A DNA stretch of 50,834 bases from a bacterium. GTDB lineage: Bacteria; Krumholzibacteriota; Krumholzibacteriia; LZORAL124-64-63. This document shows, piece after piece, positions 1 through 50,834 of the stretch; the stretch's first letter is position 1; the number at the start of each line of letters is the position of its first letter. The position numbers and the translations under genes were made by a program. The notes beneath the pieces were generated by a model, which did not search any database, was not told the DNA's origin, and worked only from the letters and a program-made list of their open reading frames with translations. The stretch is taken from assembly GCA_031441465.1 (NCBI GenBank), contig JANOEP010000041.1, positions 1-50,834 of the forward strand. The letters are read 5' to 3'.

Positions 1-152
1 CGCTGCCCACAATCGCCGGGAGCGTTCGTTTAGAGCCGGCGCCAAGGCCGTGTACTTCGTCTGCAGAGTGTCAACGTCCATATCCGCAGGCTACTACACC
101 AAAACACCAAGTCAAGCAGTTATTTAATTACAGGCCCTAAGTGCCGATATCG

Positions 153-173
153 ATTGGAAACTATAGTTCCAAT
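153..173. promoter_or_regulatory. Near-perfect palindrome in AT-rich intergenic DNA; possible transcription-factor operator
   Basis: attggaaactatagttccaat is self-complementary apart from one extra base. Confidence 0.3.
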
Positions 174-416
174 GCCCATTGCGGGACCATGCTCAAGTCT
201 GGAGATTGCAGTGTTCCACATTGCTGCTTCATCAGCAGCCTGAGCCTAGGCCACGGCAAGCAGGGGCAGAACGGTGGTTAAAGTCTCCAGGACGGCCAAA
301 ACTGCCAAAATCAGAATCCTACGTGCGGTCATGTCGTTCTCCCTCTTACTATGTGAGGCCGGGCCGGGAGCGCCCCCCCCGGCGGGTTGTGACGTTGAGC
401 CGAAGGGATCCTACCA

Positions 417-704
417 GTGGACAAGAAGCGATTCCAGGCCGACGTCGTGCTGCTGGTCTGCACCCGCAAGGACGGCGTCTGCGGCAAGAAGGGCGCCCGC
501 CTGCGCGCCCGCCTGAACGAGGCCGCCGAGGCGCAGGGCCTGAAGAAGCAGCTGCGCGTCCTGCCCACCGGCTGCCTCGACGCCTGCGGCCGCGGGCCGG
601 TGGTCCTGGACCCCGCCGCGCAGACCCTGTACATGGACGTCGAGAAGGAAGATGCGCCCGACATCGTGCGCAAGACGGCCCGGCGCCACGGGCTCAAGGA
701 CTGA
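417..704 (+). CDS. Thioredoxin-like [2Fe-2S] ferredoxin
   Basis: LLVCTRKDGVC...TGCLDACGRGP four-Cys pattern; GTG start; GC-rich codon usage. Confidence 0.8.
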   Translation: MDKKRFQADVVLLVCTRKDGVCGKKGARLRARLNEAAEAQGLKKQLRVLPTGCLDACGRGPVVLDPAAQTLYMDVEKEDAPDIVRKTARRHGLKD

Positions 705-730
705 CCTCGCACCGATTGCCGGGAGGCACC

Positions 731-1042
731 GTGATCATCCGACCCGTCCCCTTCGAAGCCGTGGCCTTCGTCTGCACCAACAAGCGGCCCGACGGCCACC
801 CCAAGCCCTGCTGCGCCGACCGCGGCGGCCTCGCGCTGCGCGACGAGCTGAAGAGGATGGTCGCCGAGCGCGGCCTCGAGAGCCGCGTCAAGGTCTACCA
901 GAGCGGCTGCCTCGGCGGCTGCGAGTTCGGGCCGATGGCCATGACCTTCCCCGACGGCAGGATGCAGTTCGGGGTCAGCGCGGCGGATCTGACTTCGATG
1001 CTGGATTCGCTGGCGGCGGAGGCGGACGACGCGAACGTCTGA
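731..1042 (+). CDS. Thioredoxin-like [2Fe-2S] ferredoxin (second copy)
   Basis: FVCTNKRPDGHPKPCC...SGCLGGCEFGP; GGAGG RBS before GTG at 731; 3' part of listed ORF 179..1042. Confidence 0.85.
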   Translation: MIIRPVPFEAVAFVCTNKRPDGHPKPCCADRGGLALRDELKRMVAERGLESRVKVYQSGCLGGCEFGPMAMTFPDGRMQFGVSAADLTSMLDSLAAEADDANV

Positions 1043-1240
1043 GCGGGGAGCGCGGCGTGTCGCGGCGCTCAGCGATAGCTGGCCTACACCCCGACCTCTC
1101 CGGTCTTATGGTGGATCCCGGTTTGGACAATGGAGCCGCCCTCGGAGATCCCGCCTCAGCGCTCATCCATCATGACACAGTGAGCGGCACCGACCAATTC
1201 CGTCACCGGTGCCGGACAGGCACCTCGGTTGGGAGGCAGA

Positions 1241-1273
1241 AGAAGGGCCCCGGCTCGCGCCGGGGCCCTCTTT
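1241..1273. terminator. Intrinsic terminator hairpin between convergent genes
   Basis: agaagggccccggc-tcgc-gccggggccctcttt stem-loop with short A/T-rich flanks. Confidence 0.7.
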
Positions 1274-1300
1274 CATGCCGATGGTCCACACTCTGACCAT

Positions 1301-4300
1301 CTACTTCAAAAGCACCATCTTCTGCATCTGCTGCATCCCGCCCGCCGCCAGCCGCGCCATGTAGACGCCGCTCGCGACCTGGCCGCCCGCGTTGTCGCGG
1401 CCGTCCCAGGTCTCGGTGTGGCGGCCGCTGCCGCGCGAACCTTCGACCAGGGTGCGCACCAGGGTGCCCTGCAGGTCGTAGATCTCCAGCCGGACCGCGC
1501 CCTCGCGGGCCAGCTCGAACTGGATCTGCGTCTGCGGGTTGAACGGGTTGGGGTGGATGCCGACCAGCGCGGTCGTCGACGGCGCCGGCGTGCCGTCGTC
1601 GATGCCGGTGGCCGAGACCGGCCCGATCGCGAGGTTGTAGGAGCCCGCGACCGGCAGATCGGCGCTGCCGCGTTTCCAGACCGCCAGGCAGTAGAAGCCT
1701 TCGGCCGGAACCGTGACGGTCAGGGTCTCGTCCTGGCCGGGACCGCCCGCCCAGTAGGCGGTGGCGAGTCCGGAGGACTTGCTCTGGTAGATCTGGTCGG
1801 CCGGATGGAGCGTGATGCCCCAGTCCACCGCGCCGGCCACGTTGTCCAGTTCCACGCCGTACTGCCCGGCGGGCAGGTAGAGCTCGTGGAGGTTGAGGAT
1901 GCGGTCGGCCGGCAGGTCGTAGGTGCCGTAGACGCCGTGCGGGTAGAAGATCCAACCGCTGGTGGCCGCCGTCTCGGCGGTGTAGTTCTCGTAGCCGGAG
2001 AAGTTGACCACGCCCGCATCGTAGGGCGCGCTCCCGGCCAAGTTGAAGTTCACCAGCACGTAGTCCGACTCGCCGCCCCACCAGTAGGAACCGGTCAGGT
2101 TGTCGGCGAAACCGTCCTTGGCGCCGGTGCTGGCCGTGTGCAGGCGCAGGTCGACGTCGCTCTCGGCGCCGGGCATCACCGCCGTCGCCTGCCAGAAGCC
2201 GGCGCTGGGCATGCGCAGGCCGTCGCAGTTGGGGTAGAGGGGCTCACCCGTGCTCACGTCGGTCCAGCCGCCGTAGGCGGCGGGAGGCGCCCAGCGGGCG
2301 ACCGGCGTGGCGACCGTCAGGTCCAGCGGCGACCAGACCCACTGCTCGCCGTAGACGTTGTTGGTCTCGTAGATCTCCTCGTACTCCAGGGCCTCGTCGA
2401 GGCGCCAGGCCAGCGAGTGGCGACCGCCGCGGATGTCCCAGGCGTAGTTCCAGTTGAACAACCCGGTGCCGTAGCCCGGGAAGGCGCCCCACACCACCCA
2501 GGCGGCGAACGAGCCGTCGAGGTAGATGTTGCCGGGCAGGGTGGCCGACCCGGTCGGGCTGTTGTTGGTCACCGCCACGTTGAAGTAGGTCGACGCCGAA
2601 TTGCCGTACAGCAGCGTCGGCGCGGGCGTCGAACCGTACGTGCCGTCGAAGGCCGGCCGCGGCACGATCGGCGCGTGCCAACCGGTCGCCCACAGGGGGA
2701 CGAAGTCCGGCGGCGTGCGCTGGATCTCGATCGTGACGTCGATGGGCGCCGTGCCCTTGTTCCAGTCGGGATCGCGGTAGACCACCAGCGCGTTGTAGCC
2801 GTCGTCGGGGATGGTGACGTCCATCCGCGCGCGCCCGTAGCCGTCGGTCTGCGCCCAGGCCGAGTAAGTGTACAGGCTGCCGACCTGGAAGGTGTCGTTC
2901 AGCCAGGTGGCGTAGAGCGGTCCGTTCTCCAGGGCGGAATCCACGATGATGCTCACCGCGCCGGCGTTGCCGGGCGAGACGTAGAACTCCCAGATCTTGA
3001 CCATCTCGTCCTGGGCGAACGGCACCGTGACCGAGTCGCCGAAGGCGATCCCGCCGCTCACGACGTGCGTCAGCTCGTAGTTCGAGCCTTCGCCGTTCCA
3101 GTTGGTCACGCCGACGTCGTAGGTGCCGTAGTCGATGTTGCGGTTGACGATCACGGCGTCGATCATGCCCGACAGACGGCCCGAGTAGGCCGACGACGAC
3201 ACGAAGCCGTTCGCGGCGCCGGTGCTCGGCGGGAAGAGCTGCAGGTCGTGGTCCGACCCGCCGTTCAGGGGCCGCAGCACGGCCACGTCCCACCACGAGG
3301 CGACGTTCATCCGCATGCCGTCGCAGTTGGCGTAGAGAGGCGAGCCGTCCACGACGGCGTCCCAGCCGGCGGTCTGGCCGGGAGGCGCGGCGTGCACCAG
3401 CGGCGAGGACGGCGTCAACGCGGTCGGGGACCACACCCACTGGTGCGCCCAGCGGTTGTCGCTCTCGTTGGTCTCGGCGATCAGGTCGGTGGCGTCCAGC
3501 CTGGTCTCGAACGTGTGGCGGCCGCCGCCGGCCCACAGCGGTCCGATGTTGGCGCCCCAGAAACCGCCGCCGGCTCCGACCGCGCCCCAGGACGCCCACC
3601 ACTGCATGGCGGCGTCGATGTAGGAGTAGGCGTAGAAACCCGAGCCGGTCGTCGACTCGCCGTTGTTGACGCCGGTCAGGTTCCACCACGAACCCGCGGC
3701 GTCGCCGGGCAGGATCCCGGGCGCCGGCGCGTAGTTCCACGCGGAGTCGGCCGTCTCGCGCGGCAGCTGGGGCGCGGCCCAGCCGGACCACAGGGCGAAC
3801 GTCAGGTTGGCGGGCACCGGCGCGCGGACCGTGTACGGTCCGGACCAGTTGTAGGTGCCGCTCCACTTCCCGGAGCGGTCCAGGGTGCGGATGCTGAAGT
3901 AGTACGTCCCGGGCGCGAGCGACGGCGTGGTGTAGTTCGTCACGTCGCCGATGTCCATCACGGCCGACGGCAGGCCGATCCCGCCAGCGATCGTGATGCC
4001 GTAGCCCTCGACGCCGGAGGCGTCGTCGTAGGCGCGGGTCCACACCAGGTCGATGGTGGTGTCGGGCGAATCGCCGGACGTGGCGTGGCTCGTCGAGTAG
4101 AGCGACGAGACCGCCGGCGGGTTGGTCACGTCGATCTCGTACCCGCAGTTCTTGGCCGACGCCCACAGGCCCTCGCGCGCCCAGGGGTAGCGGTTCTTGA
4201 ACGCGGTGAGGAACAGGGCCGGCGTGGTCGGGTGGTCGAGGTCGACGCAGGTGATGACCTCGTCCCAGCCCAGGCTCAGCTCGTCGGTCTCGGCGAAGGC

Positions 4301-5674
4301 CCAGTGGTCGTCGTTCGTCCCGTCGCCGATGTCACGGACGACCGCGCCCAGGAAGCCCTCGGTCCGGTACGGGTCGTCCCACGACGCGCCGCACGAGGAC
4401 ACGTTTTCCATATCGTAGATCGCGGAGGCGGCGCGCCCGTACACGGCGGCGAAGCTGCCCGGGATCACGTCACCCATCCAGTCGGGGAAGCCCTCGTTGA
4501 AGGCGTCGTGGTCGGTCTCGCGGCACCAGATGCAGTGGCCGCACCCGCCGGTGTCGCAGATGCCGTTGCAGTAGTCGGGCACGGTGTTGATGGCGAAGCT
4601 CTGGATCCAGTGATGCCCGTACTCGTGGCTGTGGACGTTCTCGTTCCACTGCTCGCCGGTGCTGACGTAGATCTCGCCGTTGTAGAAGGCGCCGCCGGTC
4701 CCGTTGGGCCAGTTGCAGCGCACGAACGGCGTGTCGAAGCCGTAGCCGACCCACCAGCGCCAGGTGCGCGTCAGGTCGGTGAGCTGGTGCAGGGACGGGT
4801 GCTGGTTGACGTCGCCGGGCTGCAGCCAGCCGTAGTCGAGGTCCGTGCCCAGGTAATCGCTGGTGGTGCCGGTCTCCCAGGCGTACGTGGTGCTCCAGGT
4901 GGCGTCCTCCACGTTCACGCGGGTGTTGCCGGCCTCGAAGCGCACGTACAGGTCGGGTTCGGCGTCGTCGAAGAACCCGGGGTTCCAGTAGAACGTGGCG
5001 TCGTACCAGCCCTGGGCGTCGGTCGCCACGACCGCCAGCTGCTGGGAGCCGAACGGCGAATCGTTGTCCATGATGCGGACCGTCATGCCGTCGGCGCCGA
5101 TGGACCAGCCGTCGAAGCGCTGGTAGATGAAGCGGCCGTGGACGCGGATGTTGCGCGCCTTCTCGCCGTTGCCGGGAGCGGGGGTCGCGTAGACGTCGGA
5201 GGGCGACGGCTCGGGCGTGAGCCGCGAGTCGTCGTCCAGCGGGTGGACGTCCTCGTCGGCTTCGACCTTCACCACCGCGCCGGGGCTCAGCAGGCTCGCG
5301 ACGTGCGACGGCGACACGTTGAACTGCCGGGTGACCGGCTCGCCGTCCATCTCGAAGGTGAACTCGAGCCACTGCTCGGGGTCGCCCGGCATGACCGTGA
5401 AGTCGATGACCAGCGGCCGGTCCTTGTCGATGTCGGCGGTGGGTGTGACGTCCAGCGCGATCTCGCGCCAACCCGCCCCGTTGAATTCGAACTTGCCGAG
5501 CTGCGCGGGCACCTCGGACTCGATCTGCAGGCGGCCCGCGTAGGGCACGCCGGCCTCGGCGGCCACCGGCGGGCCGAGCAGCCTGACATGGATGGGCGGA
5601 CCGAGGTCGGCCCGCGCGGCGACGGCGCCCAGCAGGGCGAGCGTCACCGTCAGCAGCCTCAAGATTCTGCGCAT
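1301..5674 (-). CDS. Large secreted multidomain protein: gluzincin-type metallopeptidase domain, two ~367-aa CARDB/PPC-like repeats, C-terminal FlgD-Ig tail
   Basis: Signal peptide MRRILRLL...AARA; HEYGHH plus downstream NEGF; duplicated 'QWVWSP...LYxNCDGxRM' module; C-terminal 'HPNPFNPQT...WDGRD...SGVYMARL...KMVLLK'; AGGAGGT RBS. Confidence 0.8.
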   Translation of the reverse strand: MRRILRLLTVTLALLGAVAARADLGPPIHVRLLGPPVAAEAGVPYAGRLQIESEVPAQLGKFEFNGAGWREIALDVTPTADIDKDRPLVIDFTVMPGDPEQWLEFTFEMDGEPVTRQFNVSPSHVASLLSPGAVVKVEADEDVHPLDDDSRLTPEPSPSDVYATPAPGNGEKARNIRVHGRFIYQRFDGWSIGADGMTVRIMDNDSPFGSQQLAVVATDAQGWYDATFYWNPGFFDDAEPDLYVRFEAGNTRVNVEDATWSTTYAWETGTTSDYLGTDLDYGWLQPGDVNQHPSLHQLTDLTRTWRWWVGYGFDTPFVRCNWPNGTGGAFYNGEIYVSTGEQWNENVHSHEYGHHWIQSFAINTVPDYCNGICDTGGCGHCIWCRETDHDAFNEGFPDWMGDVIPGSFAAVYGRAASAIYDMENVSSCGASWDDPYRTEGFLGAVVRDIGDGTNDDHWAFAETDELSLGWDEVITCVDLDHPTTPALFLTAFKNRYPWAREGLWASAKNCGYEIDVTNPPAVSSLYSTSHATSGDSPDTTIDLVWTRAYDDASGVEGYGITIAGGIGLPSAVMDIGDVTNYTTPSLAPGTYYFSIRTLDRSGKWSGTYNWSGPYTVRAPVPANLTFALWSGWAAPQLPRETADSAWNYAPAPGILPGDAAGSWWNLTGVNNGESTTGSGFYAYSYIDAAMQWWASWGAVGAGGGFWGANIGPLWAGGGRHTFETRLDATDLIAETNESDNRWAHQWVWSPTALTPSSPLVHAAPPGQTAGWDAVVDGSPLYANCDGMRMNVASWWDVAVLRPLNGGSDHDLQLFPPSTGAANGFVSSSAYSGRLSGMIDAVIVNRNIDYGTYDVGVTNWNGEGSNYELTHVVSGGIAFGDSVTVPFAQDEMVKIWEFYVSPGNAGAVSIIVDSALENGPLYATWLNDTFQVGSLYTYSAWAQTDGYGRARMDVTIPDDGYNALVVYRDPDWNKGTAPIDVTIEIQRTPPDFVPLWATGWHAPIVPRPAFDGTYGSTPAPTLLYGNSASTYFNVAVTNNSPTGSATLPGNIYLDGSFAAWVVWGAFPGYGTGLFNWNYAWDIRGGRHSLAWRLDEALEYEEIYETNNVYGEQWVWSPLDLTVATPVARWAPPAAYGGWTDVSTGEPLYPNCDGLRMPSAGFWQATAVMPGAESDVDLRLHTASTGAKDGFADNLTGSYWWGGESDYVLVNFNLAGSAPYDAGVVNFSGYENYTAETAATSGWIFYPHGVYGTYDLPADRILNLHELYLPAGQYGVELDNVAGAVDWGITLHPADQIYQSKSSGLATAYWAGGPGQDETLTVTVPAEGFYCLAVWKRGSADLPVAGSYNLAIGPVSATGIDDGTPAPSTTALVGIHPNPFNPQTQIQFELAREGAVRLEIYDLQGTLVRTLVEGSRGSGRHTETWDGRDNAGGQVASGVYMARLAAGGMQQMQKMVLLK

Positions 5675-5692
5675 ATCGGCACCTCCTGCCAT

Positions 5693-6286
5693 TTAGCGCC
5701 GCGGCGCGACGGGTGTGGGACGCTCGACGGGCTGCGGCGCGGGATGCGGCGCGTCCCAGGCCGCGATCGCGGCCTCGATCCTGGCGGCGCCGTCGGCGTC
5801 GCTGTCGGTGCGGGCCATCTCGAGCTGCAGTTCGAGCAGGCGCAGGCCCGTCGCCTGCTTCTGCTGCTCGATCTCGCGCTGGATCGTGAGGCTCTCCTCG
5901 GTGCCGGCCACCGCTTCGAGGCGGGCGCCCAGCGCCGTGATCCGGACGTTCTGCTCGGCGACGACGGCGGCGAAGGCGGCGCGCCGGGCCTCGCGGACCG
6001 CGTCGGCGACGGGGGCGGCGTTCAGCGCCGTACCCTCGGGCAGCGTGAGCGTCTGCTCGCCGCTGCGCAGGGCCTGCAGCTCGGCCTGGTTCTCGGGGAT
6101 GTCCGCCACACCCGCCGTGGGATCGACGGGAGCGACGACGCCGGCAGCGCCGGAGACGCGGGGAGCGACGGCCTCAGCCGGCGTCGCCGAGCGGGGGTCC
6201 TGGGCACGGGGAGCGTCCTGGGCGGCGGCGACGGCGGCGAAACCGCAGAGCGCCAGGGCCAGCACGGCACGATCGAAACGATGCAT
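5693..6286 (-). CDS. Secreted hypothetical protein with coiled-coil region, probably co-transcribed with the downstream peptidase
   Basis: Signal peptide, GAAGGAG RBS, 18-nt gap to the next gene. Confidence 0.7.
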   Translation of the reverse strand: MHRFDRAVLALALCGFAAVAAAQDAPRAQDPRSATPAEAVAPRVSGAAGVVAPVDPTAGVADIPENQAELQALRSGEQTLTLPEGTALNAAPVADAVREARRAAFAAVVAEQNVRITALGARLEAVAGTEESLTIQREIEQQKQATGLRLLELQLEMARTDSDADGAARIEAAIAAWDAPHPAPQPVERPTPVAPRR

Positions 6287-6466
6287 GACGGTCTCCTTCG
6301 ATAGAACGGGTGAGCGGGACCCGATTGGAGCGGGCCAGCCATCAGGGGCGGTAAGGCACGGTTGATGAATCTGGAGTGAACTAGTCCATTAGACGCGATG
6401 GCGCCAGGGAAGCCAAGCCCTATCTTGATGAAAAGAATGCCGTTTAACCTGGGAGTAATTATTAAA

Positions 6467-7294
6467 TTAACAGGAGGGGCGGCTGAAGAAATCCATCAAC
6501 TCGTCGAGGCTCTGGGTGTTGAGGATCTGCCGGCAGCAGAGCCCCGCGTGGCGGGTCAGCTCGGCCCCGTGGCGGTAGTCTCCCAGGCGGGCCGCGCGGT
6601 GGACGTCCGAGGCGATGACCAGCCGGACCCCGAGTTCCTGGGCTCGCATGCAGTTGCGCCAGTCGGGCTCGCGGTGGACGGGGATGGCGTCGATCTCGAT
6701 GGCGACCCGGGCCTGCGCCGCCGCCTGCAGGACGGTCTCGAGGTCCAGGGGCACCTCCCCCGGCATCGTCATGTAATCGCCGAAGGGGTGGCCGAGGATG
6801 CTGACGTAGGGATTCATGACCGCGCGCACGGCCCGGCGCGTGAGGGTCTCTGGATCCTGGCCGTGGTCGGTGGCGAGGGTCGCCACGACGTAGTCGAACG
6901 CGCACAGCGACGGCTCGTCCGCCGGCAGCGAGCCGTCCGGCGACGTCTCGATCTCGGCGCCGTGGAGCAGCCGAAAACCGGGGTTGCCCGCGTTGATCGC
7001 CTCGATCTCCTCGCGCTGGCGGGCGACGGCGGTCGGGCTCAGGCCCTCGCTGCAGAGATCGGTGCGGATGCGGTCGGTGATCCCCAGATATTCCAGCCCC
7101 AGCGCGATCGCAGTGTCGCTGATCTCGCGCAGGCCGTGGGCGCCCCCGTCGTACGACGTGTGGCAGTGCAGCAGGCCGCGCACGTCGCACTGCCGCACCA
7201 GCTCGAAGTGGCGCACGTCGCAGGTGTCGTGACAGGGCCAGCCGGTGTCGCTGCAGCCTGATGGCTCGTCGGGGGCTGGCAGGTGGTCGTGCAC
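6467..7294 (-). CDS. Stand-alone PHP-domain protein resembling the C-terminal PHP domain of PolX; start uncertain (7294 or 7345)
   Basis: RGLLHCHT, YLGITD, LHGAEIE..PDGSL, FDYVVA, ILGHP, AIEI, IASDVH motifs. Confidence 0.75.
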   Translation of the reverse strand: MHDHLPAPDEPSGCSDTGWPCHDTCDVRHFELVRQCDVRGLLHCHTSYDGGAHGLREISDTAIALGLEYLGITDRIRTDLCSEGLSPTAVARQREEIEAINAGNPGFRLLHGAEIETSPDGSLPADEPSLCAFDYVVATLATDHGQDPETLTRRAVRAVMNPYVSILGHPFGDYMTMPGEVPLDLETVLQAAAQARVAIEIDAIPVHREPDWRNCMRAQELGVRLVIASDVHRAARLGDYRHGAELTRHAGLCCRQILNTQSLDELMDFFSRPSC

Positions 7295-7437
7295 GGCGCT
7301 CTCGGTGGCTGGTGTGGGTGATGTTGTCGGACGTGGGGTCACCATAGGGACGGGGCTTCTAAACCGCCACCGAGTGGGCTTCGAGCGCCGGGCTTGCCTC
7401 CCGCCCTCGCAAGTGAAGGGGTTCGCGCGTCCTTGGC

Positions 7438-8646
7438 TCACCGGCCGCTGGTCGTCAGTTCACGCCAGTCGTCACCGGGCATGATGCGGTGCATGAATTC
7501 GTCGAAGAGGGGGACCGTGAACGCGATGTCGCCGTGGCTCGGGCTCCAGATCATGCCCTTGTTGATCAGATGAGCGCGCGTCGGCGCCACGGACTGGACT
7601 TCGCGCCGCAGCTCGCGTGCGATGTCGCCGGAGCGGTGCGGCCCTTGGCCGAGTTCCGCCATCGCGCGAAGGTAAAGCTTCTCGGTCGGCGTCAAACGGT
7701 CGAACCGGACCCGGAAGAAACTCTCGTCGAGCGCAGCGACCACGGATCTCGATGCGGTTTCGACATCGACGGAGGTGATGGGCGAACCGCCGGCCGTATC
7801 CCAGCAGTGCTTGCCCCATTCCTGCAGGAAGTAGGGGTAACCACGTGTCCGTTCGATGATCGGGTCCAGCGCCTGTGGTTCGTACTCGACGCCTTCGCGA
7901 CGCGCAGGCGCCACCAAGGCAATCCTGGCGTCTGCGGGGGACAGCGGGCCGATCGTCACGAAGTCGAACAGACGCTCGGCATAGGATTTGGCCCGGCCGA
8001 GGCGACCCGGAAGTTGCGGCAGCCCCGCGCCGATCAACACGATCGGCAGCTGACGCTGCGCTGATCGATGCAAGGCAGTGATGAGAGCGGCCAACTCCTG
8101 TTCCTCGACGTATTGCATTTCGTCGATGAAGATCGCCATGACGGTTCCGGCGTGAGCCGCGGCATCGCCCACAACCTCGAACAGCGCCTGGAGGTCGTGC
8201 TCGAGGTCGCCGTTGTCGGCCAACCCCGGCTCGGGATCGAAGTCGAGACCGACTTCGATGTCGTTGTACCGGATCTTGAGCGCGTTGACGAATCCGGCGA
8301 GCCCCCGCAACGCACGGTGGGCGCGGTCACGCGCCATTTCATTGCGGGATAGTCGCAGGAGCGCCAAGCGTAGTTGGGGTGCGAGCATCGCCGGCAAGGA
8401 TCTCGATTCGGGAGCCTCCACGTTCATGGTTTGAATCCCCGCTGCTTCGGCGTCGCCGCGCAACCGATCGAGCAGCACGGTTTTCCCGACTCCGCGCAAC
8501 CCCACCATCACGACGCTCTTGGTCGGGCGTCGAATCCTGACCCGTTCCAGAGCGACGCGGATCTGCTCACGGAGATCACCGCGCCCGGCGAGTTCCGGTG
8601 GCGGAGTGCCTGCCCCGGGTGCATAGGGATTTCGGATGGGATCCAT
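7438..8646 (-). CDS. AAA+ ATPase (AAA_16/archaeal-ATPase-like) with C-terminal winged helix
   Basis: NPYAPGAGTPP N-terminus, Walker A GLRGVGKT, Walker B IFIDEMQ, TRGYPYFLQ. Confidence 0.85.
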   Translation of the reverse strand: MDPIRNPYAPGAGTPPPELAGRGDLREQIRVALERVRIRRPTKSVVMVGLRGVGKTVLLDRLRGDAEAAGIQTMNVEAPESRSLPAMLAPQLRLALLRLSRNEMARDRAHRALRGLAGFVNALKIRYNDIEVGLDFDPEPGLADNGDLEHDLQALFEVVGDAAAHAGTVMAIFIDEMQYVEEQELAALITALHRSAQRQLPIVLIGAGLPQLPGRLGRAKSYAERLFDFVTIGPLSPADARIALVAPARREGVEYEPQALDPIIERTRGYPYFLQEWGKHCWDTAGGSPITSVDVETASRSVVAALDESFFRVRFDRLTPTEKLYLRAMAELGQGPHRSGDIARELRREVQSVAPTRAHLINKGMIWSPSHGDIAFTVPLFDEFMHRIMPGDDWRELTTSGR

Positions 8647-8812
8647 GTTCGAAATATATCGATCTTATTAAAGTATAGTCAAGTGAGATAAACTTTGTAA
8701 ACTCACTTGAAATGCGAGCTGTTGCTGGCGTCTCCGGCTAGCTGATATCTGTAAATATATTATTTTCAATGTGTTGCACTTTTTGGCCACCCTTTCCGCG
8801 ACTGTCGGCCTT

Positions 8813-8926
8813 GAAGCGCCTGTCCTTCCTCGACCGCTACTTCACGCTGGGGATCTTCATCGCCACGGCCGTCGGGCCTAGTTCCCGGCGGTGTCCTTCG
8901 TCTCGTTCTTCATGTCGAAGCGGAAG
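8813..8926 (+). pseudogene. acr3: Internally deleted relic of acr3
   Basis: 8813-8876 matches 12132-12195 at 61/64 nt; 8892-8917 matches 12920-12945 at 24/26 nt. Confidence 0.85.
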
Positions 8927-8954
8927 GACAATCTCGTGGCCAGAACTCAAGTGT

Positions 8955-9740
8955 TCAGTCCTGTCTGGTGTTCATGTCTTGCTCCAACGCCTCGCTCTTG
9001 GGGAAGAGGAGGTTGTTTTCCAGATGGATGTGTTCGTGCAGGTCCGCTTCCAGGGCCTGCAGGCCATCGTACAACGCGCAGAAGGTCTGGCAGGCTTCCG
9101 CCGGCAAGCGGTAGTTCTCGGTGATCCGGCGCATCCCGGCGAGCGCCTGTCCGGCGCCGTCGTGCTCGTGCTCCATCTGCCGGATGGGATGGCCGACGCT
9201 GCCGCAGTGCACGACCGGCCTGTCGCCCTTGCCGGACATGTACGCGTCGATCCCCTTGATGGCGGGGAACAGGATCTGCTCTTCCTTCATCAGATGGCTG
9301 TCGAGTTCCAGGTGCAGACCATCGTAGACACTCCGCAGACGCTCCAGCATGTCGCCGTGGTGCGCGCCGTGCGCCTTTTGCACCTTGGCCAGCAACCCGT
9401 CGAGCCGCAGCAGCTGCGCCTTCGTGAAGACGTGGTGCTTCTCCAGAATATGATCGGCCAGCACGCCGAGCGGAACGACGTTCCAGTCGGTATGCTCCCG
9501 GCCGTCCGTTCCCGGCGCCAGCGCCGCCTGCAGCGAGGCCAGCACGGTCGCCCAGTCGCGGCCGGCCTCCGCGACGGCCGCCGCCAACGGCTTCTTGCCG
9601 CCGCAGCAATAGTCGACGCCCAGCTGTTCCAGCGTCTCACGCAACGCGGGGTGCCGGATAACGAGTTCGGCGACGGACCAGTCGGCGCGGATATCGGTCC
9701 CGCGCGGCGAGGGACCCGCATCGGATTCGGCCATGGCCAT
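8955..9740 (-). CDS. ric: Iron-sulfur cluster repair di-iron protein (Ric/ScdA/YtfE)
   Basis: GVDYCCGG N-terminal motif, HILEKHH, HLMKEEQILFP, MEHEHD, HEHIHLENNLLFP hemerythrin-like motifs. Confidence 0.92.
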   Translation of the reverse strand: MAMAESDAGPSPRGTDIRADWSVAELVIRHPALRETLEQLGVDYCCGGKKPLAAAVAEAGRDWATVLASLQAALAPGTDGREHTDWNVVPLGVLADHILEKHHVFTKAQLLRLDGLLAKVQKAHGAHHGDMLERLRSVYDGLHLELDSHLMKEEQILFPAIKGIDAYMSGKGDRPVVHCGSVGHPIRQMEHEHDGAGQALAGMRRITENYRLPAEACQTFCALYDGLQALEADLHEHIHLENNLLFPKSEALEQDMNTRQD

Positions 9741-10047
9741 GGCGGCGTCCTTGGTGGGGGAAGGTGGCGCTCGGTGCGATCGGCATGACGGGGGAACAGC
9801 GACCAACGAACAGCCTGTGGATTTCCATCCTGCTTCTCGTGTCTTCGTCAGCATACGAACGTCCGGTCACCTCGCCACCGCCATCGATTTCACAGCATCG
9901 GAAGCCGGGCGCCGCACACCCCCGCGACGGCGGACCGCGATCGGGAGTCCACATCACAATGAGTCACATCCCATCGTATTGATGGGGCCCGTCTGATCCT
10001 GTTGCCGGCTACTCATTGTAATACCTACACTTACGGAAACTCCCCGG

Positions 10048-10063
10048 CGGCACGCTAGTTGCC
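10048..10063 (+). promoter_or_regulatory. sigma54 (-24/-12) promoter
   Basis: cGGCACGctagTTGCc with exact GG-N10-GC spacing about 47 nt before the ATG at 10110; AT-rich tract upstream. Confidence 0.7.
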
Positions 10064-10109
10064 CTGGATGACACAGAGCTAGAGGGTTCTCGCAGTCGAG
10101 GAGGAATCC

Positions 10110-10460
10110 ATGAGATACGCACTGTCGGTCGTCTGTCTTCTTTTCATCGTGGCCGCCGTGGGCTGTACGAGCAGTCCCCCGTTGCGCACCGAAGCCTCGT
10201 CCTCCGCCATCCGCGCGGCCGAGGCGGTCGGGGCGACCGAGGTTCCGCGCGCCGCCCTCCACTTGCAGATGGCGAAGGAAGAGCTGGATCGCGCGAACGT
10301 CCTGGCGGAGAAGGGCGAGAAGGACGAGGCCGCCTCGTTGCTGACGCGCGCCGAGGTCGACGCGGAGCTGGCCATCCTGCTCTCGCAGGAGCAGGACGAA
10401 AAACTGGAAGCGACACAGGCCATGGAGCGGGTTCGCCAGCTCCAGAACGACAATCGGTGA
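10110..10460 (+). CDS. DUF4398-family lipoprotein
   Basis: Lipobox AVGC; AIRAAEAVGA..P.AALHLQMAKEEL...RAEVDAELA; upstream of an OmpA gene. Confidence 0.8.
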   Translation: MRYALSVVCLLFIVAAVGCTSSPPLRTEASSSAIRAAEAVGATEVPRAALHLQMAKEELDRANVLAEKGEKDEAASLLTRAEVDAELAILLSQEQDEKLEATQAMERVRQLQNDNR

Positions 10461-10480
10461 CCGGTTGTAAGGAGAGTTCC

Positions 10481-11509
10481 ATGAAAACGAGTGGATTGTT
10501 GATCATGGTCGTCGGCGCCGCGCTCCTGTGTGGCTGCGGCTCGACCGCCCCGAGCGAACTCACCGGCGCCCGCGTGGCTTACGAGCGGGCGAGCGCGGGA
10601 CCGGCGGCCCGGTTGTCGCCGGACGAACTGCACAAGGCGCAGCTCGCGCTCACCCAGGCGGAGGAGGCCTTCAAGGACGACTCCGATTCGTACCGCACAC
10701 GAGACCTCGCGTACGTGGCGCAGCGCAAGGCCGAGATGGCCGAGGCGCACGCTTCCATCGCCGCGCAGCGCAGCAGCGCGACCGCGTCGAACAGCGACTT
10801 CCAGACCGCACAGGGCGAAATCCTCCAGGAGAGGACGCTGGAGCTGCGCGACGTGCGATCGGCATTGACTTCCTCCGAGCAGGCCGGGCAGGCGACGGCT
10901 GATCAGCTTGCCGCCGAGCAGTCGGCCCGTCTCGCGACCGAGACCAGGCTGACCGAGCAGCGCGCCCTGATGCAGGAGAAGTCCCGGGACCTGAACCAGG
11001 CGCGGACGGCGCTGGCCGTCTCCGAGGTTGTCGGCCAGGCGACGACCGACCAGCTCACCGCCGAGCAGAGCGCGCGCCTGGCGGCCGAGAAAACGACCGC
11101 GGAGACACAGGCCGAACTCGCCATGCTCATCGCCACCAAGGACGACCAGCGCGGCGACTACTTCACCCTCTCGGGCGGCCTCATCTTCCGCTCCAACGAG
11201 GCGACCCTGATGCCCGGCGCCGAGACGCAGCTGGACCGGCTCGTCGAAGCGCTCGCCGCGACTCCCGATCGCAACATCGTGGTGGAGGGGTACACCGACT
11301 CGCAGGGGTCCGCCGAGCACAACCTCGACCTGTCGCAGCGACGGGCGGACGCCGTGCGCAGCTACCTCGTGCACAACGGCTTCCCCGCCGATCAGGTTCT
11401 GGCCGAAGGCATCGGGGAAGGTCGCCCCATCGCCGACAACGCCACCAGCGAGGGCCGCGCCAACAACCGCCGCGTCGAGATCGTGCTCTCTTCCGCGGCG
11501 AAGTTCTAA
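10481..11509 (+). CDS. OmpA-family lipoprotein (DUF4398 + coiled coil + OmpA_C peptidoglycan-binding domain)
   Basis: Lipobox LCGC; EGYTDSQG..NLDLSQRRA; GRANNRRVEI. Confidence 0.9.
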   Translation: MKTSGLLIMVVGAALLCGCGSTAPSELTGARVAYERASAGPAARLSPDELHKAQLALTQAEEAFKDDSDSYRTRDLAYVAQRKAEMAEAHASIAAQRSSATASNSDFQTAQGEILQERTLELRDVRSALTSSEQAGQATADQLAAEQSARLATETRLTEQRALMQEKSRDLNQARTALAVSEVVGQATTDQLTAEQSARLAAEKTTAETQAELAMLIATKDDQRGDYFTLSGGLIFRSNEATLMPGAETQLDRLVEALAATPDRNIVVEGYTDSQGSAEHNLDLSQRRADAVRSYLVHNGFPADQVLAEGIGEGRPIADNATSEGRANNRRVEIVLSSAAKF

Positions 11510-11546
11510 TCACTGATCGGTCAACCACCGGTCCGTGACGGAGGAA

Positions 11547-11583
11547 TGCCGGACGGTGAAGTCGCCAACTTCGCCGTCCGGCA
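11547..11583. terminator. Stem-loop downstream of the OmpA gene
   Basis: tgccggacggtgaagt-cgcca-acttcgccgtccggca; lacks a strong U-tract. Confidence 0.5.
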
Positions 11584-11679
11584 CGCCTTCTGGCAACAGG
11601 CGCTGAGTCCGCCGTCAGATCCGCACGACACCCACTTCGGCCCGTGCCCCGACCATCACCGCTGCCCCATCCCTCCGAT

Positions 11680-11712
11680 TTGACAATATTCGGATATCCG
11701 GTTATATGAATA
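11680..11712 (+). promoter_or_regulatory. sigma70 promoter overlapped by a probable ArsR operator
   Basis: TTGACA at 11680, TATATG 17 nt later; palindrome cggatatccg in the spacer. Confidence 0.7.
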
Positions 11713-11731
11713 TCCTCCAGGAGGTGGCCCG

Positions 11732-12106
11732 GTGAAGGAGATCGCCCGGTTCTACAAGGTCCTCGCCGACGAATCCCGACTGCGGATGCTCTGGCTCCTG
11801 CTGAATCACAGGGAGTTGTGCGTCTGCGACTTCACGGCGGTGCTCGGCATCACGCAGTCCAAGGCCTCACGCCATCTGGCGACGCTTCGCCTCGCAGGGC
11901 TGGTCGATGATCGCAGGGAGGGAGCCTGGTCCCATTACTCGCTCTGCCCGGGGTTGACCGGGCAGCAGCGGGCGCAGTTGGACGCCTTGCGCCGGCAGCT
12001 CGCGGATCACCCCGCCGCGGTCCAGGCACTTGCCGACCTCGAGGCGCACCTCGAACGCAAGGGACGGGAGTCCTGCGCGCCGCCGGCGACGGGAGGGAGC
12101 CGATGA
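11732..12106 (+). CDS. arsR: ArsR/SmtB arsenic-responsive repressor
   Basis: ELCVCDF metal-binding site, [14 protein letters not shown] helix-turn-helix. Confidence 0.92.
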
Positions 12107-13215
12107 AGGATGTTCAGGTGGCCGGGGCGGCGAAGCGCCTGTCCTTCCTCGACCGCTACCTCACGCTGTGGATCTTCATCGCCATGGCCGTCGGGGTCGG
12201 GGCGGGTTTCCTGTTTCCGGGCGTCGTGCCGTTCATCAACCGGTTCAACGCCGGGACGACGTCGGTCCCGATCGCCGTCGGGCTCATCCTGATGATGTAC
12301 CCGCCGCTGGCCAAGGTGCGCTACGAGGAGATGGGCCCGGTCTTCCGCAACACCCGGGTCCTCGGGCTGTCGCTGGTCCAGAACTGGATCATCGGCCCGG
12401 TCCTGATGTTCGGTCTGGCGGTGCTCTTCCTGAGCGACAAGCCCGAGTACATGGTCGGCCTGATCATGATCGGACTGGCCCGCTGCATCGCCATGGTCAT
12501 CGTCTGGAACGACCTGGCCAAGGGTGACAGCGAATACTGCGCCGGCCTGGTGGCCCTCAACTCGGTCTTCCAGGTGCTGCTCTATTCGGTGTACGCCTAC
12601 TTCTTCATCACCGTCCTGCCGACCTGGTTCGGGTTCGAGGGCGTGGCGATCGACATCACCATCGGCGAGATCGCCAACAGCGTGTTCATTTACCTGGGTA
12701 TCCCCTTCATCGCCGGGTTCGTCACGCGCTTCTGGCTGATCCGGCGCAAGGGCCGGGACTGGTATCAGGACCGGTTCATCCCGAGGATCAGCCCGCTCAC
12801 GCTCGTGGCGCTGCTGTTCACCATCGTGGTGATGTTCTCGCTCAAGGGCGAGCAGATCGTGGAGTTGCCGCTGGACGTGGCCCGCATCGCGATCCCGCTG
12901 CTCATCTACTTCGTGACGATGTTCTTCATCTCGTTCTTCATGTCGCGGAAGCTCGGCGCCACCTACGGGCAGACGGCGACGCTGTCCTTCACCGCCGCCT
13001 CGAACAACTTCGAGCTGGCCATCGCAGTCGCGATCGCGACCTTCGGCCTCCACCACGGCGCCGCCTTCGCGGCGGTGATCGGGCCGCTGGTCGAGGTGCC
13101 GGTGCTCATCGTTCTCGTCAACGTCTCGCTCCGGTTGGGACGCAGGTATTTCCCCCGCGACGCCGCCAGGCTCCGGGCGGTGCGGACCTGCGCCGCAGAG
13201 GGCGAGGCGCGATGA
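12103..13215 (+). CDS. acr3: Arsenite efflux transporter Acr3
   Basis: [51 protein letters not shown]. Confidence 0.95.
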
Positions 13216-13955
13216 CGGCACGACAGGTTCGGCTCCAGGTCCTGGTCTTCGGGGGCTGCCCGCATGCCGAAGCCGCGCTGGCGCTCGCCGATGCGGTGGC
13301 CGCACGTCTCGGTCCCGACATCGCGGTGGAGCGGGTGGAGGTGAACTCCGAGACGGAGGCCGTCGCGCTCCGCTTCCCGGGATCGCCGACCCTTCGCGTC
13401 GACGGCGAAGACGTGGAGTGGGGGGTCACTTCCCGGGGCGCCCTGTGTTGTCGGACCTACGACGGCGGCGCCGGCGTGCCGCCGGAGTGGATGGTCGAAG
13501 CGGCGGTGTGCAGGGCGCAGAAGCGCCGGGGCCTGCTCTTCCTCTGCGTCGCCAATTCGGCGCGCAGCCAGCTGGCCGAGGGCCTGGCCCGATCCCTGGC
13601 TCCCGCCGGGGTGAACGTCTGGTCCGCCGGCTCTCAGCCGACCCGAGTGCGTCCCGAGGCCGTCGCCGTGCTCGACGAGATCGGGATCGACATCACCGCT
13701 CACCGGTCCAAGGCGGTGTCGGATATCCCGGCCTCCGCAGTGGACACGGTCATCACCCTCTGCGGCGAAGAGGAGTGCCCGCTCTTCCTGGGCCAGGCGG
13801 CGCGCCTGCACTGGGGATTGCCGGACCCTGCGACCACCGGCAACACGACAGCGGAGCGGTTGGAAGCGTTCAGGAGTACGCGCGACGAACTGCGCCGCCG
13901 GATCCGGGCGCTGTTCGCCCCCTGTCCAGGAGGACCCTCGGATGCAAGAGTTTGA
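13212..13955 (+). CDS. arsC: Fusion of a thioredoxin-like domain and an LMW-PTP-type arsenate reductase
   Basis: N-half GCPH...[13 protein letters not shown]...CCRTY; C-half [32 protein letters not shown]. Confidence 0.85.
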
Positions 13956-15009
13956 CCGCCGGGAACGGGGAGAAGGGGCGCACCGGTTGCAGACCGCGAC
14001 ACGGACGGCGCTGCTGCTGCTCGGAGCCGCGGCGTGGTGGCTGGCGTACCGGCGCCTCGGCCTGTTCGCCGGGTGGCTGACCTACGATCTGCTGAAGCTC
14101 GCCGACGGCAGCCGTACGGCCCTGGCCGTCGAGTTCTTCGTCTTCGAGGCGCCCAAGGTCCTGATGCTGCTGACCCTGGTCGTCTTCGGCGTGGGCGTCG
14201 TGCGCTCGTTCTTCACGCCGGAGCGGACGCGCCGCGTCCTGGCCGGCAAGCGCGAGACGCTCGGCAATGCGCTGGCCTCGCTGCTCGGCGTGGTGACGCC
14301 GTTCTGCTCCTGCTCCGCCGTGCCGCTCTTCATCGGCTTCGTCACCACGGGGGTGCCGCTCGGGGTGACGTTCTCGTTCCTGATCGCGGCGCCGATGATC
14401 AACGAGGTCGCCCTGGTGCTGCTCTTCGGCCTGCTGGGCTGGAAGGTCGCGGCGCTCTACGCGGGCACGGGCCTGCTCATCGCCTTCGTCGCCGGGTGGG
14501 TCATCGGGCGGCTGCGTCTCGAGCGCTGGGTCGAAGGCTGGGTCTACGCGACGCCGACGGGCGCCGGACCGGCCATCGACGAGGCGCCCCTGACCTGGGG
14601 CGACCGGGTGCGCTTCGGCCGGGACGCGATGCGGGACATCGTCGGCAAGGTGTGGCCCTACGTGCTGGCCGGCATCGCCGTCGGGGCCGGCATCCACGGC
14701 TACGTCCCTCAGGACTACATGGCCTCCATCATGGGCAAGGAGGTCTGGTGGTCCGTCCCCCTCGCCGTGCTGATCGGCATCCCGATGTACTCGAACGCGG
14801 CCGGCATCGTCCCGATCGTCGAGGCCCTGCTCGGCAAGGGCGCGGCCCTGGGCACGGTACTCGCCTTCATGATGGCGGTGATCGGGCTGTCGCTGCCCGA
14901 GATGATCATCCTGCGCAAGGTTCTGAAGATCCCGCTCATCGCGGTCTTCGCGGGCGTGGTGGGCTGCGGGATCATGGTCGTGGGCTACCTGTTCAACCTC
15001 GTGTTGTGA
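13942..15009 (+). CDS. arsP: ArsP/DUF318-family permease (organoarsenical efflux family)
   Basis: TPFCSCSAVP, GVPLGVTFSFLIAAPMINEV, GIPMYSNAAG, LSLPEMIIL. Confidence 0.85.
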   Translation: MQEFDRRERGEGAHRLQTATRTALLLLGAAAWWLAYRRLGLFAGWLTYDLLKLADGSRTALAVEFFVFEAPKVLMLLTLVVFGVGVVRSFFTPERTRRVLAGKRETLGNALASLLGVVTPFCSCSAVPLFIGFVTTGVPLGVTFSFLIAAPMINEVALVLLFGLLGWKVAALYAGTGLLIAFVAGWVIGRLRLERWVEGWVYATPTGAGPAIDEAPLTWGDRVRFGRDAMRDIVGKVWPYVLAGIAVGAGIHGYVPQDYMASIMGKEVWWSVPLAVLIGIPMYSNAAGIVPIVEALLGKGAALGTVLAFMMAVIGLSLPEMIILRKVLKIPLIAVFAGVVGCGIMVVGYLFNLVL

Positions 15010-15017
15010 CCGGGCGG

Positions 15018-15437
15018 CTACGGCCTGGAGTCGGGCACGCCGTCGAGGTAGAGCCGGGTCTCGCCGGCGATGTAGGCCGCGAAGCGGGCGGGCTGGTCGT
15101 GCAGATCCCAGATCCGTTCGAGATTCTTCCAGCGGACGATCTTGCCGGCATCGAATTCGGCCACGATCACCGACTGGAATTCGAGGACGAAATCATCGGC
15201 GAAGTGCTCGTCGCCCTCGGACATGAAGTTCACGACCTGCAGGTCCAGGCTCTTGTTCACGAGTTGTGCGGGGAACGAGTCGCGAACCGCGCGGACGGTC
15301 AAGTCTTCGAGCATCAGGCACGTGCTGCAGCGGATGTCGCCGTGGAAGTAGTAGACGACGACGTCGGGTGCGGGCGCCTGCCCGGCGGCGGCCGCGACGG
15401 CCAGCATCAGGACGAGCGCGGCGCAGACGTGTTTCAT
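15018..15437 (-). CDS. Periplasmic thioredoxin-fold protein, ArsF-like
   Basis: Signal peptide; VVVYYFHGDIRCSTC; WKNLERIW; AGGAG RBS. Confidence 0.75.
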   Translation of the reverse strand: MKHVCAALVLMLAVAAAAGQAPAPDVVVYYFHGDIRCSTCLMLEDLTVRAVRDSFPAQLVNKSLDLQVVNFMSEGDEHFADDFVLEFQSVIVAEFDAGKIVRWKNLERIWDLHDQPARFAAYIAGETRLYLDGVPDSRP

Positions 15438-15445
15438 GAGCGCTC

Positions 15446-16177
15446 CTAGTGCGAGGTGAAGATCAGGTAGAGCCCGCCGAGGATCACCAATCCCCCGCAG
15501 ACCTTTTTCAAGAAACCCCCGGCGCGCGATCCCGCATTCCAGTCGAGGGTTCGCTGGACCCAGGCGGTGCTCGCGCCGGCGCACACGATCACCAGGCAGT
15601 GCCCGAGGCCGTAGGCCGCGAGCAGCAAGACTCCGAACAGGCTGTTCGCGGCCGAAACCTTGAAGGTCACCGCCAGCATGGGCGCCATGAAGGCGAAGGT
15701 GCAGGGACCGAGCGCCACGCCGAAGATCAGGCCGAGCAGCAGCGCCGCCAGGGCGCCCTTGCGCTTCAGGCCGACGACGGCCGGCGCCGACAGGTTCAAG
15801 GGGATCACGTCCAACAGGATCAGGCCGACGACCAGGAAGACCACCGCGACCAGCAGGTTGCCGGCGCCGCCGACATCGCCCAGCAGCCGGCCGGCGGCGG
15901 CGGTGATCACGCCGATCAGCGCGATCGTCGCCAGGATGCCCGCGGCGAACAGCGAAGACAGCAGCAGGGCCCGGCGCTGGCTCATGGGCGCCGGCGGCGA
16001 TCCGTCGGACTGCCCGCTTCCCTGCTGGCCCTGGATGAAGCCCACGATCAGCGGGATGCTGGCGAGGTGGCAGGGGCTGAGCACGATGCTCAGCACGCCC
16101 CAGGCGAAGGCCGCCCCCAAGGCGATCGGGGGCGACCCGTCAACGGCGGCGGTCAGCGAGGCGAAGAGCGATTCCAA
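15446..16177 (-). CDS. CcdA/DsbD-transmembrane family protein (ArsG-like)
   Basis: LSPCHLASIP and LGPCTFAF redox Cys motifs; about 6-7 TM segments. Confidence 0.85.
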   Translation of the reverse strand: MESLFASLTAAVDGSPPIALGAAFAWGVLSIVLSPCHLASIPLIVGFIQGQQGSGQSDGSPPAPMSQRRALLLSSLFAAGILATIALIGVITAAAGRLLGDVGGAGNLLVAVVFLVVGLILLDVIPLNLSAPAVVGLKRKGALAALLLGLIFGVALGPCTFAFMAPMLAVTFKVSAANSLFGVLLLAAYGLGHCLVIVCAGASTAWVQRTLDWNAGSRAGGFLKKVCGGLVILGGLYLIFTSH

Positions 16178-16192
16178 AGACCGTCCTCCGGT

Positions 16193-16633
16193 TCAGATCC
16201 CGCTTAGTTCGACGCCGAGTTCCCGCCACTTGGCCAGGATCTCCTCCTTGGCGAAGAACCCCTGGTGACGGAACAGCTCCCGACCGTCGGCCGCGTAGAA
16301 GATCTGGGTCGGGATGAGGTCGATCCCGTACTTGGCGGCCTCGTCCTTGTTTTTCCAGACGTCGATGAAGACGACCTCGAGCCTGCCGGCCTGCTCGGCG
16401 CGCAACTCCTCGAGGATGGGGGCCATCGCCTTGCAAGGGACGCACTTGTCGGCGCCGAGATCCACCAGGCGGGGCAGGGCGGCGGCGGTCGCCGCCCCGT
16501 TGGGCGCGGGGCCGCTCCGCGCGTCCGGACGCAGCAGGTAGACGGCTGCGGCGGCCGCGACCACGGCGACGACGATCAGGACGCGACCCGCGGCCGCGCG
16601 CGACGGGGGACCGCCCATCTCACGCCTCCCCAT
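16193..16633 (-). CDS. Membrane-anchored thioredoxin (start 16633 or 16618)
   Basis: LVDLGADKCVPCKAM, IPTQIFY, RHQGF. Confidence 0.85.
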   Translation of the reverse strand: MGRREMGGPPSRAAAGRVLIVVAVVAAAAAVYLLRPDARSGPAPNGAATAAALPRLVDLGADKCVPCKAMAPILEELRAEQAGRLEVVFIDVWKNKDEAAKYGIDLIPTQIFYAADGRELFRHQGFFAKEEILAKWRELGVELSGI

Positions 16634-16862
16634 CGATCAGCTTCTTGATCTCCGCGACCGACGGCACCTTGCCCACGCACACGACCCGGCCGTCGACGAC
16701 CAGCGCGGGAGTGGTCATCACGCCGTACTTCATGATGTCGACGACGGCGGTCACTTTGCGGACCTCGCAGTCGAGGGACAGCTCGGCGACGGCCTGGCGC
16801 GTTTCCGTTTCGAGCTTGTGGCACTTGGGGCAACCGGTGCCCAGGATGGCGATGTCCTTCAC
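16620..16862 (-). CDS. Small redox-active disulfide protein (MTH895/ArsE-like)
   Basis: ILGTGCPKC, YGVMTTPALVVDG, GKVPS. Confidence 0.88.
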   Translation of the reverse strand: MKDIAILGTGCPKCHKLETETRQAVAELSLDCEVRKVTAVVDIMKYGVMTTPALVVDGRVVCVGKVPSVAEIKKLIDGEA

Positions 16863-16877
16863 GTGAACCTCCCGAGG

Positions 16878-17198
16878 TCAGCCGACGAGCGCGCCGGATT
16901 GCGACGCCGAGTTGCGCAGCACCGATTCGACGCACGCGAAGAAGTTCAGGACGCAGGGGCAACGCAGCGAGTAGAAGACCTGGTTGCCGCGCTTCTCGTC
17001 CTGCACGATACCAGCCTCGCGCAGCACCGCGAGGTGCTTCGAGATCGTCGACATGTCGGCCCCGACCAGCGCCTGCAGCTCGCAGACGCAACGCTCGCCG
17101 CGGGACAGCTCGTCGACCAGGAACAGGCGCGTGCCGTGGCCCATGGCCTTGATGACGCGGGCTCGGGCGTCGTACTTGCGGCGGGTGCTTTCGTCCAT
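16878..17198 (-). CDS. arsR: Second ArsR/SmtB repressor
   Basis: ERCVCEL, DMSTISKHLAVLR, C-terminal CPCVLNFFAC. Confidence 0.9.
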   Translation of the reverse strand: MDESTRRKYDARARVIKAMGHGTRLFLVDELSRGERCVCELQALVGADMSTISKHLAVLREAGIVQDEKRGNQVFYSLRCPCVLNFFACVESVLRNSASQSGALVG

Positions 17199-17220
17199 GG
17201 CGGTCTCCAGTTATTGGTTG

Positions 17221-17238
17221 TTTGGCAATATGGCCAAA
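17221..17238 (-). promoter_or_regulatory. Probable ArsR operator upstream of the second ars operon
   Basis: Imperfect palindrome tttggcaatatggccaaa about 23 nt upstream of the start codon. Confidence 0.55.
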
Positions 17239-17356
17239 TGAGTGCCGGCCGTCAAGTCCCGGATTTGAATCCGGGACGATCGACGGATTCACCAATAATA
17301 GCCATATTATAAACTATAATAGTCCGTATAGACGATGTTGGGGCGATGCACGAAAC

Positions 17357-17842
17357 CTATTTGAATCCGATGCCGACGGTGAACTTGGCCTCAGGCGAGT
17401 CGGCGACGCCGAGCTTGAGTTCCAGGAAGAGGTCCCCGCCGCCCCGACGAGCGCGCGACATGCCTCCCAGGAGGTTCAGACCGAGTTCGGTGTCGGTATC
17501 GTCGTGGTAGCCGCGGGGTCCGTCGTCGTCCCAGTCGTAGATGTTGATGCCGAGCCCACCGCCGATGTAGAAGCCCCAGGGCGACCGGGTACGCCGGTCG
17601 AAGCGGTAGACCAGTTCCGGGTTCAGGGCGATCAGGGTGCCGTGGTCGCCGAAGCCGACCTCCACATTGGGCAGGAAATAGCCGTCGTTGAAGATCTCGC
17701 CGACGTTCACGTGGGCGCCGACGTGGACCTGGTCGGGGTCGATGGTCAGACCGCCGCGCAGGCCCCAGTCGCTCAGGGCAAGGGCGGGGGTCGCCGCCAG
17801 CAGCAGGGCGGCGATGATCGTACCTCTGAAGTTCCCAGTCAT
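17357..17842 (-). CDS. Small outer-membrane beta-barrel protein
   Basis: Signal peptide, amphipathic beta strands (FYIGGGLGI, LGLNLLGG), aromatic residue near C-terminus (GIGFK). Confidence 0.75.
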   Translation of the reverse strand: MTGNFRGTIIAALLLAATPALALSDWGLRGGLTIDPDQVHVGAHVNVGEIFNDGYFLPNVEVGFGDHGTLIALNPELVYRFDRRTRSPWGFYIGGGLGINIYDWDDDGPRGYHDDTDTELGLNLLGGMSRARRGGGDLFLELKLGVADSPEAKFTVGIGFK

Positions 17843-17974
17843 GGCGAGGGGCTCCCTTTGCTATACTGTCCGTTCTGCCATCCGTCCGCGACAAGCTAAC
17901 CACGGCGGCGGCAGGCCACCAACAGCGCCGCACCCGCGCGCGGCCGCACCATCCGGCCCGAAAGGACCGCCCCC

Positions 17975-19483
17975 ATGACCAACACGCCGATCGCCGACGC
18001 GCTGGCCGACCGCCGCAAGCTGCTGGGCTTCACCACGGGCTACTGGCTGCTGAACACCATCGAGATGTTCGAGCGCCTGGCCTACTACCTGGTGCGCTCG
18101 GTGGTGGCGATCTACATCATGCAGGCCGACGACCCCCACGGCCTGCACTTCACGGCCGCCGACAAGGGCACCATCTACGCCCTGTGGTTCGCCTTCCAGT
18201 CGATCCTGCCGACCTTCACCGGCGGCTTCGCCGACCGCTACGGCTACAAGCGCAGCCTGTTCTGCGCGATCACCCTGAACGTGGCCGGCTACTGCCTGAT
18301 GGCCACGCAGCGCGGCTTCCTCGGCTTCACCCTCGGGATCGTCGTGCTGGCCACCGGCACGGCCTTCTTCAAGCCGGCCCTGCAGGGCAGCCTGGCGCAG
18401 AACCTGAACCGCAGCAGCTCGTCGCTGGGCTGGGGCATCTTCTACTGGGTGGTGAACGTGGGCGCGGCCATCGGGCCGATGCTCGCCAACTTCATCCGGC
18501 ACGACTACTCCTGGCAGGCGCTGTTCTTCACCGCGGCGGCGGTCATGTCGCTGAACTACCTGATGCTCTTCACGTTCAAGGACTTCGCCAGCGGCTCCGA
18601 CAAGACGGCGAGCCCGTGGCAGGTGCTCACGCGCACCCTGCGCACCCTGGGCGACTGGCGCCTGGCAACCTGGCTGCTGATCATGAGCTGCTTCTGGCTG
18701 ATGATGTACACGCTCTGGGACCTGCATCCCAACTTCCTGACCGACTGGAACAACTCCGGCGGCACCGCCCGTTTCTTCCTGGGCTCGTCCTTCTTCCCCG
18801 ACAGCTGGGCCATCCAGACCGACCGCGGCTGGCAGGTGCCGCAGGAGATTCTGCTGAATCTGAACGCGCTGCTGATCGTGCTGCTGATGATCCCGGTCTC
18901 GTGGCTGGTGCGCAAGATGCGCACGCTGGAGTCGATGGTCATCGGCATGGCGATGGCGACCGCCGGCGTCCTGGTCGCAGGTCTGACCAACCTCGGCTGG
19001 GTGTTCCTGCTGGGCGTCGCCGGTTTCTCCTTCGGCGAGATGCTGACCGGGCCCAAGAAGAACGAGTACCTGGCGCTGATCGCGCCCGCGGACAAGAAGG
19101 GCCTGTACCTGGGCTTCGTGAATATCCCGGTGGGCGTCGGCGGGCTGATCGGCTCGAAGCTGCAGGGATACTTCTACGGGAACTTCGGCGAGAAGGCGGT
19201 GCTGGCGCAGAAGTACCTGGCGGAGAACTTCGGCGGGGGGCGGACGTGGGACGGCAAGCTCGGCACGCTCGACGCGGCGGCTGGGGTCCCGCGCACCGAA
19301 GCGTTCGTGCGGTTGCAGGAGGTCGCGGGGCTGGATCCGGCGACGGCGACGGACCTGTTGTGGCGGACCTATAATCCCCAATACATGGTGTGGCTGCCGT
19401 TCGCGGGGATCGGGGTGGCGGCGATCGTGGCGCTGGTGTTTTTTGCGCGGGCGGCGCGGAGGTGGCGGGATATGGATGCGTAG
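17975..19483 (+). CDS. MFS transporter, POT/PTR-like peptide transporter
   Basis: IEMFERLAYY (ExxERxxYY), GGFADRYG, GTAFFKP, FYWVVNVGA. Confidence 0.88.
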   Translation: MTNTPIADALADRRKLLGFTTGYWLLNTIEMFERLAYYLVRSVVAIYIMQADDPHGLHFTAADKGTIYALWFAFQSILPTFTGGFADRYGYKRSLFCAITLNVAGYCLMATQRGFLGFTLGIVVLATGTAFFKPALQGSLAQNLNRSSSSLGWGIFYWVVNVGAAIGPMLANFIRHDYSWQALFFTAAAVMSLNYLMLFTFKDFASGSDKTASPWQVLTRTLRTLGDWRLATWLLIMSCFWLMMYTLWDLHPNFLTDWNNSGGTARFFLGSSFFPDSWAIQTDRGWQVPQEILLNLNALLIVLLMIPVSWLVRKMRTLESMVIGMAMATAGVLVAGLTNLGWVFLLGVAGFSFGEMLTGPKKNEYLALIAPADKKGLYLGFVNIPVGVGGLIGSKLQGYFYGNFGEKAVLAQKYLAENFGGGRTWDGKLGTLDAAAGVPRTEAFVRLQEVAGLDPATATDLLWRTYNPQYMVWLPFAGIGVAAIVALVFFARAARRWRDMDA

Positions 19484-19610
19484 GGGCGGTCAGAACTCCC
19501 CGGCGATCTTCGGCGAGTCCGATGCAGGGCGCGTCCGTCATGCCCCGATTCCTTATCGGGCGGTACCGGACACATGGTATCCTGGCGTTACGCTCGTATA
19601 GGAGAATGCA

Positions 19611-20309
19611 ATGTCGGCAGACAGACGATATATTGAAGCTGAGGAAAAATTTAAGGAATTTGCATTTGAGGCTCTTGCCTCTGTATTCTCATCCCGCGAG
19701 GAGTTTGAGGCGTACTACGCTGGAATCGAAGGCGAAGACTCGAAGAATACATTTCTCCGAGTGTCGGCGTATTATCTCTTTCTCGTTAAGAAGGGCGAAT
19801 GGAGGGTTGCAGTTGATGGTGTTGATCAAGTTATCGAATATTTTTCGGTCTCGTATAAGCTCGTCGCGTTATTCTCGCTCATCGAGTCACTTTCGACCGA
19901 GTCATTCATGGATTTCTACGGCTGGCTCCAGGCCACGAAACGCTCAGATGTATTTCCGATCACGGATAATGAGCGCCTCGCTGGACTCTACGATGCTTAC
20001 AAGGCATCGTTCGGATCGACAAGAAAATGTGTCGCATTCTTTGAAGGGCTGCCAACGTTGCGTCAGCAACAACTGTGCAACGCTATCGAAATTGATCGCA
20101 GACCTCTCGCAGATATCAAAAAACTGGCGCATTTTCTGTACGAGTTGCGTAGCGGCTTCGTTCACGAAGGTCGATTGGTACATGCCGTGAGCGGCGGGGC
20201 CGTCATGTTTAAGCAAGGCAACAAGTTCGTTCACGCGCGACTCGCACTCGAGCCGCTTCTTCTGGCATTTGAAGAGGGTGTAGTTGCGCACTTTCAACGA
20301 CGAACATAA
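19611..20309 (+). CDS. AT-richer hypothetical protein with HEPN-like R-x4-H motif
   Basis: AGGAG RBS; LFSLIESL and LYELRSGFVHEG motifs; codon usage visibly different from neighbouring genes. Confidence 0.7.
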   Translation: MSADRRYIEAEEKFKEFAFEALASVFSSREEFEAYYAGIEGEDSKNTFLRVSAYYLFLVKKGEWRVAVDGVDQVIEYFSVSYKLVALFSLIESLSTESFMDFYGWLQATKRSDVFPITDNERLAGLYDAYKASFGSTRKCVAFFEGLPTLRQQQLCNAIEIDRRPLADIKKLAHFLYELRSGFVHEGRLVHAVSGGAVMFKQGNKFVHARLALEPLLLAFEEGVVAHFQRRT

Positions 20310-20400
20310 CAAGCGCTTGCGGCTGTCAAAGTCGCTTGTCTCGCCCCTGACTGGGCCATTCGCGTGCCAGTCGTCTTTGCATTTGAAGCTGAGCGAAGGC
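20304..20400 (+). mobile_element. Degenerate integron attC-like site
   Basis: ACATAAC overlaps the stop codon, followed by aagcgcttgcggctgtcaaagtcg...cgtctttgcatttgaagc imperfect inverted repeat; terminal GTT not intact. Confidence 0.5.
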
Positions 20401-20453
20401 ATCGAATCGTTCCCGCGCGGGATTCGTCGAAGTTCAGCTGCCGGCGGTGGAGC

Positions 20454-20681
20454 ATGATGGGCGACACCACGCGACACGCCGACGACCTTCGAATTTCGAT
20501 CCTGAGGCACCTCACCGGCGAGCAGCGCCTGCAGATCGCCTTGGAGATGAGCGATCTTGCGCGCGAGCTCTGCCTGGCGGGACTTCGCAGCCGACATCCG
20601 GACTGGTCCGATAGCGAGCTGAAGCGCGAGTTCATCCGGCGGATGATCGCGCCGGTCACGCTGCCCAGGTCGTCGCCATGA
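20454..20681 (+). CDS. Small helical protein, probable partner/antitoxin of the downstream nucleotidyltransferase
   Basis: DTT...LRHLTGEQRLQIALEMS...AGLRSRHPDWS; GGAG RBS; ATGA overlap with the next gene. Confidence 0.7.
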   Translation: MMGDTTRHADDLRISILRHLTGEQRLQIALEMSDLARELCLAGLRSRHPDWSDSELKREFIRRMIAPVTLPRSSP

Positions 20682-21235
20682 CGACCGCTGATGTGTTCCG
20701 GAGGATGATCGGCGCCCTCGACCTTGTCGGCATTCCCTACATGCTGACTGGCTCCTTCGCCGGCGCCCTCCACGGTTCGCCCCGCGCGACCCAGGATATC
20801 GACATCGTCATCGCGCCGACTGCCGACCAGTTGCTGAATCTGAAGAGTCAGCTTCCCGATTCCGACTATTACTGCGACCTGGCGGTCGCCCAGGAGGCTC
20901 TGGCCAGGCAGTCGCTCTTCAACGTCATCGATCTCGCGACCGGCTGGAAGATCGACTTCATCATCCGTCGGGACCGCCCGTTCAGCCTGGTAGAATTCGA
21001 CCGTCGCCAGAAGGCGGTTCTCCAGGGTGTCGGTCTCTCCGTCGCCACCGCGGAGGACATCATCATCGCCAAGCTGGAATGGTCAAAGCTCGGCGAGTCA
21101 TCGCGCCAGATCGAGGATGCCGCCAGCATCCTCAGGATTCGCTCCGGCGAACTCGATCTCGGTTATATCGAGAACTGGGTGGAGCGTCTCCAGTTACGGG
21201 CGCAATGGGCGGCCGCGCGCAAGTCGGCAGGCTGA
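20678..21235 (+). CDS. DNA pol-beta-superfamily nucleotidyltransferase (DUF6036/AbiEii-like)
   Basis: YMLTGSFA..HG.PRATQDIDIV, KIDF, TAEDIIIAKL. Confidence 0.8.
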   Translation: MTTADVFRRMIGALDLVGIPYMLTGSFAGALHGSPRATQDIDIVIAPTADQLLNLKSQLPDSDYYCDLAVAQEALARQSLFNVIDLATGWKIDFIIRRDRPFSLVEFDRRQKAVLQGVGLSVATAEDIIIAKLEWSKLGESSRQIEDAASILRIRSGELDLGYIENWVERLQLRAQWAAARKSAG

Positions 21236-21304
21236 CCGATTAAACAGAGCGAGGCCCGGGTCTCCCCGGGCCGCCAGCGTCCGTCGGAAACCTGTGACAT
21301 AAGG

Positions 21305-22021
21305 TCACCTGTATTGCGCCTTGATTCCCCCCCAGCTTTCACTCTCCCCCGCCACCGGATCCTGGCAGCAGCAGGCGAAGCCCGATGCCGCAGCCTGGTA
21401 GAACCCGAAGTAGCCGACGTAGCAGTAGCCGATCGGCAGCAGCGTCACGTCGATCACCACGCTGCCGGGGTCGAGGGAATACCCTGCGAGACACTGCTCC
21501 TCCAGCTCAGACACCAGGAACGCCTGCGCGAAGGCGACCGCCTGTTCCGGAGTCGTGGCGCACAGGGTCTCCGGGTACTGGTTGGTCCAGGGCGAGGACG
21601 GCAGCGTGCTTGCAATGACCGTCTGGCAGCCCTGGAGGCAGTCGGGCGGCGCCTGGATGGTGAACGGCACGGTCTCGATGTAGTCGCCCTCGACGAACCC
21701 GATCCCCAGCTTGTAGGTCCCCGGCGGCAGGTTCACCGGGATGTTCCAGGTGTAGTAGCCGGTGTTCGGAAAGCCCTGGGAAATGGGGGTGAAGGCGTTG
21801 GAGGGCAGTTCGTAGGCGCCGAGCCCGAAGACCGTCGCCGTCCCGCCCGTCCAGACCAGGGTATGCGAGGTGCCGGCCGTCCAGGTCTCGCCGCCGGCCG
21901 GAATGAGCCAGTCCGAACTGTTGGCGGCGACCGGGAGCAGGCAACAGAAGAGGGTGGCCAGCAGGCCGCACCGGCGGATCTCTCGGGCCAACCTGCGGTG
22001 GGGCGGGGTCGGGTGGGCCAT
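21305..22021 (-). CDS. Secreted protein with Ig-like (Kre9/KNH-like) domain, Cys-rich C-half and SWGGIKAQYR tail
   Basis: Hydrophobic signal; PAGGETWTAG...NTGYYTWNIP..LPPGTYKL; GGGAG RBS. Confidence 0.7.
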   Translation of the reverse strand: MAHPTPPHRRLAREIRRCGLLATLFCCLLPVAANSSDWLIPAGGETWTAGTSHTLVWTGGTATVFGLGAYELPSNAFTPISQGFPNTGYYTWNIPVNLPPGTYKLGIGFVEGDYIETVPFTIQAPPDCLQGCQTVIASTLPSSPWTNQYPETLCATTPEQAVAFAQAFLVSELEEQCLAGYSLDPGSVVIDVTLLPIGYCYVGYFGFYQAAASGFACCCQDPVAGESESWGGIKAQYR

Positions 22022-22206
22022 GGTCGTTCTCCCTGGGGCTAGTGGTTCGCGCTAATACAGGACTGATTTAATCCTATCACATTTCGCCGTGTCCAGGCAG
22101 GAATCCGATCCGATGGCCTCAAAGCCGCCGTCACGGTATGATGACGCATCGGCGACGCGAAGACGCGCGGCCGCCTCTCCCCTCACCCGATCTCCCGGGA
22201 GCAGCC

Positions 22207-24168
22207 ATGAAGCGGACCGCATCCGCCACCCTCGCCGCGGCCTTCGCCCTGCTCCTGCTCACGACGGCCCCGTCGCCGGCCCCCGCCCAGCCGCCCGACT
22301 TCCCCATGAGCAGCACGCTCCCCCCGCGCGGCTTCATCGCGCAGAGCTACGAAGCCGCGTCCTACGCGGCGTTCGCGAGCGGACTGGAAATCGTCGACGC
22401 CGCCCTGCTGGCGCACGGCGCCGCTGTCCCCGCGCCCGCGCTGTCGGTCGCGGCGACGGGGACGCAGTGGTACATGGGCAACTACTCGCGTCCCTGGGAG
22501 AACAAGATCGTCCCCGCGCGGAAGCGCTGGGTCTTCCCAGGCGGAACGGGGCGCGCCGCCTGCCTCGACACGATGTTCAACCCCATCAGCGGCCGCATGA
22601 CGTCGAGGACGGTCGTCGCCACGGGGAAGGGGACCGCCAAGGGGTTCTACGAACCCGCGGCGCTGGAGCTGACCGGCCCGGCGCTGGAGACGGCCCTGCT
22701 GACGCTCGAGGAGGCGTTGCCGCACCTGCTGCTCGAGCAGGCGAAGCGCCATCGCCTGACCCTGCGCCACGCGGGCGTCTGGTCCGACGGCGCGGCCACC
22801 TCCGACATCGTGACCTACGCGACGGGACCGACCCGGCTCGTCACCCTCTTCATCGACGGCGGGACCCGCCTGCTGACCAGGGTCGAGAAGCTGGGCTACG
22901 CGCCCGACTACGGCGACATGGTGGGCGTGATCACCTTCGGGGATTATTACCGGGTCGCCGGGATCCTGGTTCCGCGCGCACGGCACGACGAGCGGCTGGG
23001 CAGGACGGAGGCCGATCTGGTGTTGGACGTGCGGCCCGCCTCGCCGGAGGATCTCGGGCTTTTCGCGGCGTACGCGGAGCCGGCGGCGGCGGACCCGCTG
23101 CGCGGCGTCGAGATCCGGGAGATCGCCGCGGGGATCCACGCGGTCCTGCTGAAGGAGCGCGAGGTCAAGTCCTTCGTGGTGGAGCGAAGCGATCATCTCG
23201 CCGTGTTCGAGACGCCGTTCGACGCGAAGACCGCCGCCACCATCCTCGCCGCGGCCGCGAAGATCGCGCCGGGCAAGCCCGTGCGCTACGTCGCCTTCTC
23301 CCACGAGCACCGTCACACGTCGGCTGGCGTGCCGGCGTTCCTGCGCGCGGGTGCGACGCTGATCGGCACCGCCGAGACCGTGGCCTTCGCCGAGGATCTC
23401 GCGGGGCTGCAGCACCGCGGGGCGCCGGACGGGACGCCGGCGGCGGCCGCGCCGCGGATCTCGAGCCTGCTCGTGACGGACCGCCTGGAACTGCCGGACG
23501 AGACCAACCCTCTCGTCGTCTTCAACGTCGGCCGCACCAACCCGACGGACCCATCGTCGTTCGCCGCGGACAACTTCGCGCGCCGCGACTACCTCTTGTT
23601 CTACTTCCCCCGCAGCGGCATCCTGCTGAACGGCTGCCTCAGCACGTTCCACGAGGGCGAGGAGCCGGTCGCCACCGATCGGCAGGAGGCGCTGCTGTCC
23701 ACGCTGCGCGACCTGGGCGTGACGCCGCACCTTCTGTGCAGCGCGATGGACACGGAAGACCGCCTCGACGTGACGCCGGCCGACCTGGAGGCGTCCGTGG
23801 AGAAGCGGCGCCGGCTGAAGCCGCTCACCGACGAATTGGAGGCGATGGGCGCGGACCGGCTCGTCGCACGGGCCGACTCGCTGGCCTCGTTCTGCCGGGA
23901 GCAGGAGCTGGGACCCGAGTGGTTCGACGGCAAGGCCCAGCGCATCCTGCTGCAGGATGTTGAGCGGGCTCGCGCCTTGTCGTCGCTGACGGCGCGGACG
24001 TGGCCGGAATCCCCGCTGGGCTGGCTGCGGCTGTCCGAGGCCGAGGAAGCGCTGGGTCGCCCCGCGGAGGCGCTGGCGCTCGCCAGGAAGGCGGCCGACC
24101 TCGACGCGAAGGACGAAGATCTGCGAGAGCGGGTGTCGCGGCTCGAGAAGCTGATCGCACCGCAGTAG
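22207..24168 (+). CDS. Secreted MBL-fold protein with C-terminal TPR
   Basis: Signal peptide; PGKPVRYVAFSHEHRHT; TPR-like PESPLGWLRLSEA...ALALARKAADLD. Confidence 0.7.
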   Translation: MKRTASATLAAAFALLLLTTAPSPAPAQPPDFPMSSTLPPRGFIAQSYEAASYAAFASGLEIVDAALLAHGAAVPAPALSVAATGTQWYMGNYSRPWENKIVPARKRWVFPGGTGRAACLDTMFNPISGRMTSRTVVATGKGTAKGFYEPAALELTGPALETALLTLEEALPHLLLEQAKRHRLTLRHAGVWSDGAATSDIVTYATGPTRLVTLFIDGGTRLLTRVEKLGYAPDYGDMVGVITFGDYYRVAGILVPRARHDERLGRTEADLVLDVRPASPEDLGLFAAYAEPAAADPLRGVEIREIAAGIHAVLLKEREVKSFVVERSDHLAVFETPFDAKTAATILAAAAKIAPGKPVRYVAFSHEHRHTSAGVPAFLRAGATLIGTAETVAFAEDLAGLQHRGAPDGTPAAAAPRISSLLVTDRLELPDETNPLVVFNVGRTNPTDPSSFAADNFARRDYLLFYFPRSGILLNGCLSTFHEGEEPVATDRQEALLSTLRDLGVTPHLLCSAMDTEDRLDVTPADLEASVEKRRRLKPLTDELEAMGADRLVARADSLASFCREQELGPEWFDGKAQRILLQDVERARALSSLTARTWPESPLGWLRLSEAEEALGRPAEALALARKAADLDAKDEDLRERVSRLEKLIAPQ

Positions 24169-24189
24169 GCCACCGGCCGCGCCGCGATC

Positions 24190-24729
24190 TCAGCAACGCA
24201 GCAGGAACCCCTCGCGCCGGTGGAAGTCGGGCCGGTCGCCGGGATGGGCCAGCGCCCAGTGGCCGATGCGGCCGTCGGCGTGGCGGATCACCGCGGCGAG
24301 GCCGACCTCGAGGGCGCGATCGCCGGGGGCCAGGCTCGCGAGCGGGAGGCTGAAGGCGGCGGTGAGGATCCCGTCCACGAGTTCCGTGGCGCGATGGAGG
24401 TCGAGCACCGAGAGGTCCGGCCGCATGCCGCAGCGGTACCCGTCGAACAGGTAGACGTTCCAGTCCCGCGAAGCCGCGAGGTTGACTTCCGTGTAGCGGG
24501 GCTCGCCTTCGACGGCGACGAAGGCCTCGAAGCACGTGCCCTGCCAGAGGCCGTCGCGCCTCGTCCCTGTTCCCGCCGTGCCGGACGGATCGACCAGCGC
24601 CGGCTCCCCCTGAAGCCGGAAACGAACGCTGAAGAACCCGCCGATGCGGACGGCAACGACGCCGAGATTCGGCTCACGGGGCGGCGCCGTGGCCGGGAAG
24701 GGGACCAGATCGGCTCTCTGTTCGCTCAT
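24190..24729 (-). CDS. DOMON-like domain protein
   Basis: RRDGLWQGTCFEAF, YTEVNLA...WNVY.FDGYR, HWALAHPGDRPDFH. Confidence 0.8.
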   Translation of the reverse strand: MSEQRADLVPFPATAPPREPNLGVVAVRIGGFFSVRFRLQGEPALVDPSGTAGTGTRRDGLWQGTCFEAFVAVEGEPRYTEVNLAASRDWNVYLFDGYRCGMRPDLSVLDLHRATELVDGILTAAFSLPLASLAPGDRALEVGLAAVIRHADGRIGHWALAHPGDRPDFHRREGFLLRC

Positions 24730-24827
24730 CGGTCCTCTCGGTGGTTCGGAAAGTCGCACTCGCGGCCGGTTGCGGTTCATCCTACACTGGCGTTCGCGTC
24801 CGGGAAACCAGCCACGGAGGAAGGTCG

Positions 24828-25469
24828 ATGCCGCACTGCGACGAGTTGGAGTCCGCCCTCACCGATCAGGAGCGCCTCGACCTGGCCGGCCTGTCCACCC
24901 CCCGCGCGATCCAGGACTTCCTGGACGCCTGCGCCTACAGCTCCGACCCCTTCTACCGCTGCCCCCTGCGCGTGCTGCGCGAGCGCCGCGCCCACTGCTT
25001 CGACGGCGCCCTGTTCGCCGCCGCTGCCCTGCGTCGCCTTGGCCACCCGCCGCGCATCCTGGACCTGCTCTCCGACGGCCGCGACGACGAGCACCTGCTG
25101 GCCCTGTTCAAGTGCGACGGCCGCTGGGGCGCGCTCGCCCAGTCCAACTTCAGCGGCCTGCGCTACCGCGAGCCGGTCTACGCGAACGTGCGCGAGCTGG
25201 CGATGTCCTACTTCGAGCCCTACTACAACCTCGCCCGCGAGCGCACCCTGGTCGGCTACACCGGACCGCTGAGCCTCGCGCCCTTCGACCGGCTGCACTG
25301 GACCGTCAGCGACGAGCACCTCGAGCGGATCGCCGAGAGAACCGAGCAGGTGCGGCGGGTCGAGTTGATCACGCCGGAGATGCACGGGCGGCTCACGCCG
25401 GTGGACGAGCGGTCCTATCGGGCGGGGCTACTGGGGTCGGATGCGGCGGGGTTGTTCGAGCCCGAGTAG
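24828..25469 (+). CDS. Conserved hypothetical protein, possibly transglutaminase/papain-like fold
   Basis: AHCFDGALFAAA, DDEHLLALF, WGALAQSNFSGLRYREPVY; GGAGG RBS. Confidence 0.75.
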   Translation: MPHCDELESALTDQERLDLAGLSTPRAIQDFLDACAYSSDPFYRCPLRVLRERRAHCFDGALFAAAALRRLGHPPRILDLLSDGRDDEHLLALFKCDGRWGALAQSNFSGLRYREPVYANVRELAMSYFEPYYNLARERTLVGYTGPLSLAPFDRLHWTVSDEHLERIAERTEQVRRVELITPEMHGRLTPVDERSYRAGLLGSDAAGLFEPE

Positions 25470-27226
25470 AGGCGGCCGGACGCCGCCGCCGCGCGGCGCC
25501 GCAGATCCTCGTAGGCGCCGAACTGGAACTTCCACAGCGTCTTCAACCGCTGGCGGTCGAACACGGGATCGCGCGTGATGCACCGGATCACGTCGTAGTA
25601 GCGGGCGATATCCGGATCCCGGATCTCGTTGCGACCACTTGCGAGGGTCCGCGCGTACCCCACGGGCGGCCGCCGGAAGTAGTGGCCGATCCGCCAGCCC
25701 AAGGATTTCAACCGTGGGATGCGGTCCCGCAGGATGGGGTCGGGCACGGTGGCGGGCAAGCGGGCGAGCAGCGGGTCGCCGAGCCCGTGATAATCCAAGA
25801 CGTGCACGCTCGGCCCCAGATGGTAGCCGATAAATCCCACCGCGCCGCGGATGACCGTCATGCGGTAGGGTTTGCCGTTCTCGTCCCTCGGCGATGGCGG
25901 CGGCCAGTGGTCGGCGGCGTCGAGCCCCCCCAACTGCACCAGCGTGTCGGCGAAGGGATCCGCCGGCCAGTCCCGCTTGAGCTGGACCGCGTCGCGGTAC
26001 CGGGGCGGGTCGGGCCAGTTCTTTTCGCCCCAGGACGCGCGCAGCGAGCCGATCCGCGTGTAGTAAGACCGCTCGTCGGCGATGCCGTCGTCGTCGATCG
26101 CCGCATGCCACTGCGGACCGTAGTCGCGATCGGGCAGGGACGACGTCCAGGGCAGCAGGAACAGCGTCGCCAGCGCCGCGGCGATCAGGCGCGACGGCAG
26201 GGGCGGCAGCGGCCGCGCGACGAGGATCCCGACACTCACCAGCAACGGCGCGGTGAGGAAGCGGCCGCTCATGAAATCGCCGCCGACCCCCACGACGTAG
26301 GCCAGCATCAAGAGGACTCCGGCGGCCCAGGCCCACGGCGAGGCGGGTCGCGCGTCGGTCGCGCCCTGCCGGTCCTGCCCACCGCGCAACCCCCGGACAC
26401 CCGCGAAAACGCCAAGGGCGACGCCGGCCAGCGTGACCACATCCCAGCGGAGCGAATTGAGCAGGTAGTGCCCGCCCTGGACGACCATCTCTCCCGGCGG
26501 CAGGCCGTGGTTGAGCTTGGCCAGCGCCGAATTCGGCAGCCACGAGCCGTAGTAGAGGAACGAGAAGAGTTCCCAAGCCACGAAAGGCGCCATCCCGGCG
26601 ATCACCGCGGGCGCGGCGCGCCGCAGGCCCACACGCCGGACGACCAGGACCCAAGCCGGCGCGATCAGGAACAGGGAGTCCAGGCGCGTCAGCAGGCACA
26701 GGGCGGCGACGAAGGAGAAGCGGGCCGCGGAGGCGCGGGTTCGCGCACCGTCGTCGAGCACGAGCAGCACCGCCAACAGCAGGTGCAGGAGCGCGTTTTC
26801 CAGACCGGAAGTCGCGAAATCCGTGAACGCGCGCGAAGCGGCGAGCAGCCCCAAGCCGAGGCACGCTGCGGACCACGACCGGGCGAGCCGGAACGCGAGG
26901 ACCATGGCCGCCGCGAGCGTGAGCGCCAGGTTCAGCGTGATGGCGGCATAGAAGAACTCGCGGGTGAGGGCGTGCGCGGCGCTCATCGCCATCATCCACA
27001 GGGGATGCGTGAAGACCTGCACGCGCTCGCCGACGTTCCAGACCGGCCCGTAGCCGTCGAAGAGATTCTTGATCGCGCGGAACGTGATGTAGGCGTCGTC
27101 GGTGACCCAAGCCTTGCGGACCACGACGAACAGGAGCAGGGCGACGACGAGGAGCACGGCGCACGTGCTGCGCCCTCCGAACTTGACGCGCCCGCCGGGC
27201 CCTCGCACGACGAACCCCGGCCTCAC
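25415..27226 (-). CDS. GT-C-type membrane glycosyltransferase (AftB-like)
   Basis: WVTDDAYITFR, NVGERVQVFTHPLW, TSGLEN, LTRLD, GGDFMSGRF; GTGA overlap with the upstream gene. Confidence 0.8.
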   Translation of the reverse strand: MRPGFVVRGPGGRVKFGGRSTCAVLLVVALLLFVVVRKAWVTDDAYITFRAIKNLFDGYGPVWNVGERVQVFTHPLWMMAMSAAHALTREFFYAAITLNLALTLAAAMVLAFRLARSWSAACLGLGLLAASRAFTDFATSGLENALLHLLLAVLLVLDDGARTRASAARFSFVAALCLLTRLDSLFLIAPAWVLVVRRVGLRRAAPAVIAGMAPFVAWELFSFLYYGSWLPNSALAKLNHGLPPGEMVVQGGHYLLNSLRWDVVTLAGVALGVFAGVRGLRGGQDRQGATDARPASPWAWAAGVLLMLAYVVGVGGDFMSGRFLTAPLLVSVGILVARPLPPLPSRLIAAALATLFLLPWTSSLPDRDYGPQWHAAIDDDGIADERSYYTRIGSLRASWGEKNWPDPPRYRDAVQLKRDWPADPFADTLVQLGGLDAADHWPPPSPRDENGKPYRMTVIRGAVGFIGYHLGPSVHVLDYHGLGDPLLARLPATVPDPILRDRIPRLKSLGWRIGHYFRRPPVGYARTLASGRNEIRDPDIARYYDVIRCITRDPVFDRQRLKTLWKFQFGAYEDLRRRAAAASGRLYSGSNNPAASDPSSPAR

Positions 27227-28197
27227 GGTCGTGCCGCCGCGAGAACCGGCAGCAGCGCCTCGAGGTCGACATTGCCGCCGGACAGGATGATGCCCACCCT
27301 TTTCAGCCCCGGCCGCGCCCGGAACCCCTCCGACAGCACCGCCGCCAGCGGCACCGCCGAACTGGGCTCGATCAGCAGCTTCGCGCGCTCCCAGGCCAGG
27401 CGCAGGGCGCGCAGGATGGCGTCGTCGTCGACGGTGACGATGTCCGCGAGGTGGTCGCGCAGGATGGGCCAGGTGAGTTCGCCGAGGCTCGTGCGCAGGC
27501 CGTCGGCGACGGTGCGCGGGGCGGTCTGCGGGATCAGGCGGCCGGCGGCGAGCGAGCGCGCCGCGTCGTCGGCGCCCAGCGGTTCGGCGCCGAAGAGCAG
27601 GGTCGCGGGGCGCATCACCCGCACGGCGAGGCAGGTGCCGGACATCAGGCCGCCGCCGCCCACCGGGGCGAACACGGCGTCGAGGTCGGGCACCAGTTCG
27701 AGCAGCTCCAGCGCGGCTGTGCCCTGCCCGGCGATGATGCGCGGGTCGTCGTAAGGGTGGACGAAAGCGCCGCCGGTCTGCGCCACGACGCGGGCGGCGG
27801 TCTCCTCGCGCGCGGCGAGGGTCGGGGCGCACTCGTGGATGACGGCGCCGTAGCCGGCGACCGCGGCGCGCTTGACCGCGGGTGCGCCGGTCGGCATCAC
27901 GATGTGGGCGGGGATGCCGCGCCGGCGCGCGGCCAGGGCCAAGGCCTGGGCGTGGTTGCCGCTGCTGTGGGTGACGACGCCGCGGGCGGCCTCGGCGTCG
28001 GACAGCAGGGCGACCGCGTTCGAGGCGCCGCGGAACTTGAAGGCGCCCACGCGCTGCAGGTGCTCGCACTTGAAGAACAGTTCGCGCCCGGCCAGTTCGT
28101 CCAGCGTGCGGCAGGTGGCGACCGGCGTGCGGTGGACGACGCCGCGCAGCCGCTCGGCGGCCGCGCGGACGTCGTCGTACGTCGGCGTGCGCGTCAC
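27223..28197 (-). CDS. PLP-dependent Ser/Thr dehydratase or serine racemase-like enzyme
   Basis: FKCEHLQRVGAFKFRGA, HSSGNHAQA, PVGGGGL, IEPSSAV, LSGGNVD. Confidence 0.92.
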   Translation of the reverse strand: MTRTPTYDDVRAAAERLRGVVHRTPVATCRTLDELAGRELFFKCEHLQRVGAFKFRGASNAVALLSDAEAARGVVTHSSGNHAQALALAARRRGIPAHIVMPTGAPAVKRAAVAGYGAVIHECAPTLAAREETAARVVAQTGGAFVHPYDDPRIIAGQGTAALELLELVPDLDAVFAPVGGGGLMSGTCLAVRVMRPATLLFGAEPLGADDAARSLAAGRLIPQTAPRTVADGLRTSLGELTWPILRDHLADIVTVDDDAILRALRLAWERAKLLIEPSSAVPLAAVLSEGFRARPGLKRVGIILSGGNVDLEALLPVLAAARP

Positions 28198-28198
28198 G

Positions 28199-29698
28199 TC
28201 ACTCCCGCCTCGTCAGCACGGACGACACGAAGTCGGGCAGGGCGGCGGGGTCGGTCTCGCGCTCGGTCAGCAGCGAGTGGCAGGCGTCGCAGTCCTGGCT
28301 GATGGCGCGGCCGTCCTCGCTCAGGTGGTTGTCGTCGTGGCAGCGGAAGCAGCCGCTCTCGTCGATCTCGCCGTGCAGGTCGACGTGGCCGAGGTTGCTG
28401 GGGTAGGAGCCCCAGACCACGTTCATCCGCGGGAAGATGTTGCGCGCGAGGATGGCGGCGACGACGTCGGCGGTGGGACCGCGTTGCGCCTGCATCGCGA
28501 CGAGGTCCTCGGGATGGTCCGCGGCGTACAGGGAATCCAGATAGGCGGCGACGCGACCCGCGGTGTCCCCGCCGGGCACGACGTCGAACAGGGCCCGCTC
28601 GGTGGCCGCGCGCAGCCAGGGCACGCCGCGGTCGAGCAGGCCGTCGGTGAAGGCGCGGTCCAGCGCCCGGCCGGGAACCTCGTAGATGTGGGTCGGCCGG
28701 TTGTGGCAGTCGATGCAGTCCATGACGCGCCACTCGCCGGCCGTGTCCGCGGGGTCGGCCCCGTCGCGCAGGTAGCGCACCTCGCCGTCGGGCGTCTTCT
28801 GGACCACTTCGACGATGTCGTTGCGCTTGCCGTCCAGGGCGCGGTAGCGCACCTCGTTGCCGCGGTCCACGTGCCAGTGCACGCCGGTCGCGCGCGCCCC
28901 CGGCTGCGGGTTCCCGCCGACCTTGATCACCAGCGAGGTCACGCTCGGGGTGTTGTCGCGATCGGACTCGACGTGCTCGCGCACCACGAGCTTCGAACCG
29001 CTGAACTGCTCCGGCCAGTGGCAGGCTTCGCAGGTCTCGCGCGCGGGGCGCAGGTTCTCCACGGGCGCGGGGATCGGCCGCTGGTAGCTGTTGCGCATGA
29101 CGGCCACCACCTGGCGCAGGCCCGACAGCTTGGCCTTGACGAACCAGTCGGCGCCCGGGCCGATGTGGCACTTCACGCAGGCCACGTTGGCGTGCGGGGA
29201 GCGCTCGTAGGCGACCCCCTCGGGTTCCATCACGACGTGGCAGACCTTCATGCAGAACTCGGTCGACTCGGTGTAGTGGTAGGCCTCGTAGCCGAAGCTC
29301 GCCGACATGATCAGCCCGATCACGGCCAGGAACCCGACCAGCAAGGCCTTGCGCAGGAATTCCGGCCCGCCGATCTCGATGGCGACGGTCCGCACCTCGC
29401 CGCGGGCCTTGCGCCGGCGCTGGACGGCGGCGCCGACGAAGATCAGCACCACGCCGCCGATCAGCACCGCCGGCAGCAGCATGAAGGTGACCATGCCCAC
29501 GTACGGGCTGGTCGGCCGCTCGAGCAGGACGTTGTAGACGTTCAGCACGAGCGCGCCGAGCAGCAGCGCGACGGCGACGATGGCCAGCAGGCTGCCCAGC
29601 GTCGTGATCCAGTTGGCGTAGAAGAAGGGGACGCGGCGGGCGAACCAGCGACCCAGAGCGGACGATGCGGCCTGGCCGGCGGGACGGGAATCGGGCAT
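28199..29698 (-). CDS. Membrane-anchored NapC/NirT-family multiheme cytochrome c (6 heme motifs)
   Basis: Three N-terminal TM helices; CMKVCH, CVKCH, CEACH, CIDCH, CFRCH, CDACH. Confidence 0.88.
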   Translation of the reverse strand: MPDSRPAGQAASSALGRWFARRVPFFYANWITTLGSLLAIVAVALLLGALVLNVYNVLLERPTSPYVGMVTFMLLPAVLIGGVVLIFVGAAVQRRRKARGEVRTVAIEIGGPEFLRKALLVGFLAVIGLIMSASFGYEAYHYTESTEFCMKVCHVVMEPEGVAYERSPHANVACVKCHIGPGADWFVKAKLSGLRQVVAVMRNSYQRPIPAPVENLRPARETCEACHWPEQFSGSKLVVREHVESDRDNTPSVTSLVIKVGGNPQPGARATGVHWHVDRGNEVRYRALDGKRNDIVEVVQKTPDGEVRYLRDGADPADTAGEWRVMDCIDCHNRPTHIYEVPGRALDRAFTDGLLDRGVPWLRAATERALFDVVPGGDTAGRVAAYLDSLYAADHPEDLVAMQAQRGPTADVVAAILARNIFPRMNVVWGSYPSNLGHVDLHGEIDESGCFRCHDDNHLSEDGRAISQDCDACHSLLTERETDPAALPDFVSSVLTRRE

Positions 29699-29814
29699 CA
29701 CGGACCTTCCCGGCAAAGGGTCAAGACGGGCGACTCTGCCCGCATCCTAGCCCGCTGGCCGGGAAGGGACAAGCAACGCCGCACGACGGCGAATACCTAT
29801 CGAATTAGTGGGAT

Positions 29815-30906
29815 TTACCTGGCGGGTGCAAGCTCGTTGTAGAGGGTGTCGCGCAGGACGGGATCGAGGCCGACGCCGCGGATGAAGGACTCGATCTCGT
29901 CGCGGGTCATGCCGGTGCCGGCGGTGCCGCCGGCGGCCAGGGTGATGCGCTCGTCCGAGATCGTGCCGTCGAGGTCGTCGGCGCCGCAGCGCAGCGCCAG
30001 CTGGGCGACCTCGCGCCCGAGCATGACCCAGTAGGCCTTCACGTGGGGGACGTTGTCCAGCAGCAGGCGCGACAGGGCCACGACCTTGAGCTTCTGGATC
30101 AGCGTAGGACCGGGCAGGTCCGCGAACTTCGTGCCCGCGGGGTGGAAGGCCAGCGGGATGAAGCACTGGAAGCCGCCGGTGCGGTCCTGCTGGTCGCGCA
30201 GCATGAGCAGGTGGTGGACCCAGTGGCGCGGCTCCTCGACGTGGCCGAAGAGCATCGTGCAGTTGGTCTTCAGGCCGGCCTCGTGGCAAAGGGCCGCCAC
30301 TTCGAGCCAGCGCTCGCCCGACATCTTCTTCGAGGCGATCCGGTCGTGGATCTCAGGATGGAAAATCTCGGCGCCGCCGCCGGGGCAGCTGTCCAGGCCG
30401 GCCTCGCGCAGCGCGGCGATGGTCTCGGGCACGGTCAGCTTGCCGATCTTCGCCAGGAAGTCGATCTCGACCATCGTGAAGGCCTTCAGGTGCACGTCGG
30501 GGAACGCCGCTTTCAGCGCGCGCAGGATGTCCAGGTAGACGGGGAACTTCCAGCGCGGGTGCAGGCCGCCCACGATGTGGAACTCGCTGGTGCCGGGGAT
30601 GAAGTCGCGTCGGGCCAGCTCGACGCACTCCTGGGGGCTGTAGCTCCAGGTGCCGGGTGCGTTGGGGTCGTCGGCGTAGGCGCACAGCTCGCAGCCCACG
30701 TAGCAGACGTTGGTCGGGTTGATGTGACGGTTGATGTTGTAGAAGACCTTGCGCCCGTGCTTGCGCTCGCGGACGGTGTGGGCCAGCCAGCCCAGCAGGG
30801 GCAGGTCGTCGCTGGCGGCCAGCAGCAGGCCGTCACGCTCGTCCAGGCGCGAGCCCGCGGCGATCTTGCGCGCGACGGGGGCCAGGGGGTGGGAATCGGG
30901 GATCAT
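29815..30906 (-). CDS. mqnE: Aminofutalosine synthase (radical SAM, CofH/MqnE family)
   Basis: HINPTNVCYVGCELC, HIVGGLHP, PGGGAEIF, FIPLAFHP, HVKAYWVM. Confidence 0.85.
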   Translation of the reverse strand: MIPDSHPLAPVARKIAAGSRLDERDGLLLAASDDLPLLGWLAHTVRERKHGRKVFYNINRHINPTNVCYVGCELCAYADDPNAPGTWSYSPQECVELARRDFIPGTSEFHIVGGLHPRWKFPVYLDILRALKAAFPDVHLKAFTMVEIDFLAKIGKLTVPETIAALREAGLDSCPGGGAEIFHPEIHDRIASKKMSGERWLEVAALCHEAGLKTNCTMLFGHVEEPRHWVHHLLMLRDQQDRTGGFQCFIPLAFHPAGTKFADLPGPTLIQKLKVVALSRLLLDNVPHVKAYWVMLGREVAQLALRCGADDLDGTISDERITLAAGGTAGTGMTRDEIESFIRGVGLDPVLRDTLYNELAPAR

Positions 30907-30937
30907 GGCGCCTCCCGGCGTCGGCCTCGATCGGGCC

Positions 30938-31318
30938 TCAGCGCTCGTCGGCGCTCCCGGACATCTTGATCTGCGGCAGCAGGGTCGTGTCGAACATCTG
31001 CTTCTGGCCCGACTCGACGTTGCGGATCTCCTCGATGCCGCGGCGCAGGCCGGCCAGCACGCTGGTGACCTCGATATTGCCGTAGCGGTAACCGAAGTGG
31101 CGCAGCTTCTCCATGGCCTCGATCATCTTCTGCTCGCCTTTGCGCGGCTGCTTGGTCATGACCAGCTCGAAGCCGACGGCGGCTTCGTGCAGGCCCATCC
31201 AGAACAGCTCGTCGCGGCCGACGGCGCCCTTGAGCCCCTCGGCGGTCAACGCGACCGTATCGGCGTAGCGGCGGTTGTTGAAGGCTTCCACGGAACGGCT
31301 CAGCAGATCTTCGCTCAT
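30938..31318 (-). CDS. Hypothetical protein, DUF309-like helical fold
   Basis: VEAFNNRRY...FWMGLHEAAVG; AAGGAG RBS; operonic between def and mqnE. Confidence 0.65.
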   Translation of the reverse strand: MSEDLLSRSVEAFNNRRYADTVALTAEGLKGAVGRDELFWMGLHEAAVGFELVMTKQPRKGEQKMIEAMEKLRHFGYRYGNIEVTSVLAGLRRGIEEIRNVESGQKQMFDTTLLPQIKMSGSADER

Positions 31319-31340
31319 CTCGCTCCTTCGTCGGTCGCGG

Positions 31341-31886
31341 TCAGACGTCCCGGCCGTCGTTCATGACGTCCAGGGGCAGGTACCTCTCGGCCTCGTCCTC
31401 GAACGACAGCCTGCGGATGTCCTTCATCCGCTCGATGTAGACGCGGCCCTGGAGATGGTCGCACTCGTGCTGCATGACCACCGCCTGGTAGCCTTCGAGA
31501 TCCTCCTCGACGACATCGCCGTCCTCGTCGAGGTAGCGGACGTGGATGGCCGCCGGCCGCTCGACGTACCCGCGCAACCCCGGCAGGCTCAGGCACCCCT
31601 CGTACATCCCGAACAGCTTGTCGGTCGTCGGGGTGATCTCGGGGTTGATGACCACCCGGATCAGCGAGACGCCGTCGTCGTCGGTCTCGCCGCCGACCAG
31701 GGCCAACTGCTTCGAGACGTGCACCTGCGGCGCGGCCAGGCCGACCCCGCTGTACTCGTCCATGGTCTCGAACATGTCCTCGATCAGGGCCTGGATCTCC
31801 GGACCCGTGATCTCCTCCGGCGGAATCGGGTCGGCGACCCGGCGCAGGACGGGGTGGCCCAGGCGGGCGACCTTCAGGATGGCCAT
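31341..31886 (-). CDS. def: Peptide deformylase
   Basis: GVGLAAPQV, EGCLS, QHECDHLQG. Confidence 0.95.
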   Translation of the reverse strand: MAILKVARLGHPVLRRVADPIPPEEITGPEIQALIEDMFETMDEYSGVGLAAPQVHVSKQLALVGGETDDDGVSLIRVVINPEITPTTDKLFGMYEGCLSLPGLRGYVERPAAIHVRYLDEDGDVVEEDLEGYQAVVMQHECDHLQGRVYIERMKDIRRLSFEDEAERYLPLDVMNDGRDV

Positions 31887-32036
31887 GGGGGTCCTCCGCG
31901 CGGCTCCCCGCCGGTGCGGGCCGCAATTCGCAAGAAAAATGCACCACCCGAGCCGGAACGATCCCAGCGCCCCACGTTAACGCATCGGCGGCCCGGCCGC
32001 AAAGCGGGTTCCGGGCCTCGTGGTGGGTTCAACCGT

Positions 32037-32375
32037 TCAGTGGCCGGCAGGGGCCGCCGGTGTGGAATCGGACACCGCCGGCGCGGGCACGCAGTGACCG
32101 CAGTACCACTGATCGCTTTGCAGGACCATTTCGGCCACGCCCATCGTCATGCCGCAGGCGGCGCAGACGTGCTGCTCGCCGGCGGGCTTGGCGGCCTGAT
32201 CGGCAGCGCAGTGGCTGCAGTACAGCTTGCCGCCGACCAGCATGGCCTGGTCCTTGGCCACGGCCATGCCGCAGTCCGCGCACTTCGCGGCCTCGGCCTT
32301 GGGGCCGCAGCCGGCGGCCAGGATCGCGCTGCACGCCAGGCACAGCAGCGCCACCAGGATCGTCTTACGCTTCAT
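32037..32375 (-). CDS. Small lipoprotein with two CxxCGM...YCxHC metal-binding repeats
   Basis: Lipobox LAAGC; CADCGM..YCSHC and CAACGM..YCGHC; AAGGAG RBS. Confidence 0.75.
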   Translation of the reverse strand: MKRKTILVALLCLACSAILAAGCGPKAEAAKCADCGMAVAKDQAMLVGGKLYCSHCAADQAAKPAGEQHVCAACGMTMGVAEMVLQSDQWYCGHCVPAPAVSDSTPAAPAGH

Positions 32376-32649
32376 GGGGGTCTCCTTCGGGTACCCGACC
32401 CAACATCCTGCGGGCAGTGTAACGCACGGCATGGCGCGTGACCATGCCCGGAACCACGTCCATGGAATGCCCATGCAGCCGTGATGCAGCGGATCTCCAT
32501 CTGCGGGTGGCGATTTCGAGTCAGATCATCCAAAATCAATATCCCGAGGCTTGATGTTTTATATTTTTCGCGATGTTCTGTGTTCGGAATTGCCGCTCTC
32601 CGCTGAACAAAATTGCCACCAAAAAGTCACACCGCATACATGATGGTTG

Positions 32650-32664
32650 TGGTATTGTTTCTGC
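32650..32664 (+). promoter_or_regulatory. Possible sigma54 promoter
   Basis: tGGtattgtttctGC has GG-N10-GC spacing but a weak consensus match. Confidence 0.3.
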
Positions 32665-32773
32665 CTTCGCTCATCGTCACGACAGGGGGGGTCGTGATTG
32701 TCTCGACTAGCCATACCTAACGAACCCACAGGATCTACATGATTGCGGCTCTCAAAAACTTTGGAGGTGGCTC

Positions 32774-35700
32774 ATGACAACCAACAAATTTGCCAAAAGA
32801 AGTGCCTTCGGATCAATCGTGTTTCTTTGTCTGGCCTGCGCCCTGACGCCGGCCCTGGCCGACAACTGGCCCATGTGGCGGAACGGCGCGAACAACGCCG
32901 GCTCGTCGAACGAAAACATCCTCCTGCCGTTGTCCGAGCAGTGGCATTCCACGGCGCCCCTAGTGGAAGAGAACGGCGTGGTCGTCGCCGGCGGCATCGC
33001 CTACATGGCGACCGACGACGGTTGGCTCTTCGCCTTCGATGTGACGACGGGATTCGATGTGCCGGGATACCCCGTCCAGATCGTTCATACCTGGGGTTCG
33101 CCGGCTGTCGATGTCGCCAACGGCCTCATCTACGGTCTGGCGGGCGTCAACCTGTACGCCTTTTTCCTGAACGGCACTCCGGCCTGGACCGCCTCGGTCG
33201 GCTCGGTCGGCAGCAACTACTCCGAGGGGCCGGTCGTCGACGAGGGCTTCGTCTACCTCAAGGCCGGCGGTAATCTGCGGAAGTACAGTGCGGCCGGCGC
33301 GCTGCAGTGGTCGTCGGCGGCGGGCGGCCCGAACACTCAGCCCGCGATCATGGGCGCCCACGTCTACTCGAACTCCGAGACCGGACAGATCCAGAAGTTC
33401 GACAAGGCGACGGGAGTTCAGATCACCACGGGCGGATTCCCCATCAATACCGGCTACGGCGTGACGGCCCTGACCGCTGCCGACGGCAGGCTGTTCCTCA
33501 AGTCCGATGTTCTCTACGCCTACGACGCCGACAACGGCAGCCTGTTGTGGTCGCAGCCCGACGGCGGTTACAGCACCTATTACGGTACCCCGGCCGTGTC
33601 CGGCGCCGTCGTGTACACCTACGGCTGGGATGCGCGGATCTATGCCTTCGACGTGAGCACGGGCGCCACCATGGCGGGCTTCCCCTCCATCGCGCTGAGC
33701 AACCTGAATGACCGGAATTGGAGTTCCCCGGCGGTCGCGGGGAACAAGGTGTTCATCGGCGCCGGCACGTCCCAGATGTTGAAAGTTCTGGGAGCCGCCG
33801 GTTCAGCCGAAGCGGGCCAGGTGCTGGCCGAGTACCTGACCTTCTCCACCGACGCCCAGGGCTTCGACCTCTGCTCGGCCGCCGTTTCCGACGGCTGGGT
33901 CTTCGCCATGCTGGACGGTGGCGGCCTCTACGCCTTCTTCGGCGGGGCCGGAAATCCCCCGTCCGGCGCCTTGGTCATCAACGGCGGAGCCGAATGCACC
34001 CAGTCCCAGGCAGCGACCCTGTCGCTGGACAACAACGGCAATGCGGATGTGGTGGAGATGAGGATCTCCGAGGACCCGTTCTTCTCGGGTGCGCCGTGGA
34101 TCCCCTACATGGCCTCCTCGTCCTGGACCCTGTCGCCGGGATACGGCATGAAAACGGTCTATTCCCAGTTGAGGGACAACGGGGGCCTGCTGTCCAACGT
34201 GTTCACGGATCAGATCGATTACCAGGCGAGCTGCGAGGGCTCGGTGTGCGTCTGGGTCGACTCGGGCCAGATCACCGAGCACGCCACCTCGTACGGCACG
34301 GCCTGGGGCGACTACGACAACGACGGCGACCCGGACCTGCTGGTGGCCAACGACGGGCCCAACCACCTCTACGAGAACGTCAACGGCGTCCTGACGCTGG
34401 TCCCGAACTGGTGCAACGACGACGAGCCGTCGTACAGCGCCGCCTGGGGCGACTACGACAACGACGGCGATCTCGATCTCTACGTGGTCAACGACAGCGT
34501 GGGCAACGCGCTCTACCGCAACGACGCCGGCGCCTTCACCCGCGTCGACGCGGGAGCCGCCGCCGACGGCGGCAGCGGCTACAACGCCGCCTGGGCCGAC
34601 TATGACAACGACGGCGACCTCGACCTCTACGTCTGCAACCGCCACGGCACCAATCACCTCTACCGCAACGACGATGCGGTCTTCGTGAGTGCCGGCGGCG
34701 TCACCGAGGTGAGCGGCACCAGCCGCGGCTGCGCGTTCGCCGACTACGACAACGACGGCGACCAGGACCTCTACGTCAGCCGCGTCGGTGTGAACTATCT
34801 CTTCCGCAACGACAACGGCGTCTTCGTCGATGTCTCCGCAGCGCCCGTGAACGACGCCGGCGACGGCAAGGGCGTGGCCTGGGGCGACTACGACAACGAC
34901 GGCGACCTCGACCTCTACCTGGTCAACACCGGTGGCGCCAACAAGCTCTTCCGGAACGACTTCCCGGGTGGGTTCTTCACCGACGTCACCGACCCCCTGA
35001 CCGGCGATCCGGAGAACGGCCGGGCTTGCGCCTGGACCGACTACAACAACGACGGCTGGCTCGACCTGTTCCTCGCCAACCACACCGGCGGGAACCACCT
35101 GTTCCACAACACGGGCGGAGCCTTCGCCGACAGCACCTGCGGCGCGCTGGCCGCCACCGCCAACCTGTCGACGTGGGGCTGCGCCTTCGCCGACTACGAC
35201 CTCGACGGCGACCAGGATCTGGCCGTGGCGGTCCGGACGTACTCGGAGACGAGCAAGCTCTTCCGCAACGATCTCGAAAGCAGCCTGGCGCGGAGCTGGC
35301 TGCAGGTCGACCTGCGGGGAGTCACCTCCAACCACTTCGGCGTGGGCGCCAGGATCACGGTCGATACCGGCGATCTGACGCTGATGCGTGAGGTGAGCGC
35401 CAGCGGCTCCTACCTGAGCCAGGCGCCTCTGACCGCCAGCTTCGGCCTCGCGGGAGCAACGACCGTGAACATGACCGTGCGCTGGCCCTCGGGCGTCGTC
35501 CAGGAGCTGACCGACGTGCCGGTGAACCGCCGCATCGAGATCGTGGAGCAGGCCGGCTCCACGGGGACGCCGGCGCTGCCGCACTCGCCGCTGCTGGTCG
35601 TTTCCAACTTCCCCAACCCCTTCAACCCGTCCACGACGTTCGAGCTTTCGATCCCGCGTAATTCGAATGTCGATCTGCAGATCGTCGACGCCGGTGGGCG

Positions 35701-35866
35701 CATCGTCCGCCGGTTGCTGACCGGCGAGCCCTTGTCCGCCGGCTTCCACCAGGTCCAGTGGCAGGGTCTGGATGACGCGGGCATGCTCGCGCCGTCCGGC
35801 GTGTATTTCTACCGCTGCCTGGCCGCCGGTGAGACCGTGACGGGCAGGATGTTGTTGCTGAAGTAA
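32774..35866 (+). CDS. Secreted protein: PQQ-like beta-propeller, seven FG-GAP/VCBS repeats, ASPIC/UnbV domain, FlgD-Ig tail
   Basis: DNWPMWR, repeated SPAV/YAFD..TG motifs; 7x A(W/F)xDYxxDGxxDL; WLQVDLRG..SNHFGVGARI; NFPNPFNP...SGVYFYR. Confidence 0.88.
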   Translation: MTTNKFAKRSAFGSIVFLCLACALTPALADNWPMWRNGANNAGSSNENILLPLSEQWHSTAPLVEENGVVVAGGIAYMATDDGWLFAFDVTTGFDVPGYPVQIVHTWGSPAVDVANGLIYGLAGVNLYAFFLNGTPAWTASVGSVGSNYSEGPVVDEGFVYLKAGGNLRKYSAAGALQWSSAAGGPNTQPAIMGAHVYSNSETGQIQKFDKATGVQITTGGFPINTGYGVTALTAADGRLFLKSDVLYAYDADNGSLLWSQPDGGYSTYYGTPAVSGAVVYTYGWDARIYAFDVSTGATMAGFPSIALSNLNDRNWSSPAVAGNKVFIGAGTSQMLKVLGAAGSAEAGQVLAEYLTFSTDAQGFDLCSAAVSDGWVFAMLDGGGLYAFFGGAGNPPSGALVINGGAECTQSQAATLSLDNNGNADVVEMRISEDPFFSGAPWIPYMASSSWTLSPGYGMKTVYSQLRDNGGLLSNVFTDQIDYQASCEGSVCVWVDSGQITEHATSYGTAWGDYDNDGDPDLLVANDGPNHLYENVNGVLTLVPNWCNDDEPSYSAAWGDYDNDGDLDLYVVNDSVGNALYRNDAGAFTRVDAGAAADGGSGYNAAWADYDNDGDLDLYVCNRHGTNHLYRNDDAVFVSAGGVTEVSGTSRGCAFADYDNDGDQDLYVSRVGVNYLFRNDNGVFVDVSAAPVNDAGDGKGVAWGDYDNDGDLDLYLVNTGGANKLFRNDFPGGFFTDVTDPLTGDPENGRACAWTDYNNDGWLDLFLANHTGGNHLFHNTGGAFADSTCGALAATANLSTWGCAFADYDLDGDQDLAVAVRTYSETSKLFRNDLESSLARSWLQVDLRGVTSNHFGVGARITVDTGDLTLMREVSASGSYLSQAPLTASFGLAGATTVNMTVRWPSGVVQELTDVPVNRRIEIVEQAGSTGTPALPHSPLLVVSNFPNPFNPSTTFELSIPRNSNVDLQIVDAGGRIVRRLLTGEPLSAGFHQVQWQGLDDAGMLAPSGVYFYRCLAAGETVTGRMLLLK

Positions 35867-35885
35867 TTCCGCAATTACAGCCCTG

Positions 35886-35939
35886 AACATGCCAGCCCGG
35901 TTGTCGAACCCTCAGGGGGACGGCAACCGGGCTGGTGTT
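35886..35939 (+). terminator. Terminator-like hairpin
   Basis: ccagcccggttgtcg...cggcaaccgggctgg followed by T-rich sequence. Confidence 0.65.
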
Positions 35940-36088
35940 CTTGGTTATTCGAACTGCGATTCCTGCTATGACGGGCCTGTCGCGCGCTGTACCTTCTCGC
36001 CGAGGCTGCCGTGATGGGGCTGCCATGCCCGCGCACTGCTGAACAACAACTGCATTGTCCTCGCCCTGCCGCGACGAATGGAGACGCC

Positions 36089-36754
36089 ATGTGCGCCGCG
36101 CTGAAACCCGCCGCCGAATTCCCGTTCCCGATGGGACTGCCGCCCGCCCTGGTGTCCCAGTTGCGCGAACACGGCCGGACGGCGCGCCTCGCCGCCGGCG
36201 ACATGTACCTTCGCGAACACGCGGCGGTCGAGACCTTCGCCCTGGTACGCAGCGGCGCCTTGCGGGTGTTCAAGACGGGCGAGAGCGGGCGCGAGATCAC
36301 GCTGTACGGCGTGGGACCCGGCGAATGCTGCACGGTCAACGTGCTGTGCCTGCTTTCGGGCCGTCCCAGCCCGGCCGCCGCCACCGCGGAGACCGACGTC
36401 GAAGCGATCGTCTACCCGCGCAGCCTCTTCCTGCGCTGGATGGCCGATCACGAGGCGATGCGGGCCTTTGTCTTCGGCATTCTGGCCGACAAGGTCGGCG
36501 ACATGATGACCCTGATCGAGGAAGTGGCGTTCCAGCGCATGGACCGCCGCCTCGCCGCCTACCTCGTCGAACGCGGAGGCGCCGCCGGTTCCGTGTTGGA
36601 ATGCACCCACGAGACGGTGGCCGCCGACCTCGGCACCGCCCGCGAAGTGGTCAGCCGTCTGCTGAAGACCTTCGAACAGCGCGGCCTGGTGTCGCTCGCA
36701 CGCGGGCGCATCCGGATCGTGGATCCAGCCGCCCTGCAACACGCCACTCTATAA
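36089..36754 (+). CDS. Crp/Fnr-family transcriptional regulator
   Basis: SGREITLY.V.PGECC, VAFQRMDRRLA, THETVAADLGTAREVVSRLLK. Confidence 0.92.
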   Translation: MCAALKPAAEFPFPMGLPPALVSQLREHGRTARLAAGDMYLREHAAVETFALVRSGALRVFKTGESGREITLYGVGPGECCTVNVLCLLSGRPSPAAATAETDVEAIVYPRSLFLRWMADHEAMRAFVFGILADKVGDMMTLIEEVAFQRMDRRLAAYLVERGGAAGSVLECTHETVAADLGTAREVVSRLLKTFEQRGLVSLARGRIRIVDPAALQHATL

Positions 36755-36813
36755 CTCCTTCCTGTTATGTTAGTTGTCGTCAGATATAATAATGTCTGTT
36801 ATCACAGTCATGA

Positions 36814-36826
36814 GTGACTTAGTCAC
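36814..36826. promoter_or_regulatory. Palindromic operator, candidate binding site of the adjacent Crp/Fnr regulator
   Basis: GTGAC-tta-GTCAC about 70 nt upstream of 36896. Confidence 0.55.
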
Positions 36827-36895
36827 GGCCGTATTCTTCCGGCGTGCCTAGTGTGGCAGAGAGCCGTCACACACACGCCCCAAGAGGAAACCGTC

Positions 36896-37987
36896 ATGAA
36901 GAAGGTCGGGGCCGATTTGATCAGGCGCTCCATGTTGCTGGCTGCCGTCGCGGCGCTGGCGGCGGTCATCTGGGCCGCTCCGGCTCAGGCGCTGCCCCGC
37001 TACTCGGCGCGCTACGGCCAATCCTGCCTGCTCTGTCACGAGAATCCCACCGGCGGCGGCATGCGCAGCGCCTACGCTGCGGAGTACCTGATCCCGGAGG
37101 AGCTGGCCGCGCCGTCCTCGCCCGAGGCGCGGTTCTCCCCGGGAATCGGCGAACGTGTCGCCGTCGGTGCGGATCTCAGGACACTGCTTTACCAGAGCGA
37201 CCACGGGCGCGACGGCGTGCTCGCGATGCAGGCCGACCTCTACCTGTCGGTACACATGGACGACCGCACTGCGGTGTACATCGAGCGCGGCAACGGCGGC
37301 CAGGGCGAGGCCTACGGGACCGCCCGCGTCCTGCCCGGCGACGGCTACCTGAAGGCCGGGCATTTCCTTCCCGCCTACGGCTGGCGCTTCGCCGACCACC
37401 AGCTCCCGGCGCGACGTTACTTGTTCCATCCCGAGGGCAACGACCGCACCGCGCTGCTGCTCGACGACGGTCTCGAACTGGGCCTCGCCCCGGAACCCCT
37501 CGAGGTGGCGATCTCCTACCTCGCCGGATCGACCGGGGAAGGCGGCAGTTATGCCGGTCGCGTGGCGGCGCGGCGTTCGTTCGGCGCGGTGAACCTGGCG
37601 CTGGGCGCCTCCGTCTGGCGCGTGCGGCGAACCGGCGGCCACGACCGCGTCGCGGGCGGTTTCGGCTACGCGGCGGCCGGACCGGTCAGTTGGATCTGGC
37701 AGGTCGACGAGACGCGCGTCGGCGGCGACCTGGGCCGCCTGGTCACCCACGAACTGGCCGTGCGTGTGCGCAGGGGCTGGGATCTGCGCGCCACTTACGG
37801 CTTCCAGGATCCCGACCGCGCGCTGGCCGACGGCGCCCGCACCTCCTGGAGCTTCGGCGTCGACGCCCTGCTCGGACCTCATCTCGGCGCCGTGCTGACG
37901 GCGCGCCGCGAGGAGAACGACCCGGGACCGCGGTCGCCGGAACCCGACACGACCCGCGGCGAACTCGTCCTGCACGTCCTGTTCTGA
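36896..37987 (+). CDS. Outer-membrane beta-barrel protein with an N-terminal monoheme CxxCH
   Basis: Signal peptide AQA-LPRYS; CLLCHENPTGGG; amphipathic strands; C-terminal F. Confidence 0.75.
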   Translation: MKKVGADLIRRSMLLAAVAALAAVIWAAPAQALPRYSARYGQSCLLCHENPTGGGMRSAYAAEYLIPEELAAPSSPEARFSPGIGERVAVGADLRTLLYQSDHGRDGVLAMQADLYLSVHMDDRTAVYIERGNGGQGEAYGTARVLPGDGYLKAGHFLPAYGWRFADHQLPARRYLFHPEGNDRTALLLDDGLELGLAPEPLEVAISYLAGSTGEGGSYAGRVAARRSFGAVNLALGASVWRVRRTGGHDRVAGGFGYAAAGPVSWIWQVDETRVGGDLGRLVTHELAVRVRRGWDLRATYGFQDPDRALADGARTSWSFGVDALLGPHLGAVLTARREENDPGPRSPEPDTTRGELVLHVLF

Positions 37988-38017
37988 ACCGCGCAGACCA
38001 TGCCTACGGGAGGGAAC

Positions 38018-38620
38018 ATGTCCGGACGCGAGATCATCCTCACCGCCGTCCTGATGATCGGCGGCGCCGCGGTCGCCCACGCCGCGGACTACGTGCTGAC
38101 CCCCGGCGCCGGATCCACCGTGAGCTTCGAGTCGAAAGCGCCCGTGGAATCCTTCCGCGGTGAGACGCACACCATCAACGGTCGCTTCAGCGCGGATCTC
38201 GACAGCCTGGCCGGCGAGGTTGCGGTGACGGTGGAAGTGGACCTCGCTTCCCTCGACACCGGGATCGGTCTGCGCAACAAGCACATGCGCGAGAACCACC
38301 TCGAGACCGACCGCTTCCCGCAGGCCGTGTTCCGCGGCGCGCGCATCCTCGAGGCCGCGCCGGCCTCGCTGCTCCCGGGCGGCGCCTGCGAGATCACCCT
38401 GGTGGGCGAGCTCGACCTGCATGGCGTCGTGAAGCCCTTGACCCTCCGCGCCAAGCTGGCCCTGTCGCTGGATGGCGTGCTGACGGTCACGGCCGACTTC
38501 CCCGTGCGCCTGTCCGACCACGCGATCCCGCGCCCCGGCTTCCTGACGATGAAGCTGGCGGACGAGCAGCGCGTCAGCCTGCACCTGGAGGCGCGGCCCG
38601 CCGCCGAGACCGCACCATGA
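38018..38620 (+). CDS. YceI-family periplasmic lipid/isoprenoid-binding protein
   Basis: STVSFESKAP, SLDTGIGLRNKHM, FPQAVF, GELDLHGVVKP. Confidence 0.9.
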   Translation: MSGREIILTAVLMIGGAAVAHAADYVLTPGAGSTVSFESKAPVESFRGETHTINGRFSADLDSLAGEVAVTVEVDLASLDTGIGLRNKHMRENHLETDRFPQAVFRGARILEAAPASLLPGGACEITLVGELDLHGVVKPLTLRAKLALSLDGVLTVTADFPVRLSDHAIPRPGFLTMKLADEQRVSLHLEARPAAETAP

Positions 38621-39030
38621 CCATCCGTCGTCCAAGCGCGATCATCGCCGCCGCCGGCCTGGCGCTGCTCGTCGGGTGCGCGGACGAGGGTGCCGATCCC
38701 ATCTCCCCCGGCGGCAGCGGCGACATCTACTACGCCCGCGACATCCAGCCGCTGTGGGACCGGGACTGCACGGGTTGCCATGTCGCGGGCGGCGAGGCAG
38801 GGCTCGACCTGAGCGCCGGGCACAGCCATGCCGACCTGGTGGGCGTGCCGGCCGCCGGGTACGCGGCGGATCGCGTAGCGGCCGGTGATCCCGCTGCGTC
38901 GGTGCTGTACGGGAAGCTGACCGACACGGGTCAATTCGGCGGCCCGATGCCGGACGGGGGGCCCGCCTTGAGCACGGCCGATCTGGAGCTCGTGCGCCGC
39001 TGGATCGCCGACGGCGCGCGCGACGACTAG
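38617..39030 (+). CDS. Monoheme c-type cytochrome lipoprotein (planctomycete cytochrome c-like domain)
   Basis: Lipobox LVGC; DIQPLW..CTGCH...GLDL...MP...WIADGA. Confidence 0.82.
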   Translation: MTIRRPSAIIAAAGLALLVGCADEGADPISPGGSGDIYYARDIQPLWDRDCTGCHVAGGEAGLDLSAGHSHADLVGVPAAGYAADRVAAGDPAASVLYGKLTDTGQFGGPMPDGGPALSTADLELVRRWIADGARDD

Positions 39031-39055
39031 CCGGCAGGGACGACCTCCATCACGC

Positions 39056-39922
39056 TCACGATGTGAACGCGCCGCCCGCCCACGCCAACACCTTCACGAA
39101 CGCCGCCGCCGCCAATCCGGCCACGAACAGGCAACGACCCGCCCGCCACCACGCGCGGATCCTCCGGACGCGGAGCGGCGCCTCCTGCGGGAGCGCGCGC
39201 GACAGCGACGGCACGCCCAGCGCATCGCACAGCAGCCAATAGGCGTCGGTGCGCGCGAAGGGCTGCGCGTTCCAGGCGACCGCGGTCACGATCGCGCCGC
39301 CGGCCCACAGCAGATCCGGCCGGTGCCACCACCGCCCCGCGCAGAGCAGCAGCCCTCCCAGCGGCAGTTGCACGGCGACGCCGGCGACGTCCACCCGCAG
39401 GCGGTCGCGCGTCGGCAGGAGCGCCGCCTCGGTCACGTCGCACCACAACACCGGCACCACCCACAGCAGACCGGCGCCGACGGCGCCCGCGCGGCCGCCG
39501 CCCCGGTGCAGGGCCGCCGCGTGCCCCAGTTCGTGCCCCAGGGCGACCAGCACGACGACCGTCGCGGCGAGCAGCGCCTGCGGCCAGCCGAGCGGAGCGG
39601 CGCGCCCCCCGCGGTCGGGCAACATCGCCGCCAGGACGCAGAGCAGCAGGCCGGCGGCCGCGGACGAGATCAGCGCCGGCCACCCGGTCGCCGGAGCCAG
39701 GCCGCCGGCCAGCGCCTGCACGATGCGCGCGGGCAGCAGCGTCGCGCGCAGCCGGGAGCGTCGCGGGCGCGGCGCGGCGTCGAGCAGGGCGCCGAGGTGG
39801 TCGGGGTCGCCGCCATCGCGCGCACGCCGCGCCAGATCCGCGGGCAGCGTGTAGCGGCGCCCGCCGCGGCGCAGGAGCCAACGCCCGTCGGGCAGCGCTT
39901 CGAATTCTGGAGCGGCGCTCAC
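39056..39922 (-). CDS. M50-family membrane zinc peptidase, YydH-like
   Basis: HELGH; G.GLLWVVPVLWCDVT...RLRVDVAG; NAQPFARTDAYWLLCD; GTGA overlap with the upstream gene. Confidence 0.8.
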   Translation of the reverse strand: MSAAPEFEALPDGRWLLRRGGRRYTLPADLARRARDGGDPDHLGALLDAAPRPRRSRLRATLLPARIVQALAGGLAPATGWPALISSAAAGLLLCVLAAMLPDRGGRAAPLGWPQALLAATVVVLVALGHELGHAAALHRGGGRAGAVGAGLLWVVPVLWCDVTEAALLPTRDRLRVDVAGVAVQLPLGGLLLCAGRWWHRPDLLWAGGAIVTAVAWNAQPFARTDAYWLLCDALGVPSLSRALPQEAPLRVRRIRAWWRAGRCLFVAGLAAAAFVKVLAWAGGAFTS

Positions 39923-41028
39923 CCCGCCGCGACCAGATCGGCCAGCCCGATCGTCGCGAGGCGCCGGGCGTGGCCCGCCGTCCAGCGCCGGCCGCAGAGG
40001 GCGCGCAGTTCGGTCAGGGTCGGCGTCGTGGCCCGCAACAGGTCGAGCGCCGCGTCGCGCAAACCCTCGGCGGCGTAGAACGCCTCTCCCTGAGGATCGG
40101 CGAGGATGTCCGGTTCCCAAACCTCCACGCCCGGTCGCAGCGCGAGCCGCACGAGGTCCGGCCCGTGCGCGAGGGCGTCAAGGAACAAGGCCTCGCGCCG
40201 ACGCAGCTCCTGCGGATCGACCGCGAGCCGATCGTGCGCGAAGCACGCGCTCGCGGCGCCCAGCATCCCCCAGGCCGACCACTGCTCGGGCGAGCGGCGC
40301 ACTTCGGCGAAGAGCCAGTCGTACAGCCGGGTCGTGATCGTCTCCGGATCGGCGTCCGCCGGCCACGGCGCCGGCGCGCCGGCCTCCCAGAGCAGCAACC
40401 CGTCCGGCCGCCAGCGCACGGTCAGGGCGTGCACGGGGCACTTCGCGTGGCCGAGCAGCCGCCCCAACCCGGTGCGGACGCGCAGGTCGCGGCCCGGCAA
40501 CCTGTACGTCAGGCCGCGGTCGCGCGTGGCCGCCATGCCGCCCTCGCCGCTGTTGCCGTCCAGGAACACCAGCACCGGGCGCCCCGCCCGCAGGCAGCGC
40601 AGCAGGCGGCCCGCGAACGCCGGCCGGTCCGTCACGAGCCACTCGGGCTCCCCGGTCAAGCCCAGCGCCCGGCGCTGCCGGTCGGCGTCGGCGCGCAGGC
40701 GGTCGTGGGCTGCGCGGTCCAGCAGCACCACCGGCGACAGGCCGAGATCCAGGTACAGGCCGGGGATCAGCGAGTACGGGCCGAGGTGCAGCCCGAGCAC
40801 CAGGCCGCGGTGCAGCTCGCGATGGGAGGACAGGAACGAACGGGCCTCGGCGCGCAGTCGGCGGTGGTCCCCCGAACCATCGCGCAGCACCCGGCGCGCG
40901 TGCTCGTCGCAAGTGCGCCGGCCGGATTCCAGGGCGAGCAGGGTGGCGGCGCCGGCTCCCGGCTCGAGGGCCTGGAGGTTCCAGAGATCCCAGCGGCGGC
41001 GCGGCGACGGGCTGTGCGCGAGCGGCAT
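39919..41028 (-). CDS. LpxL/LPLAT-superfamily acyltransferase-like protein with an extra C-terminal domain
   Basis: LVLGLHLGPY, LRCLRAGRPVLVFLDG, RVRTGLGRL...CPV, EVRRSPEQW.W; GGAGG RBS. Confidence 0.72.
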   Translation of the reverse strand: MPLAHSPSPRRRWDLWNLQALEPGAGAATLLALESGRRTCDEHARRVLRDGSGDHRRLRAEARSFLSSHRELHRGLVLGLHLGPYSLIPGLYLDLGLSPVVLLDRAAHDRLRADADRQRRALGLTGEPEWLVTDRPAFAGRLLRCLRAGRPVLVFLDGNSGEGGMAATRDRGLTYRLPGRDLRVRTGLGRLLGHAKCPVHALTVRWRPDGLLLWEAGAPAPWPADADPETITTRLYDWLFAEVRRSPEQWSAWGMLGAASACFAHDRLAVDPQELRRREALFLDALAHGPDLVRLALRPGVEVWEPDILADPQGEAFYAAEGLRDAALDLLRATTPTLTELRALCGRRWTAGHARRLATIGLADLVAAG

Positions 41029-41057
41029 GGTTCGTCCTCCGGGGCCGGAACCGGGTC

Positions 41058-41090
41058 GGCCCGTCCGTCGCCGGCCGCGGCGGACGGGCC
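41058..41090 (-). terminator. GC-rich stem-loop between the peptide gene and the acyltransferase gene (attenuator or mRNA stabiliser)
   Basis: ggcccgtccgtcgc-cggcc-gcggcggacgggcc. Confidence 0.55.
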
Positions 41091-41126
41091 CGTGTCAGCG
41101 GTGGCCGGAACTCCGGCGACCGGGGC

Positions 41127-41318
41127 TCAGGGCCCCCCGATGGCGTCGTCGACGGCTTCGGGGTACTTCTCCAGCTTGCACTGGCAGAAGTTGTTGCAGC
41201 AGCCGCCGTCGCCCACGTCGTCGCCGAGCAGGGGGCTGGTCTCGAGGCGTTCCTCGAGTTCCTCGATCCCGAGCCGGGCGAGCGCCGTCGGGGCGTCACG
41301 GTTCTTCGTTTCGGTCAT
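41127..41318 (-). CDS. 63-aa putative RiPP precursor: MTETKNRDAPTALARLGIEELEERLETSPLLGDDVGDGGCCNNFCQCKLEKYPEAVDDAIGGP
   Basis: Perfect Shine-Dalgarno AAGGAGGTGA just before ATG; typical GC3 codon usage; leader-like acidic helix followed by a Cys-rich segment. Confidence 0.75.
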   Translation of the reverse strand: MTETKNRDAPTALARLGIEELEERLETSPLLGDDVGDGGCCNNFCQCKLEKYPEAVDDAIGGP

Positions 41319-41374
41319 CGTCACCTCCTTCGTGGTCACGCATCGTTCTGTCGGATCGCGACGACCGGCCCGGG

Positions 41375-41390
41375 GCAAGCGCGGCACCAA
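41375..41390 (-). promoter_or_regulatory. Possible sigma54 promoter for the peptide operon
   Basis: Minus strand ttGGtgccgcgcTTGC, GG-N10-GC spacing, about 57 nt upstream of ATG 41318. Confidence 0.4.
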
Positions 41391-41645
41391 CTCAACGTGC
41401 AGCCGAGGATCGGTCGCAGGTGGCGGCGAGGACCGGAATCGGGATCCCCGCGCCGAGCGAAGGCCCTCGCGGGACGACTGCGGCAGCGGACACGACGGCC
41501 CGGCCTCGTCAACGAAGGGAGACGTGGTTCCCGTCGGCGCGGGATTCCGGGCCGGTCGACGACCGGACGGCGGGTGACGCCCGTGTCGGGGGCTGCTATA
41601 TTGCGACCGCCCGCCTCCGGAAGTCCGTCCTCGAGGAGAACCCGC

Positions 41646-42752
41646 GTGCGCCTGCACCGACATCTCGGCCTGATGTACGGCATCCTCGTGGCGCTGATCG
41701 TCGTGATCGGGGCGTGGTGGGTCTACTACCTGACCCGCGAGGGCCACCATTACGAGAGCTACCAGCTCCAGCGCTACCGCACCGACCAGATGCACGCGGT
41801 CTACATCCTCGAGACGGTGCCCGAGGCGCGGGACGACCCGTCCACGATGCTGGGCCGCGCCTTCCCGCACCTCCTCTTCCAGAAGACCGACAAGGGTTGG
41901 GAGGTGGGCATCGACCCGGCGGCGGTCGCCGACGTCCAGAAGGAGGCGGCGCGGCGCCGGCGCATGTTCATGACCGAGGGCGTGGTGTTCCTGCTGCTGC
42001 TGGCCGCGGGCACGACCATCCTGACCCTGGCCTCGCGGCGGGAGCGCGACTTCAAGCGGGCGCGCGAGCTGTTCCTGGCCGGAGCGACGCACGAGTTCAA
42101 GACGCCGCTGGCGAGCATCCGCCTGTACACCGAGACCCTGCAGCGGCCCGACCTGCCGCCGGACGCCGGCCTGCGCATCCGCGGCGCGATGCTCCAGGAC
42201 GTCGAGCGGCTCGAGGCGATGATGGAGCAGGTGCTGTCGGTGAGCCGCGACGAGGATCACCTGCGCGGCATGCGCGAGACGATCGACCTCGCGGACGTCA
42301 CCCGCGACGTGCTGGAGACCATGGGCGCGTTCCTCGTGGATCGCGGCGCCCGTCTGGAGGTCGACGTGCCCGAGGGCCACCTCGTGGTCGGCGACCGCCA
42401 GGCGCTGCGCGTGGCGGTGCGCAACCTCGTCCACAACGCGGTCCTCTACAGCCCGCCGCCGGCGCAGGTCTCCGTGACGCTGTACCGGGACGGCAACCGG
42501 CACCGCCTGACCGTGCGCGACCGCGGGCCGGGCATCCCCCGCCGCGAACAGAAGCGCGTCTTCGACAGCTTCTACCGGGCCGAGACCGGCGCCGGCTCCC
42601 TGAACGAACGGCCGCGCGGCTCGGGGCTCGGCCTGTACCTGGTCCAGCGCAACCTCGAGAGCCTGGGCGGCCGCGTGGAACTGGAGAGCGAGGAGGGGCG
42701 CGGGGCGGCCTTCACCCTGGTGCTGCCCGTCTTCGAGGAGGAATCGCGATGA
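41646..42752 (+). CDS. Membrane sensor histidine kinase
   Basis: Two TM helices; ATHEFKTPLASI H-box; NLVHNAVLY, DRGPGI, GSGLGL; GAGGAG RBS. Confidence 0.92.
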   Translation: MRLHRHLGLMYGILVALIVVIGAWWVYYLTREGHHYESYQLQRYRTDQMHAVYILETVPEARDDPSTMLGRAFPHLLFQKTDKGWEVGIDPAAVADVQKEAARRRRMFMTEGVVFLLLLAAGTTILTLASRRERDFKRARELFLAGATHEFKTPLASIRLYTETLQRPDLPPDAGLRIRGAMLQDVERLEAMMEQVLSVSRDEDHLRGMRETIDLADVTRDVLETMGAFLVDRGARLEVDVPEGHLVVGDRQALRVAVRNLVHNAVLYSPPPAQVSVTLYRDGNRHRLTVRDRGPGIPRREQKRVFDSFYRAETGAGSLNERPRGSGLGLYLVQRNLESLGGRVELESEEGRGAAFTLVLPVFEEESR

Positions 42753-43438
42753 AACGGCGCATCCTGGTGGTGGAGGACGACGAGCACCTGGCCGACGGCA
42801 TGCGGCTGAACCTGGAGCTGGAGGGCTACGAGCCGGTCGTGGCCGTGTCGGCGGAGGAGGGGCTGAACTACTGGAAGCGCGGCGGCGTGGACCTCGTGCT
42901 GCTGGACGTGATGCTGCCCGGCATGGACGGCTTCGCGTTCTGCAGGAAGATCCGCGAGGAGGGCGACCGCGTGCCGGTCCTGTTCCTGACCGCGCGCGGC
43001 CGCGACGACGACCGCGTCCGCGGCCTGGAGATGGGCGGCGACGACTACATCACCAAGCCGTTCAACCTGAGGGAGCTGCTGGCCCGCATCAAGGGCATCT
43101 TCCGCCGCGAGGAGTGGCGCCGCGAGACCACGGCGCCGGACACGCTGGAGATCGGCGACTCGGTCGTCGACCTGCGATCGCTGACCGTCACCAACCCCCG
43201 CGGCGTCCACGCGTTGAAGGACAAGGAAGCCATGATCCTGCGCGTGCTCGCCGAGAAGGACGGCGAGCCGGTGGCGCGCCGCACGCTCCTGGACCGCATC
43301 TGGGGCTACGACGCCTACCCGACCACACGCACGGTCGACAATTTCATCCTGAACCTGCGCAAGATCATCGAGACGGATCCCGGCAGCCCGGCGCACATCC
43401 TCACCGTGCACGGCACGGGCTACCGCCTGGCGCGCTGA
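42749..43438 (+). CDS. OmpR-family response regulator
   Basis: ILVVEDD, LLDVMLPGMDG, DDYITKPF, TRTVDNFI, TVHGTGYR. Confidence 0.95.
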   Translation: MKRRILVVEDDEHLADGMRLNLELEGYEPVVAVSAEEGLNYWKRGGVDLVLLDVMLPGMDGFAFCRKIREEGDRVPVLFLTARGRDDDRVRGLEMGGDDYITKPFNLRELLARIKGIFRREEWRRETTAPDTLEIGDSVVDLRSLTVTNPRGVHALKDKEAMILRVLAEKDGEPVARRTLLDRIWGYDAYPTTRTVDNFILNLRKIIETDPGSPAHILTVHGTGYRLAR

Positions 43439-43454
43439 CCTCCGGCCGGACCCT

Positions 43455-45164
43455 TCAGCGGACCAGGGCCAGCCGCCGGACCACGATCGCCTCATCTCCC
43501 GCGAGACGCAGCAGGTACGTCCCGCTCGGCGCCTCCCGGCCGTCGGCGGTCCGACCGTCCCAGCGCAACACGTGCTCACCGGCGGCGGCGGGTCCGTCGG
43601 CGAGCGTCGCGATCCTGCGGCCGCGCAGGTCGTGCACCGTCGCGATCAGGAATTGGGCGCGTGCGAGTCTCACCGTGGCCGCCGTCGAGGGATTGCAGGG
43701 ATTCGGCTCGAGACGGGTCAGCTCGAGGCCGGTGGAAACGGACGCGGGGCCGGCCCGGGCGGGACCGTACCAACCGGATGTCCCGGCACCCAATCCCTCG
43801 AGCCAGTAGTCGGCCGTCGCCGCCGGCGGGTCGACGTCCACCCACCCCGGCGCGGAATCGCACAGCAGCGGCGCCGCGGTCAACCGCAACCGTCCGCCGC
43901 CCGGCGTCTCGCGCCAGACGTGGAGGCTGCCGACCTCCTCGCACGCGCGCACCAGCCATTCGAGGCGCACGACCGCACCCGCGCGCGTCGCCGTGAATTC
44001 GTCCAGGACGAGCGGCGTGGTCGTGTCGGGGATCAGCCCGCCCACGATCTTCTCGGCCGCCGGGTTGGCCGAGGTGAGGATGGCGTCCAGGGCGAACCAT
44101 CCGTCGTCGGCGCCACCCCAACCGTAGTTGATGTGGATCAGCGGGATCCCGTCGATTTCCTGCCAGCCGTCGCAGACCATGGTGTGGATGGTGGAGGCGT
44201 AGAGCAGAGGCAGGCCGGCGTCGAGATCGGCGCGGATCGTGTCGAACCAGGTCTGGTCGCTCAGGCGGAAGCGCGACGTCTCGCGCGCCGTCGCGGCGTA
44301 GCGGAATTTCTGGACCATCGCCAGTCGCGCCGCGGAGAGCGAGGCGCCCGTGCCGCAGAAACTGAAATCGGCGCCGCACGCCAGGGCGGTCTCGAAGCAG
44401 AGTTCGGATACGGCGTCCCGCACCGCCTGCGGGTCGCCGGCGGCGGCGGCATCGGGCATGGCGTCCCAGTCGTAGGGATCGGTGAAGTCGGCCCGCAGCG
44501 TGTCGCCGGGCGACGCGCCCCCGCACCGGGTGTCCCCCGCCCACCAGCGTGCGATCGCACCCCGGCCCCGCGGCGGCCAGCTGTGGTGGCGCATGACCTG
44601 CGCGACGGCCAGGGGCGTGCAACCCACGAAGGTCTGCGCGCCGTCGCCCTGCGGGCAATCGTCGTTGTAGGGAGAGCCCTGCGCCCAGGCGGAGGCGAGC
44701 AGGGGGCTGATGCCCGCGGTCGCGACAGCCGCTTTCGTGCTCAGCGCACGCCAGGCGGGATGCTCGCCGAGTGCCGCGGGTCCGGCGCGCGTCAGCAAGG
44801 AGGTACGATCGGCCAGATCGTCCCTCGCCACCGCCGCCGCGCCGCCCGTCGCCTCCGGATCGAACACGCCGCGCTCCGACCAGGCCTTCACGGGCGCCAA
44901 CTCGCGCCGCGCGGGCACCAGGATCCAGCCCTGCGGGGCCAGACGGACGATCCAGCCGATCGTCGCGCCGTCTCGGTCGAGAGCCGCGACCTCGCCCACG
45001 ACGGCCCCGACGCCGGACGTCGGCGCCGCGTCCCGGCCCGTCACGATCTCCAGCCAGCGGGCCGCGATCGCCCCCGCGTCGTCGCGGGTGACGGGCGCCG
45101 CGGCGTGCGCGGCCGTGCAGATCGCGAACAAGGCCGAGATGCAACATTGCCGGATGCGGATCAT
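43455..45164 (-). CDS. Secreted C10-family (streptopain-like) cysteine protease with propeptide and FlgD-Ig tail
   Basis: WAQGSPYN..CP, VGCTPLAVAQVM, HTMVCDG, HINYGWGG; PNPCNP...SGTYLLRL. Confidence 0.88.
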   Translation of the reverse strand: MIRIRQCCISALFAICTAAHAAAPVTRDDAGAIAARWLEIVTGRDAAPTSGVGAVVGEVAALDRDGATIGWIVRLAPQGWILVPARRELAPVKAWSERGVFDPEATGGAAAVARDDLADRTSLLTRAGPAALGEHPAWRALSTKAAVATAGISPLLASAWAQGSPYNDDCPQGDGAQTFVGCTPLAVAQVMRHHSWPPRGRGAIARWWAGDTRCGGASPGDTLRADFTDPYDWDAMPDAAAAGDPQAVRDAVSELCFETALACGADFSFCGTGASLSAARLAMVQKFRYAATARETSRFRLSDQTWFDTIRADLDAGLPLLYASTIHTMVCDGWQEIDGIPLIHINYGWGGADDGWFALDAILTSANPAAEKIVGGLIPDTTTPLVLDEFTATRAGAVVRLEWLVRACEEVGSLHVWRETPGGGRLRLTAAPLLCDSAPGWVDVDPPAATADYWLEGLGAGTSGWYGPARAGPASVSTGLELTRLEPNPCNPSTAATVRLARAQFLIATVHDLRGRRIATLADGPAAAGEHVLRWDGRTADGREAPSGTYLLRLAGDEAIVVRRLALVR

Positions 45165-45382
45165 GGGCGGCCTCGCGTGGTGTGTTGGCGCGCAACGTCT
45201 TGTCCGGCAACGTGCCGGACACCCGAGCCGCGAATCGTGCGCTGCGGGACTTCCCCCCTTGCAGTCCCCGTACCGGAGCGGCAAGATTTCGGCGGACATG
45301 ACGTCTCCATGACACAAACCACACCCACGGTTCCTAGATTTGGCCGCGGCGATGGAAATCCGGCGAGCGGCGAGGAGGCGAC

Positions 45383-46324
45383 GTGAATCCTGGCGACGGC
45401 ACCGACATCATCCGCATCGGCACCCGCGGCAGCGAGCTGGCCCTGTGGCAGGCCCACCACATCCAGGATCTGCTCGGCGCGCTCGGCACGCAGACCTCCC
45501 TGACGATCATCAAGACGCAGGGCGACCGCATCGACGACGTGCCGCTGTCCCAGCTCGAGGGCAAGGGCTTCTTCACGAAGGAACTCGAGGACGCCCAGCT
45601 CGACGGCCGCGTCGACCTGGCCGTGCACTCGATGAAGGACCTCGCGACCGGGATGCCGGCGGGCCTGACGCTGGCCGCCCTGGTCGGCCGCGAGGACCCG
45701 CGCGAGGCCCTGCTGGTGCGGCCCGCCTGCGTGGACGGGGACCGCCTCGCGGCCGGCGAGCTGCTCCCGCTGCGGGACGGCGCGTGCGTCGGCACCAGCG
45801 CGGCCCGGCGCCAGGCCCAGCTGCGCGACCTGCGCCCCGACCTCGTGATCGCCGACCTGCGCGGCAACGTGCCCACGCGCGTGCGCAAGCTGCGCGACGG
45901 GCAGTACGACGCGATCCTGCTGGCGCGCGCGGGCGTGCTGCGCCTGAAACTCGACCTGGACGATCTCTGCGTGTTGCCGCTGGAGGTGGACGACTTCGTG
46001 CCCGCCCCCGCCCAAGGCATGCTCGCCCTGCAGTGCCGCGACGAACCGCGCCTGCGCGACCTCGTGCACCGCCTGCACTGCGAGCCGGACGGCCGCGCCG
46101 TCGCGGTGGAGCGCGCCCTGCTCGAGCGCCTCGACGGCGGCTGCCAGCTGCCCTTCGGCGTGAACGTGCGCCGGTTCGGCGAGGGGTTCCGGCTGAGCGC
46201 CTTCTGGAGCCCGCGCGACGGCGTCGGCGCGCCGCTGCACCTGCGTCTGGACGGGCCCGACCCCGAGGCCCTGGGCGACGAGGCGCTGCGCCGGATCCGG
46301 GACCGTGAGGGGAAACCGGCATGA
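45383..46324 (+). CDS. hemC: Hydroxymethylbilane synthase
   Basis: IGTRGSELALWQ, KGFFTKELE, AVHSMKD, RGNVPTR, GGCQLP. Confidence 0.95.
   Translation: MNPGDGTDIIRIGTRGSELALWQAHHIQDLLGALGTQTSLTIIKTQGDRIDDVPLSQLEGKGFFTKELEDAQLDGRVDLAVHSMKDLATGMPAGLTLAALVGREDPREALLVRPACVDGDRLAAGELLPLRDGACVGTSAARRQAQLRDLRPDLVIADLRGNVPTRVRKLRDGQYDAILLARAGVLRLKLDLDDLCVLPLEVDDFVPAPAQGMLALQCRDEPRLRDLVHRLHCEPDGRAVAVERALLERLDGGCQLPFGVNVRRFGEGFRLSAFWSPRDGVGAPLHLRLDGPDPEALGDEALRRIRDREGKPA

Positions 46325-50834: not shown

Follow-up and report, generated by a model that had tools for sequence, protein, structure and literature searches.

A putative three-gene operon for a lipid-modified, cysteine-rich ribosomal peptide in Krumholzibacteriota

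Three co-oriented genes on the minus strand of a Krumholzibacteriota contig point to a previously undescribed route to lipid-modified ribosomal peptides. They lie in the window of 50,834 nucleotides that was analysed here (contig JANOEP010000041.1) and encode a 63-amino acid Cys-rich peptide, a 369-amino acid protein and a 288-amino acid HExxH membrane protease. We consider it probable that together they form a minimal RiPP-type operon, in which leader-guided acylation of the peptide would be followed by intramembrane removal of its leader. As proposed, it would be a new RiPP class assembled from known parts.

We propose that the pathway begins with translation of the 63-amino acid precursor, a step supported by conservation of its reading frame, and that the acidic leader LARLGIEELEERLETSP is then bound by a C-terminal RRE-like domain of the 369-amino acid protein, as the fold and architecture of this protein suggest. 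The N-terminal PatA/LpxL-fold domain of the same protein would next attach a fatty acid to the core peptide, with His81 as putative general base, Asp157 as its charge-relay partner and housekeeping acyl-ACP or acyl-CoA as the presumed donor. The acceptor is a matter of speculation, the likeliest being a thiol of the core Cys cluster some 13-20 residues past the leader motif (S-acylation), with an often-adjacent Lys as the alternative. Once acylated, the peptide would move to the membrane, where a translationally coupled site-2 protease of the daptide type, by analogy with its homologs, would cut the leader off. No exporter is encoded in the operon and the product may therefore stay membrane-associated.

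The only enzymes to which the available text of PMC13647313 assigns fatty acylation of RiPPs are GNAT enzymes, and their acceptors are amines. If our proposal is right, LpxL/PatA-type enzymes would be a second, unrelated superfamily in RiPP lipidation, the chemistry could be new (a thioester on Cys), and lipidation would hand the peptide to an intramembrane protease, making a dedicated exporter unneeded. A three-gene system of this kind is also attractive for making genetically encoded lipopeptides. The fullest form of the proposal, which we put forward only tentatively and would not expect to hold in every part, is that an RRE-fused maturase of the LpxL/PatA family S-acylates the conserved Cys, that lipidation delivers the peptide to the site-2 protease, that the resulting membrane-anchored lipopeptide is not exported and is a lineage-wide trait of Krumholzibacteriota, and that the wider family represents a widespread, undescribed class of lipidated RiPPs.

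Operon, precursor and acyl acceptor

An initial annotation of this DNA had reported three co-oriented minus-strand genes, and these are present where it placed them. The precursor gene (41127..41318, minus strand; 63 codons plus stop) runs from an ATG at 41316-41318 to a TGA at 41127-41129, with the Shine-Dalgarno sequence GAAGGAGG (41324..41331, minus strand) 5 nt 5' of the ATG. The acyltransferase-RRE gene in its entirety occupies 39919..41028 (minus strand; 369 codons plus stop) and the site-2/M50-type protease gene 39056..39922 (minus strand; 288 codons), its HELGH motif being encoded at 39521-39535. The GTG start of the protease gene (39920-39922) overlaps the TGA of the acyltransferase gene (39919-39921) in the sequence GTGA, which agrees with the coupling claimed earlier. 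The operon comprises these three genes only and encodes no other enzyme; as had been stated, neither a transporter nor a radical SAM gene is among them, and the nearest radical SAM gene (CofH/MqnC-like, 29815-31122) is about 8 kb away. The surroundings consist of housekeeping genes, with a two-component system adjoining the operon.

The spacer between the first two genes (41029..41126, minus strand) contains a GC-rich stem-loop. That this structure exists, as the initial annotation noted, is correct, but it is neither significant (MFE -63.6 kcal/mol, z -1.77) nor conserved, because 11 of 200 shuffled sequences fold equally well and the spacer, 30-267 nt long in relatives, shrinks to 30-39 nt in some of them. 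A T-run terminator or terminator-like site was sought in the spacer and none was found. A function of the hairpin as attenuator or terminator was rejected, its stability being no better than chance.

The 63-amino acid peptide, MTETKNRDAPTALARLGIEELEERLETSPLLGDDVGDGGCCNNFCQCKLEKYPEAVDDAIGGP, is encoded by a gene that is single-copy in the genome. It contains, together with GGCCNNFCQCKLEKY, the IEELEERLE segment that had been ascribed to it along with a Shine-Dalgarno sequence, and both can be read directly from the DNA. An alignment of 24 precursors defines a leader recognition motif at residues 12-29 (ALARLGIEELEERLETSP; 41232..41285, minus strand), in which L13, R24 and E26 are invariant. In the core lies the Cys cluster CCNNFCQC (residues 40-47; 41178..41201, minus strand), which is the proposed acyl-acceptor region; here C45 is invariant and C47 nearly so across the same alignment. 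Overall, the leader is conserved, whereas the core varies around a Cys that is retained.

Among 51 cores, every one has at least one Cys, positioned 12-25 residues past an R[LM]E motif, and Cys is the only nucleophile common to all of them. The acceptor had earlier been given as Lys, Ser/Thr or the new N-terminus, a choice of which we retain Lys as an alternative and which left out Cys. The acceptor is uncertain because Lys directly follows the last Cys (CK) in only 37 of the 51 cores and because four cores have a single Cys. There is some chance, clearly smaller than that of the general proposal, that the acyl group is attached elsewhere, namely to the Lys that follows the Cys cluster (K48 in this peptide), to a Ser/Thr or to the N-terminus created by cleavage, and that the Cys serve, say, for disulfides or metal binding. 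This would be in keeping with the RiPP acyltransferases described in the available text of PMC13647313, which modify Lys/Orn side chains or N-termini, as well as with the cores themselves, 47 of 51 having a Lys no earlier than their first Cys. It is also in keeping with a second distant subfamily (loci L084 and L085), in which a conserved short ORF with a common N-terminus and a variable C-terminus lies directly upstream; these ORFs lack Cys altogether and are rich in Ser or Tyr. However, such a Lys is missing in four of the 51 cores and CK in 14, whereas Cys is present in all 51, and N-terminal acylation following cleavage would require no RRE on the enzyme.

The acyltransferase-RRE protein

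The N-terminal part of the 369-amino acid protein (residues ~11-267; 40228..40998, minus strand) has the PatA/LpxL/LpxM alpha/beta acyltransferase fold, and the ESM-Atlas clusters closest to it contain acyltransferases of lipid A or lysophospholipids. When the family alignment was compared by hhalign with the three bona fide PF03279 paralogs of the genome, the match reached 96.2% (E 2.5e-9). In this comparison, His81 (40786-40788, minus strand) aligns with the block-1 His of the LpxL family, which is the His of HxGN[WF]E (HFGNFE, HFGCWE and HMGNWE), and Asp157 (within LDGN; 40558-40560, minus strand) aligns with the block-3 Asp, the conserved D of PDVN, MDQN and GDRD. Neither residue changes in any of 23 homologs (35-88% identity), and the same is true of many further positions typical of the LpxL family. 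The acid of the HX4(D/E) motif is absent, its position being taken by Ser86, which varies among the 23 homologs. According to the available portion of PMC4792965, the charge relay of PatA, HtrB and MsbB uses the block-3 acid and not the HX4D acid, which in PatA has a structural and not a catalytic role.

By sequence profile alone the protein is below the thresholds of the relevant families, scoring 11.9 bits (E 0.13) against the gathering threshold of 22.3 for PF03279 and 13.5 bits against 23 for PF01553; a search of NCBIfam gave no match, and a profile search of PDB sequences with the family alignment gave nothing under E 0.65. PF03279 matches weakly in 17 of the 23 family members (best E 0.0041), and 14 of 20 more distant relatives pass its cut-off.

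The C-terminal part (residues ~272-369; 39922..40215, minus strand) has a winged-helix fold of three strands followed by three helices, which makes it RRE-like (PqqD-like). A search of the 23 family members with PF05402 (PqqD) found no match at E<=1, and one distant relative (P0038) has weak C-terminal PqqD matches (TIGR03859, E 1.8e-3; NF033530, E 4.4e-3). Prediction of a complex from the family and precursor alignments returned 0.00 and 0.01, where the mark is 0.32, and the fold of the partner was uncertain, so that this result counts neither for nor against binding. The reading of the locus as a RiPP operon, already made in the initial annotation, gains from the fold of both domains, the retention of His81 and Asp157, the co-occurrence of the genes across the phylum, gene fusions among distant relatives and the conserved short ORF at loci L084 and L085; acyl transfer to the peptide is what we infer from these.

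Another possibility is that the LpxL-like domain has no catalytic activity and serves to hold the peptide, bound by its leader, for the protease or another enzyme, in which case the product would be an unacylated Cys-rich peptide, metal- or redox-active or disulfide-bonded, that is released by the site-2 protease. This role remains a rival because DapB, of similar size and layout (~266 amino acids plus a C-terminal RRE), acts as an adaptor with no catalysis of its own and is required only in combination with DapC, as reported in the available portion of PMC10036551. The scores below the Pfam cut-offs, the missing HX4(D/E) acid and a Cys-rich core suited to metal binding would be consistent with it. 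We nevertheless regard it as unlikely, since His81, Asp157 and many LpxL-family positions remain invariant in homologs down to 35% identity, the operon contains no further enzyme that a scaffold could serve, neither the genome (at E<=1) nor any of 17 relatives scanned matches the DapB model NF041823, and one relative is fused to a fragment of a fatty-acyl-AMP ligase.

It is less probable still that the 369-amino acid protein is an ordinary envelope-lipid acyltransferase, that the peptide encoded upstream of it has a regulatory role and that the M50 enzyme is a signalling site-2 protease unrelated to this peptide. The fold, the ESM-Atlas neighbours and a location amid housekeeping genes beside a two-component system could be taken in its favour. 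Against this, three canonical PF03279 genes are already present in the genome, the C-terminal domain resembles an RRE, the best profile match of the protease is to a leader peptidase of RiPPs, the peptide combines a conserved leader with a variable core and a conserved Cys, and fusions of protease and acyltransferase occur.

Known members of the PatA/LpxL (HtrB)/LpxM (MsbB) family acylate lipid A or phosphatidylinositol mannosides. Unlike them, the domain described here is fused to an RRE-like domain, is encoded between the genes for a peptide and a leader peptidase, falls under the Pfam cut-off and has no HX4(D/E) acid. In the literature searched, including the accessible parts of PMC12710340, PMC7470986 and PMC13647313, no RiPP pathway is mentioned as having an LpxL, Lip_A_acyltrans or LPLAT enzyme, although the family may already be listed, uncommented, in supplements of two RRE papers or of the daptide paper.

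The leader peptidase and related RiPP systems

The 288-amino acid protein has the features of a site-2/M50 protease, namely an HExxH motif in a transmembrane helix, a second Pro/Asp motif formed by the invariant P221 and D226 (the Asp being the expected zinc ligand), and the S2P fold. Candidate sites for its cut in the precursor are after ETSP, in analogy to the Pro at position -1 in daptides, and immediately in front of the Cys cluster. It was initially described as YydH-like. The daptide RRE-S2P peptidase is the closer relative, NF041824 matching at 80 bits (E 1.8e-22; cut-off of 300 bits not reached) and the YydH/LiaK model NF058609 at only 23.5 bits (E 3.8e-5; cut-off 225 not reached). The NF041824 match covers the membrane part only (protease residues 83-279 against model positions 128-334), and on the basis of these profile matches the protein is a homolog, and not an equivalog, of the daptide peptidase. 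A tblastn search of plasmids with the protease returned nine weak partial matches (30-36% query cover) and no daptide cluster.

Daptides are similar to the present system in several respects, as far as the available portion of PMC10036551 describes them. In daptides the leader ELExMEAP is recognised by an intramembrane S2P with a fused RRE. The two systems resemble each other in the type of protease that would remove the leader (intramembrane site-2, RRE-dependent in daptides), in a similar acidic leader motif (EELEERLExSP here) and in a protein of ~370 amino acids with an N-terminal domain and a C-terminal RRE (RRE-like here). No fold for the N-terminal domain of DapB was given in the papers searched. 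In contrast to daptides, the operon has no DapC, DapD or DapM gene and the 369-amino acid protein does not match NF041823; none of 51 precursors ends in Thr, whereas daptides have an invariant C-terminal Thr; the core is Cys-rich and acidic and not hydrophobic and aliphatic; and acyl transfer is predicted in place of C-terminal amination.

GNAT-dependent lipidation (selidamides, lipolanthines, goadvionins, lipoavitides and aphotorhaptins) resembles the proposed pathway in being a leader-dependent fatty acylation of a ribosomal peptide, as set out in the available text of PMC13647313. It differs in the superfamily of the enzyme, which is of the LpxL/PatA type here, and in its acceptors, which are Lys/Orn side chains or N-termini, whereas Cys is the only universal nucleophile in the present cores. 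YydH/LiaK (EpeP), the epipeptide protease, likewise has an HExxH motif, sits in the membrane and acts in the maturation of a ribosomal peptide, but it is accompanied by a radical SAM epimerase, of which this operon has none, and the match to it is much weaker than that to the daptide protease. TMcin, in the parts of PMC13252029 available, is also matured at the membrane by intramembranous biosynthetic proteins; its precursors, however, carry a transmembrane helix of their own and no acyltransferase is described there.

Conservation and distribution

Whether homologs of the acyltransferase have a short ORF and a protease gene beside them had been suggested as a check, and such neighbours are what we find in 52 Krumholzibacteriota loci, in which precursors were detected by HMM (a strict leader regex alone missed 25 of the 52). 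In 50 of the loci the acyltransferase gene is immediately preceded, on its own strand, by an intact precursor ORF, the other two being cut by a contig end or representing a frameshifted second copy. The M50 gene follows directly downstream in 42; eight of the remaining ten are truncated by contig ends, with less than 500 nt of downstream DNA, and two have no such gene despite 4 kb.

Krumholzibacteriota are an uncultured phylum, and in one of its families 29 of the 36 genomes sampled have the operon. Being single-copy, syntenic and present in most genomes of that family, it is more suggestive of a physiological function shared by the lineage than of an antibiotic peculiar to single strains, and this conservation may point to an envelope-associated role for the RiPP.

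The notion that the 63-amino acid ORF is a chance product of GC-rich DNA can be set aside as extremely improbable: spurious ORFs are plentiful at 69% GC, but this one has a strong Shine-Dalgarno sequence, 50 of 52 loci, whose GC content spans 45% to 72%, preserve both the reading frame and the motif, and within the genus most differences in the conserved part leave the amino acid unaltered (codons 11-56 have 2-7 synonymous and 1-2 non-synonymous differences in each of the nine pairs that differ there).

A metagenome scan with an alignment of five sequences recovered only two loci. The wider family of the 369-amino acid protein has 242 representatives at E<=1e-10, its relatives number 757, and the several hundred distant ones provide a handle for genome mining. 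Among 17 distant relatives scanned, four (P0063, P0099, P0121 and P0139) carry a daptide-type protease and the acyltransferase fused in one chain, and the distant relative with the fatty-acyl-AMP-ligase fragment is P0054.

Domain architecture of the acyltransferase-like protein

The genome (3.49 Mb in 74 contigs, 69% GC, with the 50,834-bp window forming one entire contig) carries one copy each of three tightly packed minus-strand genes. Read from the sequence, these are a 63-amino acid precursor ORF (41127-41318) with GAAGGAGG 5 nt ahead of its ATG, a 369-amino acid ORF (39919-41028) after a spacer of 98 nt, and a 288-amino acid protease ORF (39056-39922) whose GTG start overlaps the upstream TGA as GTGA. 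The sequence thus bears out the three co-oriented genes, the peptide and the coupling described in the initial annotation, but not the significance given there to a hairpin after the precursor gene. The spacer has a fold of -63.6 kcal/mol (z -1.77), however 11 of 200 dinucleotide shuffles are equally stable, a site scan of the spacer found nothing terminator-like and its length varies from 30 to 267 nt in relatives, so the hairpin is not a meaningful feature.

The 369-amino acid protein gives at best marginal Pfam matches, to PF01553 (E 0.065) and PF03279 (E 0.13), has no match in an NCBIfam search, and has only 25 close relatives among 5.8 billion proteins, all unnamed or ‘hypothetical’. A confident AlphaFold2 model built from 23 homologs (pLDDT 87.4, pTM 0.76) has LpxM and PatA as its best Foldseek matches (E 4.9e-9 to 1.9e-7), with the next family at 4.7e-3 among the matches listed, and its ESM-Atlas neighbours are lipid A or lysophospholipid acyltransferase clusters (scores 0.95-0.96). 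Three canonical PF03279 genes lie elsewhere in the genome, and profile-profile comparison of the family with these gave 96.2% probability (E 2.5e-9). In this alignment His81 (LHLGPY) corresponds to the catalytic His of HxGN[WF]E and Asp157 (LDGN) to the conserved block-3 Asp, both being invariant across the 23 homologs. The classical HX4(D/E) motif lacks its acid here, with Ser86 in that position. A structural study of PatA describes this acid as structural in PatA, and charge relay in PatA, HtrB and MsbB as passing via the block-3 acid (PMC4792965). Given this use of the block-3 acid and the invariance of His81 and Asp157, the catalytic dyad expected for the PatA/HtrB/MsbB branch of the superfamily is, as judged by alignment, present.

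In the model the C-terminal ~100 residues fold separately, with strands leading into three helices. Of the 50 rows listed in the structural search, 13 are RiPP-enzyme domains that bind leaders, aligned to residues ~270-369; five of these have entry titles naming a RiPP recognition element (RRE), a bound leader peptide or PqqD, and the others we take to be RREs. The structural scores are modest, with other winged-helix proteins interleaved in the listed rows. No PqqD profile match was found in the 23 family members, and weak PqqD matches occur at the C-terminal end of P0038, which is a distant relative. Fold, architecture and these weak matches suggest that the domain is RRE-like. The sole PF05402 (PqqD-family) match above cut-off in the genome (locus L086, G000:C10:62022-62183, minus strand, 28.1 bits) may mark another RRE-dependent system.

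The strongest rival to an acyltransferase is that the LpxL-like domain acts as an adaptor and not as an enzyme, like the non-catalytic, RRE-containing DapB of daptide pathways, which has the same size and layout when compared by description rather than by fold. However, the putative catalytic residues are invariant, there is no partner enzyme in the operon, and the DapB model had no match in a search of the genome.

The protease and its links to the acyltransferase

The downstream gene had been annotated as a YydH-like M50 peptidase. A protease is indeed present, but its nearest relationship is to the NCBIfam daptide intramembrane metalloprotease model (E 1.8e-22; 80 bits, well below the equivalog cut-off of 300) and not to the YydH/LiaK model (E 3.8e-5). 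Its N-terminal ~55 residues comprise three strands and two helices, a region where longer relatives have a PqqD-like match (P0121). According to PMC10036551, the daptide peptidase consists of an intramembrane site-2 protease (S2P) with an N-terminal RRE fusion. The shortened N-terminus of the protease studied here is a candidate RRE.

A profile search of 1.84 billion representatives returned 757 relatives of the acyltransferase-RRE protein at E<=1e-3, including 242 at <=1e-10 and 20 at <=1e-30, and 14 of 20 inspected passed the PF03279 cut-off. In four of 17 relatives scanned with NCBIfam (P0063, P0099, P0121 and P0139) a daptide-type protease at the N-terminus and an acyltransferase at the C-terminus share a single chain, which by sequence is a Rosetta-stone link between the two. 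In another relative, P0054, a fatty-acyl-AMP-ligase fragment is fused to the acyltransferase, which points to fatty acids as the group probably handled. It is unlikely that the 369-amino acid protein is an ordinary lipid acyltransferase, since it carries an RRE-like domain, some of its relatives are fused to proteases and the genome already has its three canonical paralogs.

In a distant subfamily, seen in two metagenome loci, a conserved short ORF immediately precedes the acyltransferase-RRE gene (L084:643-792 and L085:3346-3483). These ORFs share an N-terminus, …ELY[KR]AY[ST]V[KE]EI[LQ][ED]RREMF…, and differ in their C-termini, which have no Cys; no M50 gene adjoins the acyltransferase-RRE gene in either locus. 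Reading by eye, an SGNH-like and an MBOAT-like ORF lie downstream in L085.

Conservation of the precursor peptide

The 369-amino acid protein is present in 30 of 61 related genomes searched; excluding the genome studied here, 29 of the 36 searched from its GTDB family have it, and none of 24 spread over seven other families in the class. Taking one genome per species gave 52 loci, where titles naming a phylum are mostly Candidatus Krumholzibacteriota or Krumholzibacteriia and others read Fibrobacteraceae, Latescibacterota or simply ‘bacterium’. By precursor profile, 50 of the 52 loci have an intact homolog immediately upstream and in the same orientation, the exceptions being L054, cut by a contig end with the core alone visible, and L049, a frameshifted second copy. 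In 42 of the 52 loci the protease gene directly follows that of the 369-amino acid protein; in eight others less than 500 nt of sequence is present on that side, and L072 and L074 lack the gene despite 4 kb.

The precursor reads MTETKNRDAPTALARLGIEELEERLETSPLLGDDVGDGGCCNNFCQCKLEKYPEAVDDAIGGP. An alignment of 24 precursors shows no variation at L13, R24, E26 and C45 and almost none at C47 and P53. The N-terminal half contains the conserved motif [ST]L.RLG[IV].E[LIV].ER[LM]E.SPLL. The leader is similar to the ELExMEAP motif of daptide leaders, in which RRE-dependent processing requires the Leu and the Met (PMC10036551). The variable C-terminal half surrounds a Cys cluster whose commonest form is CC[STV]CK[IM]P. 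All 51 precursors of a core census (the window and 50 loci) have at least one Cys after the motif, at +12 to +25, with one Cys in four cores, two in one, three in 26, four in 15 and five in five; CK occurs in 37 and a Lys at or after the first Cys in 47. Within the genus, the central 46 codons show 2-7 synonymous against 1-2 non-synonymous changes in the nine pairs differing there, and whole-gene pN/pS is 0.16-0.33 in the more divergent pairs. This pattern of substitution fits a translated precursor under selection, and a chance ORF is very unlikely.

L049 is a second operon copy in the L033 genome, its acyltransferase matching in pieces with an internal TGA, and appears to be a decaying duplicate. 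A subgroup (L072:3632-7274, L074 and L073) has single-Cys cores, …PKSY[VI]C[NT]I…, without an adjacent M50 gene. In L072 the genes after that for the acyltransferase-RRE protein encode a FabH-like ketoacyl-ACP synthase III and an ABC ATPase, an order common to L074 (L073 is cut by a contig end), and an upstream ORF reads by eye as a CusA-like RND pump.

Predicted maturation and genomic setting

Drawing on the observed gene order, coupling, fold assignments, catalytic-residue conservation, co-occurrence and fusions, we propose that the RRE would bind the leader, the PatA-like domain would acylate the core with a fatty acyl chain drawn from the acyl-ACP or acyl-CoA of housekeeping metabolism, and the S2P would remove the leader within the membrane. 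More speculatively, the acyl acceptor could be a Cys, giving a thioester, lipidation could deliver the peptide to the intramembrane protease, and, should cleavage leave an S-acylated Cys at the new N-terminus, the acyl group could undergo an S-to-N shift. Alternatively, cleavage might occur after …ETSP, on the model of daptides, in which Pro(-1) ends the leader.

A literature search of main texts, including RRE papers and a 2026 RiPP N-acyltransferase paper, gave no instance of an LpxL/LPLAT-type enzyme taking part in RiPP biosynthesis, and the fatty acylations of RiPPs described in the available part of PMC13647313 are all GNAT-dependent. We rate the system as a new RiPP class, built from known modules (RRE, S2P leader peptidase) and a maturase superfamily new to RiPPs, its chemistry being predicted.

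The operon's neighbours within the window have housekeeping roles (heme synthesis, peptide deformylase, an MqnC-like radical SAM enzyme and cytochromes), with no transporter near the operon. Divergently upstream of the precursor gene lie a histidine kinase and an OmpR-type response regulator (41688-43438, plus strand), with a sigma-70-like site at 41574-41602 (plus strand). Such a pair adjoins the operon in six of 16 relatives examined and may regulate it. Three genes converge on the operon (36818-39030, plus strand), encoding an unannotated 389-amino acid protein, a YceI-like protein and a 137-amino acid protein that has a CxxCH heme-binding motif and no Pfam match. Three large secreted-type proteins of the window, at 43455-45407 (minus), 32711-35866 (plus) and 1301-5692 (minus), namely a C10 peptidase, an FG-GAP/ASPIC protein and a 1463-amino acid protein, end in FlgD_ig/Por_Secre_tail-like C-terminal domains, a feature commonly seen in the sorting-signal cargo of these phyla.

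Follow-up and report, generated by a model that had tools for sequence, protein, structure and literature searches.

Introduction

The described systems closest to the locus studied here are found among RiPPs. The daptide protease is described as an RRE-fused, RRE-dependent intramembrane leader peptidase (10.1101/2023.03.08.531785). Selidamides, lipolanthines, goadvionins and lipoavitides are acylated by N-acyltransferases of the GNAT superfamily, as stated in PMC13647313, in which the terms LpxL, lipid A and PlsC do not occur. DAG-RiPPs carry a signal peptide and are lipidated by the Lgt/Lsp/Lnt lipoprotein machinery of the host, as given in PMC13056109.

No paper in the RiPP literature searched described a pathway that uses an LpxL-type acyltransferase, or the combination of a peptide, an acyltransferase and a membrane protease. 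For Krumholzibacteriota, the papers found were genome-mining surveys only, and no characterised natural product was found in them. Here we describe three genes of the window (the whole stretch of 50,834 nucleotides that was analysed), which lie on the minus strand in the order peptide gene, X369 (369 aa) and protease (288 aa). RiPP classes are defined by chemistry; judged from its sequences, this operon is a candidate for a new class from Krumholzibacteriota-like uncultured bacteria.

Results

The peptide gene

The features of the peptide gene are as follows.

41127..41318, minus strand: gene for the putative precursor peptide, 63 aa and a stop codon (from direct reading, homologs, GC3 and conservation pattern)
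41321..41330, minus strand: Shine–Dalgarno sequence AAGGAGGTGA, which ends two bases 5′ of the ATG at 41318 (direct reading)
41226..41318, minus strand: leader region, residues 1–31, with a conserved motif and a presumed boundary at residue 31/32
41130..41225, minus strand: putative core, residues 32–63, with an acidic Gly/Asp spacer, C40, C41, C45 and C47, K48 and an acidic tail

As a sequence-only reading of this DNA had pointed out, the ORF track lists the gene solely as the C-terminal tail of a 458-aa ORF (41127..42503) that for the most part is antisense to the ORF of the histidine kinase (41397..42752). That reading had also placed a ribosome-binding site directly ahead of the peptide ATG, and AAGGAGGTGA indeed runs from 41330 to 41321. 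Its description of the peptide was likewise borne out as to composition and motifs: residues 1–31 contain seven D/E, four K/R and no Cys, with LEERLETSP at residues 21–29, and in the C-half a GG is followed by CC-x3-C-x-C (C40, C41, C45 and C47), by K48 and K51, and by an acidic tail. The C-terminus reads ...AIGGP. No NCBIfam or Pfam model matched the peptide, and no second copy was found within the window.

Related loci (n = 52) were gathered with X369 as the query, and X369 is therefore present in 52/52. In 49 of the 52, a pattern search detected, just upstream of X369, a short ORF that carries the leader motif and is preceded by a ribosome-binding site of the GGAGG type. With one more gene added by eye (locus L015), peptide genes were present in 50/52 loci. 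GGAGG-like sequence stands ahead of the start in nearly all family members. When the peptide was used as the sole query, it retrieved one cluster at 90% identity; the family emerged after the X369 loci had been fetched. A profile built from 46 peptides then matched 132 protein clusters (E ≤ 0.01). These carry no Pfam domain, and their names are ‘hypothetical protein’ or one uninformative code. Public gene callers had predicted these relatives, naming them merely as hypothetical proteins. The family was sampled only in uncultured bacteria of the Krumholzibacteriota/Latescibacterota type.

GC3 was 0.91 in the peptide frame, versus 0.68 and 0.46 in the two other frames. Against L003, the most diverged close ortholog, pN/pS was 0.16–0.33 (three comparisons; few changes), and it was 0.33–0.82 in the three closer comparisons that yielded a value, with few changes in each.

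High-GC genomes yield many long spurious ORFs, and the 458-aa ORF is mostly such. The peptide ORF might likewise have arisen by chance in GC-rich DNA, on the strand that is antisense to the kinase region. Against this stand the recurrence of the gene and its ribosome-binding site across the loci, the homologous clusters, the frame-specific GC3 and a promoter-like element conserved upstream (described below). With these comparative sequence data, the chance-frame explanation is already refuted, and we give it practically no chance. The ORF from 41318 to 41127 is a genuine gene. For gene calling, the lesson is that a real peptide gene was concealed in the tail of a long, mostly antisense frame.

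Leader and core of the peptide family

The leader carries the motif L13-x2-L16-G-I-x-E-L-E-E-R24-L-E26-x-S-P-L-L (family form LxxLGIxELEERLExSPLL). Over 150 peptides, the mean column entropy was 1.32 bits for residues 11–31, with R24 and E26 conserved in 100% and L13 and L16 in 99%. For residues 32–63 of the same peptides it was 2.37 bits, and the sole near-invariant position was C45 (98%). The earlier reading had proposed to look in homologs for a leader that is conserved next to a core that varies, and this is the pattern found; as the 132 clusters and the entropy contrast show, homologs exist and conservation is not uniform.

A single leader is common to at least six core classes, and the C-termini vary across the family. 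Among 147 peptides, the distance from E26 to the conserved Cys was 16–27 residues (median 23), and a Lys lay no more than five residues from that Cys in 130. Three or more Cys followed the leader in 106/147, while 38/147 had one Cys only; in the deepest clade, the single Cys sits within a KxYxC core. One locus (L028) has a tandem pair of precursor genes.

With four Cys and an acidic tail, the peptide could bind metal or form two disulfides. It might then be a folded Cys-rich protein or a bacteriocin that stays unmodified, with neighbours acting on other substrates. Yet it is the Cys-free N-half that carries most of the conservation, which breaks down in the C-half; a folded Cys-knot would show the reverse. 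Moreover, the three genes stay linked while the flanks change, and fusions join both enzymes (see below). We rate this alternative as very improbable. A RiPP precursor is what we infer from the genes instead.

X369, a homolog of LpxM and PatA

Downstream of the peptide gene lies X369, with the following features.

39919..41028, minus strand: X369, a 369-aa homolog of LPLAT-type acyltransferases (from AF2, Foldseek, profile bridging and ESM)
39922..40173, minus strand: C-terminal domain of X369, residues 286–369, RRE-like/winged-helix-like by AF2 topology

The AF2 model of X369 (pLDDT 86) was compared with known structures by Foldseek. LpxM (5knk) matched at E = 5.4e-9 and PatA (5oce, 5f2z) at about 1e-8, with target-normalised TM scores of 0.63–0.67; all 14 matches at E ≤ 0.001 were LpxM or PatA. 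Hence, the model shows an LpxM/PatA (LPLAT) acyltransferase fold.

Direct sequence matches were below the thresholds: X369 scored 11.9 bits against PF03279 (gathering score 22.3) and 13.5 bits against PF01553 (cut-off 23). PF03279 was nevertheless matched at E ≤ 1 by 17/23 members of the X369 family, the best at E = 0.0041. The A1 profile of X369 gave nothing significant against PDB sequences (best E 0.65), whereas the wider A3 profile reached PatA at E = 6e-9, with H81 aligned to the motif His of PatA. The ESM features of X369 stood at 0.96 to PF03279 clusters. The family profile retrieved 757 relatives at E ≤ 0.001; among 40 that were scanned, 26 matched PF03279 at E ≤ 0.001 and 23 reached the gathering score.

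Invariant in X369 are H81 (in LHLGPY), D157-G158-N159-x-G161, R185 and G187, and the same residues are kept out to PF03279-positive relatives at 16–25% identity. The DGN...TR-x-G block, which comes after the His, sits where the relatives carry a second acyltransferase motif. The canonical HX4(D/E) motif lacks its acid: the residue at +5 after H81 is S, T, R or others, and never D or E, among family members and the relatives closest to them. Since this acid is absent, catalysis by X369 would need another acid; that D157 takes its place is a guess.

The missing acid, family-wide as it is, raises the alternative that X369 has lost its acyltransferase activity and serves the protease as a leader-binding scaffold or chaperone, or performs another reaction at the Cys motif. 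The absence of acyl-donor genes from the operon and the Cys-rich core, with three or more Cys in most peptides, agree with that alternative. The product in that case would be an unacylated Cys-rich peptide set free by proteolysis, disulfide-bonded or metal-binding. However, conservation of H81, D157-G-N159, G161, R185 and G187 would be unexpected for a dead enzyme, and PatA, a solved relative, has the same fold. The charge-relay acid of PatA lies outside its HX4D motif. In addition, the single-Cys peptides (38/147) imply that neither an intrapeptide disulfide nor a multi-Cys metal site is the feature common to all. We regard loss of the acyltransferase activity as unlikely. Going by the model, X369 is likely a fat-attaching enzyme, with this putative activity retained. 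The sequence-only reading had seen possible acylation sites in the core; the idea of peptide acylation gains indirect support, because the adjoining enzyme has the LpxM/PatA fold.

The C-terminal domain of X369 follows a low-confidence linker in the AF2 model and comprises four strands, three helices and one strand (residues 293–367, pLDDT 87–96). By this predicted topology, the domain is similar to a RiPP recognition element (RRE). Among named ESM clusters, MftB chaperones came nearest (0.78–0.80), which we take as a lead only. The PqqD and MftB Pfam models matched no member of the X369 and protease families. A comparison of the two families by hhalign, made to look for a relation between their putative recognition domains, also gave no match (probability 0.2%).

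The third gene encodes an intramembrane protease

The third gene has the following features.

39056..39922, minus strand: site-2-type intramembrane HExxH metalloprotease, 288 aa (from daptide_HExxH, AF2 and Foldseek)
39773..39922, minus strand: N-terminal cytoplasmic domain of the protease, residues 1–50, possibly a truncated RRE

The protease matched the daptide_HExxH model (NF041824) at E = 1.8e-22 with 80 bits, against a cut-off of 300, and over model positions 128–334 only. Its match to YydH/LiaK had E = 3.8e-5. When the family was scanned, daptide_HExxH was matched by 24/24 members and YydH/LiaK by 20/24 (best E = 1.5e-11), while Pfam M50 matched 12/24, in each case below its threshold. 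Judged from these profile matches, the protease is homologous to the RiPP leader peptidases of the daptide and epipeptide pathways.

H130-E131-x-G-H134, P221 and D226 are invariant over the 24 sequences, and G227 is conserved in at least 90%. The protein therefore has HExxH together with the downstream P..DG Asp ligand, the motif of site-2 (M50-like) proteases. Its AF2 model (pLDDT 88.9) found the M. jannaschii S2P (3b4r) as the top Foldseek match (prob 1.00, E = 0.047, TM 0.48 to target) and SpoIVFB (8vjl) next (prob 0.98), with modest E-values. The S2P fold is thus shown at the level of the model.

The N-terminal domain has the conserved motif hPxGxWLLxxGxRxYxVPxxLGRxL, and AF2 folds residues 6–49 into three strands and two helices. 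From this prediction, a truncated RRE is possible.

Four relatives (P0184, P0220, P0242 and P0260) combine within one protein a daptide-type protease at the N-terminus and an LpxL/PatA-type acyltransferase at the C-terminus. One of them, P0242, gave a weak PqqD match at a place equivalent to the N-terminal domain of the protease. By analogy, these four fusions would tie the protease and the acyltransferase functionally together. Fatty-acyl chemistry also turns up among the relatives: a further one (P0175) is fused to a fragment of a fatty-acyl-AMP ligase.

Plasmids were searched with two relatives: P0171 gave one remote match, and P0184 matched through its protease half only. On a Chondrinema litorale plasmid, a remote relative adjoins genes for an adenylate-forming enzyme, a PPTase, FabZ, a ketosynthase and a ketoreductase. 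A lantibiotic dehydratase gene is divergent from it.

Operon, promoter and neighbours

The GTG start of the protease gene overlaps the stop of X369 (GTGA), an arrangement by which the two genes are, as far as can be read from the DNA, translationally coupled. The protease gene directly follows X369 in 42/52 loci. Eight of the ten remaining loci end within 400 nt of X369, and two, both of the deepest clade and of sufficient length to judge (L041 and L043), lack it.

Upstream of the operon the window holds the following features.

41375..41388, minus strand: GG-N8-TTGC element GGTGCCGCGCTTGC, 70 nt 5′ of the peptide ATG (pattern scan)
41673..43438, plus strand: PhoR-like histidine kinase and OmpR-type response regulator, divergent from the operon (domain matches)

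The GG-N8-TTGC element was found 54–93 nt upstream of the start in 47/50 peptide genes, against a background of 337/15152 (2.2%) of the 70-nt windows of the same loci. Its spacing is what we take to be that of a sigma-54 −24/−12 promoter, by the consensus that we assumed for comparison. The operon thus probably starts at a sigma-54-type promoter, on the evidence of this conserved element. Such promoters need an AAA+ enhancer-binding protein and not an OmpR-type regulator. The GAFTGA signature of enhancer-binding proteins was not found in the window.

Among the other non-coding candidates, an attenuator hairpin between the peptide gene and X369 (41020–41135) was rejected (z = −1.13; 31/200 shuffles folded equally well). 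No site resembling an intrinsic terminator was present in 38900–41700. A single sigma-70-like site was seen, ahead of the kinase on the plus strand. Rfam detected no RNA family over 38500–43500 at E ≤ 0.1.

The kinase probably starts at the ATG at 41673 and ends at 42752, and the response regulator spans 42749–43438. The flanking genes vary by clade: the kinase/regulator pair is adjacent and divergent in 13/52 loci only, those of the nearest clade (L001–L012 and L052), and DUF2797, Smr and SDR genes are found elsewhere. The clade of the window has no DUF2797, Smr, SDR or GroES-like neighbours, and where these occur they resemble ordinary synteny; for both reasons we ruled them out as components of the system.

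With such a pair upstream, and an intergenic region of about 350 nt shared by operon and kinase, the peptide could be an autoinducer sensed by the divergent kinase and regulator, as in lantibiotic or Agr systems. This alternative concerns the role of the peptide and not its chemistry; any modification would serve signalling, and not antibiosis or a membrane function. Other clades, however, keep the three-gene core without the pair, the conserved promoter element is sigma-54-like and not matched to an OmpR-type regulator, and no exporter is encoded nearby. A signalling role appears quite improbable to us, and whether the pair belongs to the system at all is uncertain.

Beside the operon in the window, no gene was found for an acyl carrier protein, an acyl ligase, an exporter or immunity. 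The three operon proteins matched none of the PADLOC anti-phage defence models.

Discussion

The sequence-only reading had taken the peptide for a RiPP precursor. That idea gains support from the leader/core pattern, from the adjoining candidate modifying enzyme and from the leader-peptidase homolog. We consider it on balance probable, with modest confidence, that the peptide is the precursor of an undescribed RiPP-like family, matured by the acyltransferase and the protease as follows. The conserved leader would dock on a recognition domain, either that of the acyltransferase or that of the protease, or on both domains. The acyltransferase would then load the core with a fatty acyl group taken from acyl-ACP or acyl-CoA; a fixed spacing of about 23 residues separates the core motif from the leader motif. 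The most likely acceptor would be the thiol of the near-invariant Cys, with a neighbouring Lys as the alternative. The acylated peptide would then partition into the membrane, where the intramembrane protease would remove the leader and give a small Cys-rich lipopeptide. The acyl transfer, its donor and acceptor, the order of the steps, the cleavage site and the role of the product are likewise what we infer.

A more specific version of this pathway is put forward tentatively, as a possibility that we ourselves hold doubtful: the Cys cluster would be S-fatty-acylated by an LpxM/PatA-type enzyme with its own leader-recognition domain, making a new RiPP class. In this version, lipidation would hand the substrate to the site-2 protease, and the 757 relatives, protease–acyltransferase fusions included, would mark a widespread unrecognised pathway family. 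We know of no bacterial ribosomal peptide that is S-fatty-acylated by a dedicated enzyme; literature searches that were broader than S-acylation as such met none either.

If the proposed pathway is true, a leader-guided LpxM/PatA-type acyltransferase adds a new enzyme family to RiPPs; the Cys/Lys motif might also carry a linkage, thioester or amide, that is new to them. Since the acyltransferase is paired with an intramembrane protease, the underlying logic may be to ‘lipidate, then cleave in the membrane’. Natural acyltransferase–protease fusions suggest that this logic may extend beyond the present phylum.

Comparison with known systems

With respect to the usual criteria for RiPPs, the locus has a conserved leader with a variable core, and a leader-peptidase homolog in the cluster. 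It differs from SCIFF/ranthipeptides in that both a match to the precursor model and an operon radical SAM maturase are absent. With the YydH/LiaK systems it shares a membrane HExxH protease that would mature a small modified peptide. Epipeptide clusters, however, use a radical SAM epimerase, which the present operon does not have beside it; the one radical SAM gene observed is MqnC/CofH-like and lies more than 10 kb away.

The likeness to DAG-RiPPs lies in a lipidation that depends on Cys and by which a ribosomal peptide would be anchored in the membrane. The N-terminus of the present peptide, however, is acidic and hydrophilic without a signal segment, its first Cys is residue 40 (by reading), and the operon encodes its own enzyme and protease. 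With the GNAT-dependent lipo-RiPPs, the shared principle, if the proposed pathway holds, would be the leader-guided, dedicated fatty acylation of a ribosomal peptide. Here, however, the enzyme has the LPLAT fold and no GNAT match, and the conserved residue is Cys, in contrast to Lys, Orn or the N-terminus.

Daptides come close in several respects. The daptide protease is the closest NCBIfam relative of the third gene, both systems use short precursors whose acidic leader is conserved, and the small conserved N-terminal domain of the present protease is located where MpaP carries its RRE. On the other hand, the daptide precursor (MpaA) ends in Thr, which becomes a dimethyl-propanediamine terminus, whereas the present peptide ends in Pro. 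For MpaB (DUF-RRE), the dehydrogenase-type oxidative decarboxylase MpaC, the aminotransferase MpaD and the methyltransferase MpaM, no Pfam or NCBIfam match was seen in the operon and the scanned neighbours; the partner enzyme here is an acyltransferase, and the protease scores below the NF041824 cut-off.

X369 departs from LpxM and PatA by the lack of the +5 acid, a Gly-rich insertion (DGNxGxGG) and the extra C-terminal domain of about 85 residues. Whereas LpxM and PatA acylate sugar hydroxyls of glycolipids, X369 adjoins the genes for a peptide and a putative leader peptidase.

Results

A small peptide gene with a conserved leader and a variable core

Translation of the window from 41318 to 41127 on the minus strand gives a 63-residue peptide, MTETKNRDAPTALARLGIEELEERLETSPLLGDDVGDGGCCNNFCQCKLEKYPEAVDDAIGGP, followed by a stop codon. 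The mechanical ORF list shows it solely as the end of a frame of 458 aa (41127..42503) antisense to the histidine kinase ORF, which is where the sequence-only reading had placed a hidden precursor gene. The sequence noted just ahead of the ATG at 41318 was found as AAGGAGGTGA (41330->41321), a Shine-Dalgarno sequence 2 bases upstream of it. The composition was also as that reading had described: the N-terminal half is free of Cys, with 7 acidic and 4 basic residues, and the C-terminal half carries GG-CC-x3-C-x-C, two Lys and an acidic tail. GC3 was 0.91 in the peptide frame, compared with 0.68 and 0.46 in the other two. With few substitutions in either case, pN/pS was 0.33-0.82 against the three closest orthologs and 0.16-0.33 in comparisons with L003, the most diverged of the close orthologs.

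The window peptide had no match at E<=0.1 in a Pfam and NCBIfam scan, and as the sole query it retrieved one cluster only (90% identity) from a 5.8-billion-protein set. X369, the 369-aa product of the second gene of the operon (41028->39919), retrieved 25 proteins at E<=0.001. An alignment of 23 of these (fragments P0023 and P0024 excluded) was used to fetch loci from one genome per species; 87 pattern matches, of which 54 were confirmed, gave 52 distinct loci, from MAGs labelled Krumholzibacteriia/-ota, Latescibacterota, 'Fibrobacteraceae' or just 'bacterium'. In 49 of the 52, a pattern search revealed a small ORF on the same strand, upstream of the X369 homolog and ending no more than about 150 nt from it, that carried the leader motif L-x2-L-G-I-x-E-L-E-E-R-L-E-x-S-P-L-L. 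Almost every one of these ORFs has a GGAGG-type site before its start. At L015 the motif takes a variant form, and L023 is truncated by the end of its contig. L018 appears to be a decayed second copy: it is an extra, apparently truncated X369/protease pair in the same MAG as L002, had no peptide gene by the pattern search, and is represented in the annotation by a fragment, P0024 (202 aa). At L028 (4205-4663), two tandem precursor genes lie ahead of one X369 homolog; they share the same leader and differ in their cores (CCGGKC and CIICCYHHKC).

A profile built from the peptides of 46 of the 52 loci (near-duplicates L002, L033, L036, L044, L045 and L051 excluded) gave 1666 candidates, of which 132 clusters matched at E<=0.01. 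A lack of homologs, named beforehand as an outcome that speaks against a precursor, was therefore not what was found. Among the 120 matches listed, none had a Pfam domain, and the only names were 'hypothetical protein' and one uninformative MGnify code.

Column entropies were computed from a joint alignment of 150 peptides, with the inferred leader/core boundary after residue 31:

Residues 11-31: mean column entropy 1.32 bits; R24 and E26 100%, L13 and L16 99%
Residues 32-63: mean column entropy 2.37 bits; C45 98%
Core class: CC[STV]CK[IML]P with a Pro/Gly-rich tail
Core class of the window peptide: CCxxFCxC[KRE]
Core class: CCCxCVCK
Core class: CxCxCxCD
Core class: NCC[HN]DKC[SN]GN
Core class: single-Cys TPKSY[VI]C[TN]IN

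Three peptides that seem to lack C45 are misaligned there and do contain Cys. A conserved leader (1.32 bits) with a variable core (2.37 bits) is the pattern proposed as support for a RiPP precursor, and the opposite of the uniform conservation expected of a small folded protein. After the leader, 38 peptides have one Cys, 3 have two, 74 have three, 27 have four and 5 have five (n=147). In these 147 peptides the conserved Cys follows E26 at 16 to 27 residues (median 23) despite a free spacer sequence, and in 130 of them a Lys lies within 5 residues of that Cys. The multi-Cys clusters may resemble eukaryotic S-palmitoylation sites. When 49 X369 proteins were placed on a tree, the core classes tracked the enzyme clades, with 7 changes of label where shuffling gave a mean of 22; this agreement mostly reflects common descent.

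Operon and flanking genes

The third gene (39922->39056) encodes a 288-aa protease homolog, and its GTG start overlaps the stop codon of X369 (GTGA); the two genes are translationally coupled. A protease homolog directly follows X369 in 42 of the 52 loci. At eight of the ten protease-less loci the sequence ends less than 400 nt from X369. L041 and L043 belong to the single-Cys class, and the 6 kb downstream of X369 in each hold no protease gene. This class is the deepest X369 clade; at L041 (5731-9274) genes for a FabH-like ketosynthase and an ABC transporter follow X369, and an RND pump gene precedes it.

Two features lie upstream of the peptide gene:

41673-43438, plus strand: PhoR-like histidine kinase and OmpR-type response regulator, divergent from the peptide operon
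41388->41375, minus strand: GG-N8-TTGC element GGTGCCGCGCTTGC, a pattern upstream of the peptide gene

The kinase/regulator pair is adjacent and divergent in 13 of the 52 loci, all in the clade of the window (L001-L012 and L052); other clades are flanked by DUF2797, Smr, SDR and GroES-like genes. Since the flanks vary across the family, the conserved unit is peptide, X369 and protease. Of 50 peptide genes, 47 have GG-N8-TTGC at 54-93 nt ahead of the start, compared with 2.2% of background 70-nt windows. The element is spaced like a sigma-54 -24/-12 promoter. No GAFTGA signature of enhancer-binding proteins was found within the window, and the response regulator beside the operon is OmpR-type, not an enhancer-binding protein. 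A conserved AATATA/TATATT box also lies between the kinase and the operon.

Further out lie a peptidase C10 (streptopain-family) protein (43455-45317, minus), syntenic in several loci of the clade of the window, and a large FG-GAP/ASPIC protein (32774-35866, plus). Each has a FlgD Ig-like domain at its end, which may be a tail for secretion or sorting that the two have in common. The housekeeping genes hemC-hemD-hemB (45383-48032, plus) and two ordinary housekeeping neighbours, an MqnC/CofH-like radical SAM gene (29815-30906, minus) and a Crp-family regulator gene (36011-36754, plus), were not linked to the operon in any other locus.

X369 has an acyltransferase fold

X369 itself had no significant Pfam match (PF01553, E=0.065; PF03279, E=0.13), and 17 of 23 family members touched PF03279 at E<=1. 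A profile search of 1.84 billion representatives gave 757 relatives at E<=0.001, of which 242 had E<=1e-10. When 40 of the 150 relatives listed were scanned, 26 matched PF03279 at E<=0.001 and 23 reached its gathering score. No variation was seen between X369 and these relatives at H81 (LHLGPY), D157-G-N159-x-G161, R185, G187 or W253. The wider profile reaches PatA by sequence (E=6e-9), and in this match H81 aligns with the His of PatA PHSGNWD; the acid 5 residues after H81 is missing throughout the X369 family. By ESM-Atlas features X369 lies, at 0.96, next to PF03279-bearing clusters. An AlphaFold2 model from the 23-sequence alignment (pLDDT 86, pTM 0.74) had 14 PDB matches at E<=0.001, each of them either Acinetobacter baumannii LpxM (5knk; E=5.4e-9) or Mycobacterium smegmatis PatA (E about 1e-8; TM 0.63-0.67 to target).

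After a low-confidence linker, residues 293-367 are predicted with high confidence as four strands, three helices and one strand. This modelled topology has the general shape of a PqqD-type recognition element. For residues 286-369 the nearest named ESM clusters are MftB chaperones (0.78-0.80, rated a lead only), and a Pfam scan of family members gave no sequence-profile support for a recognition element there.

The protease

Against NCBIfam, the protease hit the model for daptide intramembrane metalloproteases (E=1.8e-22; 80 bits, cut-off 300), and it also matched the YydH/LiaK epipeptide protease model; among family members, 24/24 and 20/24 matched, respectively. HExGH and P..DG are invariant in 24 sequences. 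For the structure model (pLDDT 88.9), the best matches were the site-2 protease of M. jannaschii (prob 1.00, E=0.047) and SpoIVFB. Residues 1-50 are conserved (hPxGxWLLxxGxRxYxVPxxLGRxL) and predicted to form three strands and two helices. The daptide protease is described in a preprint (10.1101/2023.03.08.531785) as an intramembrane site-2 protease for leader removal, with a RiPP recognition element (RRE) domain fused at its N-terminus.

Fusions and remote relatives

Natural fusions of both enzyme types exist. In four X369 relatives (P0184, P0220, P0242 and P0260; 689-836 aa) an N-terminal daptide-type protease with HExxH (E=1.7e-31 to 8.7e-21) is joined to a C-terminal LpxL/PatA-type acyltransferase, and P0242 has a weak PqqD match at residues 51-89. 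P0175 is an acyltransferase joined to a fatty-acyl-AMP-ligase fragment; P0159 and P0160 have two acyltransferase domains each. On a Chondrinema litorale plasmid (L053; NZ_CP111044.1, 600-10630), a remote X369-like protein of 390 aa, annotated as hypothetical, shares the signatures YHLGSYRS and YLDGNTGVGG. Directly preceded by an UpxY antiterminator gene, its gene stands in a row with those for an adenylate-forming enzyme, a phosphopantetheinyl transferase, FabZ, a ketosynthase and a ketoreductase, with a lantibiotic dehydratase gene divergent from the row. Here a cultured bacterium may carry a lipid-peptide hybrid cluster. This context is circumstantial because the relatives are distant (27% identity over half of the query).

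Discussion

The conserved precursor-type gene is real, and it is linked to an LPLAT-fold protein and a leader-peptidase homolog. In the mechanism that we propose, the leader would dock on a putative recognition domain, and X369 would attach a fatty acyl chain to the core motif, whose distance from the leader is fixed. The lipidated peptide would then enter the membrane, where the intramembrane protease would remove the leader. Since no other feature is common to all core classes, the near-invariant Cys is the likeliest acyl acceptor; Lys near it is frequent, not universal. That the precursor is processed by its two neighbours appears highly probable, and for the whole account of acylation followed by leader removal the balance tips modestly in favour. 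The weak points of the latter are the missing acid after H81, the sub-threshold family scores, the putative nature of the recognition domains, the protease-less single-Cys clade, and the finding of no acyl-donor, export or immunity genes near the operon.

The system is not a daptide: the peptide lacks a C-terminal Thr, the operon lacks MpaB/C/D/M genes, and the protease scores below the daptide model cut-off. It is not a GNAT-type lipo-RiPP; in passages of PMC13647313 the acyltransferases named are GNATs only, and LpxL, lipid A and PlsC are never mentioned. Nor is it a DAG-RiPP, as these are described in PMC13056109, the window precursor being without a signal peptide as judged from its sequence. 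Epipeptide and SCIFF-type systems have a radical SAM partner, unlike this operon, which belongs to neither. A literature search, mostly outside subscription journals, returned no paper describing this peptide family and no LpxL-type acyltransferase in a RiPP pathway, although such absence is not proof. We rate the system as RiPP-like in its logic, the enzyme family and the precursor family both being new.
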